Shown: positions 1 to 64,000 of the stretch, one piece after another
Layout: each line of letters begins with the position of its first letter
Position numbering within the stretch: the first letter of the stretch is position 1
Assembly (NCBI GenBank): GCA_019894975.1
Contig: JAGXNO010000007.1
Span: 1 to 64,000 of the forward strand
Direction of reading: 5' to 3'
Source: Promethearchaeota archaeon
Lineage (GTDB): Archaea; Asgardarchaeota; Lokiarchaeia; Sigyniarchaeales; SOKP01
DNA: 64,000 nt
Program-made: the position numbers and the translations under genes
The notes under the pieces: model-generated
Told to the model about the DNA's origin: nothing
What the model saw: the letters and a program-made list of their open reading frames with translations, nothing else
The model's database searches: none

Positions 1-122
1 CTTATGCGGTAGAAAGATATTTTAGAGATGCTAAAATGGGAGAGATCTATGAAGGTACTTCTGAAATTCAAAGGTTAGTTATCGCCACCCAATTGTTAAG
101 AAGAGGCGCTAATATCTTATAG
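1..122 (+). CDS. acyl-CoA dehydrogenase, C-terminal fragment (gene begins upstream of window)
   Basis: Frame 3 reads [28 protein letters not shown]...NIL*, the canonical ACAD C-terminal 'ER.YRDAK...IYEGT.EIQR' motif; stop TAG at 120-122; directly upstream of etfBA. Confidence 0.92.
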
Positions 123-227
123 ATTAGATATTGAGATTTTTCTAACTTTTTTTTCTATTAAGGTAAGATTTATTAGAAGACGATCAAATATTGGTTTTAA
201 ATACTAGTTAATAAGCTGAATCCTATC

Positions 228-1034
228 TTGAAAATTTTCGTCTGTATCAAACAAGTGCCAGGAGTATCTGAAGTAAGAATAAACCCAAATACAAATACCC
301 TTATAAGAGAGGGTATTCCCTCCATTACTAATCCATTTGATAAAAATGCTATAGAACTAGCCTTAACAATCAAAGAGAAACATGGTGCTGAAGTAATTGC
401 AATAAGTATGGGCCCACCTCAAGCAGAAGAAGTACTAAGAGAAGCCTTGGCTATGGGTGTTGATAGGGCATTCTTATTAACTGATAGAGCTTTTGCCGGG
501 GCCGATACATTAGCAACTTCTTATACTTTATCAATTGCAATAAAGAAAATATTAAAAGAATCTAAAGAAAGGAGAAATTATCTGGTAATTTGTGGTGCAC
601 AAGCTACAGATGGGGATACGGGTCAAGTGGGACCAGAATTAGCTGAAGAATTAAAAATACCGCAAATTACTTATGTTCAGAAGTTTGAATTAAATGAAAA
701 TAAAATAATAGTAGAAAGAGTATTCAGGTCTGAAGAGGTCGTTATAATTGAATCTCGTTTACCTGCATTGATTTCAGTTTTAAAGGAAATAAATAATCCT
801 AGATACCCTACTACTTCCGGGATAGTAGATGCTTATTCAAAAAAAGAAGTTGTGCATTTTGATGCTGAGGCATTGAAACCAAATAAATCAAAGATTGGAT
901 TAAGTGGTTCAATGACAGAAGTTTGGAAGATTTTTATTCCGGAAAGAAAAGAAGAACAAATTGTTCTTAAAGGAAGTAAAGAAGAAATTGCTAAAGAACT
1001 CTGCAAAAATTTAAAGAACGATAAAATTCTCTGA
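228..1034 (+). CDS. etfB: electron transfer flavoprotein beta subunit (FixA/EtfB)
   Basis: CIKQVP, NPFD, MGPPQA, GADTLATS and DGDTGQVGP motifs; TTG start. Confidence 0.95.
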   Translation: MKIFVCIKQVPGVSEVRINPNTNTLIREGIPSITNPFDKNAIELALTIKEKHGAEVIAISMGPPQAEEVLREALAMGVDRAFLLTDRAFAGADTLATSYTLSIAIKKILKESKERRNYLVICGAQATDGDTGQVGPELAEELKIPQITYVQKFELNENKIIVERVFRSEEVVIIESRLPALISVLKEINNPRYPTTSGIVDAYSKKEVVHFDAEALKPNKSKIGLSGSMTEVWKIFIPERKEEQIVLKGSKEEIAKELCKNLKNDKIL

Positions 1035-1047
1035 GAGGATTCTATAG

Positions 1048-2250
1048 ATGAGCATATTTATAGATGATGAGCTTTGCACAGGATGTGGAAATTGTGTTGA
1101 TAATTGTCCATTTGTAGGAATTGAAATTTTTGATGGGAAAGCAATATTAACTGAAGAATGTACTTTCTGTGGAGCCTGTCTTGATGTCTGCCCTGTTAAT
1201 GCTATTTTAATTGAAAGAGAGGAATTTCAAATTCAGAAAATTGATCTTTCTCAATATAGGGGAGTATGGGTAATAGCAGAACATTACAAAAATAAAGTTC
1301 ACCCTGTAGTCTTTCAGTTGCTAGGTAAAGGAGGAGAATTAGCAAGAGAATTAGAAGTAAAGTTAACTCTTGTAATTTTGGGAGATAATTTTGAGGGCCA
1401 ATTAGAGGAACTTAACCTATATGGCCCAGATGAGATCTTATATTTGAAGTCTCCGCTCTTGAAACATTATTATTCAGATCTATATGCCCAAGTTTTAACA
1501 GAATTGATTATTGAGAATAAACCAGAAATAATATTAACAGGAGCAACCCCCACTGGAAGAGATTTTGCTCCAAGAATAGCAAAAAGACTCAATGCGGGTT
1601 TAACAGCAGATTGTACAGGATTAGAGATTGATCAAAATACAAGAAATTTATTACAAACGCGTCCTACATTTGGGGGAAGCTTAATGGCAATAATAAAAAC
1701 GCCAAATAGTCGTCCACAAATGGCAACTGTGAGACCAGGAATCTTTAAGGTTGTAGAAAGGCACAATAAAAAAGCTCACGTAAGAAAAATTGAATATAAA
1801 TTGAAAGAGAGAGATTTAGTAACTAAGATTGTTAGAGTAATAGAAAAGGAAAGAAGCTCAGTTAACCTTGAAGATGCAGAAATTATTGTCGCTGGAGGTA
1901 GAGGTGTAGGATCTAGAGATAAATTTAAAATTATTGAAGAACTAGCAGAAGTTTTAGATGCCGAACTAGGAGGTTCACGAGTTACTGTTGAATTAAATTG
2001 GTTAGAACAAGATAGACAAATAGGACAAACAGGTAAAACTGTATCACCCAAATTATATATTGCGTGTGGAATTTCCGGAGCAATCCAGCACTTAGTTGGA
2101 ATGCAAAATTCTGAGATTATTGTAGCCATAAATAAGGATCGAAATGCGCCGATTTTTAAAGTAGCACATTATAGTATCATTGGAGATCTTCATGAAATTG
2201 TTCCAACACTTATAGAAGAAATAAGAAAAATAAAATCTGGGAATTCATGA
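1048..2250 (+). CDS. etfA: electron transfer flavoprotein alpha subunit with N-terminal 2x[4Fe-4S] ferredoxin domain
   Basis: N-terminal CxxCxxCxxxCP x2; GLTADCT, RPTFGG, QIGQTGKTV, GISGAIQH motifs. Confidence 0.95.
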   Translation: MSIFIDDELCTGCGNCVDNCPFVGIEIFDGKAILTEECTFCGACLDVCPVNAILIEREEFQIQKIDLSQYRGVWVIAEHYKNKVHPVVFQLLGKGGELARELEVKLTLVILGDNFEGQLEELNLYGPDEILYLKSPLLKHYYSDLYAQVLTELIIENKPEIILTGATPTGRDFAPRIAKRLNAGLTADCTGLEIDQNTRNLLQTRPTFGGSLMAIIKTPNSRPQMATVRPGIFKVVERHNKKAHVRKIEYKLKERDLVTKIVRVIEKERSSVNLEDAEIIVAGGRGVGSRDKFKIIEELAEVLDAELGGSRVTVELNWLEQDRQIGQTGKTVSPKLYIACGISGAIQHLVGMQNSEIIVAINKDRNAPIFKVAHYSIIGDLHEIVPTLIEEIRKIKSGNS

Positions 2251-3104
2251 TAACAATACCGTTGTTTCTTCACAATCCTATAAAGACTTTAATTATTTAG
2301 TAAAAAGATTATGATATAATTAGATAAATATAAAACAAATAGGATATATGAGACTTTTAATAGAAAAAAAATAATGGAATGAATTTTTAGTCAAATTATT
2401 GTGGAGGAATAAATTATGGGCTAAAAAGGAACATTCCACTACAAGAAAAAAAAATAATTTTTTTTCTATTATATAACTAGCAATCTATCCTAATAAATCT
2501 TTCGACAAAGCGTCAATTTTATGAACGCTCTATTCTATTATTCTGTAAATTTTATTGTTAGGGTAGTATTTTGCGATTAAGATTTTAAGGTTTCTTTATT
2601 ACATCCTTATTTTAAAAATAAAAGCTAAAAGAGCTCATAAATTAAATGCATAAAAAAAATTTTTCTTGAAAAATTGGGAAATAAAAACGATTTTTTCTAA
2701 AGTTATTACCCGAATTTTTGATCTAAAAGTTTTTATAAAATTTCTGATCGAAAACTAATCGTAAATTTATTAAGATCTTAATAAGGATGAATTCGGTTTA
2801 AATCAATCAAAATCGCTAAAACATTTGAAATTATTTCCATAATCATTATATATCTTATAATATCTCTGGTATTTTGATTTACAATGAGATTTTGGATAAT
2901 TTATTAAAAATATCTCATGCATTTCTTAAAACCTTTATGATAAATGTTTAGCCAGTATTTAATCTACATATTTTTTTTCCAATTGTTACTTAAAATTTCC
3001 TTGAGCAAGAGCAAATATAAATTGATAAACCCTATTTAGATCTTAATTAAATTATAAAATTAACATAGTATAAACTAGAGTCATCCAAAAAAAGAGGTTT
3101 TATC

Positions 3105-3623
3105 ATGTCAGGTGAAGGATCTGGAAAAAAGCGTTATGTTCCATTTGTAGGACTTCTCGAGGATTATGTAGGTAGATCTCCTTGGGATTATTATAGTTGG
3201 GGTCATATCGCTTTTGGAATTGGAGCATTTTCAATATTTTCGTTGATGATAACACTTTGGGAACTTTTTATCGGACCTTCCGGATTAGCATGGTATTTTA
3301 TCCTGATTTTTGTTATTATAGTTGGTGTAGGATGGGAAATTATTGAAAACACAATTCTCTGGAAATTGGGAGTAAAATACGAAAATAGGAAGGACAGTTT
3401 TATCAACGCCCTTTTTGATATTCTTTTTGTAATTCTTGGTGGGTTGGCAACGTGGTTACTTAAATGGATAATAATGGATGTTATGGGAGAATTAGGAAGA
3501 TGGTTTTATCTTTCAGCAATCATCCTATTTGTTATTATCTTAATTGCATATTTCATTGGATTTTTCATAACTAATGAGAAAACTAAAAAAGCAAGAAAAG
3601 ATTTGGGTAAATTAATAAGTTAA
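3105..3623 (+). CDS. membrane protein (about 4 TM), possibly DUF2585/VanZ-like with H..E..D residues
   Basis: Hydrophobic helices; D.YS.GH, WE..EN, DS..N...D pattern; AGAGG upstream. Confidence 0.6.
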   Translation: MSGEGSGKKRYVPFVGLLEDYVGRSPWDYYSWGHIAFGIGAFSIFSLMITLWELFIGPSGLAWYFILIFVIIVGVGWEIIENTILWKLGVKYENRKDSFINALFDILFVILGGLATWLLKWIIMDVMGELGRWFYLSAIILFVIILIAYFIGFFITNEKTKKARKDLGKLIS

Positions 3624-3837
3624 ATTCATTTATTAACTTCTATTTTTTCTTTTATATTCTTTATATTTCTGAAAATGTCTTTATTTGGTTCAGAAATGTT
3701 TTTATTTTCTTTTTTAAGGATTAAATCATGGGAGATCATTCCCATTATGATTGATCATCTATAAGTTAATTAAAAACTAGTAATTAAGTAGAACTAGAAA
3801 TATTTTTTATACCATAAGGTAATCATATTCAAGCATT

Positions 3838-4455
3838 ATGGATCTTAAGAGTTTTAACATATTGATGGTTGGTATAGGTGGTCAAGGTGTTATTAGAGCC
3901 ATCCAAATTCTCACTTGGGCGGCTTTATTAGATGACTATAAAGTTCGCACAGCAGAAACACATGGTATGGCCCAGAGAGGAGGTTCAGTATCGTCATTTT
4001 TGCGGTTTGGGTATGAAGTTGAGGGTCCTTTAATCCCAAGTGGGAATTCTCAAATTATTATTGCTCTTGAAGCAAGCGAAGCCGCAAGATATTTTAGGTA
4101 TGCAAATTCAGATACTATTTTCCTTATAAATGACAAAATTATTGTACCTCCTACTGTTCAATTGTTAAATATGGAATACCCAGATCTTAATTCAATAGGA
4201 AGCTTTCTAAAGCAAATATCTACTAATGTCTTTTTCATTAAAGGTCATGAAGAGGCATTAAAAGCAGGAGATCTTCGTTCTTTAAATGTCTATATGATAG
4301 GTGTTTTAGTAGGATCAAATCAGTTACCTATCAAACAAAAAACACTTGAAAATTCAATTAGAAGATTTATCCCTAGGAAAGCTCAGGAAATTAATAAAAT
4401 TGCGTTTAATATTGGAATTGAAAAAGGAAAGTTAATAAAAGGAGATATAAAATGA
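3838..4455 (+). CDS. iorB: indolepyruvate:ferredoxin oxidoreductase beta subunit
   Basis: GIGGQG, ETHGMAQRGGSV motifs; stop overlaps iorA start. Confidence 0.93.
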   Translation: MDLKSFNILMVGIGGQGVIRAIQILTWAALLDDYKVRTAETHGMAQRGGSVSSFLRFGYEVEGPLIPSGNSQIIIALEASEAARYFRYANSDTIFLINDKIIVPPTVQLLNMEYPDLNSIGSFLKQISTNVFFIKGHEEALKAGDLRSLNVYMIGVLVGSNQLPIKQKTLENSIRRFIPRKAQEINKIAFNIGIEKGKLIKGDIK

Positions 4456-6353
4456 GTTTACCACATTTTGCCGTTAGCAATCCCGGAAGTCATGTGATTC
4501 TTTTAGGAAATGAAGCGATAGCACGCGGTATATTAGAAGCAGGAGTTATAATTGGTGCGGGATATCCCGGAACACCATCATCTGAGATTTTATCTACACT
4601 TGCAATGATGTATCCATATTTCTCGTATCTAAAAATAGAATGGAGTATAAATGAAAAGGTAGCATTTGAGGTTGCATATGGGGGTTCAATGTCAAATGTG
4701 CGATCAGTTGTGTGTATGAAACATGTTGGCCTAAATGTAGCATCAGATGCATTTATGACTGCAGCTTATGCGGGAGCACGAGGAGGAATGGTGGTAGTTT
4801 CAGCAGATGATCCGAATTGTTATTCATCACAAAATGAACAAGATAATCGATATTATGGTTTACATGCCTTAGTTCCTGTTTTTGAACCTGCAACACCTCA
4901 AGAAGCAAAAGATTTAATTAAATATGCATTTGATTTTTCTGAAAGATTTCAAACTCTTGTATTATTTCGAACAACCACCCGATTGAATCATGGACGTGGT
5001 GATGTGGTACTTGGGGAGATTAAGAAAATTAATAGAGAGTATGGATTTGATTGGGATAGATCACGCTGGGTATGTTTACCTTCTCATTCACGTGTACTGC
5101 GTCTTAGGTTACTTGAAAGGTTAAAAGAAATTTCTGATTTTGCTGATAATTTCCCCTTTAACTCTCTTCAAATTTCAAAGAAAAAGGTTACTGGAAAAAA
5201 GATTGGTTTTATTTCAGCTGGAGTTCCATACTCCCATCTAATTGATGCTCTTAATCAGTTTGGGATAAAAGATGACGTTTCAATTCTGAAACTAGGGATG
5301 GTATACCCTCCTCCAAAAAACCTTATAAAAAAGCTCTTCTCCTCAGTTGATAAAATTCTAGTCATAGAAGAATTAGAACCATTCATAGAAAACATCGTAA
5401 AACAAATAGCTTATGAAGAAGGATTATCAAAAGAAATAGAGATTCATGGTAAAGACATGTTTCCTCAGAATGGAGAGTTTTTACCTGAACTTTATCTAGA
5501 AAACTTAGCCGATATTATGAACTTAGAATACAATAGAATACCAGTCCCAAATGATATGATAATAATCCCTCCAAGACTTCCTATCCTCTGCTCGGGATGT
5601 TCTCACCGTGCTAGTTTTTATGCTATAAAACAAGTAGAAAAAAAAATGAAAACTAAATTTGTCAATTCATCTGATATAGGATGTTATACATTAGCAGTCT
5701 ACAAACCTCTTGAAGGATTGGACACAGAAGTTTGTATGGGAGGATCAATTGGTCTTGCAAATGGGATTTCGAAAATTCAATCCAATGAGAACCCAGTTTT
5801 AGCTATTTTGGGGGATTCTACTTTTTTTCATTCTGGTATCCCTGCACTAATAAATGCAGTTTATAATCAGAATAATATATTGGTTGTTATATTAGATAAT
5901 AGATCAACAAGCATGACAGGATTCCAAGAAAATCCTGGAACAGGAATCAAGATCACAAAAGAAGTAGGTACAAAAATAATTATCGAAGATCTAGTCAAAG
6001 GATGTGGTGTCTCATCAGAAAATCTATGGGTTGAAGATTCTAATAATTTAAAGAATATGATTGATAAATTAGAGGAAGCAGTTAAAGCGAAAGGTGTTAG
6101 GGTTTTCATATCGAGACATACATGTTCTTTAGTAGAATTAAATGAATTCAAATCAAAAGAAATTGTACCTCCGATTGTGAAAGTGGATTCAGAAAAATGT
6201 ATAGGATGCCTCATCTGCGTTAATAAATTTGGTTGTCCTTCAATAATATTCGACGGAAAACAAAAGAAAGCAAAAATAGAACAGGATACATGTAGAGGAT
6301 GTAAAGTATGTATTGATGTTTGCATTCATGATGCAATATATGAGGAGGAGTAA
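4452..6353 (+). CDS. iorA: indolepyruvate:ferredoxin oxidoreductase alpha subunit
   Basis: LGNEAIARG, YPGTPSSE, MKHVGLNVA, SQNEQD, TPP motif GDSTFFHSG...DN, C-terminal 2x[4Fe-4S]. Confidence 0.95.
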   Translation: MSLPHFAVSNPGSHVILLGNEAIARGILEAGVIIGAGYPGTPSSEILSTLAMMYPYFSYLKIEWSINEKVAFEVAYGGSMSNVRSVVCMKHVGLNVASDAFMTAAYAGARGGMVVVSADDPNCYSSQNEQDNRYYGLHALVPVFEPATPQEAKDLIKYAFDFSERFQTLVLFRTTTRLNHGRGDVVLGEIKKINREYGFDWDRSRWVCLPSHSRVLRLRLLERLKEISDFADNFPFNSLQISKKKVTGKKIGFISAGVPYSHLIDALNQFGIKDDVSILKLGMVYPPPKNLIKKLFSSVDKILVIEELEPFIENIVKQIAYEEGLSKEIEIHGKDMFPQNGEFLPELYLENLADIMNLEYNRIPVPNDMIIIPPRLPILCSGCSHRASFYAIKQVEKKMKTKFVNSSDIGCYTLAVYKPLEGLDTEVCMGGSIGLANGISKIQSNENPVLAILGDSTFFHSGIPALINAVYNQNNILVVILDNRSTSMTGFQENPGTGIKITKEVGTKIIIEDLVKGCGVSSENLWVEDSNNLKNMIDKLEEAVKAKGVRVFISRHTCSLVELNEFKSKEIVPPIVKVDSEKCIGCLICVNKFGCPSIIFDGKQKKAKIEQDTCRGCKVCIDVCIHDAIYEEE

Positions 6354-6360
6354 TAATACA

Positions 6361-7743
6361 ATGGTTTCTTTTTTCTTTTACCCAAAAACAATTGCTGTAA
6401 TCGGAGCAACAAATAATCCAAAAAAATTTGGGAATGCAGTCACCGTCAACCTTCTAAATAATAAAAACCTCAAAAGTCAAGTATTTCTTGTTTCTCATAA
6501 AGGTCAAGAAATCGGAGGTTTGAGAACCTATAAATCTATTTTAGAGATTCAAAGCGAAATAGACATTGCGATAATTTTAGTTCCTGCAAAAGTCATCGAT
6601 GACGTTATAGATCAATGTTTAAAGAAAAAAGTTAAAGGAATTATTATTATTACTGCCGGTTTTGGTGAAATAGATGAAGAAGGAAAAAAGAAGGAGCAAG
6701 AAATAGCTTTAAAAAGTGATAATACAGGAATACGTATTATAGGCCCAAACTGTGTAGGATTGCAGAATTTAGATATTGGATTAAATGCTTCATTTATTCA
6801 AACAGCACCTATAGGAAATATTAGCATGATTAGTCAATCAGGTTCATTTGGATGTGCGAGTTTTTATGCAATGGAACGTGAATATATTGGTTGTTCAAAA
6901 TTTGCTAATATCGGTAATAGTATCGATGTTTCTTTCAATGAAATACTAGAATATTTCAAAACTGATCAAAATACACGAATTATAAGTATTTATATGGAGA
7001 CAATTGAAAGTGGGAAAGAATTTGTAAAGATTCTTAAAGAAATAATAAGAATAAAGCCTATTGTAGTATTGAAGGGTGGTAGAACTAATTATGGAATGAA
7101 AGCTGCTAGTAGTCATACAGGTTCAATAGCAACCAATTATAAAATGTTTAAAACATCATTAAAACAAACGGGAGTAGTATTATGTGAAAATGTTAATGAC
7201 TTTATTACTGCTCTTAAGACATTTTCATATTTACCAATTCCTGAGGGAGAGAGAATTGGTGTTCTTACTAATAGTGGTGGGAGTTCAGTATTGTTTAGTG
7301 ATAAAGCAGAAGGTTTTAATTTATCCATGGCGGAGTTTTCTGATGAATTTAAAGCCAAAATTTCTCCATATTTAATCCCACTGGTAAAATTAGTAAATCC
7401 ACTTGATATGATTGGAGGTGCTAATGAATCTACGTATTACAACATAACTAAAATTATGTTAGAAGAGCCTACTATTGATATTGTTGTAGCATGTGTAGTT
7501 ATCCCCCCATTTTTAAAGATGAAATCGGATGAGCATTATAGAGGAATTATACGTGCATGGAATGATACTGGAAGAAAGAAGCCATTAATACCGTTATTAA
7601 TGTTTAGTGAAGATTTCATTATTTTACGAGAACATTCAAAGAGAGAGAAATCAACTATCTTTTTCACACCTCATGATGCGGCTTATGCAATAAGAATTTT
7701 AATTGAAAGAATGAAATTATTGAAGAAACTTGAAAGATTATAA
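6361..7743 (+). CDS. ADP-forming acyl-CoA synthetase alpha subunit (CoA-binding)
   Basis: P..IAVIGA, GPNC.G, SQSG, phospho-His SHTG, NPLD; start moved to ATG 6361 (after the iorA stop). Confidence 0.9.
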   Translation: MVSFFFYPKTIAVIGATNNPKKFGNAVTVNLLNNKNLKSQVFLVSHKGQEIGGLRTYKSILEIQSEIDIAIILVPAKVIDDVIDQCLKKKVKGIIIITAGFGEIDEEGKKKEQEIALKSDNTGIRIIGPNCVGLQNLDIGLNASFIQTAPIGNISMISQSGSFGCASFYAMEREYIGCSKFANIGNSIDVSFNEILEYFKTDQNTRIISIYMETIESGKEFVKILKEIIRIKPIVVLKGGRTNYGMKAASSHTGSIATNYKMFKTSLKQTGVVLCENVNDFITALKTFSYLPIPEGERIGVLTNSGGSSVLFSDKAEGFNLSMAEFSDEFKAKISPYLIPLVKLVNPLDMIGGANESTYYNITKIMLEEPTIDIVVACVVIPPFLKMKSDEHYRGIIRAWNDTGRKKPLIPLLMFSEDFIILREHSKREKSTIFFTPHDAAYAIRILIERMKLLKKLERL

Positions 7744-7763
7744 AAAAAGTTAAGTAGATAATT

Positions 7764-8168
7764 CTAATCTGCTATTGTAAACTTGTTCTTTTGGAGAATT
7801 TGTATGGCGTCTTCAATAATATCCTCTTCTACACGTACTATAAGCATTGAGTCATTTTTTACAAGTGTAGAATAACAATAATCAATATTAATTTTATTAT
7901 CCCCCAATGTTTTAGTAATTAGATATAAAGCATCGGGTTTATCATTTAACTTAATAGCAATTACCTCTGTAGTAGAAAGAAGATAGTCCTCTTTCTCTAA
8001 AAGATTAATACAATCATCTGGTTTGTCAACTAACAACAATAACAAACCGTATTCAGATGTTTTAGCAACTGTTAAAGCTCTAATAAAGATCTTATTATCC
8101 ATTAAAAGTTTAACAAATTTAGCTAATACACCTGGACGGTCTTCGAGAAATACGCTCAGTTGAATCAT
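7764..8168 (-). CDS. tandem ACT-domain protein
   Basis: QLSVFLEDRPG.L, INIDY.Y; family typically found next to ior genes. Confidence 0.85.
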   Translation of the reverse strand: MIQLSVFLEDRPGVLAKFVKLLMDNKIFIRALTVAKTSEYGLLLLLVDKPDDCINLLEKEDYLLSTTEVIAIKLNDKPDALYLITKTLGDNKINIDYCYSTLVKNDSMLIVRVEEDIIEDAIQILQKNKFTIAD

Positions 8169-8304
8169 TATGGGGTCATTTTTTTTATTTAACTAAATAG
8201 ATGTAAATCTTAATATTACTTTTTTTTTAAATTTAGTAAATAAAAATAAGTTTGTTGAAAATATATTTATCCCAATGTAAGTGAACTGCTGAAAATCACA
8301 ATTA

Positions 8305-9063
8305 ATGACAAAAGATTTTTACGATAAACATAAGAACTTTTCTTCTAGAACATTAATAGAATATTATATTTCTCCCGGTATAAAGTGCAAATTCGATCTT
8401 TTAAAGACGCATATTAATACTAAAAAAATTTATAATTATGGAATCGATCTTGGCTCATCTGGGAATTCATTCTTATTCTTTTTAGATATTGTAAATCAAA
8501 AATTTTCTTTAGATATAGCAGATCTCCCCTTAAAACAATATCAGGACAAAAAGAATTGGTATCCATTATGTGGGGACCTTATGAAACTACCTTATAGAGA
8601 CGAAACTTTTGATTTCTTAAGCGTGCTTGACGTAATTGAACATATTGAAGAAGATATATCCGCAATTTCTGAGATGAGTAGAATCTTAAAGAAAAATGGG
8701 ATTCTTATAATTAGCGTACCTCATCGAATGAAGTATTATACAAACCAAGATAGATTAATTGGTCACTATAGACGATACGAAATAAACCAACTTATCTCTA
8801 ATTTCAATAAATTTAACTTAAGGAACTTAAAAACTTTTGGAGTATATGGTAGTATGATGAAAATAGCAGATATCCAGACTATAAATCCAAAAAAAATCGA
8901 AGAGAACCTGTTAAGCCTAAGAAATAAATATCAATATAGTATTGGTTTCAGAGCTTTATGGAATATTATCGTTAAATTTTTGTCCAATTTAATGAAAATA
9001 GATGCTAAATATAGAACAATTAATAAAATCAGAAACGTAGGTTTAATTTTCATAAAGAAATAG
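8305..9063 (+). CDS. class I SAM-dependent methyltransferase
   Basis: DLGSSG, LPY.D..FD, DVIEH, GHYRRY. Confidence 0.85.
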   Translation: MTKDFYDKHKNFSSRTLIEYYISPGIKCKFDLLKTHINTKKIYNYGIDLGSSGNSFLFFLDIVNQKFSLDIADLPLKQYQDKKNWYPLCGDLMKLPYRDETFDFLSVLDVIEHIEEDISAISEMSRILKKNGILIISVPHRMKYYTNQDRLIGHYRRYEINQLISNFNKFNLRNLKTFGVYGSMMKIADIQTINPKKIEENLLSLRNKYQYSIGFRALWNIIVKFLSNLMKIDAKYRTINKIRNVGLIFIKK

Positions 9064-9082
9064 AAAAATTACTTCAATACTA

Positions 9083-9487
9083 TCAAGCACTTTCTTTTTT
9101 TAATTTTTCAAAAAGTTTTTTATATTCATCAATATACTTCTCTTGATTGGTTTGTTCAATCTTTTTGAGAAGTTCAACTGACTTTGTTAAGATTTCAGAC
9201 TGTTTTTTTATTTTCTCATAAAATATATTCTTCTTTTCTTGAGATTCTTCCAATCCTAACTGCTGTTCATAGTCCTTAATAGAAGTTCTAATTTCTTCTT
9301 GAGATTTCGCTACAGAAGACGCTAATTGGATTTTTCTTTGTTCTAATTTTATACAGTTTTCACATACAATCTCTTCGTTTTTTTCTTGCTTTCTTAATTT
9401 TTCTCCCTTCTGCATCATGAAAGGATTTTTACAACGGTCACATGCAACCAATTCAAGAACTAATTTATCAGCATTGGTATCGGGCAT
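9083..9487 (-). CDS. hypothetical protein: zinc finger (CxxC...CxxC) plus coiled coil
   Basis: CDRC and CENC followed by a charged heptad-like region. Confidence 0.65.
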   Translation of the reverse strand: MPDTNADKLVLELVACDRCKNPFMMQKGEKLRKQEKNEEIVCENCIKLEQRKIQLASSVAKSQEEIRTSIKDYEQQLGLEESQEKKNIFYEKIKKQSEILTKSVELLKKIEQTNQEKYIDEYKKLFEKLKKESA

Positions 9488-9621
9488 ACTTATAAGAGAC
9501 AGGAAAATTGATTTTTAATAATTTATCTATTATAATTATAATCTTAACTTAATAATATATTACTATTCTATTAACTCTCATTTTTGGAAAAGTAATAATA
9601 GCGTAATATCTTTCTTTTTTT

Positions 9622-10422
9622 ATGGATCTTGGGCTTATTATCCTCTTACTTATTTTTGGTATAATATTTGGAGTCATTAGTTCTCTTGCCGGAATAGGTG
9701 GTGGGGCACTATACATGTCATTAATGATTTTACTATTAGCAATCCCTATTGACGAGGCTAGAAATACCTCAACTTTTATTATATTTCTTTTTTCTTGCGT
9801 TACATTTATCAGCTATTACAGGCAGGGAAAAGTAGATCTTAAGTTAACTTTAATTTTTGCAAGTTTTGCGTTAATGGGCAGTATAACGGCTACAGTTGTT
9901 TTCCTAATATATCCAGTTAATAATTCCGCATTAAAAGTGATTATTGCTTCAATAGTACTTATTTCAGGAATAAATATGATAAGAAAGGCTTTAGTAAGTT
10001 ATAATTCTGATAAAATAAACCTAGGGGTAACTAAAATAGAATTCTCCTTTAAAAATTACGATTATAAATCGAATTTGAAAAAAGGAATTCTATTATTTTT
10101 CTTTGTAGGATTCATCGCATATTTATCAGGTATCGGAGGCGGTTTATTATTTGTACCAATTCTATGTATTGCGTTCCGTATTCCTATTCATTATTCAACT
10201 GCAATATCATCCTCAATGATATTTTTTATTGGGATTTATAATACTTCAGCACGGATGCTATTTAGTGAAATTCACTATGTAATTGGCATTCTTATTGGAA
10301 TCGGTGCAATTACTGGTTCATTGATGGGAGCAAAGTTATCAAATAAAATACCAAAGAATTATCTTCAATTTGGAGTAGCGGCAGTATTAATACTCTTAGC
10401 AATTAGAATGTATTTTGTATAA
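9622..10422 (+). CDS. sulfite exporter TauE/SafE family membrane protein
   Basis: Duplicated GIGGG motif, about 8 TM helices. Confidence 0.88.
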   Translation: MDLGLIILLLIFGIIFGVISSLAGIGGGALYMSLMILLLAIPIDEARNTSTFIIFLFSCVTFISYYRQGKVDLKLTLIFASFALMGSITATVVFLIYPVNNSALKVIIASIVLISGINMIRKALVSYNSDKINLGVTKIEFSFKNYDYKSNLKKGILLFFFVGFIAYLSGIGGGLLFVPILCIAFRIPIHYSTAISSSMIFFIGIYNTSARMLFSEIHYVIGILIGIGAITGSLMGAKLSNKIPKNYLQFGVAAVLILLAIRMYFV

Positions 10423-10560
10423 CATAACTCAGATAAACTAAAGATATAATAAAAATGAATTATGTAATTTTTTAACATTTCAATCACAAAAAATTAAAAA
10501 TAGTCAAACCTAATCTTTAATAGAATAGATATTAACAATAACTGATAGATGAGAGGGAAA

Positions 10561-10791
10561 ATGGTAAAAGTAAAAGACATTGAGAAACTCATGGATGATT
10601 TCATGATTGAACCAGAAGAAAAATTTATTGATTTAAAAAGATACCTTCTTAGTGAATTTGAATGGAAGGTAGATCCTCTAAAAAAATCTCAATTTATGAT
10701 AAGAGGTATTCCTATAGAAGATGATATAAAACTAGAAGACCTTTTAAATGCTTATCTGCCTGATGAAATAGTAATGCTTAAAGAAGTATAA
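10561..10791 (+). CDS. small ubiquitin-like (beta-grasp) protein lacking C-terminal GG
   Basis: Manual alignment to ubiquitin keeps VK, [VI]EP, K27, G47, ED, L.D and the hydrophobic core in register; GAGGG SD-like motif before ATG 10561 (alternative start 10549). Confidence 0.6.
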   Translation: MVKVKDIEKLMDDFMIEPEEKFIDLKRYLLSEFEWKVDPLKKSQFMIRGIPIEDDIKLEDLLNAYLPDEIVMLKEV

Positions 10792-10810
10792 GTTTGTGCC
10801 TTGAACCTAT

Positions 10811-11647
10811 TTATTCAAATATAATTGTTTTATTATTACTAATAAAAACTCTATCTTCAAAAACAAGCTTTAATGCTTTTGAAAGAGCCGTAATCTCGAC
10901 TTCTCTTCCAGCTTGTTTCATATCTTTTACAGTGTATTTATGATCAATGTGTACAATCTCTTGAACGATTATAGGTCCTTCATCCAAATCTTTACTGACA
11001 AAATGAGAAGTTGCTCCGATTATCTTTACTCCCCGCTTGAAGGCTTGCTCATATGGGTTTACTCCAGTAAATGCCGGTAAGAAGGAGTGATGGATATTAA
11101 TAATCCTGTTTTTGAATTTTGTCACAAATTTAGGAGTAAAAATTCTCATATATTTAGCGAGAACAAGGTAATCAGGTTTATATAATTCAACAAATTTCAA
11201 GATTTCCTGCTCGTGGTCTTCTCGGGTTTTATTTTGATGATTTGAAAAATGAAAGGGAACCTTAAATTTACTAACTAACGATTTTAAAACGGGATAATTA
11301 CTAATGATAGCAAGTAATTCAGCATTCATTTCATTATACTCATTCTTAATTAATAAATCTCCAAGACAATGATGCTCTTTAGTTGCAAATACTATAATTT
11401 TCTTTTTTTTCTGTTTAATAAGGTGGATATTTGAATTACTCGGTAATACATCACTCAATTGAGATTTAATAATTTTATTATTAATTTCTCCAGTAAAAGC
11501 AGAGCGCATGAAAAAATGGTTTGTTTCTTCCTCCACAAATTCACTATTGCTGATAATATTTAATCCTTGATTATAAAGTACTCCTGTAATTTTATGTATA
11601 AGTCCTTTCTCATCATTACAATCTACTAATAGAATATAGGTTTCCAT
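10811..11647 (-). CDS. purU: formyltetrahydrofolate deformylase
   Basis: N-terminal ACT (C.D.KGL), HCLGDLL, LAKYMRI, INIHHSFLPAF, GATSHFV, LDEGPII. Confidence 0.95.
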   Translation of the reverse strand: METYILLVDCNDEKGLIHKITGVLYNQGLNIISNSEFVEEETNHFFMRSAFTGEINNKIIKSQLSDVLPSNSNIHLIKQKKKKIIVFATKEHHCLGDLLIKNEYNEMNAELLAIISNYPVLKSLVSKFKVPFHFSNHQNKTREDHEQEILKFVELYKPDYLVLAKYMRIFTPKFVTKFKNRIINIHHSFLPAFTGVNPYEQAFKRGVKIIGATSHFVSKDLDEGPIIVQEIVHIDHKYTVKDMKQAGREVEITALSKALKLVFEDRVFISNNKTIIFE

Positions 11648-11840
11648 AAGTATTTCTTTCAAATCATTGTATTTAGAAAAATTCTTTTATTTTTTTAGTC
11701 ATTTAATAGCAAATTATGACTTTACTTTTTAATGACCTCAATGTAGATCTTCTAATTTAATCAATATTACCTAAAAAATCTTAAATCATTTTAAGTATAC
11801 TATAAATTAATTTTTAATTTTTTTGATGTGAAATTTATAG

Positions 11841-12656
11841 ATGAGTTCTGGATTTAGACTTCTCCGAGTAGAATATATTTTTTCTGTACTTATACCTTGT
11901 TTATTAAGCATATATTTGAATGGATATGATCTTAAATCCCATATTTGGATATTAAGTGGTTTCATATTTTATGCAATAACAGGAAATACTCTTAATGATG
12001 TAATTGATATGAGAGATCCAAATGAGGAGGAAACTCTTGAACGGGTTAAGGGATATAGCAGAAAAGAAATATCAGTAATATCGATTGCCAGTTTTATTTT
12101 AGGGACTTCATGTTTTATGAACGAAATATTAGAAAATCCATTATTAGCAATTTATCTAATATTGATAGTATTTATGGTTATTTTTTATTGCTTTTTCAAA
12201 TCTATAGTAATAATAAATCATATTATATTGGGGATCTCTCATATCGTTTTACCTTGGTTTATGATTAAGATTAATGCAGGAGATATATCTATAGCCTTCT
12301 TTCCAGAGCTTAATTTACCTGAATCATTGATATTGGCTTCTATTATTTGTGTTGCATTTATTGGACAGATGGTCCATGAAATGATTGATGGGGATTCTCT
12401 ATCCAAACTAAAACCAAAAACATCTCGATTAATAATATGGATTTCTTGCTCAATTTCATTATTTGTAGCAATTACTTCCTTTATTATTACAAAATACTTA
12501 GTCTTCATTCCTATAGTGTTCTTTCCTTTTGGGATTATGTACATATTCAGAAAGCCTAGAAATAATTTACTTGGGAGAACATCTCTAAAAGATACTGGCA
12601 TTTTATTAGGAAATTTGATGCTTGCCTATGTTTTTATCTTGATACTAGCATCATAA
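11841..12656 (+). CDS. UbiA-family prenyltransferase-like membrane protein
   Basis: First Asp-rich motif N.LND..D..D; degenerate second motif HEMIDGD; multi-TM. Confidence 0.7.
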   Translation: MSSGFRLLRVEYIFSVLIPCLLSIYLNGYDLKSHIWILSGFIFYAITGNTLNDVIDMRDPNEEETLERVKGYSRKEISVISIASFILGTSCFMNEILENPLLAIYLILIVFMVIFYCFFKSIVIINHIILGISHIVLPWFMIKINAGDISIAFFPELNLPESLILASIICVAFIGQMVHEMIDGDSLSKLKPKTSRLIIWISCSISLFVAITSFIITKYLVFIPIVFFPFGIMYIFRKPRNNLLGRTSLKDTGILLGNLMLAYVFILILAS

Positions 12657-12856
12657 ATTTAGATTTAATTCTTTTTTTTAGTAATTTCATAAACAGTTGG
12701 TTTTTAAATATGATCTGAAAATATCTCATAATTACCAAGACATTAAACTAATAGCAAACAGAATGAATTTTCCATTTTTTGAGAATTCATAAACCTATAA
12801 ATCAAATTAGCATTTTTGCTCAGGACAATGATTAGATTATATTAGAAAGGGGAATT

Positions 12857-14107
12857 ATGGTGTTAATCTCACAAAATCTTAATAGAATAAATTACATTCA
12901 ACAATATGATGAATTTGATTATTTAAAAAACTTTATTAAATCATTTGATAAAGGAACCTGTATGGGAATTTTATTGCATGGTCCCCCTGGCACAGGAAAG
13001 ACCCTTTTAGCAATTACACTAGCAAATTCTTTTAAAGCTCACTATTACATTATTGATGGTTCTCCTGATCTTGATAGGCGAGATATTGAAGGTTATTGGG
13101 AGATATTCAATGGAGAAACACAATTTAATTATGGACCATTAACGAAAGCTATTGAAGATGCTAATAAGGAGGGTATATCTTTTATTATCATTAATGAAGT
13201 TAATGCTATCAGGGAAAGCGAGCAAATTTCTTTAAATTCACTCTTATCTGAAAACCATGTTAACTTAATATCAAAGGGATTTGAAAGATACGAACTCAAT
13301 CCAAAAAGTAAGCTTGTTATAATTGGTACACTGAATAAAGGGGTTATTGGTATAAATAAACTACAAGAAGCGTTTGAAGACCGCTTTATTGTGAGTCCTG
13401 AAATAAATTATCCAATAAAACAAAAAGAAATTGAAATTGCTACTATAATTTCGGGTTGTGACAAGAATATCGCAGAACTTGTAGTTGATGTTGCAAGACA
13501 AATAAGAAAACAGGCTTTAAAAGACTTTTCAATAACAAAAATCTTCTCAACCAGGCTAATTGTAAATTTTTGCATTGTAATCTCAAGTATGTCTCCTAAG
13601 TTTCTAAGGCATAATATCGAAAATATAATTATTAACAAATTAGGAGAGAATCAAGAAGAGAAAAAGAGTATAGCCATGATTTTAGATGGTAAAATGTTTG
13701 AAGAAAAATTAAATAAATTGCTGAGGTCTGATGGGAAATCTAATGTTTCTCAAGAAGTAGAAATAGACTTAACCGAAGAAGAAGAGAATAAAAATATTAT
13801 TGCTATGAAAAAGCATGTTGATAAATACATCCAATTTTATGGCAGTACGAGTGTCTTTAAGAAAGATGGTAATATTATGTGGAAGTTTATCGAATGGTTT
13901 TGGTGCTATAATAGAAAAATTTTGAGAGACTATATACAGTTGACTAGAAAAATAGGATTGCATAATTTATACTCAAAAACCACAAGAAAAAATTATCTGT
14001 ATAACGGAGAAATAACTTTAAGTTATATAAGATGGCTCTATCAGAATAAGAAACAAGAATTGATGAATTTCATGAACATAGAATGTCCAATTTTTAATAA
14101 AATTTAA
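12857..14107 (+). CDS. MoxR/CbbQ/NorQ-like AAA+ ATPase with C-terminal extension
   Basis: Walker A GPPGTGKT, variant Walker B IIINE, GPL, AFEDRF (R-finger), STR sensor II. Confidence 0.88.
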   Translation: MVLISQNLNRINYIQQYDEFDYLKNFIKSFDKGTCMGILLHGPPGTGKTLLAITLANSFKAHYYIIDGSPDLDRRDIEGYWEIFNGETQFNYGPLTKAIEDANKEGISFIIINEVNAIRESEQISLNSLLSENHVNLISKGFERYELNPKSKLVIIGTLNKGVIGINKLQEAFEDRFIVSPEINYPIKQKEIEIATIISGCDKNIAELVVDVARQIRKQALKDFSITKIFSTRLIVNFCIVISSMSPKFLRHNIENIIINKLGENQEEKKSIAMILDGKMFEEKLNKLLRSDGKSNVSQEVEIDLTEEEENKNIIAMKKHVDKYIQFYGSTSVFKKDGNIMWKFIEWFWCYNRKILRDYIQLTRKIGLHNLYSKTTRKNYLYNGEITLSYIRWLYQNKKQELMNFMNIECPIFNKI

Positions 14108-14115
14108 ATCTAGTA

Positions 14116-16293
14116 ATGGTGATTCCTATATCCAATTTACTTGAGCTTTTTGAAAAAGATTTTATCTCAGATTCATTAGCCTTAACAAATACTGCCAAAA
14201 GAATTAGTGGTAACAATGATATTCTAATCAACTTCAACCAAAACTCTCACGTGGCTTTTACTGATGGGAAATTTATATATTTACCAAAAAATGTAAAGAG
14301 TGAAATCCCTGCTGCTCAAGGTTTAGTAGCCCATGAAAGCGGTCACATCGGTTATGGTTCATATGAATTATCCTTCATTAATTTAGTAAAAGTCATTAGT
14401 AAAAAATACATTTTACCAGAAATGCTTGTTAAAAAAATAATCAATGTTGTAGAAGATGTAAGAATCAATGTAATAAATAATATAAAATTCCCTGGTTTTT
14501 ATAAAAATTTGAGAGATCTTACCAAAAAATTATTGCCTGAGTTAAAATTAAGAATGAAAAAGTCGGGGGATATCCTAATATATATCAATCTATACATGGA
14601 AGATTATAAGGATTTTCAGAAAAAACCAAAATTTAGATCAAAAGTAATGTCTCAAGAAGATTGGAAAAGCATACATGTTGCCAAAACCTTTCTTTTAAAA
14701 ACGTTAACACCTGCATCCTCAATTATAACTATTGATCAGCTCTGTAAGATTTTGAAAAAATATTACAGAAAGAAAATTATCAGAAATATCCCGCAACATA
14801 TTCAACAATCTTCCCAAGAGAGGCATGAAAAATTAATTTATGATGAAGACTTTGGTTTTGATATTGTTGAAATTGAAAGGGGGTTTCCTTCAAAAGAAAG
14901 TTATGATTTAGAACCAGAATATGATATAGGCTCGGACGTTATGGAAGATCCTAGTTATTTTGACGAGTCTGAGTTTAATGCACGACGGGATTTTAGTCAT
15001 GTGGAAGAAGATCCTCTTTTAAACCATTATGAAGACTTCAGTGATAGAAATAAGGTAATGCAAGAAACAGAATTAAATATCACAAGTGAAAAACTTATAG
15101 AAAAAATAAAGGATTCAAATTTAAACACTAAAGATATTGAAAAGCTCATTGAAGAAATAGAGTCAATCAAAGAAGAGAAAAATGGGGAAGAGAAATCCGA
15201 AATAAATAAAAAAATTGAGAGCATCGATATTAATCCTGTCGAAATCACTGAAGAGTTTAAACAGATAATGGACTCAGAAATAAATGGAGAAGAAATTGTA
15301 AATGCAGAAAATCAGGCTGGTATAGATAGTGTAGAAGAATTATTATTAGAGAAATTAGGTAAATTCAAAAAAAAATTTGACGATTTTGAAACTCGGGGTT
15401 ATTTAGAGGAATTTATTGAAATTGTTACCGATGCTCATAATGCAATGGAAGATCGACTATTCGTAATTGAAAAGGGAATCAGTTTTGACAAATTAACAAA
15501 AGAAGGTCGTGAAAGACAGGTTAAAGAGATACGGATTGAAAACGAAACCATGAATCCGATTAAAATAACCCACAACCAAATTATAGGAACTTATAGGAAC
15601 CTAATTGCTAGGATTAAATTCATTTTTGGTGACTTTAAAAATCAAATTGATATTGATAACTTTCAAAAGAGGGGGAGATTAAATAATAAATTCATCAAAG
15701 CTGTTACCAGTGAGTTTAAGTATCAAAAATGCTTCTCAAGAAAAATTAACCAAAAAGAGCTTAAAATTCTTTTATTGGTAGATATTAGTGGAAGTATGAA
15801 AGGGATTAAATTGGAAGCGGCTAAAATTGCGATGATAATGTTATGTGAAGCACTTCATGAAATTGCTCAGCTCCGTATTGTGCTTTTTACGGGTGATTAT
15901 GATGCTTTAAACATTCTTTTGAAGGATTTTAATGAGAAACCAGATCCGAGAAAATTCGATAAGTTTGGATGTCATATTAATGTTTGTAGCAATTTAGACG
16001 GTGTTTCCATGAAACATGAAGCAAGTAAATTAGAAAAAGAAGTTTTGATTATTATTATATCAGATGGTCAACCAGCAGGATCAGGAAATTATGGATTATA
16101 TGATGCCATAAAAGAAATACACGATGTTAAAAAGATTTTTAAGGTATTTGCGTTTTCTATTGATGCTAATGGTGATTATTTAGATAAATTATATGATAAA
16201 AACTGGATTTTAACGAAGTCATCAGATAAAACAGATTTAGGAGAAAAATTAATCAAATTTTGTAAGCTTGTTGTTAAAGAGTTTTTTAGATAG
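14116..16293 (+). CDS. vWA (MIDAS) domain protein with N-terminal HExxH domain and acidic linker (CobT/NorD-like)
   Basis: AFTDG, AHESGH, N..ED.RI; D/E-rich middle; MIDAS DISGS and ISDGQP; 8 nt after the AAA gene. Confidence 0.85.
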   Translation: MVIPISNLLELFEKDFISDSLALTNTAKRISGNNDILINFNQNSHVAFTDGKFIYLPKNVKSEIPAAQGLVAHESGHIGYGSYELSFINLVKVISKKYILPEMLVKKIINVVEDVRINVINNIKFPGFYKNLRDLTKKLLPELKLRMKKSGDILIYINLYMEDYKDFQKKPKFRSKVMSQEDWKSIHVAKTFLLKTLTPASSIITIDQLCKILKKYYRKKIIRNIPQHIQQSSQERHEKLIYDEDFGFDIVEIERGFPSKESYDLEPEYDIGSDVMEDPSYFDESEFNARRDFSHVEEDPLLNHYEDFSDRNKVMQETELNITSEKLIEKIKDSNLNTKDIEKLIEEIESIKEEKNGEEKSEINKKIESIDINPVEITEEFKQIMDSEINGEEIVNAENQAGIDSVEELLLEKLGKFKKKFDDFETRGYLEEFIEIVTDAHNAMEDRLFVIEKGISFDKLTKEGRERQVKEIRIENETMNPIKITHNQIIGTYRNLIARIKFIFGDFKNQIDIDNFQKRGRLNNKFIKAVTSEFKYQKCFSRKINQKELKILLLVDISGSMKGIKLEAAKIAMIMLCEALHEIAQLRIVLFTGDYDALNILLKDFNEKPDPRKFDKFGCHINVCSNLDGVSMKHEASKLEKEVLIIIISDGQPAGSGNYGLYDAIKEIHDVKKIFKVFAFSIDANGDYLDKLYDKNWILTKSSDKTDLGEKLIKFCKLVVKEFFR

Positions 16294-16314
16294 TTCTCCT
16301 TAATTTAAATTAAG

Positions 16315-16896
16315 ATGACTAACAATATTCTCATATTTCTAAGACATGCTGAAACTAAAGTTGAAAAAGGAGTAAAAAATTCAGAGTGGTCACTCACTAC
16401 TAAAGGAAAATTGGATGCTCTAAAAATAGTAGAATCTAAACCTTTTGACAATATTAATATCATCATTGCGTCGGCTGAAGAAAAAGCTTTAAATACAGCC
16501 TATCCTTTAGCAGGGGAACTTAAAATAAAAATTCTGATAGAAGCAGATTTAAATGAAATAAAGCGAGATCATGGAAAATTTCTTGATACTCAAAGATATA
16601 TTATCACAATGAAGCAATGTATGACAATTAGAGACAAATCATTTAACAATTGGGAGACTGCAAACAATGCTTTAGAGAGATTTTCTAAAAAAATTGAAGA
16701 GATAGATTTTAAGCATGATCGCAAAAAGATATTAATTGTATCGCACGGAGTTGTCATTAACTTATATTTTGCAAAAGTTCTTGGGAAATTGGAAGATGTG
16801 TTTGATAGAGCTCAGACAAATACATTTTGTGATTATGGGATAATTCAAAATAATAATGTTATAAGAGATATTGCTACAAAAATCAGAAATCATTAA
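16315..16896 (+). CDS. histidine phosphatase (phosphoglycerate mutase-like) family protein
   Basis: RHAET, L.E, VSHG motifs. Confidence 0.85.
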   Translation: MTNNILIFLRHAETKVEKGVKNSEWSLTTKGKLDALKIVESKPFDNINIIIASAEEKALNTAYPLAGELKIKILIEADLNEIKRDHGKFLDTQRYIITMKQCMTIRDKSFNNWETANNALERFSKKIEEIDFKHDRKKILIVSHGVVINLYFAKVLGKLEDVFDRAQTNTFCDYGIIQNNNVIRDIATKIRNH

Positions 16897-17078
16897 TTTT
16901 ATTCTATTTTTTTTACTAATTCAGAATAGATGTAGTTTTTATATAGACTTCTGAAACTAATTTATATTAGCAAAATTCCAGAAATTAATTGAAAGGTTTT
17001 GAAAAAATGGCAAAAAAACCTGTAACTAAAAAATCAACTACATCTAAACCTCAACTCAAACAGCAAACATATTTAATA

Positions 17079-17381
17079 TCATAATACTCCAGTAAAAAAA
17101 CCTAGTATGAAATTGTGGAGCGTTAAAAAAAAACCAAGGACAATTATAAGAAAATAAAATGGTAAAATCCTTTCTGATTTGGAAACTGGTGGAGAGAAAC
17201 CTAACGGTACCATAATAATGGAAGGCAACATAGCCAAAAAAAACCAGATACTATTCTCAAGAATTAGTTCATAATAAGGCCAGCACCGAATCTCCACACA
17301 TTTAATTAAAATGAAGAAATTACTCGTGCCGATTACAATTAATAAGATACGTAATATCCAAAGTTTATTTGCCAGTTTCAT
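17079..17381 (-). CDS. small hypothetical membrane protein (3 TM)
   Basis: 100-aa ORF with three hydrophobic segments; no competing long ORF. Confidence 0.5.
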   Translation of the reverse strand: MKLANKLWILRILLIVIGTSNFFILIKCVEIRCWPYYELILENSIWFFLAMLPSIIMVPLGFSPPVSKSERILPFYFLIIVLGFFLTLHNFILGFFTGVL

Positions 17382-17617
17382 GTTTATTCTAATTTTTCTT
17401 AACGTGAATTTCTGAATATCTTTAGTTAAAAGTATCTATATTAATTTTATTGATTATCCTTCATTTAAAAATTATTAATTAATGAGAATGAACTAATAAA
17501 ATTAGAAGAGAATTTCAAATTTCTTAACCTTAAGGAATCTAAGATTACCTATAAAGCATCTTAATTCATAATTTTAGAGCATTAAAATTATATACTTTTA
17601 TGTAATAATATAATGAC

Positions 17618-18451
17618 ATGGACAAAATCTTATTTGCAGACATTAAAGGAGTAAAACTATGTTATAAATTAAAGGGTGAAGGATATCCAGTTTTTCTTAT
17701 ACACGGATTTGCTAAAAAAGAATTTTGGGTAGGACAGATTTCTGCTTTGTCTAGTCAATTTAAAGTGATATGGTTTGATAATAGAGGAGTAGGTTCTTCA
17801 GATCGTCCAAATATACCTTATACAATAGAAATGTTAGTAGAAGATCTGAAAGGATTGATGGATTTCCTTGAAATTCAAAAAGCTCATTTAATCGGTCACT
17901 CACTCGGAAGTTTCATAGCTCAAAATTTTGCTCTAATATATCCTGAACGGGTAGACAAACTAATACTTTTAAGCACGACTGCTGGTTTACCTGATAAAAA
18001 AGGAGTTGATATATTTAAGAATAATCAGATTGCTCTATATGAAGCAAGGGTAGTAGATCCTATCTTAGGTTTCTATACTAAGATGAAGGTAAGATTTACC
18101 CGGGAATTTCTTAAAATGATGAAATCTGAACCAACAAAGAAATTCTATGCAATTTTTTCTGCTGAAGACCTGATTAAAAGTGAAAATGTGAACCCTTGGA
18201 CTCTACAAGATATTGTAAATCATTCTTATGCCTTAGCAGATCATAATACATTAGATAACCTTCATAAAATTAAACATAAAACGTTGATAATAGCTGGTGA
18301 AAAAGATAGATTAACTCCAAAAATTTCAAATGAACAAGTTCAAAAAGAAATTCCCAATAGTGAGTTGAAGGTTATTTCAGGAGGTCATTATTTTCCATTG
18401 GAAAACGCACCTGAGGTTAATAAAATCATTATCGATTTTCTTAAAAGCTAA
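17618..18451 (+). CDS. alpha/beta hydrolase
   Basis: HGF, DNRG.G.S, GHSLG nucleophile elbow, GEKD, GH. Confidence 0.92.
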   Translation: MDKILFADIKGVKLCYKLKGEGYPVFLIHGFAKKEFWVGQISALSSQFKVIWFDNRGVGSSDRPNIPYTIEMLVEDLKGLMDFLEIQKAHLIGHSLGSFIAQNFALIYPERVDKLILLSTTAGLPDKKGVDIFKNNQIALYEARVVDPILGFYTKMKVRFTREFLKMMKSEPTKKFYAIFSAEDLIKSENVNPWTLQDIVNHSYALADHNTLDNLHKIKHKTLIIAGEKDRLTPKISNEQVQKEIPNSELKVISGGHYFPLENAPEVNKIIIDFLKS

Positions 18452-18468
18452 GTTACTTAATACTAATT

Positions 18469-19303
18469 ATGACAGAAGCTTTTGCTGATGTTAATGGTAT
18501 AAAAATTTGTTATAGTAGTCAAGGTGAAGGATTCCCGACATTCCTTCTTCATGGTTTTGGTTCCAAAAAAGAAGGATTCATGGCTCAAATCCCCGAATTA
18601 TCTAAATATTTTAGGGTTATCAGCATCGACTTACGTGGATCAGGAAAAAGTTCCAGACCTAACTACCATTACACTATGGATATGTTTGTGGATGATGTTA
18701 AAGGATTGATGGATTACTTATCAATAGAGAAAAGTAAATCTAATTGCTCATTCATTTGGAGGAGTAATTGCCCAAAACTTTATAGTAAAATATCCTAATA
18801 GTGTGAATAAACTGATTATCATAAATTCGTTAACAAAGATTCCTGATACGTATGATCCTGAACCCTATATACAGATGCGGATTAAGGGATTAGAACTCAG
18901 AAAAAAAGATCCCGTAAAAGCGTTTTGGGATAGTACTCAGTATGGATTTTATCCAAAATTTCGGCAAAAAATGCTGGATAATCCCAAGGAAAAGTTTTAT
19001 GGATTATGGTCCGCAGAAGACCTTATTGATTATTATAACACAAACCCCCCAACCCCACAAGATATTCGAAACATATCTTATTCTTTTAAAACCCATAAAG
19101 TTTTTAATAATTTGCACGAAATTACACAAGAGACACTACTACTTGCTGCATCTCATGATGTGCTTGTTCCCAAAGAAAGAATGATGGAGATTCACGATTT
19201 ACTACCAAATAGTACTTTAAAGGTAATAGAAAAAGCAGGACATGAGAGTCACAAACAATGCGCGCCAGAAATTAATCAAATCATTATTGAGTTCTTAAAA
19301 TGA
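18469..19303 (+). pseudogene. alpha/beta hydrolase interrupted by a +1 frameshift (extra A at 18730-18733)
   Basis: Removing one A joins the two ORFs into 277 aa reading IEKVNLIAHSFGGVIAQNFIVKYP, the same length as the upstream paralog. Confidence 0.85.
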
Positions 19304-19388
19304 GATTAAAACAAAATTATTAATTACTGAATTATTAGTAAATGTATCTCTAAGTTGAAAATTTTTGCTTATTTTGTGATGATTAAAG

Positions 19389-20228
19389 ATGAAAGAAGAA
19401 TTTGCACTTGTAAATGGTGTTAAAATTTGTTATGAAATTCAAGGAAAGGGAGATCCCATTGTCTTAATCCATGGATTTGGGGTTACTAAAGAGGAATGGA
19501 TAGGTCAATTTGAACCATTATCTCAATATTTCAAAGTAGTAAGATTCGATAATCGGGGATCGGGAAAATCTGATAGACCTAATACACCGTATACTATGGA
19601 ATTATTTGCTGATGATACTAGAGGATTGATGGACTTCTTAGAAATTAAAAAAGCACATATCATAGGCTGGTCAGTCGGTGGCATGATTGCCCAACATTTT
19701 GCGATCAAATATCCTGAAAGAGTAAATAAATTAATTTTAATAAACACTACAGCTGCTTGGCCTGAAGAAAAATCTGGGTTAGAACTATATAAAAATGCAC
19801 AAGTTGCTAGATATGAAGCAAGATTAAATGATCCAGTTAAAACTTTCTTTGATGCTGCAAAAATGGGATTTTCGAGAAATTTTCTGAAATTAATGAAGGA
19901 AGATCCTGAGAAAAAGTTCTACGGATTGTTTTCAGCAGAAGATTTAATTAAGAAGAGCACAATTAACCCTGCAAAACCACAAGATATTGCTAATCAAGCT
20001 CATGCACTCGGCACGCATAATGTCTTAGATAGGCTGCATTTAATAAATTCTGAAACAAAGATTATCTGTGCAGAAAAAGATAGACAAATGCCAAAATCAG
20101 TAAATTTAAAAATTCATGAGGGAATTCCAAATAGCGAATATATTGTAATTGAAGGCGTAGGGCATTCTTCTCCTCAAGAAAAAGCTCCAGAAATTAACAA
20201 GATGATAATTGAATTTTTGAAGAAGTAA
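19389..20228 (+). CDS. alpha/beta hydrolase
   Basis: HGFG, DNRGSG.S, GWSVGG, AEKD, GH; paralog of the two upstream genes. Confidence 0.92.
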   Translation: MKEEFALVNGVKICYEIQGKGDPIVLIHGFGVTKEEWIGQFEPLSQYFKVVRFDNRGSGKSDRPNTPYTMELFADDTRGLMDFLEIKKAHIIGWSVGGMIAQHFAIKYPERVNKLILINTTAAWPEEKSGLELYKNAQVARYEARLNDPVKTFFDAAKMGFSRNFLKLMKEDPEKKFYGLFSAEDLIKKSTINPAKPQDIANQAHALGTHNVLDRLHLINSETKIICAEKDRQMPKSVNLKIHEGIPNSEYIVIEGVGHSSPQEKAPEINKMIIEFLKK

Positions 20229-20362
20229 ATAATATTCAAATTTACTTTTTTTTGGGAGTAAAGATATTTTAAATCGTTTGCTGCTTTCAATTTAAAATTA
20301 GAAATTTTAATAATGAATCTAAATTTTCCGATCTAATTAACTAATATTCTATTTTGTAAACA

Positions 20363-21646
20363 ATGAATCAAAATTCACCTAATCAATCACATAAACAAGA
20401 AAAACGTTCAAATACTAAATATCCTATATTAAAACCTCTTTGGATTGGTTTATTAATCGATGTATTAGGTTTTTATATAATTATACCATATATCCCTTCT
20501 CTAATAAAGATATTCAATGCAACTCCGTTTTTAATTGGATTACTACTTGCGACTAATGCAGTATTCTCACTTGTTTCTGCTCCTATATGGGGTAAATTAA
20601 GTGATAAATATGGAAGAAAACCAATACTTCTAATTGCTGAAGCAGGTACATGTTCGGCCTTTTTAATTTTAGGTTTTTCAAATTCACTCTCAATGTTTTT
20701 TATTGCACGAATTGTGGATGGAATATTTGGGGGAAACTTTCCATTGACCAAAGCAATTATTACTGATGCAGTCCCACCGAAAGATAGAGGGGTTCAAATG
20801 ACAAACGTGGGAGTAGTAATGACCATTGCAGGGCTCGTTGCTCCAGGATTAGGGGGATTTTTATCAGTTTTTCTCATCTTTGGGGCTACTTATCCTATGG
20901 CTCTTCCCGGGTTGGTTGCAGCAGGTTTTTCCTTTTTAACAATAATAACAACTCAATTCTTTATTGAAGAAACTTGGCCTAAATCTAAGAGAGAAAAAGC
21001 ACAAAAGGAGATCAAAATAAAGATACACATTTGGGAAAATAAGGGTGCATTATACCTATTAACTCAGTTTGCCTTACATACTTTATCTTTTATTACGTAT
21101 GTATCAACTCTAGCTGTTTTTATTACTCTAATCTTAGGATATAATACATTAGGTGTGAGTTTCTTATTAACAGTGTCAGGAATTTCCAGAGCTATAGTGA
21201 GATTTTCTGTATTTCCCCCTACTATGAGAAAACTAGGTGAAAGAAATATGACCATTTTAGGATTATCCATTTTAATGGTGACATTTCTTTATATAGGGAT
21301 ATTTGCGAGAGTTTATCCTGAACCTTGGATTTTCATTGTATTAATGATATTCGCAAGTTACGGGGTTTCTTGTTCAAGAGGAATATTGATGAGTAGGGTG
21401 ACTCAATCTGTTACTCCAAAGGAAATAGGGAAAATCAATGGATACACTACGACATTAGATAGTCTTGCTCAAATAATTGGTCCAATTGTTGGCACATTAT
21501 TATTAGAAAACTTTAATCCTGCAGTTTTTGGTTCGTTTATGGCAATACTTGCACTTGGGGCATTCTTAATGGATTTCAAAGTCATAGCACCTTTAATACA
21601 GAAAAAACAATTTAAAATAGAAGAACAATTACAAATGAAACTGTAA
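20363..21646 (+). CDS. MFS transporter (TetA/DHA1-like)
   Basis: Motif A G.LSDKYGRKP, R...G, about 12 TM. Confidence 0.92.
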   Translation: MNQNSPNQSHKQEKRSNTKYPILKPLWIGLLIDVLGFYIIIPYIPSLIKIFNATPFLIGLLLATNAVFSLVSAPIWGKLSDKYGRKPILLIAEAGTCSAFLILGFSNSLSMFFIARIVDGIFGGNFPLTKAIITDAVPPKDRGVQMTNVGVVMTIAGLVAPGLGGFLSVFLIFGATYPMALPGLVAAGFSFLTIITTQFFIEETWPKSKREKAQKEIKIKIHIWENKGALYLLTQFALHTLSFITYVSTLAVFITLILGYNTLGVSFLLTVSGISRAIVRFSVFPPTMRKLGERNMTILGLSILMVTFLYIGIFARVYPEPWIFIVLMIFASYGVSCSRGILMSRVTQSVTPKEIGKINGYTTTLDSLAQIIGPIVGTLLLENFNPAVFGSFMAILALGAFLMDFKVIAPLIQKKQFKIEEQLQMKL

Positions 21647-21694
21647 AAATACCACAAATATAATTTTATAAATCCTTTTCCTAATTATTATATA

Positions 21695-22498
21695 ATGATT
21701 AAAGAAGAAAATCAAAAGAATTCACCAACTATTGAAGAAGAGAAAACAGTAGAACTTCCAGCGTCTGATTTCTTTAAAATTAACTTTATTTGCTTTCTAG
21801 TTCCTCTTTATGTTTGTTTAGGGCTCTTTTTGATTTTCGAATATTGTTTCATTAATGTATTTTCAATTCAATCTCTTATTCACTTTCTTATTTTACCTGG
21901 TTTTCTATTTTTTTTGTATTATATCTATCTAATTTTGTTAATTGAATTTACAGCCCTATGGACTCGAAGGTGGAATAAAAAATCAGCACCACAACAAGGC
22001 GTGTTTGCCAGGGTTCTTGACGATATTAATAGTCCTGAAGGAAAATTGATTAAATATTACCATAAACGAGGATTTATTATTAAATATCCTATGTGGATAA
22101 CTTCAAAATCCCCTTTTCCTTGGCTTGTTAACCGAGTTTTAAGGAGGATAAGTCATAATAAAATAGGACAAAATGTTATTTATTGTGATGCCTATGTAGG
22201 ATTAGAATTTACTGATATTGGTGATAATGTTTTTATCTATCCCTCTAGTGGTTTATCGAGCCACGCAGTTAACACTATTTTTGGTAAAATAACTATGTTG
22301 GAAATTAAATTGGGAAAAAATACTACGATATATCCAGGAGATATAGTGGGTCCAAATGCTATTACTGAAGATAACAATGTAATTTATCCAAACACGGTAT
22401 TACATAAAAATTGGAGAGGAAAACCTGAAAAAAACTATTATCAAGGAAGTCCTGGGCGTCCTATTGAAAAAAGAAATCTAAAGGATGAAGATATTTAA
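21695..22498 (+). CDS. membrane protein with C-terminal left-handed beta-helix (acyltransferase-like) domain
   Basis: Two N-terminal TM helices; hexapeptide repeats KIGQNV, DIGDNV, KLGKNT; terminal G.P. Confidence 0.7.
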   Translation: MIKEENQKNSPTIEEEKTVELPASDFFKINFICFLVPLYVCLGLFLIFEYCFINVFSIQSLIHFLILPGFLFFLYYIYLILLIEFTALWTRRWNKKSAPQQGVFARVLDDINSPEGKLIKYYHKRGFIIKYPMWITSKSPFPWLVNRVLRRISHNKIGQNVIYCDAYVGLEFTDIGDNVFIYPSSGLSSHAVNTIFGKITMLEIKLGKNTTIYPGDIVGPNAITEDNNVIYPNTVLHKNWRGKPEKNYYQGSPGRPIEKRNLKDEDI

Positions 22499-23982
22499 TT
22501 TTTAGGAAATTTATCTTGTTTTTGCAGGAATTTTCTATAGCTATTTACTTTATCTAACACCATTCCAGCTATATCTAAACTTTCAAATACGGGAACAGCT
22601 TTGTTTAATAGTTTCATTTTAAATTTATATCTGCTTTTATATTCCTCAAATCCCTCATTTATTTTAAGCATGACACAATACATTGGTTTTGTACTGACAT
22701 TTTTCGCTTTAGAAACATATCTAATAAATTCTCGATTTAAATCAGTTCCTGTGAAACCAATTTCTTTCAGTATATCTTGAAATCCCCCAAATCGTTCAGG
22801 ATCTTTAATGAATAAAATCGAAGAAATATTGGGATCTTTATCTAAAGCTAAAATTGTTCTATAATAAATATGTGGTTGAATTCCACTTCCACCAAGATCA
22901 ATCGGATTTGTAAGGTTCGTATTAACATCCGGAATAAATCTTTGCATTTTGTGTATTGTTTTTTCCGTTAAACTAGGTATGTTTAAATTAAATTTTTCAA
23001 GGATGTCTATAGCTTCTATTGTTGACCCTCCTCCGATACCAATAACCCCCACATTACGCGTTTCGGGTAAATGAGTCAAATTAAAAGCAGAGGCTAGTGC
23101 TGCGAGTTCATTTGAATTATTAACAAGGCAACTTCCTGTTTGTTTTCCTACGGCATCCCAAATTTTATTATTTCCCGCAAGCCCCCCTGTATGAGATAAT
23201 ATTGCTTTTTTTGTAGCTTCACCATATCCGGCCCTCCAAAGAATCACTGGTTTTCTATTGAGGTTACAGTCTTTTACTGCTTTCATAAACTCTCTTCCTT
23301 GGTCTATGGATCTTAAGTTTTCAAGATATAGACCGATTATTTTTGTATAACCATCTTGATTAAAGTACTTTAAAAATTCTACTGGGGATAAATCTAAGGA
23401 ATTCCCAATTGATATAAATTTGGAGGCATAAAGGCCATAAGAAACACACAATTGACTCATATTTTGTGCGATTCCCCCTGATTGAAACACACCTCCAAAA
23501 TTGCCTGCTTTTCTGGATTGATCAAAAGCAAAGTGTAGCCCTCCCCTTGGGTTATATACCCCTAAACAGTTGGGACCGATAATTCTCACATTATATCGCT
23601 TTGCCGTACTTAATATTTCTTTTTCAAGGCTTTCTCTTCCAACTTCACGAAATCCTGATGCAAAGATAGTTACAAATGGTACTCCTTTTTTCCCGATCTC
23701 TTCCATTACCTTGGGACATAAACGCGCCGGAATGGCTAGAATCACATAATCGATAGAGTCTTTTATATCCGAGATTGTACTATAAATTTTGTAGCCGTAT
23801 ATCTCTTGACCTTCAAATTTGGGGTTAAACAGATATATCGGTCCTTTAAATTTTCCCTTCATGCATCTAAGGAAGAATGTACCCCCCCTTAAGTCAGGAG
23901 ATACTCCAATGACCCCGATGGCTTTTGGAAAAAATAATTTATCAAAGTCATTATTTGTTATATCTATTGTTGTTGATGTCAT
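22495..23982 (-). CDS. ADP-forming acyl-CoA synthetase alpha-type (CoA-binding) protein
   Basis: P.AIGVIG, GPNCLG, QSGG, SHTG, NPID. Confidence 0.88.
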   Translation of the reverse strand: MTSTTIDITNNDFDKLFFPKAIGVIGVSPDLRGGTFFLRCMKGKFKGPIYLFNPKFEGQEIYGYKIYSTISDIKDSIDYVILAIPARLCPKVMEEIGKKGVPFVTIFASGFREVGRESLEKEILSTAKRYNVRIIGPNCLGVYNPRGGLHFAFDQSRKAGNFGGVFQSGGIAQNMSQLCVSYGLYASKFISIGNSLDLSPVEFLKYFNQDGYTKIIGLYLENLRSIDQGREFMKAVKDCNLNRKPVILWRAGYGEATKKAILSHTGGLAGNNKIWDAVGKQTGSCLVNNSNELAALASAFNLTHLPETRNVGVIGIGGGSTIEAIDILEKFNLNIPSLTEKTIHKMQRFIPDVNTNLTNPIDLGGSGIQPHIYYRTILALDKDPNISSILFIKDPERFGGFQDILKEIGFTGTDLNREFIRYVSKAKNVSTKPMYCVMLKINEGFEEYKSRYKFKMKLLNKAVPVFESLDIAGMVLDKVNSYRKFLQKQDKFPKN

Positions 23983-24083
23983 ATTATCTTAGAACAATTA
24001 TTTTAATTTAGAAAAAATTATGCTGATTAGTTAAGAATACCTAAAATATTTTGAGGTATTAAACTGAAAGATAAATTAAACTC

Positions 24084-24824
24084 TTATTTTGGATCATATT
24101 GATTTAGAACTTCTCTTGCTTTGGATATACTATCCACAATTAACCCATCAACACCTAAATCAATCATTTTTCTCATAGTTTTTTTTGTATTAATTGTATA
24201 TGTAAATACTTGTAATCCATGTTTATGAGCAAATTTTACAAATTCTACATCAACATTCTTAAACCGAGAAATAATATAAGGAAATTTCGAATCAATTACG
24301 GTTTGAATCAATTCTTTCCTTTTATCCCACTCAGGAATATATTCCTCTGTTATTGGTACAATCCATCCTAATTTTACTTTGGGATCACACTCTCTAAGGG
24401 ATAATAATACTTCGACATGGAAGGATTGAATTATTGTGGAATCTACTACACTTTCTTCTCTTAGTAGGTCGAGTACTTTACCAGAAGTTCCTCTTGTTTT
24501 TATTTCACAAAGGAGATTTACTCTTCCTTTAGCAAGTTCAATGACTTCCTTAAGTTCTGGTATTCTTTCACCCTCTTCAAGTTTTATTTTTTTCAATTCT
24601 TTTAAAGTCATTTGGCTTATGTTGCGTTTTATACCCATTCTTCTAAGGATATCATCACCATGAATCACTATGAGTTCTCCATCTTGTGTTTCATGGACAT
24701 CAAATTCTATGAAATCTGGATCCAAATCAATCGCCCTCTTAAATCCTTTTAGTGTGTGCTCAGGGGCTTCATCTAATGCCCCTCTGTGTCCAATTATTAA
24801 GGGTCTATTCCTTTTTTCACTCAT
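24084..24824 (-). CDS. glycerophosphodiester phosphodiesterase
   Basis: GHRG, PEHT, EFDVH, EIK, YTIN, GVDG. Confidence 0.92.
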   Translation of the reverse strand: MSEKRNRPLIIGHRGALDEAPEHTLKGFKRAIDLDPDFIEFDVHETQDGELIVIHGDDILRRMGIKRNISQMTLKELKKIKLEEGERIPELKEVIELAKGRVNLLCEIKTRGTSGKVLDLLREESVVDSTIIQSFHVEVLLSLRECDPKVKLGWIVPITEEYIPEWDKRKELIQTVIDSKFPYIISRFKNVDVEFVKFAHKHGLQVFTYTINTKKTMRKMIDLGVDGLIVDSISKAREVLNQYDPK

Positions 24825-24863
24825 ATTACCATATTAAAACAATATATCATTAGGGGAACAATT

Positions 24864-25577
24864 TTAATATAAATTATTCAAAATTTTTCTAACTCTGGAA
24901 ATATCATTAGTGATAATTCCATCGACACTTATCTCTACTAACTTCTTAATGCTATTATCAGTATTAACTGTCCATGGAAATATTCTAATATTATTTTTGT
25001 GAGCTTTTATTATGAACTGTCGATTTACGAGTTTATAGAATGGATTAATTGCATAAAACCTATTATTAATTGCTTCATTATGCAATTTTTTTCGGGATAA
25101 CCAACTTTTTATCCAACCTGTTCGTGTAGGTTCTAATGAAGCTAATTTAATTCGTGGTTCTAATTTCTGGATCTTTAATAACACATCATGTTTAAAAGAG
25201 CTGATTATTGTTGTATCAATAATATCTGCTTCCTTTATGGTTTTTATAATTTTTTCAGCAATATTTCTAGCTTTTATCTCACAATTTAACCTAATTTTAC
25301 CTTTTGTGAGATTTATTAATTCATGCAAGGTGGGTATAGTTTCACCTTCCCCACAATCAAGTTGCTTCAATTCTTCAAGGTCCATATTCTTAATCAAGCC
25401 GAAATGTCCGGTAGTTCGAAAGGTATTACCATCATGCATTATTACGATTTCATCGTCCTTAGTTTTATGTACATCAAATTCTATGTAGTCCGCTTTTAAA
25501 TCTATTGCCTTTTGAAATGCCTTTAAGGTATTTTCAGGAGCAATACTGCTTGCACCTCTGTGAGCTATTATTAACAT
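24864..25577 (-). CDS. glycerophosphodiester phosphodiesterase
   Basis: AHRGAS, PENT, EFDVH, HD, EIK, WTVN, DGIITN. Confidence 0.94.
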   Translation of the reverse strand: MLIIAHRGASSIAPENTLKAFQKAIDLKADYIEFDVHKTKDDEIVIMHDGNTFRTTGHFGLIKNMDLEELKQLDCGEGETIPTLHELINLTKGKIRLNCEIKARNIAEKIIKTIKEADIIDTTIISSFKHDVLLKIQKLEPRIKLASLEPTRTGWIKSWLSRKKLHNEAINNRFYAINPFYKLVNRQFIIKAHKNNIRIFPWTVNTDNSIKKLVEISVDGIITNDISRVRKILNNLY

Positions 25578-26042
25578 TCTTTCTGGATTATAAGTACTTA
25601 TTTCTCAATCCCCTTTATCCTAACTTTTCTATTAAATCAAAATATTAGATCGCTTTTTTATCTAATTCTTTGACAAAACCGTTTTATTAATTCTTCATCT
25701 AGTTAACTAGGCAAGATTTTGAGATTTTTTTACTATCTTCAGAATCATTCTTTCATTAATCTCTTAGTTATTTAATAGGGTTTCAAGGTTTTGAGAAACC
25801 ACTAACTTAATAACAAATTAATAACTTAAACTGAAGATTTATTAGTATAAAATGTTAAGACTAATATGAAATTAGTTTGAAATATCAATACATATTTTCA
25901 ATGAAAAGATAAATTTATAAGTAGTATTTATTTTTAATATGAAGTGAAACAGTTAAAATTGAATAGAAATAGCGTAGTAAACCGAAAAATTTAAAAGATG
26001 AAAAGCTGAATACAAAACCTTGAAGGTGTAAATAAAAAAATT

Positions 26043-26294
26043 ATGCGCTTTTGCGACAATTGCGGAAATATGCTTATCCCCAAAGAAGGTAAATTATATT
26101 GTAAAGCCTGTGAAGAGGAATTTGACTTAGGACCAAACAAAGCAGAGTACAAAATTCAAAAGACGATTCACCACGATGAAAAAGAATCTGCCCCGATCAT
26201 AGTCAAGGATGGTTTGAAAGGGGAAAAGATATCTAATGAAGATCGAAAAGCCTATGAAGACCTCTTCTCTGGAGCCGATGGCGATGCTTACTGA
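26043..26294 (+). CDS. RpoM/TFS/RPB9-like protein, N-terminal zinc ribbon only
   Basis: MRFCDNCGNML.P...L.C..C is typical of the TFS/RPB9 N-ribbon; no second ribbon. Confidence 0.75.
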   Translation: MRFCDNCGNMLIPKEGKLYCKACEEEFDLGPNKAEYKIQKTIHHDEKESAPIIVKDGLKGEKISNEDRKAYEDLFSGADGDAY

Positions 26295-26471
26295 ATCAGG
26301 TTCTTCTTAAAGATCTAGGATTAGATCACTTATTCTTCCATGATATGAAAAATTTTCGTATCCTTTTTAGATGTTTTAATATTTCCATACTTATAGTTTT
26401 TTAATTAGATACAATCTATTTAGTGATATTTTAATTGAATTAAAGACTAAATCATAATTTAATTGGTCAAA

Positions 26472-26867
26472 ATGGCAGAAGAAAAAAAGAAAAGGTTACG
26501 CGGTTTTGCAGGAATTGTTTCAAAACAAGTCGAACCTTTAAATGATAATGAAAAATTTAAGCAAAAATACAAGGATACTCAAGTAAAGGTCCTTTTAAAT
26601 GCAAAAGATGGAAAATATGCAGCATTACTAGTTATTGATAAGGGTACTATACACGTGGAAGATTTTAAAAACAAACCTAAAGAAAACCTTAAGAAAAAGG
26701 TTTTAGGGTGGGATGGGTTATTACAAACAAAAACCAAAACCTTCGTAGGACTACTTGAAAGTGATGATATATCTTTAGGAAAAGTTATAGGAAAAATTGT
26801 AACAGGTAGGATAAAAATAAGAGGTATTAAACACGTACTTGTTTTACTTCCACTGTTTAGTTTATAA
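26472..26867 (+). CDS. SCP2 sterol/lipid-binding domain-like protein
   Basis: C-terminal G.I.I.G motif (TGRIKIRG), D..L..., size about 130 aa. Confidence 0.65.
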   Translation: MAEEKKKRLRGFAGIVSKQVEPLNDNEKFKQKYKDTQVKVLLNAKDGKYAALLVIDKGTIHVEDFKNKPKENLKKKVLGWDGLLQTKTKTFVGLLESDDISLGKVIGKIVTGRIKIRGIKHVLVLLPLFSL

Positions 26868-26883
26868 TTACAAAGCATATAAA

Positions 26884-27315
26884 TTACTTAATTTGAAGGA
26901 AAATTTCAACAAGAGACATCATTTTTTCCTTTAATTTATCTTTATTTTTTTCATCCTTTAACGATTTAATGATTACATCCTTATCATTATTAGATATTGA
27001 GGGGAAATTTTCAAGAAATTCTCTTAAATAAATGATTTTTTTTGTAGGCTTATCCTGAATTTTTAAAATGAAATTTTCAACAAGATCTTGCAGTTTATTT
27101 ACTTGTTCTTTTGCGCCAATATGTAAATGTTCTCCTTTGGATTTTTCTATTTCCTGTAAAATGCTATTCTTTTCTATTATCTTGTTCATAATCTCTTTTA
27201 GAGTTTCCTCTCTTGTTAATATTGATAACGAAGAGAGATAGTTTTCAATTTCTGAATTTTTTTTCTCAATCTCACCAATCATATTTAGAATATCATCCTT
27301 ATTTCCTTTTTCCAT
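26884..27315 (-). CDS. hypothetical charged helical protein
   Basis: 143-aa ORF with Lys/Glu-rich composition typical of real genes here. Confidence 0.6.
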   Translation of the reverse strand: MEKGNKDDILNMIGEIEKKNSEIENYLSSLSILTREETLKEIMNKIIEKNSILQEIEKSKGEHLHIGAKEQVNKLQDLVENFILKIQDKPTKKIIYLREFLENFPSISNNDKDVIIKSLKDEKNKDKLKEKMMSLVEIFLQIK

Positions 27316-27378
27316 ATATTAATTATGTTTTCTCTAAATTTTTAAATTTAACTGAAAATATTTGTTAAATAGATAGAA

Positions 27379-28110
27379 ATGCTTGATAATTTAAATGAAG
27401 GTGTAAGAAAATTCCAAGAATTTATAAATTATAAATTTACAAATGAACAACTTCTAGAGGAAGCGCTAACTACTCCAAAGCTAGGAAACGAATTAGGGAT
27501 ACCTGATTATGAATTTTTAGAAACTTTGGGAGATGCTGTTATTAAAATCATTTTTATTTTAAAATTACATAGTCAAGGAATAAAAGATCCTGGAGATATA
27601 ACAAAAATCAAAGCTTCCTTAGAAAGTGATAAAGCATTAAGAAAAGTTGCAAATAGAATGAATTTACAAGATTTTATTTTTAAAACTGAGTCCCAAACAG
27701 TTAAGGGAACCAGAATTTTAGCTGATGTTTTTGAAGCAATATGCGGAGCGATATTTTTTGATTCAAACTATAACTTTAGAATAGTTGAAGAAAAAATGAT
27801 TAATCCATTTTATGGCGATTTAGAAGCAACTATTGATAATTCATTGTCAGATCAAAAAAACGAATTATTAGAATTTTTACAAGCAAAATTTAAAACTTCC
27901 ATCCTTATTGAACTGGAGTATGAAAAAAGTGGATTCGAACATGATCCAATCTGGATCGCTAAGAATCCAATGATTATTGATAAATATGATCAAAAAGATC
28001 TTATAAAAATATCAAAAAACTTAAAATCAGGTAAATTTAGAAATAAGAAAGACGCTGAAAAGGATATTTATGCTAAGATATATAGATATCTAAAAACTGA
28101 AAAGAAATAA
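27379..28110 (+). CDS. rnc: ribonuclease III (RNase III domain plus dsRBD)
   Basis: LL.EALT, signature E.LE.LGD, AD.FEA..GA, dsRBD K..L.E..Q and G...KK.AE. Confidence 0.88.
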   Translation: MLDNLNEGVRKFQEFINYKFTNEQLLEEALTTPKLGNELGIPDYEFLETLGDAVIKIIFILKLHSQGIKDPGDITKIKASLESDKALRKVANRMNLQDFIFKTESQTVKGTRILADVFEAICGAIFFDSNYNFRIVEEKMINPFYGDLEATIDNSLSDQKNELLEFLQAKFKTSILIELEYEKSGFEHDPIWIAKNPMIIDKYDQKDLIKISKNLKSGKFRNKKDAEKDIYAKIYRYLKTEKK

Positions 28111-28329
28111 TATAATTATTCTTTATTCCCATCTATCAAGAATTTTAATTGTTCTACTTAATTAGAACCTTAATTTTTAATATATTTCCGCACTTTTCGG
28201 ATCTATACAACTTCAGCAATCTGAAAAAATTTATTTTAGCATTATAATATAATAAACTTAAAATACCACTCAATAATTTAAAAGACGTTATTATTAGAGA
28301 AAGAAAAATTAGAGAAGAGAAGATTTCAT

Positions 28330-29508
28330 ATGTCTGAAACACCTAATATGAAGAGAACTCCAATCATGGAGCAGTATGAAGAAGAAACTGGAAAATTAGC
28401 AATCTGGAAGGGTGAAATTTCAAAACAATTTAAAAAATGGGAACAGCAAAAAGAGAAAGAAGAAATTAAGAAACAAAAATTAGAAATTATTTCTGAATCT
28501 CGAGTAGAAAAGAAGAAGATGAAAAAAGAAGTTAAAGAAGACAAAATCGTTGGGAAAGATTACGAGCATTTAATTGTTGTTGAAAATTTACATAAGACTT
28601 ACTTATTGGGAACTACAGCTGTAGCAGCATTACGAGGTATAGATTTAACAATAGATAAAGGTGACTTTATTGATATTATGGGTCCTTCTGGCTCGGGAAA
28701 GACGACATTATTAAATCTAATTGGCGGTCTTGATACTCCTACAAGGGGAAAAATATTTCTTGAGGGTAGAAATATCTCAATGCTTAATGATAACAAATTA
28801 GCTGAAATTAGAAGAGAAAGAATAGGTTTTGTATTTCAGTTTTATAACCTCCTCCCCCAAATGACTGCTATGGAGAATGTAATGGTTCCTCTTCATTTTT
28901 CAGGTGATTTGAGTCGTCGAGGAAAAAGAAAAAGAGCAATGGATCTTTTAAGATTAGTTGGTCTAGATGAAAGAGCACATCATACACCTTCAGAACTAAG
29001 TGGTGGAGAACAACAGAGAGTTGCTATAGCAAGAGCTTTTGCTAATGATCCAAGTGTAGTAATTCTTGATGAGGTCACTGGAGATCTTGATAGTAAGACA
29101 GGGATCATGATTTTAAATCTCCTTAGAGATTTAAATAAAAGAGGTGCTACCTTCGTTGCTGTAAGTCATGACGCAGCAGTTTCAGAATTCGCAAATAAAG
29201 TACTTCATATGAGGGACGGGAAATTAACAACTGAAGGTGAAATTGGGGGATTAAAGGAAACTAAAATTATGGAAAGTACGAGAAAACGGGGAACAGAGAT
29301 TAATAAAGAAAAATGTAAGAGTAAAATCTTTCAATATCTCTTCTTAAATCAAGGAAAAACCGAAATAAAAATGAGTGAAATTAAGTTATACATCCCTACC
29401 GGTATAATCAACAATTTACCTGAGCATTTTGAGGATATTTTGCAAGAATTGATATATGATAATAATCTCAGTGCTAAAATTGATGGAGAATTATTAATCT
29501 TACAGTAA
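28330..29508 (+). CDS. MacB/LolD-type ABC ATPase with N-terminal extension and C-terminal winged-helix (PCI-like) tail
   Basis: GPSGSGKT, GFVFQFYNL, LSGGEQQRVAIARA, LDEVTGDLD, SHD. Confidence 0.93.
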   Translation: MSETPNMKRTPIMEQYEEETGKLAIWKGEISKQFKKWEQQKEKEEIKKQKLEIISESRVEKKKMKKEVKEDKIVGKDYEHLIVVENLHKTYLLGTTAVAALRGIDLTIDKGDFIDIMGPSGSGKTTLLNLIGGLDTPTRGKIFLEGRNISMLNDNKLAEIRRERIGFVFQFYNLLPQMTAMENVMVPLHFSGDLSRRGKRKRAMDLLRLVGLDERAHHTPSELSGGEQQRVAIARAFANDPSVVILDEVTGDLDSKTGIMILNLLRDLNKRGATFVAVSHDAAVSEFANKVLHMRDGKLTTEGEIGGLKETKIMESTRKRGTEINKEKCKSKIFQYLFLNQGKTEIKMSEIKLYIPTGIINNLPEHFEDILQELIYDNNLSAKIDGELLILQ

Positions 29509-29555
29509 AAACATTTTTATGGTTTTTAATAAAAAATTAAAAAAAAAAATACCCC

Positions 29556-32549
29556 ATGTCCCATTTTAAATTAATATTAAAATATGCATTTTTAGATCTT
29601 AAAAAGCAAAAAATCAGGACACTACTAGCAATAGTCGGATTACTCATCTCCGTTGGGTTGCTTACTGTAATTTTATTTCTAAATGATTCAATTTCTTCTA
29701 GTTATGTAGATTATCTCACAATCGAGGCTGGCAACCAGGATGCTGTAATTACAGTGAGGCACTTTACAGGAGAACCAGAAGACAGATCGTCTTACTTTGA
29801 ATTTGATCCAATTATAAATACAATTAAAAACGTATCAACTAGAATTAAAAATTGCATTCCAAGAATGGATATATTTGGAACCATAAACGTATCTGAGGGT
29901 TTCAACACAACTGAATTAACGGGGGAAGAAGAATGGAGTGTAATTTCAGCAGTAAATTTTAGCTTTGAGAATGATATAAAATTTGGCTCTTTTATCAATC
30001 CCAATAATAACGACTTTCTTAATTTAGAGGAATTACCTTTAAATCATTGCGCAATCTATTATGGATTTAATAATATTATACGGTATGCAGTAAATAATAC
30101 CATTGAAATTAAAATGCAATTAAGCCACGGAAATGTCAATTATACAGTTACAAAAAACCTTACGATAGATGCCATATTTGATTTTAATCTGAAATGGTCA
30201 AATGAATATCGAAATAGGCACCTCATTGTAGTTGATATTAACACAATATATCAATATTTTGGATATGAAGAGTTTAATAGGCGATGCAGTCAATTAATAC
30301 TTACATTCAAAGAGGGTAGCAGTATCTATGATCTTAGGGATTTGGAAGGTACAAAATCGATTGTTAAAGATATAGCAAGTGATATTCAAGTCGCTATTGG
30401 AATTAAGGAGTATAATATTGATTTACCAAAATTACGAGTTTTAGGAAGGGCAGAGTTTGTGAGTGTATTAATTGTTATCGTTTTTATTTTTGTATCTATT
30501 GTAGCAATGCTCATCTCTGGAGTTTTAATTAACGGAATTTTAAAAACCTCAGTAGAAGAGAAAATAAGAGAATATGGTATATTTCGCACACTAGGTGCAA
30601 ATAAGAAATATAGCCTAGCAATTGTCTTAATGCAAGGATTTTTGTTATGCAATTTAGGCACAATATCAGGAATAGTTGTTGCAGACTTGATATCTAGGTT
30701 TGTAATAATACCATTTGCAAATACAGTAGTATCAACATCCACAATAGGTTTTACTAGAATATCATTTTCATTTAGTTTAACTTCAATATTAATATCTTAC
30801 GCAATGGGAATAGGTGTTGGAATGATTGTGAGCATATCTCCAGCCTTGAAGGCAATGCGACTTCAACTAATTGAATCAATTCATCCGTATCGCCATGAAG
30901 ATACGTTATATCGTTTACAAAAAAGAAGTTCAGTTAACTATAAAATAATTCTTGTTGGTATTATTCTAGCAATAAATGGGGGTTTTGTTTTTTATTTCAT
31001 TCCGAGGTTATTAATTTCTAATGATTCAAATCTATTTGCAGGAGTATTAATCGCTGTATTATTGCTATTTAACATAGGTTTGACTTTAGCTGGTTTAGGT
31101 TTGATACCAATTGTTTTAAGATTTGTGATACAAGTCTTTAGACCTCTTGCAGGGAGGTTACATAACGTAATTAAAATTTTCGTATTTCGATATCAGAGAA
31201 GAAATTCAAGTACAGTAATGATTTTTGCATTATCTTTTTCTTTTGTAATTTTTACATCTACTTTAATAAATACTCTTTCAGCACAATCAGCAGCAAATAC
31301 TCAATTAACATATGGTTCAGATTTAGTTATAGAAACCTCCGGTTGGGAAGAACCTGACGAATCATATATGGGAGGATTAGGGGGGGGTCCCTTTTTTCCT
31401 CTGTCTATCAATGATGGAGATTTAAGAACTAATGATCTACAAATTCAACAAATATCTATAAATATTGATAAAGTTATGACGATAGAATTTGAGGAACAAT
31501 TACTTTCAATTGATGGAATTGAAAAAGTGTCTTGTGTTATTGCAAAACCTTATCAGTTAACTCAAATCTATTCTGAAACTGATAAAGAGTTCAGTGCGGA
31601 AATAGAAGATTATACTACAAGTCAAGAAATTACCCTTATTGGAATTGATGAGGAATATCTATACACTGTTAAAAGGCAATATATTGAAATGACTTCAGGA
31701 AGTGTAGAAAGTGCATTTAATAATTTATTTAATGATGAAGATGAGTATACCTGTATTATTTCTGAAGCAATTGCAACCGGACTTAATTTACGAATAAGAG
31801 ATTCAATTAGAATAGTAATCCACAGAGGAGATGAATTAGAAGTTTACTTATTTACGATTGTTGGGATTGCTAAAAGTATTCCAGGATTTCCTTTTGAATT
31901 TGGAGTATCGAATATGCAAGCAATAATGAGTGGTGTTTTAATTTCCCAGAACACATATTTAGAAGTTTTAGATATACCCCCAATACCATATGTTGATAGA
32001 ATATTTATTAAATTACGAGAAGATGGTATTGTTTCCCCTTATTATATTGAGGAAATTATTAATGAACTTTATATAGCAGACTACAACTATAATTTATATA
32101 ATCTCGAAAGACTAATAACTCAACAGCAATCTGCTTTTTTTATAATAGATACTTTATTTACCTTGATCACGATGACTACTGTTTTTATTTGTATTTTTGG
32201 ATTACTTTCTTCATCCTATTCAACAATAATTGAAAGGAAAAAGGAAGTTGGTATTATAAGAACACTAGGGTTAAAAGGGAGGGAAATAAATCGTTTGTTC
32301 ATAATTGAATCATTAATAATAATGTTAAGTAGTGGAACGATAGGAATAATTGTTGGATGGCTTTCTGCGTGGATAGTAACCTCAAATTTAAGCGTATTAA
32401 CGGGTGAGCCAAACGTAATATATGTTCCGTGGTTTAATATAATTTTAATATATTTTATTTCAATATTTATGATACTAATAGGAATGAAATTACTTTTACG
32501 TAAAGTCCGAAAAAAAAAAATAGTAGATATCTATAGAGAGACGATGTGA
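29556..32549 (+). CDS. FtsX/MacB-like ABC permease, internally duplicated
   Basis: Two coupling motifs (EEKIREYGIFRTLGA; ERKKEVGIIRTLGL), two large extracellular domains. Confidence 0.9.
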   Translation: MSHFKLILKYAFLDLKKQKIRTLLAIVGLLISVGLLTVILFLNDSISSSYVDYLTIEAGNQDAVITVRHFTGEPEDRSSYFEFDPIINTIKNVSTRIKNCIPRMDIFGTINVSEGFNTTELTGEEEWSVISAVNFSFENDIKFGSFINPNNNDFLNLEELPLNHCAIYYGFNNIIRYAVNNTIEIKMQLSHGNVNYTVTKNLTIDAIFDFNLKWSNEYRNRHLIVVDINTIYQYFGYEEFNRRCSQLILTFKEGSSIYDLRDLEGTKSIVKDIASDIQVAIGIKEYNIDLPKLRVLGRAEFVSVLIVIVFIFVSIVAMLISGVLINGILKTSVEEKIREYGIFRTLGANKKYSLAIVLMQGFLLCNLGTISGIVVADLISRFVIIPFANTVVSTSTIGFTRISFSFSLTSILISYAMGIGVGMIVSISPALKAMRLQLIESIHPYRHEDTLYRLQKRSSVNYKIILVGIILAINGGFVFYFIPRLLISNDSNLFAGVLIAVLLLFNIGLTLAGLGLIPIVLRFVIQVFRPLAGRLHNVIKIFVFRYQRRNSSTVMIFALSFSFVIFTSTLINTLSAQSAANTQLTYGSDLVIETSGWEEPDESYMGGLGGGPFFPLSINDGDLRTNDLQIQQISINIDKVMTIEFEEQLLSIDGIEKVSCVIAKPYQLTQIYSETDKEFSAEIEDYTTSQEITLIGIDEEYLYTVKRQYIEMTSGSVESAFNNLFNDEDEYTCIISEAIATGLNLRIRDSIRIVIHRGDELEVYLFTIVGIAKSIPGFPFEFGVSNMQAIMSGVLISQNTYLEVLDIPPIPYVDRIFIKLREDGIVSPYYIEEIINELYIADYNYNLYNLERLITQQQSAFFIIDTLFTLITMTTVFICIFGLLSSSYSTIIERKKEVGIIRTLGLKGREINRLFIIESLIIMLSSGTIGIIVGWLSAWIVTSNLSVLTGEPNVIYVPWFNIILIYFISIFMILIGMKLLLRKVRKKKIVDIYRETM

Positions 32550-32553
32550 GGTT

Positions 32554-35500
32554 ATGTTAACTATGAAAACATTAAAAAGATCAATCAAAATTATTCTAAT
32601 TCTCATAATCCTCATTGCCCCCTTATATTTCAATATTAATTTAATAAAGTTGAAGTCTAAAGGAATAGATGAAAATAAAAATGATTTCTTAAGATCTACG
32701 GATATTGCTGGAACAGATCTTTATGCTGAGCAAATTGAAGTATATGTAGCGGGAAACAAATCTATCATCAAGCAATCCCTCTTTTCAAATGACACTAATA
32801 TTTTTTCTCAATTCGATTTAAATGATCCTGCTTTCTATAAATGTAATGTATTAATTAGTGCTTCAAACACTCTCAAACCAGATATATTCCCAATTCCTTT
32901 AACAGAAAGTATGATCCCTGATCAGTTTGCTTCAGGATTCAATAGATTTGTGGGATTCTTATATTATGATGATGAAGTTATTTCAAGTGATGCAAATTCA
33001 AGAGCTGAAAGGGCATTAGAGATTATTCGTAGGAAATTTCAAATTGACCTTATCATAGTTAATGTATCTGAACCCAATTTTTTTCCTTTTGTAGGAGATT
33101 ATCCTGATTGGGCTCTTTTACTTAATGAACTTACTAATAATCTACCAATGGATGGATATTGGAAAGCCTTAGATCTTTCTCGCTTAACTAGTGAAGAATA
33201 TTTCAATAACCATCATTTATCCTCTACATTTATAATTTTAAATTCTTTAAACTTTTTCGAAGGTGATTTCGAGATTACTACTTCTCAATTAGACTTTAGT
33301 ATTAATTCCCTTGATTTATCTTTCTTGGAGAATATAGAAAATAATGAACTCATTGAACAATTTAATAATATTTTAGATAATTATGGTGAGATACTCAATG
33401 CTACTATTTCAGAGGATGAATTGGAGCAATTTTTTGAAATTCTAAATTCATTTACTTTATTGAATAATTCTCATTATACTAATTTAGTAATACAATATGA
33501 GGGATTGCCCGAGGGAATATCTGAAATAAAGGAAAATCAGTATAGGTTTGATCTATGGGATGCCATTGGTTATCATGGTGAACCTCTTGCACCCAGTGAG
33601 AAAATTTATATTGCTCTTGTAGGTGCTTTTATGACAGATATTGAGATTAATATATTATGTACTGAAATTGTAGACACAACCCCGGTTAATTTCGAATTTT
33701 ATGATTATCTTTTGGAGCAAATTGGACTAATTTTTTATCTTGCTGGTATTGAATTCGATATACAAGCGCTTAAAGAATATTCATTTGAATTGTATTGGGT
33801 AAATGAAGAGGGGTTCAAGAATACTTATATTAAACCTGTTAATGTAGGTGATCCTTATGATATAGTTAATTTACTCCAACAGTTAGGTTTTAAAGGTTTT
33901 TCTTATATTCCTACTGGAATCGTAAATCCGTTTGAAGATTTTTCAATTACTTATAATATTTCGAATTCAGAACCCAATTTATTACTTCGAAAAGAACTTG
34001 TCGGAGATAATGCTTCCTATGGAGCATTTCGAGATTTCTCGTATTATATATCTGCTGAAAATGTAGGAAACACTACTAGTTGGGGATATCCAACCCCAAT
34101 TCCTCTAGAACTTAACGATTTCTTTTTACTTTTAACATTAGGTAATCAACCATTAGCAGATGAATTAAATAGTGTACTTTGGGATGTAATTCGCATTGAA
34201 TACCCTAATCAATATAGTTCCTTGGAGGATTTTTTTAACTTTGATGAAGATCCTCTTATTTTTTATTTTGATTCTCTAGGTACAGGAGTTTACGATACAT
34301 TTTTTCCAGATATATTGGATTTTACCAATTTATGGCCTTACAACGATAAAATAGAGAATATTATTGATATAATTGTGGTAGGTTATCCGCAATTAATTAG
34401 CACCTTAGCAATATTAGGTTTATCTACTGAAGACCTTAGGAATATATTTACTAATAATAATAGTATATGGAATGATGAAAACTGGAAAATAGAGCCAGGA
34501 AATAATATTTCTTACTATCTCCACAATGTTTCAATCAGCGAAATAGATTCTTTTACTCCAATATTTTCTAATAATTTTACCATAGGAACTGACCCTCAGA
34601 CTCCTGAGATAATTTATGGAACATCAATTAATGGAACTATCCCTGAAATGGCACTCTCGATGGATACAGAAAAATGGGTTATAGAATCGGTTGAAAGGCT
34701 TTTAAATCAAAGAATTGAACTAAATTTCGTTTTTAGAAATGATACTTTACTGGATTTAAAGAAGGATCCTTTAGAAATGGTTTCAATCATTATTAATTTT
34801 AGTGCCCCAGATTCGTTAGATTCATTAGATTTTGAAATTTATAATTTTGAGCTTGAGGAATTTGAAAATTTGGAGCCTTATTTAACGTCTTTTGAAAATA
34901 ACTCATGGAAATTCTCAATTGTTAACAATAATAATAGCTTAGATTGGTTATTTTATCCATTAGAACAAGATAATCATACTATGCTTTTCAAACTTAGAGG
35001 AATTGATTCTGATAATTTTAATATATCTATTAATGACCTTGATGTAGAATTTTCAACACGTGATATAAATATTAATGAAGATTCAGGTTCAAGAGTTGTT
35101 TACGGCTCTAGTACAGGTAATGTTCAATATGAAAGAAGATCTAATTCCATATCATTGAGCAATTATGATATGGCATCAATTATCCTCACTTCTTCTCTAG
35201 ATAGTTATAGTTCAAAAGAAGGAGATCTTAATAATTATCATCTTAATCTCAAAAATATTGGTTCTAGACCTGCTGAGAATATTTCAATTTCTTTAAAAAT
35301 TCCAGGGATAGTAGGAAATACCGGCAATTTCATACTTGAAAATGGTAATTTAACACATTTTATATCAAAGTTGGAGCCATTTGAAAATAGAACAATTAAT
35401 TTTTCTTTTTACGTGCCGAATACAAGGACCATTAGTGAAATATCAATAACGTATAATAACCCTAAAAACGTTCAGGGAGGAATTTCGTCTGAAATTGTTA

Positions 35501-36474
35501 CCTTAACCAATGAAGTTTATGTATCAGCACCACTAGATTATGAGAATAAATTTCCTTTTGTAAGATTATTAGAAATCAAATGTGATTATGACAATACCTT
35601 GCTTAATCAAAGTTTGTTTAACTTTACTTATAGTCTAAAAAGTTTTAATCCTAATGGAATTAAAACACCAGATATTAACATATCTATATATGACCAGATC
35701 GGAGATCTTAGGAGAGTAGATACTAATGACTTATATTTTGAAGACTTAGAATTTAATGAAACAATTTCATTTAATATAACAATTAGTAAAACTGGATGGA
35801 GAGGATATTACTATCCTGCAATAAATTATATTGAAAGTTCAGAAGCTAAAACTATTCAAATCTTAAGCTCCTCATCAAGTATACTCGGAGTAATTAATTT
35901 TTCAATAACTAAATATGTAGATAAAGAGCATATTAGAATTGGGGAAGAAATAACTGTATTCATCGAAGTCAAAAATACAGGTACCTTAAAAGTAGAAGAT
36001 ATCACGGTCAGAGATACAACTAGTTATTCCCAATCAGATTTTATGTTAATTAACGGCAAATTAATTAATCTTATAAATAGCTTAGAACCTGGAGAAATTG
36101 TCTCAATAAATTATACAATTCGAGCAAGGAAACAAGGTATAGTCACTTTAAAACCAGCTTTCCTTGAATTTTATTATTTATATAAATTAGAGTTATTTTC
36201 TAATAATGTTTTCATCAAAGTCAACTCATCTCCATTTGATCAATCTGTCTATATTATAGTCGCTGGAATTGTGGCTATCACTATTCTTTTAATATATTAT
36301 AGTCAAAATTCTAGATATAAAAAGAGTAAAGATAAGTTAGAAAGAAGAGAAAAGCTTATATTAAAGATGGATTCAAGAGAAGCAATTATGGGAACAAAAC
36401 CCACCTTAAGAGACCAATTAAGATTTTTATCGAGATCTACCAAAGAAAAAAATGATGTGGGGAGGAAATTATGA
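32554..36474 (+). CDS. large membrane-anchored surface protein with DUF11/CARDB/COG1361-like Ig repeats
   Basis: N-terminal signal/TM; acidic, sequon-rich body; repeats I.[AVL][EK]N.G and LEP.E....; C-terminal TM plus basic tail. Confidence 0.75.
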   Translation: MLTMKTLKRSIKIILILIILIAPLYFNINLIKLKSKGIDENKNDFLRSTDIAGTDLYAEQIEVYVAGNKSIIKQSLFSNDTNIFSQFDLNDPAFYKCNVLISASNTLKPDIFPIPLTESMIPDQFASGFNRFVGFLYYDDEVISSDANSRAERALEIIRRKFQIDLIIVNVSEPNFFPFVGDYPDWALLLNELTNNLPMDGYWKALDLSRLTSEEYFNNHHLSSTFIILNSLNFFEGDFEITTSQLDFSINSLDLSFLENIENNELIEQFNNILDNYGEILNATISEDELEQFFEILNSFTLLNNSHYTNLVIQYEGLPEGISEIKENQYRFDLWDAIGYHGEPLAPSEKIYIALVGAFMTDIEINILCTEIVDTTPVNFEFYDYLLEQIGLIFYLAGIEFDIQALKEYSFELYWVNEEGFKNTYIKPVNVGDPYDIVNLLQQLGFKGFSYIPTGIVNPFEDFSITYNISNSEPNLLLRKELVGDNASYGAFRDFSYYISAENVGNTTSWGYPTPIPLELNDFFLLLTLGNQPLADELNSVLWDVIRIEYPNQYSSLEDFFNFDEDPLIFYFDSLGTGVYDTFFPDILDFTNLWPYNDKIENIIDIIVVGYPQLISTLAILGLSTEDLRNIFTNNNSIWNDENWKIEPGNNISYYLHNVSISEIDSFTPIFSNNFTIGTDPQTPEIIYGTSINGTIPEMALSMDTEKWVIESVERLLNQRIELNFVFRNDTLLDLKKDPLEMVSIIINFSAPDSLDSLDFEIYNFELEEFENLEPYLTSFENNSWKFSIVNNNNSLDWLFYPLEQDNHTMLFKLRGIDSDNFNISINDLDVEFSTRDININEDSGSRVVYGSSTGNVQYERRSNSISLSNYDMASIILTSSLDSYSSKEGDLNNYHLNLKNIGSRPAENISISLKIPGIVGNTGNFILENGNLTHFISKLEPFENRTINFSFYVPNTRTISEISITYNNPKNVQGGISSEIVTLTNEVYVSAPLDYENKFPFVRLLEIKCDYDNTLLNQSLFNFTYSLKSFNPNGIKTPDINISIYDQIGDLRRVDTNDLYFEDLEFNETISFNITISKTGWRGYYYPAINYIESSEAKTIQILSSSSSILGVINFSITKYVDKEHIRIGEEITVFIEVKNTGTLKVEDITVRDTTSYSQSDFMLINGKLINLINSLEPGEIVSINYTIRARKQGIVTLKPAFLEFYYLYKLELFSNNVFIKVNSSPFDQSVYIIVAGIVAITILLIYYSQNSRYKKSKDKLERREKLILKMDSREAIMGTKPTLRDQLRFLSRSTKEKNDVGRKL

Positions 36475-39400
36475 TGCCAAATAAACGATCAAAAGCACTA
36501 CTTATAGTTTTTAGTCTATTAGCCACATTTTTCTACTCGAACTTATTGGTTTTTCAATTATCTCAAAGTTCTTCTAGTGCTCCAGAATTTGATTTTAAAA
36601 ATGATTATATTTCATCCTCAAGTAGTTTTCAAAAAGAAATTATTGTGTACTTCAATAAATCTACATACAACAACTCTGTCATTTCAAAATTTAATTACTA
36701 TGGAGGAACAATTCAAGATGAATGGAATAATTTATTTTCTTCTTTTTCTGGCTTTGCGGGGATTATTCCTTCAGAACAAAATAAGACACTATTCCATAAT
36801 GAATTCCTTGATGCCCAAATAGAAAATAATGAGATTTTGGAAACTTTAATGAATTATGCTTCGATTCAATCAGGAGCAATCAATTCCAGTTGGTTTTTAA
36901 ATGGATACAAAGGGGAAACAAATTGTTCCATTGCCGTGTTAGATACAGGGATTAATCCAACTCATACTTTTTTTCCAAATGGATATGACCATACTGATCT
37001 CAGAGGAGATATTGTTGGTTGGGAGAATCTAATTAATCCTAATCCTATATCTGATGAAAATGGTCATGGAACATATATATCTTCAATAATTTCTGGTACT
37101 GGTAATTATGAATATAATTCAACTAATCCTATATCGTTAAAAATTAACGGAAACTATTCTCATACAGAGCTGTTTGAAGAATCCTCTCCTGCGAAAAATT
37201 ATAGTCTAAAAATTCTTTCATTTAATGCTAGCACTCCTGATTCAGAGATTTTAGTAAATTCGTCATGGAATTTGCAAAGCAGTGGAATAGATGATCTATG
37301 GTTCGAATTGTTTTATGAAAATAATTTGGTAGGATATTCTCATAACCTAAACACAGATGTAAATTATATTATAAATTATACAATTCCTCAAAATGAGATT
37401 GGGATCTATGATTTATATATAAAATACCATAAACAATTTCAAAAAATTCCTGTATTTTCGTTTAGGACCTCAACACGCTATTATCCTGAATTTTTTATCA
37501 AGGATTATAGATACAACACTGGAATAGCAAATGGAACAAAGATAGCTTCCTATAAAATTCTTAATCAGTCTGGAATGGGATATTCTTCAGATTTAATCTC
37601 TGCTTTAGCTCATGTTATCAAAAATAGAACTGCATATCACATTATTAGTGTTTGTTTGAGTATCGGTACAATAGGGGATGATGTGGGAGCAATTAATAAT
37701 GCAATAAATGAGGTTATTAAAAATGGTGTTTTGGTTGTTATTGCTGCAGGAAATTCAGGGATTGAAACGTCGGATGCTTTGAATAAATTAGCAACAAACG
37801 AAAATGCAATTGTAGTTGGAGCAATAAATGACAAAGATCAAGTTGCTTCTTTTAGTAGCATGGGGAAAATAGCAGGAAATACTCTTAAACCTGATATTGT
37901 TGCTCCAGGGGGTAGTCTATTATCTGGACACCGAACTATAAACTCTGCTGGTGAAGAATCAAATGAAATAACAACAGGTTATGGTACTTCTATTGCTGCA
38001 GCTATAGTATCAGGAGCAATAAATTTACTGATTGAGGCTAAATGGGTAAATTGGAATCAATGGGATCAAATGAACATTTCTGAATCGGTTAAATATCTTA
38101 AAGCAATCTTATTAATGACTGCTTCAGAAACGGGTATGCTAAGAGAAGATGACCCAAATACGATAGAGGATGAAAGTACTTATTCACCAACAACATCTTT
38201 TGCTCCTTTTACTTATGGTTTAAAAGATATTCATGAAGGATATGGAAGAGTAAATATTCAGGCGGCTATTGATGCAATTTCTAAAACTTTTGAAGTTAAT
38301 ACATCTGTTAATGGGAATCTGATGAACTCTCAAGAAGATCCGATAGGTTCTCACGTGTTTGCTCGTAAAATAGAACTAATAGAAGGTTACCAGTATCTCT
38401 TTAATCTCTCTGATGTAGATGCAGAGGATGATTTTGATTTATATTTATTTTCAAATACATCAAATCAATATGGAGAACCTATTTTACTAGAGTCTTCAAG
38501 AAAATGGTATGGGGATTTTGATTATTTTTATTTTACCCCAAAAAATAATCAAACAAACTGTATCATCACGATTAAAGCAATTGAAGGAAATTCTCAGTTT
38601 TCTTTGAATGTCTCAGTGGTTGAAAATCTTTTTGAACCTGAATTAAGAATTCCAGAAATTAATTATTTTGGTGGTGTTAAAAACACAACAATAATGAGCT
38701 TTCAGGAATTTTTTGGAAATGAGCCGAATAAAAATTACAGCATTGATAGCTATAGATTTTATATTGAATATTATGACAATGACACCTCAAACATTCCACC
38801 TCAGGAGGTTTATGTATCAATTATGGGGATTTCCACAAACTATACCTTAACAAAGTTTAATCCTCTTGATAATAATTTTACCAACGGAGCGCTCTACATA
38901 AGTGACTATATATCTTTCCCAAGATCTGGTTTGTTTCAATATTTTTTTATCACAAGTGATGGGAAATTTATTACTAGGTATCCAAAAATGGGTTTTTTTA
39001 ATATCACAATTGAATTTCCAACAGATAGTGTCCAATTTCCTTTTGAACATGATTTCGACGATGGCTTGGGTAATTGGACATATACTGGAACGGGTTGGAA
39101 TGTATTGAATCAGTCCAATAATAAAGATAATCGATCAAGAATTTATCAAGATTCTTGGAATTCATTATATTTTGGTACTCATCATAATTTTCCAGAAAAT
39201 TATACTTATCAACCAATTAGAATAACAGAAGACCCTTCCCTAAATGGATCTTTAATTAGCCCTCTTTATAATTTGACTCAAATTAATGAGAATAAAACAC
39301 AACCATTTGCTAAATTTGGTTTAAGAGTTAGTATCAATTCAGGTGATTTCGTAAATTTACAAATAAATTTAAATTGGACCGGATGGTTGACACTCAGGAC

Positions 39401-41303
39401 TTACACTGATGAAGAAAGCGATTGGTCTATGGAAGAAATTAACCTTACGGATTACATTGGTTATTTTGTTCAATTTAAATTTGAAACTAATTTAGATAAT
39501 ACATTTGACCCCATAAATTATAAAGGATTCATCCTAGATTATTTTTCCATAACGAATTATACCAATCATCACTCACCTTTAATTAAATTCAATTTAGATA
39601 AAAATATACCAATTACACATGAATCTAAATTTCATCAATTTGTAGTTTCATGCGAATATTTTGATTTAGATAATAACTATCCCGAATACATCTATCTTGA
39701 AATGGATACCAAAAATTACACTATGTATAATATTTATGGAGATTGGAACGCTAACTCCTCTCAAGTAGAAGATTATGGTATCTTATTCTTAAGATCCTTA
39801 ATATTTGAAGAAATTGTAAACCAATCTTTCCGTTTTCATATTTCAGATGGTAAATTTATGAACACTACACATTGGTATAATTTAAATAACTCTATTTTTC
39901 AATTTATTGAACCTATTCCGTTAGAATTTAATGTAATGCAAGATCAAAAGTTTATAGGATATGAGTTTTCAAGTAGTAATTTGTCAGATTATTATGTATT
40001 GGGTGTTCCTTTACCAAAAGAATTCAATGCTTGGTTAGGAGGGGATAACTCCTGGCATCCATTTGTACGTTTAGGAGAACACTTTATCTATGGGGGACTA
40101 GGACAAACTTATGGGAGTATTAATCAAGGTTATGGAAATAACTGGAATGCAAAATTAGTTACAAGAGTTCTTAGTTTAAAGAGCGAGTACAACATTTACC
40201 TTGAATTTAATCAGGAAATTTCGTTACAAAATGAATTCTTTCAACCCGATGATCAATTAGATCGATGTATCGTGTCAATTTCAAAAGACTTTGGTTCCTC
40301 TTGGGAGATGCTCAAGGAATACACATACGATACAGAATCCCTTTTTGGAATAGAAAAGATTGACATAACTGCATATTCAGGAGAGGATATAATGATTATG
40401 TTTACTCTAAACTCAAATAATGTAGTAATGGGTATAGGGTATGGTTGGTTAATAAATAACATATATATTGGTTATGATAAGACAACAGATTTTATCTCCC
40501 CTGAAGTAGAAATCATCAATCCTACAAACGAGACTACAGTTAAATCCCTCATTTCAATAAGAGCAAAATTAACTGATGATATTGAAATAGATGAATCGAG
40601 AATATATGTGTTTCTCAATGATAAAAGTATTGACAGATCAAAGCTCATATTTAATAGTACAACGAATATTTTAGAGTTTACTTGGAATACCAACAATGTT
40701 AAAGACGGTAGAGTTGAAATTAGAGTTGTAGTCTATGATAAAGCAGGAAATATTGCTGAAAATACTATTATAGTGAGGGTAACTAATGGAAGATGGTGGA
40801 ACCTGTGGGGACCGTATATAATTTTGGTAAGTTGTGTTATTGTTCTTAGCATTGGGTTATATCTTATCGCTGAAAAAAAAGGGAAATTCTGGGTAGAAAA
40901 AATAAAAGAAGGACGAGTAGAAAAAATTAGATTGGGTGACATAGACAAAGATCAGGCAATTAAAAGAATAGAGCTTCTTGAACCAGATGAAGAATTGAAA
41001 AAGTCTTTAACACTCTATTGTAAATATTGCCGTTCGTGGTTTACTGCAGAAAAATTTGATATAATTTGTCCAAAGTGCAACCATGACCAAATTTACGCTG
41101 CCTATAATTGTTTAAATTGTGGGAGATGGTGGTGGAAAGATGAACCGGGTGAAAATTTTTACTGTAAAAGTAAGGGTTGTAAAGGAATCAGATTAATCAG
41201 GAGAGATAAAAAGGATGTTCAAGAGCTTTTAGCTCAAAAAGGTAAAATTTTAAGAAAATTTGATAGTGAAAAAAAAAAATTTAGTATTCTGAATGGTGAT
41301 TGA
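36471..41303 (+). CDS. membrane-anchored S8 (subtilisin-like) serine protease, multidomain, with cytoplasmic zinc ribbons
   Basis: Signal peptide, propeptide, triad VLDTG / NGHGT / GTS, oxyanion AAGN, KPDIVAPG; C-terminal Ig domain, TM and four Cys pairs; ATGA overlap with upstream gene. Confidence 0.9.
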   Translation: MMPNKRSKALLIVFSLLATFFYSNLLVFQLSQSSSSAPEFDFKNDYISSSSSFQKEIIVYFNKSTYNNSVISKFNYYGGTIQDEWNNLFSSFSGFAGIIPSEQNKTLFHNEFLDAQIENNEILETLMNYASIQSGAINSSWFLNGYKGETNCSIAVLDTGINPTHTFFPNGYDHTDLRGDIVGWENLINPNPISDENGHGTYISSIISGTGNYEYNSTNPISLKINGNYSHTELFEESSPAKNYSLKILSFNASTPDSEILVNSSWNLQSSGIDDLWFELFYENNLVGYSHNLNTDVNYIINYTIPQNEIGIYDLYIKYHKQFQKIPVFSFRTSTRYYPEFFIKDYRYNTGIANGTKIASYKILNQSGMGYSSDLISALAHVIKNRTAYHIISVCLSIGTIGDDVGAINNAINEVIKNGVLVVIAAGNSGIETSDALNKLATNENAIVVGAINDKDQVASFSSMGKIAGNTLKPDIVAPGGSLLSGHRTINSAGEESNEITTGYGTSIAAAIVSGAINLLIEAKWVNWNQWDQMNISESVKYLKAILLMTASETGMLREDDPNTIEDESTYSPTTSFAPFTYGLKDIHEGYGRVNIQAAIDAISKTFEVNTSVNGNLMNSQEDPIGSHVFARKIELIEGYQYLFNLSDVDAEDDFDLYLFSNTSNQYGEPILLESSRKWYGDFDYFYFTPKNNQTNCIITIKAIEGNSQFSLNVSVVENLFEPELRIPEINYFGGVKNTTIMSFQEFFGNEPNKNYSIDSYRFYIEYYDNDTSNIPPQEVYVSIMGISTNYTLTKFNPLDNNFTNGALYISDYISFPRSGLFQYFFITSDGKFITRYPKMGFFNITIEFPTDSVQFPFEHDFDDGLGNWTYTGTGWNVLNQSNNKDNRSRIYQDSWNSLYFGTHHNFPENYTYQPIRITEDPSLNGSLISPLYNLTQINENKTQPFAKFGLRVSINSGDFVNLQINLNWTGWLTLRTYTDEESDWSMEEINLTDYIGYFVQFKFETNLDNTFDPINYKGFILDYFSITNYTNHHSPLIKFNLDKNIPITHESKFHQFVVSCEYFDLDNNYPEYIYLEMDTKNYTMYNIYGDWNANSSQVEDYGILFLRSLIFEEIVNQSFRFHISDGKFMNTTHWYNLNNSIFQFIEPIPLEFNVMQDQKFIGYEFSSSNLSDYYVLGVPLPKEFNAWLGGDNSWHPFVRLGEHFIYGGLGQTYGSINQGYGNNWNAKLVTRVLSLKSEYNIYLEFNQEISLQNEFFQPDDQLDRCIVSISKDFGSSWEMLKEYTYDTESLFGIEKIDITAYSGEDIMIMFTLNSNNVVMGIGYGWLINNIYIGYDKTTDFISPEVEIINPTNETTVKSLISIRAKLTDDIEIDESRIYVFLNDKSIDRSKLIFNSTTNILEFTWNTNNVKDGRVEIRVVVYDKAGNIAENTIIVRVTNGRWWNLWGPYIILVSCVIVLSIGLYLIAEKKGKFWVEKIKEGRVEKIRLGDIDKDQAIKRIELLEPDEELKKSLTLYCKYCRSWFTAEKFDIICPKCNHDQIYAAYNCLNCGRWWWKDEPGENFYCKSKGCKGIRLIRRDKKDVQELLAQKGKILRKFDSEKKKFSILNGD

Positions 41304-41335
41304 AAAAATGATATTGCGGTGAGAAAAGCATAGAA

Positions 41336-44302
41336 TTGAAATTATTCTTTTATAGACTCCAAAGACATATAAATCTACAATTTTTCAAGCATTCTTGGCT
41401 TGATCTAAAACGTGATAAAAATAAAGCAATATTCGGGGTATCAGGAATAGCAATTTCTTTATTTTTATTAACTGTTATAGGAATGCTTAATGATACAGTT
41501 AATTATAATTATTTGTTATATGTAACTTCTACTACGGGGAAAGCAGATATAATGATTACTAAAACCATTCAAACGGATTTAACATTTAATCCCTTTTTTG
41601 AAGAAGATATGATAGAAGATGATCTTAATAATATCGATGGTGTGGAAGAATTTTTTCCACGTATTATGATGTTAGTAAAAACATCTTCAGATTTTACTAC
41701 TTTAAGTGGTTTCCTTCAATTATATGGAATTGATTTTGAAAAAGAAGCAGAAAATGGTAAGATTGGAGATTTAATAATTGTTGATAATTATGGAGAGGAG
41801 ATAGGAGAAAATTACAATGATAAACCAAATATAGGAGAGTGTGTAATCCTGTGGAATGTGGCTGAGATTTTGAATGTAACTAGGGGAGATGATATTTATA
41901 TTGAATATCAGAATGAGCAATTAAGTTTAACTGTTATTGAAATATGCATTCAAGATTTAAAATTCATGCAATTTGAAAATTCGCTCCTTCTAGTTAACTT
42001 AATAGAAGCTCAGTCATTTCTAAACAAACCTGGCCAAATCAATTTTATTGTAGGGACAATTCAAAATCCAAAGAGTATTTATGATGCTAGTAACATAGAT
42101 CGTACAACGCGAAGATTAAGGAGAATTAGTGCTAACATACAAGATAACCTTAATATTAATGAATTTAGCATAACTCTTCCGAAATTAGAAGAACTTGAGG
42201 GAGGAGAATTCTTATTAATGACAGTTACCATAATCTTTTGGTTTATTACCATTCTTTCGATGATTATTACAGCCATTTTAATAAATAGTATCCTTTCAAC
42301 CTCTGTTGAAGAAAGAGTTCGAGAATTCGGGATTGTTCGTGTAGTAGGTGGGAAAAAATTATATACCTTGAAAATGGTACTCTTTGAAGGATTGATGTTA
42401 GGCTTTATAGGATCAGTAATAGGTATGATTCTCGGTGTTTCTTTTATTAGACCAATAGCCCAAAGTCTACTAAAATTATACAATTTTAATTTTAGCTTTT
42501 CTGATATAGATTGGGTAATAAAACCTCAAACCATTTATATAACATTTGCAATTGGAACAGGAGTTTCTTTAATCGTTGCATTATTGCCTGCTCTAAAAAC
42601 AGCAAAAATAAACTTGATTAAATCAATTTCTCCTTTTAGAGCAAAAGAAGAAGGTTGGGAAATTAAAAAAGAAGGTAGTGTCAATGTGAAGAGTTTCCTT
42701 GTAGGGATAGCTATATCTACAATCGGAATGATTGTTTTTATATTAATTCCAAATATATTCGTCACAGGCGATTTTATGTTAACGTCTTCGTTATTTGTAG
42801 GCTTACTGGGAGCAGTATTACTGGGTTTGGTTTTTGCTTCTATAGGAATAGTTCCATTAGTTCAAAAAATCTTTCTAGGTCTTTTTTCTCCATTTATTAA
42901 GAAATATAAAAATATTATCGGTATCTCCCTTAAAAGATATAGAAGGCGTAATACAAGCACTGTTCTTATGTTTGCTATAAGTTTCTCATTTATTTTCTTC
43001 ATTACAAGTGTAACAGAGATGGAATCTGAAAATATGGCATTAAACTTAAAATTTCAATATGGTTCAGATTTAGTTTTATTAAATCAGGAATTATATGATG
43101 AGGAAAGTGCTTTAACTTTAGAAATGATTGATGAGCTCAGAAGTTTACCTGGAATCGATGAGGTTGCAATGTCGCTTCATAATACATTTGATTTTCAAGC
43201 CGCATTATCGGCAATTTTCGATATAAGTGAAGGGCAGGTTGGGTTTAGTGGAGGAGGTGCAGAAGAAATTTTGATGAATCTTTTTGAATTTTATGCTTCT
43301 CAAGAAGAAATGAAAATTAAAACAACTGCTGGAGACATGATGGATTTTGATGTAGTAAACGCGGGATTTATAGGAATCAACGATGATTTTGTTGATATAA
43401 TTGATCCCAACCTACTTATTTGGAAAAGTGATGGAAGTAGTACAGGGTATTCCTTTAACCAACTGTTTTCCCGAAATGATACTTGTATAATAGCGAAATC
43501 AATTGCAAGTGTAGTTGGAATTAGTGAAGTTGGGCAAAAAATACGTATTACATTTTATGATCCTGCGAATCCTGAAAATAGTGGGTTACCATATAATTTA
43601 ACTGTAGTAGGAATCTCTGGGGGAATTCCAGGTTTTTTTAATTTCAGATCCAATGAAAATTCTGCTGAAGGAGGGGGAGTTATGGTTTCATTAGACAACT
43701 ATATGCGTTTAATGAAGGTTGAGAATCCTGGAGAGCCTAATATGATTGTAGACAAAGTTTTTATAAACCTACTTGATAAAACTGAAGAAAGTATTGAAGA
43801 AACAAAAGAAGACATCCGACTAATGTATCAAGATAAAGATATAACAATTGATGACGCAGTTTCTAAAATTAATTTTATGGAAGAAATGACTGAGAGACAA
43901 TCTTTCCTTATGGAGCTTATTTTATCATTCACCATAATGATAAGTATTTTTGGATTAGTAAGTAACATGTATGCAATTATGTTGGAAAGGAAATTTGAGA
44001 TCGGAATACTCCGTTCGATGGGTATGAAAACTCGGAACGTAAGAAATATGTTTTTAGTTGAAAGTTTAATTATTTTACTGAGTTCAGGTATTTTGGGCAC
44101 TGTGATTGGAACATATGTTGGTTATTTACTTGAAACAAACATGGCCTTAATGACAGAAATGCCCGTAATATTCAAAATCCCTATAGATACTTTATTGAGA
44201 GTGTTTATAATATCCATTTCAGTAGGTATTTTGGGAATCTATTTAATTCTTATAAAATTATCAAGGCAATCAATAATGGATATCTTTCGACAAACATTTT
44301 AG
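41336..44302 (+). CDS. FtsX/MacB-like ABC permease, internally duplicated (paralog of 29556..32549)
   Basis: EERVREFGIVRVVGG and ERKFEIGILRSMGM; shared RY.RRN.ST and YGSDLV motifs. Confidence 0.9.
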   Translation: MKLFFYRLQRHINLQFFKHSWLDLKRDKNKAIFGVSGIAISLFLLTVIGMLNDTVNYNYLLYVTSTTGKADIMITKTIQTDLTFNPFFEEDMIEDDLNNIDGVEEFFPRIMMLVKTSSDFTTLSGFLQLYGIDFEKEAENGKIGDLIIVDNYGEEIGENYNDKPNIGECVILWNVAEILNVTRGDDIYIEYQNEQLSLTVIEICIQDLKFMQFENSLLLVNLIEAQSFLNKPGQINFIVGTIQNPKSIYDASNIDRTTRRLRRISANIQDNLNINEFSITLPKLEELEGGEFLLMTVTIIFWFITILSMIITAILINSILSTSVEERVREFGIVRVVGGKKLYTLKMVLFEGLMLGFIGSVIGMILGVSFIRPIAQSLLKLYNFNFSFSDIDWVIKPQTIYITFAIGTGVSLIVALLPALKTAKINLIKSISPFRAKEEGWEIKKEGSVNVKSFLVGIAISTIGMIVFILIPNIFVTGDFMLTSSLFVGLLGAVLLGLVFASIGIVPLVQKIFLGLFSPFIKKYKNIIGISLKRYRRRNTSTVLMFAISFSFIFFITSVTEMESENMALNLKFQYGSDLVLLNQELYDEESALTLEMIDELRSLPGIDEVAMSLHNTFDFQAALSAIFDISEGQVGFSGGGAEEILMNLFEFYASQEEMKIKTTAGDMMDFDVVNAGFIGINDDFVDIIDPNLLIWKSDGSSTGYSFNQLFSRNDTCIIAKSIASVVGISEVGQKIRITFYDPANPENSGLPYNLTVVGISGGIPGFFNFRSNENSAEGGGVMVSLDNYMRLMKVENPGEPNMIVDKVFINLLDKTEESIEETKEDIRLMYQDKDITIDDAVSKINFMEEMTERQSFLMELILSFTIMISIFGLVSNMYAIMLERKFEIGILRSMGMKTRNVRNMFLVESLIILLSSGILGTVIGTYVGYLLETNMALMTEMPVIFKIPIDTLLRVFIISISVGILGIYLILIKLSRQSIMDIFRQTF

Positions 44303-44328
44303 GATTATTTAGTTTTATAAAATTTCTT

Positions 44329-44913
44329 CTATTTCTTTTCTAGGTAATCCAATAATTTAGTAAATGCTTGTCCTCTATGAGAAATTTTATTCTTCTCTTC
44401 AGCGGATAATTCAGCAAATGTTTTATCAGGTAAAATATTAGGGATAAAAATTGGATCAAAACCAAATCCTCCTTTACCTCTGATTGTATTGGATACCCTA
44501 CCTTCAACATTTCCTTCAAAAAATAGAATTTTATCAATAAATTTATGGTAAAATGCAATGATAGCTGAAAAATGAGCTTTAGATAACTCAAAATCATCAA
44601 TCAATTTAAGAATTCCCTCGTTTCCTATAGTTTTTAATACATACGAGGAATAAACTCCAGGAAAACCTTTGAGTGGGGAATCAATAAAAAATCCAGCATC
44701 CTCTATGAAAAAAGAGCCATCTATACTGTTTTTTACACTATTCAATTTAAATAGTGCCACTTCCCTTAAAGAATGTGCTTGAATTTCTGTTGTTTTAATA
44801 TCCCTTTGTTTTAAATCGTATTTCATATTTTTATCCTTAAAAATTTCTGATACTTCTTGGAATTTGAATTTATTCCCAGTAACAAAGTAAACTGTGTTTT
44901 CATCATTGTTCAT
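44329..44913 (-). CDS. rdgB: non-canonical purine NTP pyrophosphatase (RdgB/Ham1)
   Basis: TGN..K, ED.G, GFPGVYS, GFGFDPIF, KN.ISHR. Confidence 0.95.
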   Translation of the reverse strand: MNNDENTVYFVTGNKFKFQEVSEIFKDKNMKYDLKQRDIKTTEIQAHSLREVALFKLNSVKNSIDGSFFIEDAGFFIDSPLKGFPGVYSSYVLKTIGNEGILKLIDDFELSKAHFSAIIAFYHKFIDKILFFEGNVEGRVSNTIRGKGGFGFDPIFIPNILPDKTFAELSAEEKNKISHRGQAFTKLLDYLEKK

Positions 44914-45120
44914 AATTACTATAATTAAGCTGTGTTTTTAGTTATTTTCCAACGCAATTTATTTGGATTAAATTTTAAGGAATAAAAAACTATTTAATTG
45001 TAAGTATTGAATCTAGCACTTTTCCGTAGCTTTAACCAAAACTTTATTTTGTATATTTCTTTATTTAAGGTATAATAATATTTTAAAATTCTGTAAAGTT
45101 ATTGTCCAGTTGAGCGAAAA

Positions 45121-45579
45121 ATGGCGCGGATGCACTCTCGTAAGAAAGGTAAATCAGGTAGTACACGTCCTGCAAGATTAGAGAAACCCGTATGGGTTGA
45201 GTTATCACCTGATGAAGTTGAGAATGAAGTTGTTAAGCTTGCTAGAAAAGGTAATTCAAAATCGATGATAGGAACTATTATGAGAGATTCTCGTGGAGTA
45301 CCTTTAGTCAAAATAGTAGCAGGTAAGAAAATTAGTCAAATTCTTGAAGCAAATGATATTAAAGGCCCACTTCCAGAAGATTTAGCCAATTTGGTTAGAA
45401 AGGCATTAACCATTAGAACGCATCTTGAAGATAATCATAAAGATTTAGAAGGAAAGAAAGGACTTAATCGGACTGAATCTAAAATTTATCGACTGATTAA
45501 ATATTATAAAAAGAAAAAAGTGTTAGCTACTGATTTTAAATATGATCCTGAGAAAATTAGAACGCTAGTCGCAAGATAA
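45121..45579 (+). CDS. rps15: 30S ribosomal protein uS15 (archaeal S15P/S13e)
   Basis: MARMHSRKKGKSGS.RP, PEDL..L, ESKI.RL..YY. Confidence 0.97.
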   Translation: MARMHSRKKGKSGSTRPARLEKPVWVELSPDEVENEVVKLARKGNSKSMIGTIMRDSRGVPLVKIVAGKKISQILEANDIKGPLPEDLANLVRKALTIRTHLEDNHKDLEGKKGLNRTESKIYRLIKYYKKKKVLATDFKYDPEKIRTLVAR

Positions 45580-45593
45580 GGGGAGGATCTAAA

Positions 45594-46403
45594 TTGAGCT
45601 CGAAAGCAAGAAAGAAAAAACCTAAAATAAAAAAAGTTACTTTTAAAGATAAATCATGGTTCCAGATTGTAACTCCAAAAATCTTTAATTTTAAACCAAT
45701 TGGTGAAATTATAGGTCTCGAAGATACTATTATGGGAAGGACCATTGAAACTCTTCTTTTTGACTTCACTCATAAATATTCTGATATTAGTTTGAAGCTA
45801 AAGTTTCGTGTGAATGAAGTCAATAATGGAGCAAAAAAGTGTAGTACTATTTTTATTGGGCATCAGTATACTACCGATTTCATACGTTCATTAATTGGAA
45901 GAGGTAGTTCAAAGATACAGATTATATTAAATTTAACTACTAAAGATGGCTTCACTTTTCGATTAACTACCATCTGTACAACTTTAAAGAGAGCTAGAAA
46001 TTCTCAGATTGTGTTAATAAGAAAAATTATGCGTGAGATTCTTCAAGAATTTGCCAAATCTCTCAATCATGAGAAATTTATTGCAGGAATTATTTATGGA
46101 GAATTTCAAAACCAAATTCAGCGAGTAGCTAAAACTATATATCCATTAACAAATTGTACCGTTGTCAAAAGTAAGCTTGTAAACATACCTGAAGGTGGGG
46201 AAGACCAAGAAATCCCTGATGATCAATTCGAGATTGTTGAAGTAGAAGTAAAGAGATCTCGAAAATCAGAGATAAGGAGGTCTGAGCGAATAAATGTCAA
46301 AAATTTAAACCAAACCAAAACTAGACGAACCCCTTCAGAACCAAAGCAAGTAGTAAAAGCAACAGAACAGGATGATGATAAACCAGAAGAAGATTCGTCC
46401 TAA
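45594..46403 (+). CDS. rps3ae: 30S ribosomal protein eS1 (S3Ae)
   Basis: K.W....P..F, GR..E..L.D, IRK.M, IYPL; TTG start after GGGAGG; acidic C-terminal extension. Confidence 0.93.
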   Translation: MSSKARKKKPKIKKVTFKDKSWFQIVTPKIFNFKPIGEIIGLEDTIMGRTIETLLFDFTHKYSDISLKLKFRVNEVNNGAKKCSTIFIGHQYTTDFIRSLIGRGSSKIQIILNLTTKDGFTFRLTTICTTLKRARNSQIVLIRKIMREILQEFAKSLNHEKFIAGIIYGEFQNQIQRVAKTIYPLTNCTVVKSKLVNIPEGGEDQEIPDDQFEIVEVEVKRSRKSEIRRSERINVKNLNQTKTRRTPSEPKQVVKATEQDDDKPEEDSS

Positions 46404-46552
46404 TTCTATATTACTTATATTTTAAACTCCTGTTTAATATTGATTAAAAAATTTTTTAGAGTAAACAAATTTAACCTTTAGATCATAATAAAATATTAAT
46501 TCTAACTATTATTTTTATACTTCTTTAAAATAAGAGGAAATGTGTAAAAACT

Positions 46553-48298
46553 ATGTCAAATCAAGAGGGAAATCGAGATAATCAATATAATTTTGATGAC
46601 TATTTGTTTGTAAGAGATAATTTCAATTATTATACGGACGATGAATTCTTACAAGCATTAGTACAAAAATATACTGGAATTGAGTTTGAAAAAATAGATA
46701 GAGACCTTAGAGCTCTTTCTGACTATGTTTCTTTTAGATTTAAAAATCTAGCTGATAAAGCTAATGAGCTAGAAAATAGAATAAAAGTCACTAAACTCAA
46801 ACACTTCGACGCTCATAATCATAGAATAGATAGAATCGAACGTTGTACGGAGACTGAGATTTTAGAACAAGAAGTGTTTAGCCTTGGTCTTTACGACCCT
46901 GCAAGGAATACTCCTTGGAGTAGATTTACGAAAATGTTTTTACTTTATGAAAATGGAGAATCAGGTGTTATGTGCCCTGTGGCGTGTTCACATGGAGCTG
47001 TTGAACTTCTGCAGAAGTATGAGAATGAATTGGATCCAGAAGCATTAGAGATTCTCAACTATATCAGAGATGGAAAAAAAGGAGAATATGCTAAAGGTGC
47101 TCAATTCGTAAGTGAGATTCAAGGCGGAAGTGATGTCCCTGCCAATCTTGTAGAAGCAATTTTCCAAAAAGAAGAGGGTCCTGATGGAATTTCAAACTGT
47201 TGGAGATTATATGGCCAGAAATTTTTCTGCTCCGCAACTCACGCGGATTATGCGGTTGTTACTGCAAAACCTAAAGGAGTAGAATCATCCACTAAAGTTG
47301 CTGCATTTGTAGTTCCTTCATGGCTTCCGGGAAATAAAGAAAAAGAAACTAGAAATTCTTTCACTATTGATAGGTTGAAACAAAAATTGGGAACTGCAGA
47401 ATTACCAACAGCCGAAATCACATATAATGGTGCTGTTGCATTTCCCGTAGGTCCACTCGAAAAAGGGCTTGCGGATATCGTTGGAACTGTTCTTTCACTT
47501 TCTAGACTTCATGTAGCTTTTGGAATGGCTTCTGGTGCTTTACGTGTTGCACGAGAAGCATTATTATATTCACAATTTAGAACTGCTTTTGGTATTCCAA
47601 TTTCTTCCTTCCCATTAATGATAAATCAAATAAATGAATTGGATCATTATTCTAAAAGAAGTGCAGCAGGAGCATTTAAAGTATATTCAGAATACATTAA
47701 TTTTGGGGAAGACTTAATTAGTGGCATAAGGCAACTGGAAAAAATAGATGATATTGAAGAACGTAAACGTCGTTTCAGATTAATGGAATTAATTATGTTA
47801 CAAAAAATCGTTGTTGCTGATGAAGCCCCAGCGATGATACGTAAAGCAATCTCATTTTTTGGGGGTCATGGAATTATGGAAGATTTCTTATCTCTTCCGC
47901 GTTTACACCGTGATTCTATGATAATGGAATTATGGGAGGGTCCAAGAAACGTTCTTCTCACTCAAATCCATCGAGATCTTGGAAGAGTTAAAGACTGGTA
48001 TCCTTTAGAAACCTTTTGTAGAGATTTACTGAAGGGAGCTGACTCAGATCAACTTGAAGAATACGTATCTGAATTCATTAGAATAATGTCTCATGATAGT
48101 CTTCTAAGAAATGATCCAGAAACCTTGGCAATTTGCCATGATTGGGAGTTATTTTCTACTAAATTATTTATTGCGTATCAAGAGCAAGCTCTAAGTGAAC
48201 TGAACTATGAGGGAAAAGAACTAAAGTTCTCAAAATTATTACGTGAACTGAAGAAACGTAAAAAATCAGTCAAACAGATGCAACCAGTAATACAATAG
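46553..48298 (+). CDS. acyl-CoA dehydrogenase (AidB-like)
   Basis: E.QGGSD, G.KFFCS, RLK.KLGT..LPT.E, GG.G..E, WEG..N. Confidence 0.9.
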   Translation: MSNQEGNRDNQYNFDDYLFVRDNFNYYTDDEFLQALVQKYTGIEFEKIDRDLRALSDYVSFRFKNLADKANELENRIKVTKLKHFDAHNHRIDRIERCTETEILEQEVFSLGLYDPARNTPWSRFTKMFLLYENGESGVMCPVACSHGAVELLQKYENELDPEALEILNYIRDGKKGEYAKGAQFVSEIQGGSDVPANLVEAIFQKEEGPDGISNCWRLYGQKFFCSATHADYAVVTAKPKGVESSTKVAAFVVPSWLPGNKEKETRNSFTIDRLKQKLGTAELPTAEITYNGAVAFPVGPLEKGLADIVGTVLSLSRLHVAFGMASGALRVAREALLYSQFRTAFGIPISSFPLMINQINELDHYSKRSAAGAFKVYSEYINFGEDLISGIRQLEKIDDIEERKRRFRLMELIMLQKIVVADEAPAMIRKAISFFGGHGIMEDFLSLPRLHRDSMIMELWEGPRNVLLTQIHRDLGRVKDWYPLETFCRDLLKGADSDQLEEYVSEFIRIMSHDSLLRNDPETLAICHDWELFSTKLFIAYQEQALSELNYEGKELKFSKLLRELKKRKKSVKQMQPVIQ

Positions 48299-48307
48299 TA
48301 TGGATAG

Positions 48308-49600
48308 TTAGAAGGGATTAGGTTTTTTTACATTTTTTCCACCAGATTCTTGATAGTACAACGTATTTGGTGGAATATTTTCATTTACTATCGTGTGGGC
48401 TCCAATAACAGAATTGTTTCCTATGATTTTTCCACACATGATACTTGCATTGATTCCTGTTTGAGAATTTGGACCTATGATTGCCCCTAATTTTCTAAGT
48501 CCAGAATCAATTAAGGATCCATTGATATTCATAGTAACATTTTGATTATCAAAACGTAGGTTAGAAATTTTTGTACCCGCACCGAGATTAACATCTTCAC
48601 ATATGATTGAATCCCCTATATAATTAAAGTGTGGAATAGCAGAATTCGAAAATATTATTGAATTCTTGATTTCGCTCATTCCTATGTGACAGTTATCATT
48701 TATAGATGTATATGGTCGAATAAATGCGTTTGGTCCTATTAAACACTTATTACCAATGTAGCACGGTCCCTGAATGTAGGATCCTGATTTGATAATTGAA
48801 TCTTTTCCAATATATACATTTCCTGTTATAGTTACGTTTTCTTCTACAATACCTAAATTTTTAGATTCTAATTTGTCTAAAATATGATGATTTACTTCAA
48901 ATAGTTGCCAAGGAAGACCTATGTCATTCCAATAATAATCTTTGATAATATATCCTTTTATTTTTACCCCAAATTCTTCAATTAAAATCTCCATTGAGTC
49001 GGTTATCTCATACTCATTTCGAATTGATTTCTCTGTTTTTTCAATAGCTTTGAATATTAAAGGGTTAAAAATATATATTCCAGCATTGGCTAGATTTCCT
49101 AATTTCAATTTTGAAGATGGTTTTTCTGTAATTTTTTCCACGAAACCATTGGAATTCAATGAAATTACTCCAAAATTTTCAGGATTTTCCACTTCAAATA
49201 AAGTTATATATCCTTCACTTGGATTTTTTTTATATTCTTGGACTAATTCCTTAAGAATTTCTGCATCGACAAAGATATCTCCATTTAGTATTAGAAAGGG
49301 TTCTTCTCTCATAGAATTTTTTACTTGAGCTACGGCGTGAGCGGTTCCTAAAAATTCTTTTTGAGTTATATATTCAATTTCTAAATTAAATTCTTTAGAA
49401 AATTTGTCAAAATGGTAACGTATTGTTTCTTCTTTATAACCAACAATCAGTATGATATGGTTAATTCCTGCTTCTTTTAAACCAATAATGGTATGTTCCA
49501 AAAGAGGTTTACCAATTAGAGGAATCATAGGTTTGGGTCTTGAAGTAGTAATTGGCCGTAACCTCTTTCCCTCACCTGCAGTTAATATGATTGCTCTCAT
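48308..49600 (-). CDS. glmU: bifunctional sugar-1-phosphate nucleotidyltransferase/acetyltransferase (archaeal GlmU)
   Basis: AGEG.RLRP.T..RPKP, LGTAHA, EKP, E.EITD, LbH domain with H..Y.GDS, NLGAGT. Confidence 0.92.
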   Translation of the reverse strand: MRAIILTAGEGKRLRPITTSRPKPMIPLIGKPLLEHTIIGLKEAGINHIILIVGYKEETIRYHFDKFSKEFNLEIEYITQKEFLGTAHAVAQVKNSMREEPFLILNGDIFVDAEILKELVQEYKKNPSEGYITLFEVENPENFGVISLNSNGFVEKITEKPSSKLKLGNLANAGIYIFNPLIFKAIEKTEKSIRNEYEITDSMEILIEEFGVKIKGYIIKDYYWNDIGLPWQLFEVNHHILDKLESKNLGIVEENVTITGNVYIGKDSIIKSGSYIQGPCYIGNKCLIGPNAFIRPYTSINDNCHIGMSEIKNSIIFSNSAIPHFNYIGDSIICEDVNLGAGTKISNLRFDNQNVTMNINGSLIDSGLRKLGAIIGPNSQTGINASIMCGKIIGNNSVIGAHTIVNENIPPNTLYYQESGGKNVKKPNPF

Positions 49601-49627
49601 AGGTGAAATTTAAGAAATTTATTTTTA

Positions 49628-50521
49628 TTAATCGTCAAAATCTTTGACTATTTCATTAAGTTGTTGATTTAAATGATTAAAGGGTTTTAGATTCCCCGCG
49701 AATTCCTTCTGAAAAATAGTGTCTAATATCATTTTAGCTTTAAACTGCTTAAAGATATTTTTAATTTTATAGAAATTTCCTGAAGCAATAAAATCTAATG
49801 AATAGTCTTTAATACTTCCAAATAATATTATCATCTTGTTTTTGGAGCCCTCGGTATCAATAAAATGAATTTCTTTTATCCCTGTCTTTGCTCGAATTTG
49901 TGTATTCATTGAAATTGTTTCTAATTTAGCAGAAAGATCTGAAGTGAATAGCTCAATATTTTCTATAGTGTTTTCTTTTGCTAAATTCAGAAGAAGATTT
50001 ATATCAAAAAGTTGAGAGATTATAGGTAATCCTTGGGATGATATTCCCGCATAAAGAATAGCATTTTTCACATTATTTTCATTTTCATCAAAAATGATTT
50101 CTTCTTCTAAAGGTTCTGTATACTTTTCTTTCAGATAATTAACAATTAAAGATACAACATCATTGAAAGTGGATTCTTCAGAGGCATTTTTTAATTCAGC
50201 CAGATTCTTGTAATGCAAATTAACTTGTTTGCTAAATTCATTTACAATCTTAAAGGTCTCCTCTGATCCTACCTCAAAATCGCCGATTATGCAGAAAAAT
50301 AGATTCTGTAATTTTTTTGTCACTATGTGCTTTACGATTATTCTTTCTCGTCCTATCTTATGATCCTTTAAACAAATTTTTTTTAAACGCCAAGTATTTC
50401 TGGGATTTATACTTCGAAGTAGCTTTTCCAAAAAAAGGATTATCTCAAAAGAGCTATATTTTTTGTTGTTTGAACAATACAAAACATCCTCTTCTAAAAT
50501 AATTGTAAAACCATTAATCAT
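49628..50521 (-). CDS. hypothetical protein, putative tandem longin-like domains
   Basis: N-terminal beta-hairpin (INGFTII...VLY), helix, strands; second unit ILYAGISSQGLPIIS; inferred by pattern only. Confidence 0.5.
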   Translation of the reverse strand: MINGFTIILEEDVLYCSNNKKYSSFEIILFLEKLLRSINPRNTWRLKKICLKDHKIGRERIIVKHIVTKKLQNLFFCIIGDFEVGSEETFKIVNEFSKQVNLHYKNLAELKNASEESTFNDVVSLIVNYLKEKYTEPLEEEIIFDENENNVKNAILYAGISSQGLPIISQLFDINLLLNLAKENTIENIELFTSDLSAKLETISMNTQIRAKTGIKEIHFIDTEGSKNKMIILFGSIKDYSLDFIASGNFYKIKNIFKQFKAKMILDTIFQKEFAGNLKPFNHLNQQLNEIVKDFDD

Positions 50522-50711
50522 CGAAAAAACTCTTAGAACTTAAAAAAGTCATTAGTGAGCTCTTATATTGGTAATAACTTTTAAGGAATTTAATTTTATT
50601 TAATTTTGTAAAACCATCGAATTTCTTTTACTAAATTTGTATATATAAGTTTATTAGCTATATAACTCTTAAAAAAAATAATTATTTGAAGTTGCTTTAT
50701 ATAAATCACAA

Positions 50712-51518
50712 ATGGAAACTTTAACTTCATCTCAAAAAGAAAATATTAAGATAGCTGCAGAGATATTACTAAATTCAAAGCATTCAATTGTATTAACTGG
50801 AGCGGGAATTTCAACTGGATCGGGTATACCTGATTTTAGGGGAGCGGGTGGAATTTGGGAAAAATATAAACCAAAAATTTATGGAAATATTGAATCTTTT
50901 TTAAAAGATCCTTCTAAATTCTGGAAAATGGCTGAAGAAATTGCTCCAACATTGTTTAATGCTGAACCTAATCCAGGTCATTCTGCCCTTGCAGAACTTG
51001 AAAAAAAGAAAATTATTAAAGCAATTATAACTCAGAATATAGATGAGCTGCATCAAAAAGCCGGTGCTGTTATAGTCTATGAAGTTCATGGAAATATCAA
51101 CAGATTTACTTGCCTTGGGTGCAGAGCGAGTTATACTAAAGAACAGGTTTTAAGCAAAATAAAAAGAATTAAAAAATCAGCACCACTCTGTGATTATTGT
51201 GGAGCACCTTTAAAACCTTCAGTGGTACTTTTTGGAGAAGATCTTCCAAAATTTGAAAAATATATGTCTATCGATTTAGCAAAGAAAGCAGATGTTATGT
51301 TAATTGCTGGATCATCATTAACTGTAGCTCCAATTTGTGATTTACCTGTATATACATTAAGTGGAGCGGGTAAATTAATAATTGTAAATGACCAGCCTAC
51401 ACATTTAGATGATAAAGCTGAAATTGTGATTAATCATAAAACTGAAGTCATTTTACCTTTAATTGTTGAAGAAATCAAAAAAATTAAAATTAAACGTGAA
51501 TCTGAACTAAGCATATAG
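50712..51518 (+). CDS. cobB: NAD-dependent protein deacylase (Sir2/CobB)
   Basis: GAGIS..SGIPDFRG, TQNID.LH, HG, CxxC..CxxC, P.VV.FGE, GSS. Confidence 0.95.
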   Translation: METLTSSQKENIKIAAEILLNSKHSIVLTGAGISTGSGIPDFRGAGGIWEKYKPKIYGNIESFLKDPSKFWKMAEEIAPTLFNAEPNPGHSALAELEKKKIIKAIITQNIDELHQKAGAVIVYEVHGNINRFTCLGCRASYTKEQVLSKIKRIKKSAPLCDYCGAPLKPSVVLFGEDLPKFEKYMSIDLAKKADVMLIAGSSLTVAPICDLPVYTLSGAGKLIIVNDQPTHLDDKAEIVINHKTEVILPLIVEEIKKIKIKRESELSI

Positions 51519-53102
51519 ATGTCTTCTGAAAATTTAATTATTAAGGATTGGCGTACAATAGACTTTTCTTTTGGATTAATATATCCTAATGTATACAAGA
51601 TTGGGATGTCATCCTACTCTATCAGACTACTTTATCATTTAATTAATACTTATGAAAATATCGCTTGTGAACGTATATTCTTACCGGAAAGGATAAAATA
51701 CCCCGCATCAACTGATTTTTCTTCAGAAGGAACTCTACGTTCCATTGAAAATAAAATATTACCGCGAGATTTCGATATACTAGGATTTTCACTCCATTTT
51801 GAAAATGATTATAAGAATGTTCTTTGGATTCTAGAGAAAGCCAAGATTCCTTTGACCTATCAGAAAAGACAGGAATTAATGTCTGAAAGAAATGATGTGT
51901 TTCCTTTAATCATAGGCGGTGGTCCAGTAATTACTTCCAATCCTATATCATTTAGTAATATATTTGATCTTTTCTTTATTGGGGATGCTGAGCCTAATGT
52001 TGAACCATTTTTCAATTTATTTAGCGAATATAAGTTTCAGAAGATCTCCTTTCAGGAGTTTATAACTCAAGCAAAAGAAATCGATGGTATATTCATACCT
52101 TCATTAAATAATAATCCAAAGAGAGAAGTTTTAAAAAATTTAGATGATTCTCCTATTCCCATTTATCAATTAAGCTCAAAAGTATCTAAAGACACCCCTA
52201 TTTTTGAGAATAACTTTTTTATTGAAACTAACCGAGGTTGTCCTTATCAATGTAAGTTTTGTATATCATCGTTTCATAATTCTCCCTTTAGAAACAGAAG
52301 TTATGAAAATATTATTGAAGCTGTGGATAAAGCCATACAAAACTCAAAATTTTCTGCGATTAGTCTTATTGGTTCCTGTGTCTCTTCACATCCCAAATTT
52401 AAACAAATCTGTGAATATATAATAGAAAAAAGAAAAAGATTAACTTTACCTTCATTACGAATTGATCATTTAACTCCAGAAATAATTCAAATTCTTGAAT
52501 CTGGTGATATTAAGACTGTTACTATAGCCCCTGAAGCAGGATCAGAAAAATTAAGGCACTCCTTAGGAAAAAATTTTACAAATGAGAAAATAATATCCGT
52601 TTTATCTCAAATTCGGGCTTCAAAGATAAAAAATGTTAAATTCTATTTTTTAATTGGATTACCTAATGAAGATGAAGAAGACATTAATGAAATCATTACA
52701 TTACTAAAATCTATTGATAATTTAGGATTTAATAATAAGTCACTAAGAGTAAACATAAATCCTTTTATCCCAAAATTGAATACTCCTTATGAGAGAGAGG
52801 TAAACTTTTACTTTAAAGAAGAAATAAACAATTTTGCAAGAAAATACAAAAAGATTGAACGAGAGCTTAAGAACATACCATCTATAAAATTAAAATCTAT
52901 GAACTTCAAAGCAATAATTAAAAATGCGCGTCTCCAGACAATGATTTCTTTAGGAAATATTTTGGTTTCGGATCTCCTATTGAACTATTATATAAATGGT
53001 GGTAATTTTGGGGCTCTTAAAAAAGCTGAAGGAGATCTACATTTCTCATTTGAACAATATTTATTAAAAATTAAGGAAGGGTATAGTCCCTGGAAATTAT
53101 AA
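51519..53102 (+). CDS. radical SAM protein (B12-binding-like N-terminus)
   Basis: YPN.Y..GMS, RGCPYQCKFC, APEAGSE.LR, YF.IGLP; starts the base after the cobB stop. Confidence 0.9.
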   Translation: MSSENLIIKDWRTIDFSFGLIYPNVYKIGMSSYSIRLLYHLINTYENIACERIFLPERIKYPASTDFSSEGTLRSIENKILPRDFDILGFSLHFENDYKNVLWILEKAKIPLTYQKRQELMSERNDVFPLIIGGGPVITSNPISFSNIFDLFFIGDAEPNVEPFFNLFSEYKFQKISFQEFITQAKEIDGIFIPSLNNNPKREVLKNLDDSPIPIYQLSSKVSKDTPIFENNFFIETNRGCPYQCKFCISSFHNSPFRNRSYENIIEAVDKAIQNSKFSAISLIGSCVSSHPKFKQICEYIIEKRKRLTLPSLRIDHLTPEIIQILESGDIKTVTIAPEAGSEKLRHSLGKNFTNEKIISVLSQIRASKIKNVKFYFLIGLPNEDEEDINEIITLLKSIDNLGFNNKSLRVNINPFIPKLNTPYEREVNFYFKEEINNFARKYKKIERELKNIPSIKLKSMNFKAIIKNARLQTMISLGNILVSDLLLNYYINGGNFGALKKAEGDLHFSFEQYLLKIKEGYSPWKL

Positions 53103-53114
53103 AAAAAAAATTAG

Positions 53115-53618
53115 TTAATCAATTTTTTGAAAAACTTTTTTAACCGCCCCGCAAACTGGACATTTATCTGGTGGCTCTCCTTCATGGGTATATCCGCAGA
53201 CAGGACAAATATAAATATCATTTTTCTCTAAATCTTTACCATCCTCAACAGCTTTAAGAGCACTTTCGTATAGTTTATGATGTATTTTTTCTACTTCATT
53301 AGCATAAGTAAATGTACGATTTGCACCTTTATTTTCTTCAGCTTTAGCTTCTTCAATAAACTCAGGATACATCTTCGTAAATTCATGATGTTCTCCTTCT
53401 ACAGCAGCCTGTAAATTTTCCTTGGTTGATTTTATGCCACCAAGTACCCTTAGATGGCTATGAGCGTGAACGGTTTCAGCAGCAGCAGCAGCTCTGAAGA
53501 GTTTTGCCACTTGAGGAAACCCATCTTTATCTGCTTTTTCTGCAAAAGCTAAATATTTACGATTTGCTTGGGATTCACCCGCAAATGCAGCCATTAAATT
53601 TTCTTCTGATTTTGTCAT
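53115..53618 (-). CDS. rbr: rubrerythrin
   Basis: AFAGESQA, E..HA, GE..E...MY, E..H, C-terminal CPVCG...CPVCG. Confidence 0.95.
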   Translation of the reverse strand: MTKSEENLMAAFAGESQANRKYLAFAEKADKDGFPQVAKLFRAAAAAETVHAHSHLRVLGGIKSTKENLQAAVEGEHHEFTKMYPEFIEEAKAEENKGANRTFTYANEVEKIHHKLYESALKAVEDGKDLEKNDIYICPVCGYTHEGEPPDKCPVCGAVKKVFQKID

Positions 53619-53788
53619 TTCCTTCACATTTATGAGATAAAATTTAATTCTAAATTATATTAATAGATTTTTTAATTTGGCTTTTATAATTAATAAATTG
53701 ATCTCTAATATTTAGAATTCTTCTCTGAAAGAAATATTACGATATTTAAAAATGCATGGTTATTTCGGATGGTAGTTTTTATCCTACA

Positions 53789-54589
53789 TTAATCTGCTAC
53801 TGTGGTTTTAATTTTATTCACAACCTTAGTCAAATAATGTTCAGCCAATCCAAATTTTATATTTGAACCAAAAACTAGAATAATAAAATAAGTATCAAGC
53901 ACATACTCCGAAAAAATAAATTTTTCGTCTTTGAATGTATAAAAAAGCTTTAAAATTGAATTATTATATATTTTCACACGAAAATCAACTTCTTTTAAGA
54001 ATTTCTTTAAATCCAAATTATTATAAGAAGAATATATTGCTTTTCCCCTGTCAGTTAATAGAATTATTCCATCAATATCATCTTTGGAGATTAGTTCCTT
54101 CAGATAAGCAACAACTTCCATCTCTTTTTGCGTTCCAAATTCATGGCTCAACGCAATAGTTATAACTTCCTCTATTGCTTCATTTAATTCTGGGTCATAT
54201 ATTATTTCGGCATTTATATTAACATTTTTCTTAATAAGATAAGAGGTAATCCTTTGGTGTATTTTTAAGATAATATCCTCTAATATTGTCATATTTTCAA
54301 CCATGTCACATAAAATTCCATAATATAACGAATTCTTTTCAAAAATTACTATTTTGACATCTTCCATTTCTATAATCTTAAACTTCTTTCCAATCATCTC
54401 CTTTGCAAATGACATAAGAGCAGATATAAAAGGGGAAATTAAATTTTTCTCAACTTTAATATAATCCGTAAAATTTCGACCATAAAAACAAATACCAGAT
54501 TTATTAAAAACAAACAGATTATGTATTAATGAACATTCAGTATGTTTCTTTATTTTAGAGGGAAATGCGGCTTGATCTTGTATAATCAT
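53789..54589 (-). CDS. longin-like plus roadblock/MglB-like domain protein (Asgard eukaryotic-signature type)
   Basis: IHNLFVFNKSGICFY...LISPFISAL.SFA.E (longin pattern); C-terminal IDGIILLTDRGKAIYS (roadblock pattern). Confidence 0.7.
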   Translation of the reverse strand: MIIQDQAAFPSKIKKHTECSLIHNLFVFNKSGICFYGRNFTDYIKVEKNLISPFISALMSFAKEMIGKKFKIIEMEDVKIVIFEKNSLYYGILCDMVENMTILEDIILKIHQRITSYLIKKNVNINAEIIYDPELNEAIEEVITIALSHEFGTQKEMEVVAYLKELISKDDIDGIILLTDRGKAIYSSYNNLDLKKFLKEVDFRVKIYNNSILKLFYTFKDEKFIFSEYVLDTYFIILVFGSNIKFGLAEHYLTKVVNKIKTTVAD

Positions 54590-55171
54590 ATAGATGTTTT
54601 AAATCTAGACTATAAAAAGGACATAGTTTTACCCAAAAATATTCTTAGGGAAAGTCAGAGATTATCCTTAACAATTTAGGATTGAACACTCGTAAAATCA
54701 AGCTTAATAGGTTGTGTTTGAACACAATTCTTACATTTATGATTTAAATAATCTAATTAATTTTCAATTTATTTCAAATAATATACAAATTCACTTCAAT
54801 TATATAATTCTCATATTTATCGTAAATATTTGAGATCTTATACTAAGAAAGAATATAGAAAAATTGCTCTACACCATTATATTCCTAATTTCTACGAAGA
54901 AAAGTAGCTTTTAACCGAAAACTACTCTCTTATAGTTTAGACATTTTATGATCTCATTGAGAATTAGAAAATAATGCTGATTTTATGATTAATTTATAAA
55001 CCCGTCCCAGATTTTATAGATTATCGAAATTACAAATTTTGTATTTAGAGCATTGTTATTCATCGTTTAAGATGATCAGATCTTAAAGTTTAAAAATAAG
55101 AACGATAGATTAATATTTAAAATAGAATTTTTTTAAAACAGTTTTAAACTAATAATAGGAGGAATAATAAA

Positions 55172-55369
55172 ATGGCTAAAAAAGCAGCAGTAGAGGCTCT
55201 TTTTGTAAAAAGTAAAGTTCGAGAGTATATCAAGGGTAAAGGATGCAATACAAGCGGCGACCTTATAGACGGTCCAGCACTTAACGATGCTATCATTGAT
55301 GTCCTTGATAAAGCGATCGGAAGAGCCAAAGCTAATAATAGGAAAACCGTTCAAGAAAAAGATTTGTAG
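55172..55369 (+). CDS. histone-fold protein (alpha3-truncated type)
   Basis: L.V.SKV...IK..G.NTS...RAKAN.RKTV...DL; strong AGGAGG SD; T-tract downstream. Confidence 0.85.
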   Translation: MAKKAAVEALFVKSKVREYIKGKGCNTSGDLIDGPALNDAIIDVLDKAIGRAKANNRKTVQEKDL

Positions 55370-55590
55370 ATTTCTTGTCAATATTTTTAAATTTAAGTTT
55401 TTTTTTTAATCTAATTTTTTGATAATTAATAAAATTATCACAAATTTCAGAGTGTATTTAACTTTAAATTGATAAAATTGTACTTTTTAATTTAACTACA
55501 CACACAACCAAAAATAAATAAGGAATAAAAATTCCTTCCCAAATCGCCTTATACCTTGGACTCTTTCTCAAGAAAAGGAATTTAATATTC

Positions 55591-56124
55591 TTATTTTTCC
55601 TCTTTCTCTAATTTATGAGTAGATCCTTTATCAATTATAAAAAATCCAACTGAGAGTACACTTTTTAAGCGTTGCAAGCGATCTCTAAGAGTCTTTACAC
55701 GATTGTATGGACCTGAAACAGCGATTATTTCTAAGCATTTTCCATATTCTAAATGAACATGCATAGTAGATATGATTATATCAAAGAAATGATGTTGAAT
55801 GTCGATCTTTAATATTTCATCTGTTTGTTGGACACTTGCATACATTGTATGAGAACTATAATCATGCTCATGGTCAGCGGTGTGAGAAGAATCATGGGAA
55901 TGATCATCTTGTTTTATATCTGGATGTTCATGAGCCATAATGATAGTTATGCACCCCACAACATTTCCATGGCTTATAGAAATGTTTTCTTCGCTAATCA
56001 TAAAAGTATGCATAGCTTTTCGAATTGCATCCGATCTTGATACGCCTAACTTATTCCTAAAAACTTCAAATTGTTCATATAGTTTTTCAGGTAGAGAAAC
56101 TGTGAATCGCTTATATTCTTCCAT
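55591..56124 (-). CDS. nikR: nickel-responsive regulator NikR-like with His-rich insertion
   Basis: RHH RFTVSLP...SRS.AIR.A; Ni-site QH..., H.H....CLE. Confidence 0.88.
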   Translation of the reverse strand: MEEYKRFTVSLPEKLYEQFEVFRNKLGVSRSDAIRKAMHTFMISEENISISHGNVVGCITIIMAHEHPDIKQDDHSHDSSHTADHEHDYSSHTMYASVQQTDEILKIDIQHHFFDIIISTMHVHLEYGKCLEIIAVSGPYNRVKTLRDRLQRLKSVLSVGFFIIDKGSTHKLEKEEK

Positions 56125-56165
56125 TTTAGCTAACAACTTATTTTTTTCTTAGAAAAAGGTAAAAA

Positions 56166-56903
56166 TCATTTTCTTATAAAGATTGCGATGGGTACACTTG
56201 CTTCACGCCACTGGGCAATTTTCCCAGAATATTCAAGGTTTAACTTACTTCTACCATGATCTCCAATGATAATCATAAGTGAATTCTTCCTCAATTGCTT
56301 ATAATTACTTAAGATCCACTTGTCCGTTCGATTAATTAATTTTTCTATTAAATCTTCAGGAGTTCTCTGTTTTAATTGTTGTTGTTGTTTATGCAGGTTC
56401 TCAAAATCTAGGTAATGCATCCAAGAGAGATCATGATTATTGATAGCTTTTGCTGATTCCACCCAGGTACTCATGTCAGAATCTTTTGGGATAGACTTAG
56501 TACCCCCATCATAACGTTCTAGGTCTTTCTTCCGACCAATAAAACAGGACGACTTTTCATTATCATTCAGGTATTTCAAGAGATGAAATCCATTAGGCTC
56601 CACATCAAAACCACCATATATTAATTGATGTAAAACACCGAGAGTATAAGGATTTCTCGTACTCAGTAATAACATCACTTCAGAATTACTAATCATGAAC
56701 TGAGGCTTCATATAGGTTATTTCGAAGAGCCCCATGTTGTCAATTAAATTGATGCTAATTCTTTCTATATTTCCATATAGATCTAGAACATCTTGAATGG
56801 GATTAGGAAGTATTTTTTGAGGTGGATCAACTTTTAAAATTTTTAAAATTGTTGCTGGTAGTTGGTTCATGTAACATTTTAATGTTTGGAGTTCTGAGCT
56901 CAT
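56166..56903 (-). CDS. alkaline phosphatase superfamily (PglZ-like core) protein, degenerate
   Basis: LID..G, GDHG, VP motifs. Confidence 0.55.
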   Translation of the reverse strand: MSSELQTLKCYMNQLPATILKILKVDPPQKILPNPIQDVLDLYGNIERISINLIDNMGLFEITYMKPQFMISNSEVMLLLSTRNPYTLGVLHQLIYGGFDVEPNGFHLLKYLNDNEKSSCFIGRKKDLERYDGGTKSIPKDSDMSTWVESAKAINNHDLSWMHYLDFENLHKQQQQLKQRTPEDLIEKLINRTDKWILSNYKQLRKNSLMIIIGDHGRSKLNLEYSGKIAQWREASVPIAIFIRK

Positions 56904-57042
56904 ATCTGTGTCCTATATTTGAATATCGATTTAATTATAATAATTTACAATATTAATAAATAGATAATATACTTATAAAATTGTTATCACTTTAATTCTC
57001 GCCATTTGTATCAACTGGATTAGAACAGAAAAAATAAAAAAA

Positions 57043-57504
57043 TTAATCGTTGATTATAGATTTGTCTTTAATCTTTCTTATAATAATTATAAAATATCCA
57101 GCCGGAACTGATATGATAAAACCCCATAGAGGAGATTTAAAGATTAGTAATATACTACCAATAGGGTAAAGAATTCGAGATGAGAATTTTATTATACGAT
57201 TTGTTAGTGATTTCCGTCTAGCTATCTGAATCGAATACTGTACAATTGATGGGAGCCAACATATTAAGAAAAAGATCAAAACTGATGGGAAGCTAATGAA
57301 ATTTACAATATAATTATAAAATAAATTACCGACTGTCAGAGCAATGATAGTTCCTAATACAAATGCAAAGCACCCTATACAAATGGCATACTTAAATATA
57401 TAAAAAACATGATCATCAAAATCTTCGCGATTTGGATTGTGATACGCTAGCCAATTTACTATAACTTTTTCATCTTTTAAATTGATCTCTTTATGGCTAG
57501 GCAT
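57043..57504 (-). CDS. DUF2085-like membrane protein
   Basis: H.P....H.F......C..C followed by TM helices. Confidence 0.55.
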   Translation of the reverse strand: MPSHKEINLKDEKVIVNWLAYHNPNREDFDDHVFYIFKYAICIGCFAFVLGTIIALTVGNLFYNYIVNFISFPSVLIFFLICWLPSIVQYSIQIARRKSLTNRIIKFSSRILYPIGSILLIFKSPLWGFIISVPAGYFIIIIRKIKDKSIIND

Positions 57505-57550
57505 TTTCTTACTTTATTCATAAAAATAAAATTAAATATATTTTTTTAGT

Positions 57551-58051
57551 CTAAAATCTAACAATCACAATCACCACATCCATCACAAACTGCAGCAATT
57601 TAGTAGGTGATGTCCACATTTCGCGTTCTTGTGGTCTTGTTTTTGGTTCAACAAGTTCTCTAGTCTCTACTTTAACTTTAATTGGAAAGACAATCGGTTC
57701 ACCAGTGTCAGATCTTAAATCTACGGTTAAATTAAAATCACCGAGTTCCTCAGGCAATATCGTAAAGAAAACATTTTTTGTTTGATTCCTCCCGATTACT
57801 CGAATTTTTTTAGATGATATCAACATAGTAAATTCAGGTGGACCATAAAGGCGTAGATCTACATTGTATATAGGTAAATTTGAATTATTTTGAAGTATTA
57901 CGTGAAATCTTGCACGTACGTTTGGGAGAAGGACCAAAGTATCAACACCACCACTAAGAGAAATAGAAAAGCCTTCCTTTCGTCCATCACTACAAAATGG
58001 GCAATATTTTGCCTTGTTAGGTATTTCTGAACCACATTTAGGACAAAACAT
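57551..58051 (-). CDS. zinc-ribbon plus CARDB/Ig-like domain protein
   Basis: MFCPKCG......KYCPFC; V.LQN, F.I.P...G. Confidence 0.7.
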   Translation of the reverse strand: MFCPKCGSEIPNKAKYCPFCSDGRKEGFSISLSGGVDTLVLLPNVRARFHVILQNNSNLPIYNVDLRLYGPPEFTMLISSKKIRVIGRNQTKNVFFTILPEELGDFNLTVDLRSDTGEPIVFPIKVKVETRELVEPKTRPQEREMWTSPTKLLQFVMDVVIVIVRF

Positions 58052-58205
58052 TTGAATAATCTACTTATTTTGAATTCCATTTAATTATAATAAATTATAA
58101 AATAAGGGAAGTAACCTTTTGTTATAAATATGTTTTAATACAACTATGAATGATTTTTAATTCATTGTTATTAATATTATCGCAAAAATTGATAAGAAGA
58201 GTAAA

Positions 58206-59483
58206 ATGAAAATATTATATCTCGAACTGCATAACTCTGGCATCTCTGGAGATATGCTTCTAGCATCTCTTTTGGGGATAGTTCCTGAACCAGAATTAGT
58301 TTTAGAAGAATTATGTAAATTAAAAGACTATTTATCAGGAGTATCTCAATTAAATATACGTTTAATAAAATTACCCCGATCAGGAATTCAACTGAATCAA
58401 TTACATATTGAAATTAAAGAGAATAGAGATCATAGATCTGCAGAAACACTTGTAAATTCACTAAATAAATATTTGAATGATAATTCTTTTTCTAATTCAG
58501 CTCAAAGGTTTGCTAATGATGTTTTAAACTCTTTAATTCAAGCAGAAGCAGAAGTACATGGTAAATTAGCTAGTAAAGTCCATTTACACGAGCTCAGTTC
58601 AATTGATACTTTAATAGATATTCTTGGTGTAACTAGTGTTCTAGATAAACTTAATGCTTTTGATAAAGAGTTTAAGTTTTATTGCAGTAAAATTCCTTTG
58701 GGAGGGGGAACAATTAAAACTGCTCACGGAATTCTATCTGTTCCCGCTCCAGCTACTTTAAAGATTTTAGAAAGGTCTAATCTAATTACTTTTGGTGGAC
58801 CAATAGAATCTGAATTAGTAACTCCTACGGGAATTGCTCTACTGGCAAATTTGAAACCTGAATTTCTAGAATTCCCTCCTGAAATGACGATTAAACAATC
58901 TGTCTATAGCACTGGCCAGAAAAAATTTAAAGAGTTTCAGAATATCTTACGGTTATTTTATGGTGAGTACAGTGAAATTAAACCTTATAATTCAACTCAC
59001 CCATTGAGAAAATATGTTGAAAAAGTATCGATTTTAGAAACTAATGTAGATGATGTTTCAGGAGAAATAATTGGTAATTTTTTCAACGAATTTAATAACG
59101 AAAAAGTCTTGGATTTGCAAGTAATCCCAAGCTTTTCAAAAAAAAATCGACCTAGTTATGCCATTAAAGTATTGTGCTATCCAAAAGATACGTTTGAATT
59201 AATTGAAAAAATGATACATGAGTTAGGTACTCTAGGTGTAAGATATTGTATAAACAACCGTGTATGTATAGATAGAATTATTGAAAAGAAAGTTATTGAA
59301 ATTGAAAGTAAAGAATATGAAGTAAATTTTAAGATTTCCTATATTAGCTTAGAAAACGGAAAAGAAATTGTAAATATTAAACCAGAGTATGAGGATATTA
59401 AAAAAATTAGTGAAAAATCAGGAATTCCCGCAAGAAGGATTCAATTCATACTAAATGCTAAGCTAAATGAACTTTATTATTGA
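58206..59483 (+). CDS. larC: nickel pincer cofactor nickel insertase LarC
   Basis: SGISGDM.L, AE..VHG, H.HE, HG...VPAPA, EL.TPTG, ETNVDD, KK.RP, KPEYED. Confidence 0.95.
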   Translation: MKILYLELHNSGISGDMLLASLLGIVPEPELVLEELCKLKDYLSGVSQLNIRLIKLPRSGIQLNQLHIEIKENRDHRSAETLVNSLNKYLNDNSFSNSAQRFANDVLNSLIQAEAEVHGKLASKVHLHELSSIDTLIDILGVTSVLDKLNAFDKEFKFYCSKIPLGGGTIKTAHGILSVPAPATLKILERSNLITFGGPIESELVTPTGIALLANLKPEFLEFPPEMTIKQSVYSTGQKKFKEFQNILRLFYGEYSEIKPYNSTHPLRKYVEKVSILETNVDDVSGEIIGNFFNEFNNEKVLDLQVIPSFSKKNRPSYAIKVLCYPKDTFELIEKMIHELGTLGVRYCINNRVCIDRIIEKKVIEIESKEYEVNFKISYISLENGKEIVNIKPEYEDIKKISEKSGIPARRIQFILNAKLNELYY

Positions 59484-59557
59484 TGGAATTTAGTTGTTCG
59501 GATATATAAAAAGAGAAAAAAAATTGGTTGTTAAATAAATTGTGACTCAATCCTACA

Positions 59558-60130
59558 TTAATACTTATCTACGTTAAACTTGTGTAATAGGTACTCATCT
59601 TCAACCATTTCTTTGATAAATTCTTTTAACCGATTGATTTCCTTTGTAATGTCTTTTACTTTTTTTAGTTTTCCTAAATCTTGAAAAATTTCTGAGGCTT
59701 CTTGAAAAGTCTCCACAGTGCTGTCATAGTTCCCAGAAACTTCAAGATCTTCAGCTAAAAATACTAACCCTTCAGCAGTCTCAACTTTTTTACCTAATTT
59801 CTTTTGAATCTTTAGTGATTGATAATGACATTTCATACTTTCAGTGTGATTTTTGAATATAGAATAAGTTCTTCCTAATGCTCTCAACACTAAAGCTTCT
59901 TGCTCGGGGAAGCTATTTTCTCTACAATATTCTAAAATAGCCTCTAAAAAGTTGATGTAATCTGATTTGTTTGTGATTTTTGTCCGATCCAGCCTTTCAA
60001 TTGCCTTTTCATAGTGATCTATGGTGTTATCGAGATCTTTATCTTCAAAAAATTTCTTAGATTTCTCGAATAGTTCTTGATGATCAATAGATGTGACCAT
60101 AGGGGTCTCAACTAATCTTTTGTTCTTCAC
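59558..60130 (-). CDS. tetratricopeptide repeat (TPR/SNAP-like) protein
   Basis: EA..L..LG..Y, Y..SL.I...LG, A..IF..LG repeats; true start may be ATG 60100. Confidence 0.75.
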   Translation of the reverse strand: MKNKRLVETPMVTSIDHQELFEKSKKFFEDKDLDNTIDHYEKAIERLDRTKITNKSDYINFLEAILEYCRENSFPEQEALVLRALGRTYSIFKNHTESMKCHYQSLKIQKKLGKKVETAEGLVFLAEDLEVSGNYDSTVETFQEASEIFQDLGKLKKVKDITKEINRLKEFIKEMVEDEYLLHKFNVDKY

Positions 60131-60296
60131 GAATTTTAGTTTTTATTTAGATAAAAATAAGTTCAATATTTATTATATTAATTTTAATATAAATACTTAT
60201 CTAGGTTAAATTTTATAACTAAAAATATTGAAAAGGGGTAAATATTTGGAATTTGTCCAATGGAGAATGGAAAATTCGAAAAAAAAAAATGAAAAA

Positions 60297-60959
60297 TTAA
60301 AAATTAATTATTCCCGCTACACCTAGTGGTAAGAAGATAATTAGTAAACCAATCCCTATACCATATATTATCCCAACTACTCGAACTTTAGATTTTCTAT
60401 CGGGTAAGTCATATACATAAAATGCTCCAACAAAGAAATGAAAATACCCCATTAAAAAAATCAGAACTGGATTATACCAATGCCACCAAACATATTCCCA
60501 GATTAAATAATCTCCTCGATTCAATAAGATTTCAACAAAAACAGAAAAAATTGTGAAACCAATTGCCATCGCCCAGCGATTTGGTAAACCTAGAATTTTT
60601 TTACTTTTATCCTCGGGTAAAAACTTTGCAAATACAATCCCTGCAATAGAGAACATAAAAGCAATTTCTATATTCCAGCCAATTAGGATTATATAGGCAC
60701 TCGCACCAGGTGTCGTCCAGAAAGCAGAATGATCAGAAAAAGCAAAAATCAAACCATTCCAGATTTCATTTATCAGATCTAAACCAAATAGAGTTAATCC
60801 CGCAAATATTGTGCTCCAATTTCCTGTATCTCTTGCACTTTTGATCTCCACTCCATAGATATATAAGACAAGTACAAGAAAGAGGACCACATACCAACCA
60901 AATTCAGGATTTAACTCTCGAAGTTTAGATAATGCTTCAAGTGAAGCTGCAGTTGCCAT
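60297..60959 (-). CDS. conserved-type hypothetical membrane protein (about 6 TM)
   Basis: Multi-TM; D..NE..N, GWNIEI.FMF, VE..LN residues. Confidence 0.65.
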   Translation of the reverse strand: MATAASLEALSKLRELNPEFGWYVVLFLVLVLYIYGVEIKSARDTGNWSTIFAGLTLFGLDLINEIWNGLIFAFSDHSAFWTTPGASAYIILIGWNIEIAFMFSIAGIVFAKFLPEDKSKKILGLPNRWAMAIGFTIFSVFVEILLNRGDYLIWEYVWWHWYNPVLIFLMGYFHFFVGAFYVYDLPDRKSKVRVVGIIYGIGIGLLIIFLPLGVAGIINF

Positions 60960-61110
60960 CTATTTCACTCAGATTTATTAGTAGTATTTTTTAATTAAAT
61001 ATGTGAAAATTAAACGTAAATCCTTATATAATTTTACTAATAAATTTTGGACTAAAAGGAGATGACTAAGGTCTCTTGAATTTTAAACTATCCGTAGAAT
61101 TAGCAGGTAA

Positions 61111-61890
61111 TTATTCTGCTATTTTATTTGAAATTATAGCTGCAGAAGCACCCGCACCGAATCCATTATCAATATTTACTACTAATAAACCAGGAGAGCA
61201 TGATTGTAGCATAGTAATCAGTGCCCCCTTTCCCTTTTCTCCCATGCCATATCCACTTGATATTGGAACACCTATAACTGGAACATCGACAAGAGCAGCA
61301 ACCAATCCAGGTAGAGTCCCTTCCATCCCTGCGCATACAATTATTACATGTACTCCCCGTTTTATCATTTCACTCAAGGGTGAAAATATGCGGTGGATGC
61401 CTGCAATACCTACGTCATAAGTAGTAATAACCTTGCATCCCATAACTTTAGCTATAACTTCAGCTTCAACAGCTATTGGTATATCTGAGCTTCCAGCAGT
61501 AATAATGCCTACGATCCCTTTCATCACGGGAAATTCATAAGATTTTTCTTTAATCACTAAAATCTTTCCAAGTTCACTAATATCTATTATATAATCTTCA
61601 GATTTCCCAAAAGTTTTATCAAGAAGGATCTTTTGGGCTTCATTGTATCGAGAGATTATAGCATATTGTTTACTCTGTAAGAACTTTCTAGTGATTTCAA
61701 GTACCATTTGGGTATCTTTATTTGGAGCGAATATGACTTCTGGCGTCCCCGTTCTTGTTCTACGGAAAATGTCCAACTTTGCTAAATCCCCTACTTCTTC
61801 TATATGATTAGCTCTAAGTAACTTTTCAGCTTCTTCTATAGAGATTTTTTTTTCAAGTAATTTCGTAAGAGTATCTTTAATGTTAGTCAT
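61111..61890 (-). CDS. larB: nickel pincer cofactor biosynthesis carboxylase/hydrolase LarB
   Basis: D..R..RTG.PEV, AGSSD..IA.EA, DVG.AG.HR, AGMEG.L, P.S.GYG, VVNIDNGFGA. Confidence 0.95.
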   Translation of the reverse strand: MTNIKDTLTKLLEKKISIEEAEKLLRANHIEEVGDLAKLDIFRRTRTGTPEVIFAPNKDTQMVLEITRKFLQSKQYAIISRYNEAQKILLDKTFGKSEDYIIDISELGKILVIKEKSYEFPVMKGIVGIITAGSSDIPIAVEAEVIAKVMGCKVITTYDVGIAGIHRIFSPLSEMIKRGVHVIIVCAGMEGTLPGLVAALVDVPVIGVPISSGYGMGEKGKGALITMLQSCSPGLLVVNIDNGFGAGASAAIISNKIAE

Positions 61891-62071
61891 AATTTATTTC
61901 AACAATTATTCATATTAAGAAAAGGTATACTATTTCGTATAATTAAGAGTCCTTCTATTTTGTATTTTTCTAAAATATGCCATCTAATTAGTTCCTAGTT
62001 TTTAAAAAAAGATAATAAGAAGTCAAAATAAATATTTCATGTTACTTTCTAAATAATAATCCTAAACTAAT

Positions 62072-63307
62072 GTGATGAAACAAATGAAAATAGATTATAC
62101 ATCTTATAAGGATGTGGACTTAAAGGGAAAAAAGATATTAATGCGTGTTGACATCAATTCTAATATTGACACAGATAAGATGGAAATAACAGATTCTCCT
62201 CGAATTCGAGTCCTTGCATCTGCTTTGAATAAACATTTCAAAAAAAGTGCTGTAATTATTTTAGCGCATCAATCACGTCCAGGAAGCGATGATTTTACGG
62301 ATTTGGATATACATGCAAAGGAAATTGAAAAATATCTTGGACGTCCTGTAAAGTTTGTTAAAGATATTTATGGTGAGCAAGCAATCCAAGCCATTAAAGA
62401 TCTCAAAAAAGGGGAAGTTTTGGTTCTAAACAATGTAAGGAAATTTGAAGGAGAAATGAAAAATTATAAAGATTTTTCCGAAGCTGAAAATACTGAAATG
62501 GTTAAGGCGCTGTTTCCTGTTGTTGATTATGTTATTGTTGATGCTTTTGGAGCAGCACATCGAGCTCACGCATCTATTGTAGGATGGCCCAAGATGCTGG
62601 CTGGACCAATAACCGATAAAGAATTAGATGCTTTGAAGAAGATTATGATGGAACCGGAAAAACCAATGGCTATGTTAATCGGAGGAGCGAAAGCTATAGA
62701 TAAATTTAAAGCTATGAAGTATAACTTCGATAATGAAAAGCTCGATTATGCTTTATGCTCGGGATTAACAGCTATTCTTATTTTTGAAGCGTTAGGGAAG
62801 AACATGGGAGAACCAAACCATAAAATAATAGCTGAAGATCTGGAAGCTAATAAAGAGATGATTATGGAAACATACCAAAAATATATGAATCAAATCATTC
62901 TTCCGGAAGATTTAATCATTGATGACAATGGAAATAGAAAAGTAATTGGAATTGATGAAGCTGGCACTTATAATACCACAACAGGAGATATAGGCCCTAA
63001 AACGGTAGATAAATTCAACGAAATTCTGATGAAGTGTAAAACAATTATTGCAAACGGTCCGCCAGGTATATTTGAAAAGGAAGTGTTTAGAAAATCGACA
63101 AATGAAATTATCGGTACAATGGTTACTGCTACAAAGAAGAATAAAGCCCTTACCATTATAGGCGGCGGTGAAATGGGTGCTGCTGCTTCAATGGCCGGAA
63201 AAGCTGATGATGTATCTTTCATCTCCACAGCCGGAGGAGCCATGTTAGAAATTCTTTCTGGAAAAGATTTACCCATGATTAGAGCCTTACGAGAAAAGAA
63301 AGTCTAA
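62072..63307 (+). CDS. pgk: phosphoglycerate kinase (archaeal type)
   Basis: RVD.N, AHQSRPG, DAFGAAHRAHAS, GGAK, NGP.G.FE, GGG, ST.GGA. Confidence 0.95.
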   Translation: MMKQMKIDYTSYKDVDLKGKKILMRVDINSNIDTDKMEITDSPRIRVLASALNKHFKKSAVIILAHQSRPGSDDFTDLDIHAKEIEKYLGRPVKFVKDIYGEQAIQAIKDLKKGEVLVLNNVRKFEGEMKNYKDFSEAENTEMVKALFPVVDYVIVDAFGAAHRAHASIVGWPKMLAGPITDKELDALKKIMMEPEKPMAMLIGGAKAIDKFKAMKYNFDNEKLDYALCSGLTAILIFEALGKNMGEPNHKIIAEDLEANKEMIMETYQKYMNQIILPEDLIIDDNGNRKVIGIDEAGTYNTTTGDIGPKTVDKFNEILMKCKTIIANGPPGIFEKEVFRKSTNEIIGTMVTATKKNKALTIIGGGEMGAAASMAGKADDVSFISTAGGAMLEILSGKDLPMIRALREKKV

Positions 63308-63408
63308 TTTCCTTAATTTTTTTTATTTTTTTAGATTCTATCAATTTCTCTGAAATTGGAATTTAAAAACACGATTTTTAATAAAATATTTATTTTTTGA
63401 TGAAATAA

Positions 63409-63416
63409 TTTATATA
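63409..63416 (+). promoter_or_regulatory. putative archaeal TATA box of the tRNA gene
   Basis: TTTATATA about 30 nt upstream of the mature tRNA 5' end, preceded by purine-rich GAAA (BRE-like). Confidence 0.5.
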
Positions 63417-63445
63417 ACTATTTAATTCAATATTTTTTGAATTAA

Positions 63446-63519
63446 GGGCCCGTGGTCTAGCCTGGTATGACGTCCGCTTGACGTGCGGAAGGTCGCGCGT
63501 TCAAACCGCGCCGGGCCCA
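63446..63519 (+). tRNA. tRNA-Val(GAC), no intron, CCA not encoded
   Basis: Cloverleaf: acceptor GGGCCCG/CGGGCCC, anticodon stem TCCGC/GCGGA with loop TTGACGT, T-arm GCGCG-TTCAAAC-CGCGC, discriminator A. Confidence 0.96.
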
Positions 63520-63547
63520 CTAAATAATTAAAAAAAGTAAGAAGAAG

Positions 63548-64000
63548 ATGCCAATAAGAGTACGGTGGAGATCAAAGGAATATATAGGGATTGGATTATT
63601 ATTGTTTGGTATGTGTGCTGTTCTACAGTTATTTTTAATAATTATTGGGCAGTACGCTTTAGGAATTGGTAATTATTTCGTGGTAATTTTAATTCCTATA
63701 GGGATGACGCTAGCAATATTCTATGCTGCAATGATTATTTTTGAAAGCTATGCTCAAGTCGAGAGAAGAGAAAAATTAAGAAGCCAATTTCGTAAATCAA
63801 AAGTAGACGTGTCAGGATTAAACCAATTTTTAAATTTTCCAATAACTAAACCATTAATTATCATATTTTTGGTATTCCTCCCTGTTTTCTTTATAAGTTT
63901 TTATATTTGTACTCTTTTTATGAATTCTACAATATCCTTTTTAACCGCTGAAAATATTAGCACTATAATTTGCCTTCTCATTGCTAATTTAATTGAAAAA
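63548..64000 (+). CDS. hypothetical membrane protein, runs off the window end
   Basis: Open frame from ATG 63548 (MPIRVRWRSKEYIGIGLLLFG...) with about 4 TM segments and no stop before 64000. Confidence 0.75.
   Translation, partial: MPIRVRWRSKEYIGIGLLLFGMCAVLQLFLIIIGQYALGIGNYFVVILIPIGMTLAIFYAAMIIFESYAQVERREKLRSQFRKSKVDVSGLNQFLNFPITKPLIIIFLVFLPVFFISFYICTLFMNSTISFLTAENISTIICLLIANLIEK

Follow-up and report, generated by a model that had tools for sequence, protein, structure and literature searches.

A 76-residue protein encoded in a Lokiarchaeial genome is probably of ubiquitin-like (UBL) ancestry, and on balance we favor the reading that it is a divergent, lineage-restricted, and tail-less offshoot of the Lokiarchaeal ubiquitin family, remodeled into a free, non-covalent module. 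The gene occupies positions 10561..10791 of the window, by which we mean the whole 64,000-nucleotide stretch of DNA that was analyzed. Both the reality of the gene and the missing conjugation tail of its product are solid. The evidence for kinship with ubiquitin comes from profile comparisons and structure models that agree on the same central region of the protein, and the proposed mode of action, binding without covalent attachment, follows from the form of its C-terminus.

The gene, its distribution, and its neighborhood

The coding sequence of the 76-residue protein (P0001; 10561..10791, + strand, stop codon included) was identified from its open reading frame, translation, homologues, and dN/dS. 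A first-pass annotation of this DNA had described a frame of 76 codons ending KEV*, and translation bears this out. An in-frame ATG at 10549, upstream of 10561, would lengthen the protein by four residues, but the homologues have a uniform N-terminus, MV(K/Q)V, and therefore the start codon is at 10561 and not at 10549. A Shine-Dalgarno-like GAGGG, read from the sequence at 10553..10557 (+), lies 3 nt ahead of the ATG, and orthologous loci carry GGAGG, GGAG, GGTAA, or GGGAA in this position. The encoded protein is acidic, with a mass of 9.2 kDa and a pI of about 4.5.

Searching 5.8 billion proteins by word index returned 207 homologues with 72-96% identity, nearly all of them 76 residues long, with a length of exactly 76 residues in 121 of the 128 that were tabulated. 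The homologues listed include none of the cultured strains. Those with names are all labeled 'hypothetical protein' and come from Promethearchaeota/Lokiarchaeota bins, in agreement with the Asgard origin that had been suggested from the letters of the DNA and with the Lokiarchaeial source of the window. Exhaustive HMMER comparison with 1.8 billion representatives retrieved only ten clusters at 50% identity, all belonging to the same family. For 14 orthologous genes, median pN and pS are 0.095 and 0.568, and the median dN/dS over 91 pairs is 0.088, with synonymous sites near saturation. The sequence at 10561-10791 is a real gene under purifying selection. Between genomes, the identity of the 76-residue protein is 76-79%, compared with 51-78% for adjoining genes, which places its conservation at the top of its neighbors' range; it is no outlier and is unexceptional for the genus.

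A survey of 400 genomes of the phylum places the family in 35 of 53 species of its own genus, in 7 of 10 species of one other genus of the same taxonomic family, and in none (0/83) of the remaining genera. In a 100%-complete congener the UBL gene is missing and the next gene begins 75 nt after the TauE/SafE gene that precedes the UBL gene in the window. Because the family occurs in only two genera and is cleanly absent from the same locus elsewhere, the gene is accessory and dispensable. One subgroup of the genus lacks both the UBL gene and a neighboring Zn-ribbon gene while other species lack the UBL gene only, and these differing patterns of absence suggest more than one loss. The patchy distribution over two genera, with absence from the sister genus, could reflect either loss or transfer. 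In the sister genus, labeled g12, a gene for an 89-aa predicted membrane protein (L032:3118-3387, - strand) stands in the place after TauE where the window's genus has the UBL gene. This locus appears to be a small hotspot for the gain and loss of short genes.

In the window, the UBL gene has a TauE/SafE gene directly before it on the same strand, and the other genes around it encode PurU, UbiA, a methyltransferase, an ACT protein, a Zn-ribbon/coiled-coil protein, and an AAA+/vWA pair. In the second genus it is flanked directly by genes for UbiA and for an alpha/beta hydrolase, and TauE is either 5 kb distant or missing from the locus. The immediate neighbors are thus unlike between the two genera, and synteny reveals no partner. 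The product of the Zn-ribbon/coiled-coil gene (9083-9487, - strand) is a 134-aa protein without a Pfam match; it combines a long coiled coil with a CxxC...CxxC zinc ribbon at its N-terminus. The gene always adjoins that for a class I methyltransferase (8305-9063). We rejected it as a specific partner of the UBL protein because it is found in 12 of 13 genera of the taxonomic family, a range far wider than that of the UBL gene. Further along the window, an operon at 12857-16896 encodes a MoxR/CbbQ-type AAA+ ATPase (AAA_5 and CbbQ_C), a protein of 725 aa that matches nothing in Pfam, and a histidine phosphatase, and its gene order is kept in a related genome (L004).

The spacer between TauE and the UBL gene contains an AT-rich, promoter-like element. 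In a MAFFT alignment of 13 upstream regions of orthologous loci, AAAATTTATAAATT occurs about 20 nt past the TauE stop codon and is followed, after roughly 10 nt, by TAA..TTTAATTG. The element sits about 55-90 nt ahead of the UBL start and is conserved above the rest of the spacer. The sequence at 10487..10530 (+) of the window aligns with the conserved AAAATTTATAAATT and the downstream TTTAATTG, although the window copy has diverged. From their sequences, AAAATTTATAAATT would be a BRE/TATA-like promoter and the TTTAATTG region an initiator, and the element could also contain a site for a regulator. If the BRE/TATA-like reading is right, the UBL gene would be its own transcription unit, transcribed from its own putative promoter, and transcription would be expected to begin some 25-30 nt beyond the TATA-like motif. 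This arrangement bears on the possibility that the 76-residue protein is an accessory subunit or regulator of a TauE/SafE-type membrane exporter. TauE lies directly upstream on the same strand not only in the window but also at most orthologous loci of the genus, as such a role would predict. We nevertheless consider the exporter role quite improbable: the promoter-like element that appears to serve the UBL gene is conserved past the TauE stop codon, the second genus has different genes adjoining the UBL gene, and TauE is kept without it in both the 100%-complete congener and the sister genus.

Sequence kinship and predicted fold

Hmmscan against Pfam (E <= 10) assigned no family to P0001, and none of 25 aligned members of the family scanned singly against Pfam gave a ubiquitin-clan match. 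NCBIfam, PHROGs, and PADLOC yielded nothing meaningful for P0001 and two divergent relatives. When the whole genome was scanned with the ubiquitin model PF00240 (E <= 1), eight places matched and the 76-residue open reading frame was not among them. Searches of PDB sequences with phmmer and with the family profile gave only chance-level matches, to MCM22 (E 0.26) and to IreB/UPF0297 (6tif_B, E 0.14, the sole PDB match of the profile). With E-values of up to 10 allowed, the Pfam, NCBIfam, and PDB sequence searches retrieved no ubiquitin-clan family. Membership in UPF0297/IreB entails a sequence match and an all-helical fold; both candidates were rejected, as neither E-value is significant and the structure models contain a beta-sheet. 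A direct Smith-Waterman comparison of P0001 with eukaryotic ubiquitin gave a score of 25, no better than the mean of 24.8 for shuffled sequences (p = 0.46), and for six of the seven divergent relatives compared in this way the result was likewise non-significant.

Kinship becomes detectable with the ubiquitins of the Lokiarchaeia themselves. In BLASTP, residues 16-61 of P0001 align with residues 22-65 of an 84-aa ubiquitin encoded in the same genome (E 3e-4, for a single comparison), and no alignment was obtained with the genome's 111-aa, E1-linked ubiquitin. Comparison of the 76-residue family with Lokiarchaeal ubiquitin by hhalign gave an E-value of 9e-4 with small profiles. With 128 members of the family and 100 Lokiarchaeal PF00240 proteins the E-value fell to 1.6e-5, with a score of 31.3 over 46 columns (residues 14-61) and a probability of 79%, which is not above 95% and comes from two shallow profiles (Neff about 2.3). 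As controls, 60 column-shuffled ubiquitin profiles reached a maximum score of 20.0 (median 10.8), and the reversed profile scored 11.8. The segment identified by BLASTP and by hhalign with these controls (residues 14-61; 10600..10743, +) runs from helix 1 and the helix1-strand3 loop through the strand3-strand4 hairpin to the beginning of helix 2. Judged by profile-profile comparison, support for a remote homology to the PF00240 family is moderate and not conclusive.

These results revise the in-register alignment to ubiquitin that had been proposed for the whole protein. The pairwise alignment to eukaryotic ubiquitin is not above chance, but the central register, from F14 to L61, holds, and it is supported because the Lokiarchaeal family bridges the two proteins and not through a direct comparison with eukaryotic ubiquitin. 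In this register, chained via the match of the 84-aa ubiquitin to polyubiquitin, I16 of P0001 corresponds to V17 of ubiquitin, K26 to K27, G49 to G47, E53/D54 to E51/D52, and D60 to D58. The label 'eukaryote-type' was consequently too strong, as the kinship that can be detected is with the Lokiarchaeal 84-aa ubiquitin and not with eukaryotic ubiquitin. Profile searches, which had been named as a check on the ubiquitin assignment, divide in the same way: the Pfam searches, without a ubiquitin-clan match, went against the assignment and the hhalign comparison with Lokiarchaeal ubiquitin went in its favor.

An AlphaFold2 model of P0001 built from a 25-sequence alignment has a pLDDT of 96 and a pTM of 0.82. 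DSSP assigns to it helices at residues 4-13, 23-32, and 58-64, strands at 43-47, 50-51, and 70-75, and bridges at 3, 21, and 57. A second model, of the most divergent member (P0129, 35% identical), has a pLDDT of 91 and an identical order of elements. The beta-grasp fold is a five-stranded mixed sheet with the order beta-beta-alpha-beta-beta-(alpha)-beta, and from residue 21 onward the modeled elements form the ubiquitin series: the 21/57 bridge, helix 1, beta3, beta4, a short helix, and beta5. The last strand (residues 70-75; 10768..10785, +), identified from DSSP and from the statistics of the C-terminus, is the equivalent of ubiquitin beta5. The series is shifted by an insertion of 2-3 residues in the helix1-strand3 loop, in keeping with the small loop insertion that had been noticed earlier. 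In our model, the ubiquitin core would therefore be kept from helix 1 to strand 5, that is, through helix 23-32, strands 43-47 and 50-51, helix 58-64, and strand 70-75.

The N-terminal third of the models is different. It had been read as a ubiquitin-like hairpin, with VKVK as beta1 and with I3, V5, L15, and V17 as hairpin residues, but both models place a helix at residues 4-13 (10570..10599, +), and residues 5-14 are free of glycine and proline in 127 of 128 members. The predicted helix is amphipathic, with I7, L10, M11, and F14 forming one face, and the helical spacing of these four residues in the sequence agrees with the model. The beta1-beta2 hairpin would thus have been remodeled into a very short strand followed by this amphipathic helix. 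The weakness of the sequence kinship would be explained by the same feature, because residues 4-13 are predicted to be helical where ubiquitin has its beta1-beta2 hairpin.

Structure searches with both models returned ubiquitin-like proteins. The top 50 Foldseek matches in the PDB were only UBLs for either model (the Get5 UBL, NEDD8, ubiquitin, SUMO, FUBI, and LC3), with alignments of about 60 columns, E-values of 0.007-0.08, and TM scores of 0.46-0.65. When 48,161 chains were searched with VIA in an unbiased way, Atg12, UBX, a bacterial Ubl, SUMO, ISG15, and the EccD UBL ranked highest, and neighbors in the ESM Atlas were UBL clusters (TM 0.51-0.68) that included a Promethearchaeota PF00240 cluster. 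The nearest neighbors by structure and profile are ubiquitin-type UBLs, namely the Get5 UBL, NEDD8, ubiquitin, SUMO, ISG15, Atg8, and Ufm1, and no ThiS/MoaD entry occurs in any top-50 list, which upholds the earlier impression that the protein is closer to ubiquitin than to ThiS/MoaD. Taken alone, the fold scores of these models are not high enough to establish a shared fold. The searches returned no rival fold, however, and the region they cover is the region aligned by profile comparison; they are consistent with a partial beta-grasp. The AlphaFold models and the UBL matches are consistent with the proposed beta-grasp from helix 1 to strand 5 and do not fit it in the N-terminal third.

The protein might instead be no relative of ubiquitin, but a small alpha/beta protein specific to this lineage, with a C-terminal two-thirds that has come to resemble the beta-grasp by convergence and with a function outside UBL biology, perhaps as a small regulator. 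The missing ubiquitin-clan matches in Pfam, NCBIfam, and PDB sequence searches, the chance-level pairwise alignment to eukaryotic ubiquitin, and the helical N-terminus of both models all fit such a protein. We hold convergence to be unlikely, because the profile similarity to Lokiarchaeal ubiquitin is above every one of the 60 shuffled controls and occurs in the register that the structure would lead one to expect, and because four structure searches on two models retrieved almost exclusively UBLs and no competing fold.

The C-terminus and the mode of action

The chain ends with KEV, one residue past the last strand, and has no flexible tail. Conjugatable UBLs are marked by a flexible tail with a C-terminal Gly or Gly-Gly, which the 76-residue protein does not have. 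None of 128 members of the family (0/128) has a C-terminal glycine and 126 of the 128 have no glycine in their last 12 residues; by comparison, 95 of 120 Lokiarchaeal ubiquitins carry GG within the last 8. The earlier statement that the protein lacks a di-glycine tail and cannot undergo canonical conjugation is therefore correct for P0001, with its KEV* end, and for its homologues. In our model the entire C-terminal tail would have been lost, leaving a chain that stops where its last strand ends. Genes for conjugation enzymes are also remote: as had been noted, none lie nearby, and E1, E2, and JAB genes are absent both within +/-6 kb and across the contig. The genome's ThiF, UQ_con, and JAB matches are on contigs C55, C69, C70, C84, C89, C120, C142, and C143, with ThiF-type E1s on C84, C55, and C142/C143. 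Linkage to E1, E2, or JAB genes, which is typical of prokaryotic conjugation systems, was likewise not seen at the five orthologous loci examined. The database searched contained no longer, fused forms of the protein, in accordance with its description as a stand-alone protein.

A covalent modifier that follows a non-canonical route, by C-terminal processing or by activation of a carboxylate other than that of glycine, is hardly credible. Its general UBL resemblance is all that would lead one to expect such a modifier, and against this stand a chain that ends one residue past its last strand, the lack of any linked E1, E2, or protease gene, and the 126 of 128 members with no glycine in the last 12 residues, so that processing could expose no Gly tail.

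The same genome encodes several true ubiquitins. Contig C84 (L021:1366-3016 and following) carries a complete eukaryote-like cluster with genes for a 111-aa ubiquitin ending AG, an E1, an E2, and a JAB protein. The 84-aa ubiquitin, which ends GGR and matches PF00240 at 35.8 bits, is encoded by a solitary gene on contig C55 (L019:1453-1707), and the PDB sequence that it matches best is that of the yeast Get5/Mdy2 UBL (E 7e-5) and not that of ubiquitin itself. Further near-identical ubiquitin copies are found on contigs C162 and C26 beside MarR/GNAT-like and old-yellow-enzyme-like genes. In a 109-aa metagenome sequence (P0123; L031:96-425), residues 20-76 of the UBL protein follow a Cys-rich N-terminus (CFCG...CEDC) that takes the place of the N-terminal helix. 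We do not accept it as a genuine fusion, as the only contig on which it occurs is 949 nt long and the sequence is probably a chimera of assembly; were it real, it would represent a natural swap of the N-terminus.

The presence of this system raises the possibility that the 76-residue protein is a ubiquitin decoy, a tail-less mimic that occupies ubiquitin receptors (ESCRT UEV/GLUE-type proteins, the proteasome, or JAB) and so tunes the host ubiquitin system. A decoy would have a complete system to act upon, with ubiquitin, E1, E2, and JAB together on C84 and a solitary ubiquitin on C55, and the detectable homology of the 76-residue protein points to that solitary ubiquitin. The recognition surface, however, makes a decoy improbable. 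We take the L8/I44/H68/V70 recognition patch of ubiquitin to map onto the 76-residue protein through the BLASTP/hhalign register, with position 74 equivalent to V70. On this mapping, M46 varies among M, I, V, and L, position 72 among V, T, S, and N, and position 74, which is K or R, is not hydrophobic, while I7 is located in the helix and not in a beta1-beta2 loop. The recognition patch is not preserved, which argues against simple ubiquitin mimicry. The gene is also missing from many congeners that presumably retain the ubiquitin system.

We therefore return to the reading of the 76-residue protein as a free, non-covalent module. With no flexible, Gly-ended tail the protein would not be adenylated by an E1, and with no E1 activation it would be a free binding module, so that non-covalent binding is its inferred mode of action. 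Conservation suggests where binding might occur. K26, Y28, L29, F45, R48, I52, and E69 are invariant in all members and W35, E32, K41, G49, P51, and E75 are near-invariant, and the invariant residues are concentrated in helix 1, in the helix1-strand3 loop, which is enlarged, and in the strand3-strand4 turn. The candidate interface would comprise K26, Y28, E32, W35, K41, R48-G49, E69, and E75 together with the N-terminal helix. An adaptor role like that of Hub1/UBL5, suggested in the first-pass annotation, is reached by elimination and may apply here.

A more speculative proposal, which we regard as doubtful, is that the change from beta1-beta2 hairpin to amphipathic helix in the models represents an undescribed ubiquitin-fold sub-architecture, and that the protein is a free, tail-less paralogue that docks through the helix and Y28/W35/R48 onto a specific machine, such as one for membrane-protein handling, the proteasome/Cdc48, or ESCRT. 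If the hairpin has indeed become a helix, an edge of the sheet would be left open. If the protein is a docking paralogue, it would provide an archaeal example of non-conjugated UBL adaptors arising from ubiquitin by duplication.

Comparison with known ubiquitin-like proteins

Asgard archaea offer the best view of the origin of the eukaryotic ubiquitin world, and in eukaryotes many non-conjugated UBLs serve as adaptors. The 76-residue family, for which we found no published description in the literature and which has no Pfam or NCBIfam model, is probably a lineage-specific, remodeled, and non-conjugatable ubiquitin paralogue. It would have taken the same step inside the Lokiarchaeial lineage, with loss of the tail and of the linkage to enzymes and remodeling of the surface. 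If the models are right, it also displays an unusual N-terminal remodeling of a very conserved fold. Its restriction to two genera and its dispensability lower its bearing on eukaryogenesis and on the last Asgard-eukaryote ancestor.

No family other than the Lokiarchaeal 84-aa ubiquitin (PF00240) shows detectable sequence kinship to the 76-residue protein, and this kinship extends from helix 1 to helix 2. The two proteins are similar in size and are encoded by solitary genes in the same clade, and for each of them the yeast Get5/Mdy2 UBL is one of the best PDB matches. They differ in that the ubiquitin matches PF00240 and ends GG(R), neither of which is true of the 76-residue protein, and in that the 76-residue protein alone has a helical N-terminus, the 2-3-residue insertion in the helix1-strand3 loop, and a distribution limited to two genera.

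The Get5/Mdy2 UBL is the best or near-best Foldseek match for both models (3zdm_C, E 0.018 and 0.012, TM 0.51-0.56). It is non-conjugated and works by binding the N-domain of Sgt2. Unlike the 76-residue protein, it is a domain of a larger protein and has the N-terminal hairpin. A partner from the Get pathway was considered and rejected, as no Sgt2 partner (SGTA_dimer) was detectable and GET4 gave only a sub-threshold match (17.5 bits, below the cut-off). SGTA_dimer (PF16546) was not found in this genome, which is 95% complete, so its absence is unproven.

Atg8 has helices added before a complete beta-grasp, whereas in the 76-residue protein the predicted helix replaces the hairpin. Atg8/LC3/GABARAP, Atg12, and Ufm1 are moreover conjugated through a C-terminal glycine, unlike the 76-residue protein, and P0001 has no match to their Pfam models (PF02991, PF04110, and PF03671). 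The distribution also differs, as Ufm1 homologues were reported in nine major Asgard clades in a structure-based survey (PMC12962969), in contrast with the narrow range of the 76-residue family.

The remaining comparisons are with UBLs that are not conjugated. YukD/EsaB and the EccD UBLs are bacterial and are encoded in type VII secretion loci, and the 76-residue gene has neither this context nor sequence similarity to them. Hub1/UBL5 is a canonical beta-grasp protein with a C-terminal aromatic pair that binds HIND elements of spliceosomal Snu66, and we know of no spliceosomal Snu66/HIND partner of this type in the archaeon studied here. Hub1 is universal in eukaryotes and the 76-residue family is confined to two genera, and the two share no closeness in sequence or structure beyond that common to all UBLs. 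The likeness of the 76-residue protein to Hub1/UBL5, the Get5 UBL, and YukD/EsaB would instead be functional, as a tail-less ubiquitin-like protein that is unlinked to conjugation enzymes.

Follow-up and report, generated by a model that had tools for sequence, protein, structure and literature searches.

To our knowledge, bacteria are the only organisms in which type VII ABC systems with a coupled extracytoplasmic enzyme are understood. Many systems of the MacB family are true exporters, so mechanotransmission to a partner protein is no more than one of the modes known for this family. In the YbbAP-TesA system, a fused double-FtsX ABC is docked to an extracytoplasmic hydrolase (PMC12646458), and in the complexes of FtsEX with EnvC, PcsB, CwlO or RipC, ATP switches an extracellular hydrolase or its activator via the ectodomain of FtsX (PMC7668044, PMC10694151). 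A scaffold that holds a protease is known from the eukaryotic GPI transamidase, where this subunit is PIGT/Gpi16 (7w72, 7wld, 9ub7; PMC9098846), and the GPI-transamidase complex has been attributed, at the pathway level, to Asgard ancestry in a 2026 study (PMC12872458). The window analysed here (a stretch of 64,000 nucleotides from a Promethearchaeota archaeon, contig JAGXNO010000007.1) contains a conserved, self-contained archaeal version of a type VII ABC system with an unusual plan, in that a single ATPase, enlarged by an extra domain, is combined with two fused permeases and with two giant partners that are anchored. Its nearest known counterpart is a type VII ABC working with an extracytoplasmic hydrolase, as in YbbAP-TesA and FtsEX. 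We infer the mechanism, the assembly into one complex and the substrate, and in our judgement there is about an even chance that the block is one cell-envelope machine working by mechanotransmission.

The block comprises five ORFs on the + strand between positions 28330 and 44302, in the order ATPase A, permease B, protein C, subtilase D and permease E, and it is present as a single copy in its own genome. The successive genes are separated by 47 nt, by 4 nt, by a 4-nt ATGA overlap (between C and D) and by 32 nt; together, the ORFs, the spacing and the overlaps point to co-translation. Upstream of A lies an AT-rich intergenic region of 219 nt (28111 to 28329, + strand), in which the sequence shows a TATA-like run at about 28242 to 28256 and which may hold the promoter. 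Permease E starts with TTG, with a GGTGA motif 12 nt upstream. The spacing, the lengths, the domains, the C-terminal anchors and the intact subtilase triad, as claimed in the preliminary description, are all reproduced by the ORF listing, the Pfam and NCBIfam searches and the hydropathy profiles.

ATPase A (28330 to 29508, 392 aa) is of the MacB/LolD/FtsE type. Its nucleotide-binding domain (NBD, aa ~82-300) matches Pfam ABC_tran at 4.6e-36, and the best NCBIfam matches are LolD, MacB and FtsE, the LolD match (1e-70) yet being below the equivalog cut-off. The Walker A, signature and Walker B motifs (GPSGSGKT, LSGGEQQR and LDE) are seen in the ortholog alignment. This alignment also accounts for the length of 392 aa, because a K/E-rich N-terminal extension of ~80 aa (aa 1-80), found in genus g1 only, is combined with a C-terminal, winged-helix-like domain of ~90 aa, which is conserved across the order. 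The latter domain gives weak PCI matches (E 0.0043 for the window protein and 3.4e-4 for the ortholog of family f4), both under the cut-off.

Permeases B (29556 to 32549, 997 aa) and E (41336 to 44302, 988 aa) each have two FtsX stretches in Pfam (E at 9.6e-33), and B also matches MacB_PCD at aa 554-822. Hydropathy predicts about 10 TM helices in each (4+2+4); the two ectodomains, each ~240-290 aa long, follow TM1 and TM7 (aa ~49-291 and ~575-858 in B). B and E are 31% identical and are each other's only full-length relative in the genome, in agreement with the view that the permeases are internally duplicated paralogs; two coupling helices per permease would follow from the duplicated FtsX topology. 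The permeases have the FtsX-type unit of four TM helices with a large ectodomain between TM1 and TM2, and also the single-chain plan of YbbP, ADOP and BceB, with two FtsX units and about 10 TM helices. Sequence matches in the PDB are YtrF, MacB, LolC/E/F and FtsX. Membership of the NCBIfam families ADOP (TIGR03434; 45.7 and 56.1 bits, cut-off 622) and YbbP (NF041854; 18 bits, cut-off 999) is rejected. Judged by these profiles, the permeases share the YbbP/ADOP architecture but are not members of those families. The assignment to the MacB/FtsX-type ABC systems is borne out by the NBD type and by the fused, duplicated FtsX permeases.

The same matches bring in another reading, in which two ordinary MacB-type exporters of peptides, lipids or toxic compounds share one ATPase, and in which C and D are co-regulated surface proteins that make no contact with it or the permeases. 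Exporters of the MacB, DevA/DevC, bacteriocin and darobactin types are indeed among the top NCBIfam matches of the ATPase and the permeases, and database relatives of the permeases are named 'antimicrobial peptide transport system permease'. We nevertheless regard this reading as rather unlikely, given that in every family examined C lies between the permease genes with 4-nt gaps or overlaps, at ~30% identity and with changing flanks, and that the DUF11/TRAP-beta proteins outside the order are not beside such ABCs (six loci). The linkage between C and the permeases therefore appears specific and not incidental, being kept across families, with no such ABC beside the DUF11/TRAP-beta proteins at the six loci checked in other Asgard families.

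Gene order had been posed beforehand as a refuting check, and it holds, as three families have the same order with changing flanks. Genus g1 and the families f2 and f3 all keep the order A-B-C-D-E, with identities of 25-40% (~30% for C and D), and the flanks are conserved within the genus only. The B orthologs are always upstream of C and the E orthologs are always last, the two never swapping position. Family f4 has A-B-C-E without the subtilase, and in genus g5 the active site of D is changed (D->G, H->L and N->D), this GLDS set occurring in g5 only; of 122 relatives, 120 retain DHNS. The core is, therefore, A, B, E and C, with D as an add-on. The idea that the protease is the core client of the ABC machine does not survive this comparison, and protease control is not its universal function. 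In genus g12 and most of genus g16 (same family), C has no match and the D stalk is matched over a partial domain only, so the machine is dispensable. A frequent position of COG1361-type proteins beside such ABCs in archaea had been put forward in the preliminary description; elsewhere in Asgard archaea, in other families, none of six loci of DUF11/TRAP-beta proteins adjoins a MacB-type ABC, and the other Asgard proteins with a TRAP-beta/DUF11-type domain are ~460-490 aa long, full-length C being absent. Closed genomes on a single contig, from the same order, carry the block, which as far as found is confined to this one order of Loki-type Asgard archaea.

Protein C (32554 to 36474, 1306 aa), a type I surface protein, is the sole constant non-ABC member of the block. 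It is found in 22 of 24 genomes of g1, 10 of 11 of f2, 1 of 1 of f3 and 4 of 4 of f4, at full length only within the order, and its 210-260 database relatives are all of the Promethearchaeota type. Hydropathy predicts a signal-like N-terminus and a single TM helix towards the C-terminus (aa 1227-1252); this helix and a conserved basic cytoplasmic tail of 54 aa are encoded by 36232 to 36471. The head (aa 50-665; 32701 to 34548) is predicted to be a long curved β-sheet packed with helices, and it is followed by a stalk (aa ~666-1116; 34549 to 35901) that is an array of Ig-like β-sandwich domains. The earlier label of an Ig-repeat protein fits this stalk but not the N-terminal ~600 aa, which have a mixed α/β fold. 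The membrane-proximal domain (aa 1117-1223; 35902 to 36222) matches Pfam TRAP_beta (48.9 bits, cut-off 22.4), DUF11 (33.4, cut-off 24.6) and CARDB (26.8, cut-off 22.7). TRAP-beta, a 183-aa subunit of the translocon-associated complex, is the sole PDB match of profile A1 (E 2.7e-5), and PIGT is not found by this profile.

In the AlphaFold models, which are built from shallow alignments of 15-20 rows, the whole ectodomain of C is compact (pTM 0.72) with a scaffold-like head, whose closest, and sole close, solved fold is the 'rib-cage' lobe of PIGT/Gpi16, with TM-scores of 0.27-0.37 and an rmsd of about 8 Å. The predicted structure of C also follows the PIGT/Gpi16 plan of a rib-cage β-sheet lobe, a β-sandwich and a C-terminal TM helix. 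The scaffold role claimed for C fits well, because its head resembles the scaffold of the GPI transamidase. At the sequence level, Pfam Gpi16 (PF04113) has no match on C and chance-level matches only elsewhere among the 41 C relatives, and Gpi16 was not found in 301 Asgard genomes, in a search whose control genomes are without a known member and which is uncalibrated on a positive case. Because of the latter result, C next to a protease is a concrete, testable candidate at the structure level. PIG-U and Gaa1 were searched for in the own genome and neither was found; a C13 peptidase is present elsewhere in this genome (C92), the neighbour of C being an S8 protease. Both PIGT and TRAP-beta, to which the head and the membrane-proximal domain of C are similar, are subunits of machines of the eukaryotic ER lumen. 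There is quite a small chance that C is a highly diverged true relative of PIGT/Gpi16, that C and D, as a rib-cage scaffold and a membrane-anchored protease that are both type I with cytoplasmic tails, would be an archaeal counterpart of the PIGT-PIGK core and that the flanking ABC units would lift surface proteins with a C-terminal anchor from the membrane and present them for cleavage or anchor exchange. If true, this would provide a prokaryotic model for the origin of the eukaryotic GPI-transamidase scaffold in the Asgard lineage.

The relatives of C are annotated by their sources as 'COG1361 S-layer family protein' or BatD, and C itself is a large protein with a type I anchor and many Ig-like domains, as would be expected if C were the main, S-layer-like protein of a surface coat, D the protease for the maturation or turnover of C, and the ABC the device that anchors or remodels the coat. 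This is very unlikely in view of the compact model of C, which has a scaffold-like head and not a lattice-forming repeat, and of the missing match for C in genera g12 and g16; also, a proteome of the cultured Promethearchaeum syntrophicum yielded no candidate S-layer proteins, and its authors argue that these cells have no S-layer (PMC11284389).

Subtilase D (36471 to 41303, 1610 aa) is the accessory member, and is also a type I membrane-anchored protein, for which hydropathy predicts a signal-like N-terminus and a single TM helix in the C-terminal part (aa 1443-1470). Its catalytic domain (aa 148-556; 36912 to 38138) matches Pfam Peptidase_S8 at 6.3e-39 (134.4 bits, cut-off 21.8). Asp158, His199, Asn428 (the oxyanion Asn) and Ser507 are all in place, with an insertion of ~130 aa between the His and the oxyanion Asn, and the closest solved relative is of the Tk-SP type of Thermococcus (3afg, 1e-27). 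The stalk (aa 560-1440; 38148 to 40790) is lineage-specific. No Pfam family is found for aa 555-1230, and near the membrane there are Reelin-subrepeat-like and Big_7 Ig-like domains. The 186 database relatives of the stalk are all of the same lineage, orthologs being present in 88 of 101 genomes of f1, 13 of 14 of f2 and 1 of 1 of f3, and in f4 there is an unrelated partial domain match only. The TM helix and the cytoplasmic tail of 140 aa are encoded by 40797 to 41300. The tail has four conserved Cys pairs, with Cys1517, Cys1520, Cys1533, Cys1536, Cys1547, Cys1550 and Cys1565 invariant across families; from this pattern the pairs are read as a putative double zinc ribbon, and the match to Pfam DZR is weak (E 0.02).

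LolCDE extracts lipoproteins, and the ABC units could in the same manner be a biogenesis or quality-control device that extracts, inserts or releases the anchors of C and D. This would suit the very large size, the single-helix anchors and the conserved tails of C and D, the self-contained block, and the fact that LolC and LolE rank high among the matches of the permeases to structures and to families. It seems improbable to us, since the N-termini of C and D are of the ordinary signal-like kind and lack a lipobox, no LolA-like release factor is encoded in the block, and two different permeases for one or two clients are unaccounted for.

If the block is one mechanotransmission machine, the single ATPase A would energise the two paralogous permeases B and E. 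As in YbbP, two FtsX units are fused in each permease, so that one such chain and an ATPase dimer would suffice for a complete type VII ABC transporter. By analogy with YbbAP-TesA, and with FtsEX and its hydrolase activators, these ABC units probably pump no solute across the membrane; instead, ATP binding and hydrolysis would move the permease ectodomains, and this movement would be exerted on the C scaffold and, where present, the D protease, or would pass membrane-embedded material to them. Conservation is seen in the cytoplasmic tails of C and D and in the extra domain of the ATPase, as would be expected if the cytoplasmic side, too, takes part. The likeness of the C head to a eukaryotic scaffold subunit by which a protease is held is in support of this machine. 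Surface-layer shedding and the digestion of extracellular protein are speculation.

When compared with PIGT, C is more than twice as long, has about four extra Ig-like domains, faces the cell exterior and has no sequence similarity that was found. The complex to which PIGT belongs also includes the C13 transamidase PIGK, GPAA1, PIGU and PIGS, and such a complex is not seen for C. Like TRAP-beta (SSR2) and the archaeal DUF11/CARDB 'COG1361' proteins, C has its domain directly before the TM helix, but this likeness spans only ~110 of its 1306 residues. FtsX is a single 4-TM unit that dimerises, whereas the permeases of the block are fused; the partners of FtsEX are peptidoglycan hydrolases that are engaged via coiled coils, whereas here there is neither peptidoglycan nor a coiled-coil partner, and the proteins of the block do not reach the FtsE/FtsX equivalog scores. 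Unlike YbbAP-TesA, for which mechanotransmission has been proposed, the block pairs a single ATPase gene with two fused permeases that differ from each other, and it has an ATPase with an extra C-terminal domain, a 1306-aa scaffold protein as the constant partner, a 1610-aa membrane-anchored S8 protease where TesA is a small soluble esterase, and as host an archaeon without an outer-membrane-bounded periplasm. Like YbbAP-TesA, it combines a MacB-type ATPase with a duplicated, fused FtsX permease having two ectodomains, and with a hydrolase that is encoded alongside.

The five genes of the block lie on the forward (+) strand of the window and encode an ABC ATPase (A, 28330–29508), a permease (B, 29556–32549), a large type I surface protein (C, 32554–36474), a membrane-anchored subtilase (D, 36471–41303) and a second permease (E, 41336–44302), with 47 nt between A and B, 4 nt between B and C, a 4-nt ATGA overlap between C and D, and 32 nt between D and E. 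In the ORF listing they are found exactly where the preliminary description had placed them and with the gaps that it gave, and its account of the domains, the C-terminal anchors and the active-site residues is likewise borne out. A is identified as an ABC ATPase by Pfam and NCBIfam, its top NCBIfam matches being LolD, MacB and FtsE, each below the equivalog cut-off. According to Pfam, B has two FtsX domains and a MacB periplasmic core domain, E has two FtsX domains, D has a Peptidase_S8 domain, and the sole recognisable domain of C, at residues 1117–1223, exceeds the cut-offs of TRAP_beta, DUF11 and CARDB. The hydropathy profiles of B and E show about ten TM segments each, arranged 4+2+4, and two ectodomains of 240 to 290 residues; those of C and D show a signal-like N terminus, a single TM helix near the C terminus and, behind it, a basic cytoplasmic tail (54 residues in C, 140 in D). 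B and E are 31% identical, and the genome of the window (a 3.9-Mb, 95%-complete assembly) has one other FtsX gene of this kind, within an unrelated 1396-aa ORF on another contig (G000:C96:19851–20774, +; 26% identity to E over 300 residues). The nearest duplicated permeases outside the Loki lineage are related to E at about 25% identity, for example in a Verrucomicrobiae cluster. One relative at this level, P0213, is 1344 residues long, carries the name "FtsX-like permease family" and is listed under the fungus Paraphysoderma sedebokerense, so that duplicated FtsX permeases occur in eukaryote records too.

The order of the genes is conserved well beyond the genus of the window. One full-length copy of C is found in 22 of the 24 genomes of this genus, and C also occurs at full length in each of the order's three other families. 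Mapping of all five proteins on 20-kb stretches of twelve genomes shows A-B-C-D-E again in the genus, in three genera of a second family (f2) and in a third family; most neighbouring genes are separated by short gaps or overlap by a few nucleotides. The preliminary description had staked its proposal on this gene order, which is indeed kept across families. Identities between orthologs are 57 to 63% for A and 25 to 31% for C and D. B and E share 36 to 40% identity with their own orthologs versus 28 to 31% with the paralog; B orthologs lie upstream of C without exception and E orthologs are invariably the final gene. From these fixed positions it follows that the split between the two permeases predates the radiation of the order and that one cannot replace the other. 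The RNase III, Ham1 and ribosomal S15 and S3Ae genes that flank the block in the window recur within the genus only, and the block thus travels as a unit. Plain exporters with unrelated neighbours are another reading of the permeases, and beside this constancy an unlikely one. The RNase III domain protein is directly upstream (27379–28110, +; Pfam Ribonuclease_3, 1.2e-16), adjacent to the block within the genus only, and two tandem glycerophosphodiester phosphodiesterase (GDPD) genes, encoding 246 and 237 residues, are present at 24084–25577 (−). In the closed genome G005:C1 (L020) the block ends after a 965-aa fragment of C, and a fragment of D is located 1.5 Mb away (3104674–3106194), reflecting either a rearrangement or a misassembly. 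Two C orthologs (G012:C46:28116–32045 and G018:C193:2–2485) have one in-frame TAG each in an otherwise open frame; an error in sequencing, a pseudogene or recoding of the stop codon could each account for this.

Within the phylum, full-length C is restricted to the order. Elsewhere, only the TRAP-beta/DUF11 domain of about 110 residues and the TM segment are matched, in proteins of about 460 to 490 residues, and at six loci outside the order no MacB-type ABC is found beside such proteins. Database searches yield 210 relatives for residues 40–1110 of C, 260 for the head profile and, with the D stalk as query, 186. Every one of them belongs to the same lineage (in database names, Promethearchaeota/Lokiarchaeota), and they are annotated as "hypothetical", "BatD", "COG1361 S-layer family" or "S8 family serine peptidase". 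A surface-coat system, as the third of these names would have it, is considered very unlikely. In two genera of the window's own family (g12 and g16) C has no match, and the D stalk has a partial-domain match only, save for one g16 genome with a full-length match. The block is widespread yet dispensable.

The active-site residues of D are Asp158 (DTG), His199 (GHGT), Asn428 (AAGN) and Ser507 (GTSIA), and they are retained in 120 of 122 relatives. The two exceptions are both from genus g5 of family f2, in which the D ortholog is full length and has Gly, Leu, Asp and Ser at these positions. The block of family f4 is A-B-C-E, C leading directly into E, and the sole match to the D stalk in this family is a partial domain, in an ORF of 1864 residues that is unrelated and lies on a different contig. 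The protease is an add-on and not the core of the block: D is absent in f4 and its active site is degenerate in g5. The ABC units and C can function without a working protease, whatever that function is, and selection must act on D for a non-catalytic role as well. The cytoplasmic tail of D has four cysteine pairs, invariant across families, which can be read as a putative double zinc ribbon; they are unusual in an extracellular subtilase and suggest a cytoplasmic contact. The Inhibitor_I9 propeptide family of Pfam is not detected in residues 1–150. The first domain of the stalk (38190–38975, residues ~575–835) recurs at 27 to 51% identity in many other ORFs of 500 to 2200 residues throughout the order and looks like a lineage-specific module common to several giant proteins.

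The ATPase has additional regions at both ends. The N-terminal extension is about 80 residues long, rich in Lys and Glu, and genus-specific. A 22-residue motif within it (28375–28440) had been proposed to be common to A and an AAA+ ORF (13970–14035); with seven identical and three similar positions, this likeness is too weak to tell from chance. The C-terminal domain of about 90 residues is present in every family, f4 included, as shown by the ortholog alignment. The idea that this domain is found only together with D was dropped, because f4 has it without D. The PCI model of Pfam is touched below its cut-off, by the isolated domain of the window (E 0.0043) and by one of ten whole orthologs (E 3.4e-4), and a "winged-helix-like" or PCI assignment is a lead only. 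The conserved cytoplasmic parts of these three proteins, A, C and D, would fit a machine whose cytoplasmic face matters. The Walker B motif of A (29071–29079) is LDEVTG, as compared with LDEPTG in every relative examined, and the catalytic Glu is retained.

The ectodomain of C (residues 40–1228) is predicted by AlphaFold2, from a 20-row alignment, with a pLDDT of 81 and a pTM of 0.72, which indicates a compact body and not beads on a string; a mixed alpha/beta fold spans the first ~600 residues, and beta-sandwich makes up the rest. With the whole ectodomain, Foldseek finds generic Ig-array matches only, such as integrin legs and alpha-2-macroglobulin, and in the protein atlas whole C is linked only weakly to CARDB/COG1361 and the head yields no usable lead. 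A likeness to PIGT, the scaffold of the eukaryotic GPI transamidase, emerged only with VIA-align and a head-only model, the next matches being Pbn1 (7.1) and the FMO protein (6.9), followed by chain E of human OST-A (6s7o) and chain 1 of yeast OST (6c26; 5.4–5.7). Independently, Foldseek places four PIGT chains at the top (E 9e-10 to 1e-6), with FMO after them at 1.5e-4. The lumenal part of PIGT is a "half-rib cage" of ten twisted strands with helices, after which come a beta-sandwich and a TM helix, and it scaffolds GPAA1, PIGK and PIGS (PMC9098846). The order of these elements is the same in the model of C, which differs in that additional Ig-like domains and one TRAP-beta-like domain stand ahead of the anchor; the rmsd is about 8 Å and the TM-scores are 0.27–0.37, for a comparison of predicted models. 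The Gpi16 family of Pfam has no match on C, among 41 relatives or across 301 Asgard genomes, and the C profile matches TRAP-beta alone in the PDB, without PIGT. PIGT is the closest known fold of modelled C, which is not filed as a family member, and because the search covered the PDB and not predicted prokaryotic structures, this fold may be more widespread than solved structures suggest.

A 2026 analysis ascribes the GPI-transamidase complex to Asgard ancestry, in its account at the pathway level and with the subunits unnamed there (PMC12872458). That C and D are the archaeal counterpart of the PIGT–PIGK core, served by an ABC extractor, is distinctly unlikely. PIG-U and Gaa1 are not found in the genome of the window. 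This genome does encode a C13 peptidase (legumain/PIGK family), in a 497-aa ORF unlinked to the block (G000:C92:33659–34306, +; Peptidase_C13, 34.1 bits, above the Pfam cut-off). Complex prediction with the C head (residues 50–634) and the catalytic domain of D (residues 148–556) gives a score of 0.00 and a mark of 0.32, which speaks neither for nor against binding.

To our knowledge, all characterised type VII ABC systems act via extracytoplasmic domains: MacB has MacA as its partner, LolCDE has lipoproteins and LolA, and FtsEX has hydrolase activators. It is quite unlikely that the ABC units serve the biogenesis or extraction of C and D, somewhat in the manner of LolCDE. The most economical reading, given about an even chance, is that there are two A2–permease units, whose ectodomains would engage the C scaffold, plus D where it is present. 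The interpretation first put forward, an ATP-gated machine acting on a surface protease and its scaffold, is partly supported: the machine is conserved, its gene order being kept across families, and "scaffold" is an apt term for C, but the protease is not its core, and the suggested functions, remodelling or shedding of the surface layer or digestion of extracellular protein, are speculative. No description of this gene combination is found in the literature searched (on COG1361 and ABC, archaeal CARDB and FtsX, MacB in Asgard archaea, and PIGT in archaea), and the PIGT-like and TRAP-beta-like scaffold would be the part of most interest to specialists. In YbbAP, which is associated with the hydrolase TesA, the proposed task of the permease, a fused double FtsX unit, is to take hydrophobic molecules out of the membrane and offer them to the enzyme (PMC12646458), and YbbP has the same architecture as B and E. 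The known kind is the type VII ABC system with an extracytoplasmic partner or hydrolase, and this block is a variant of it.
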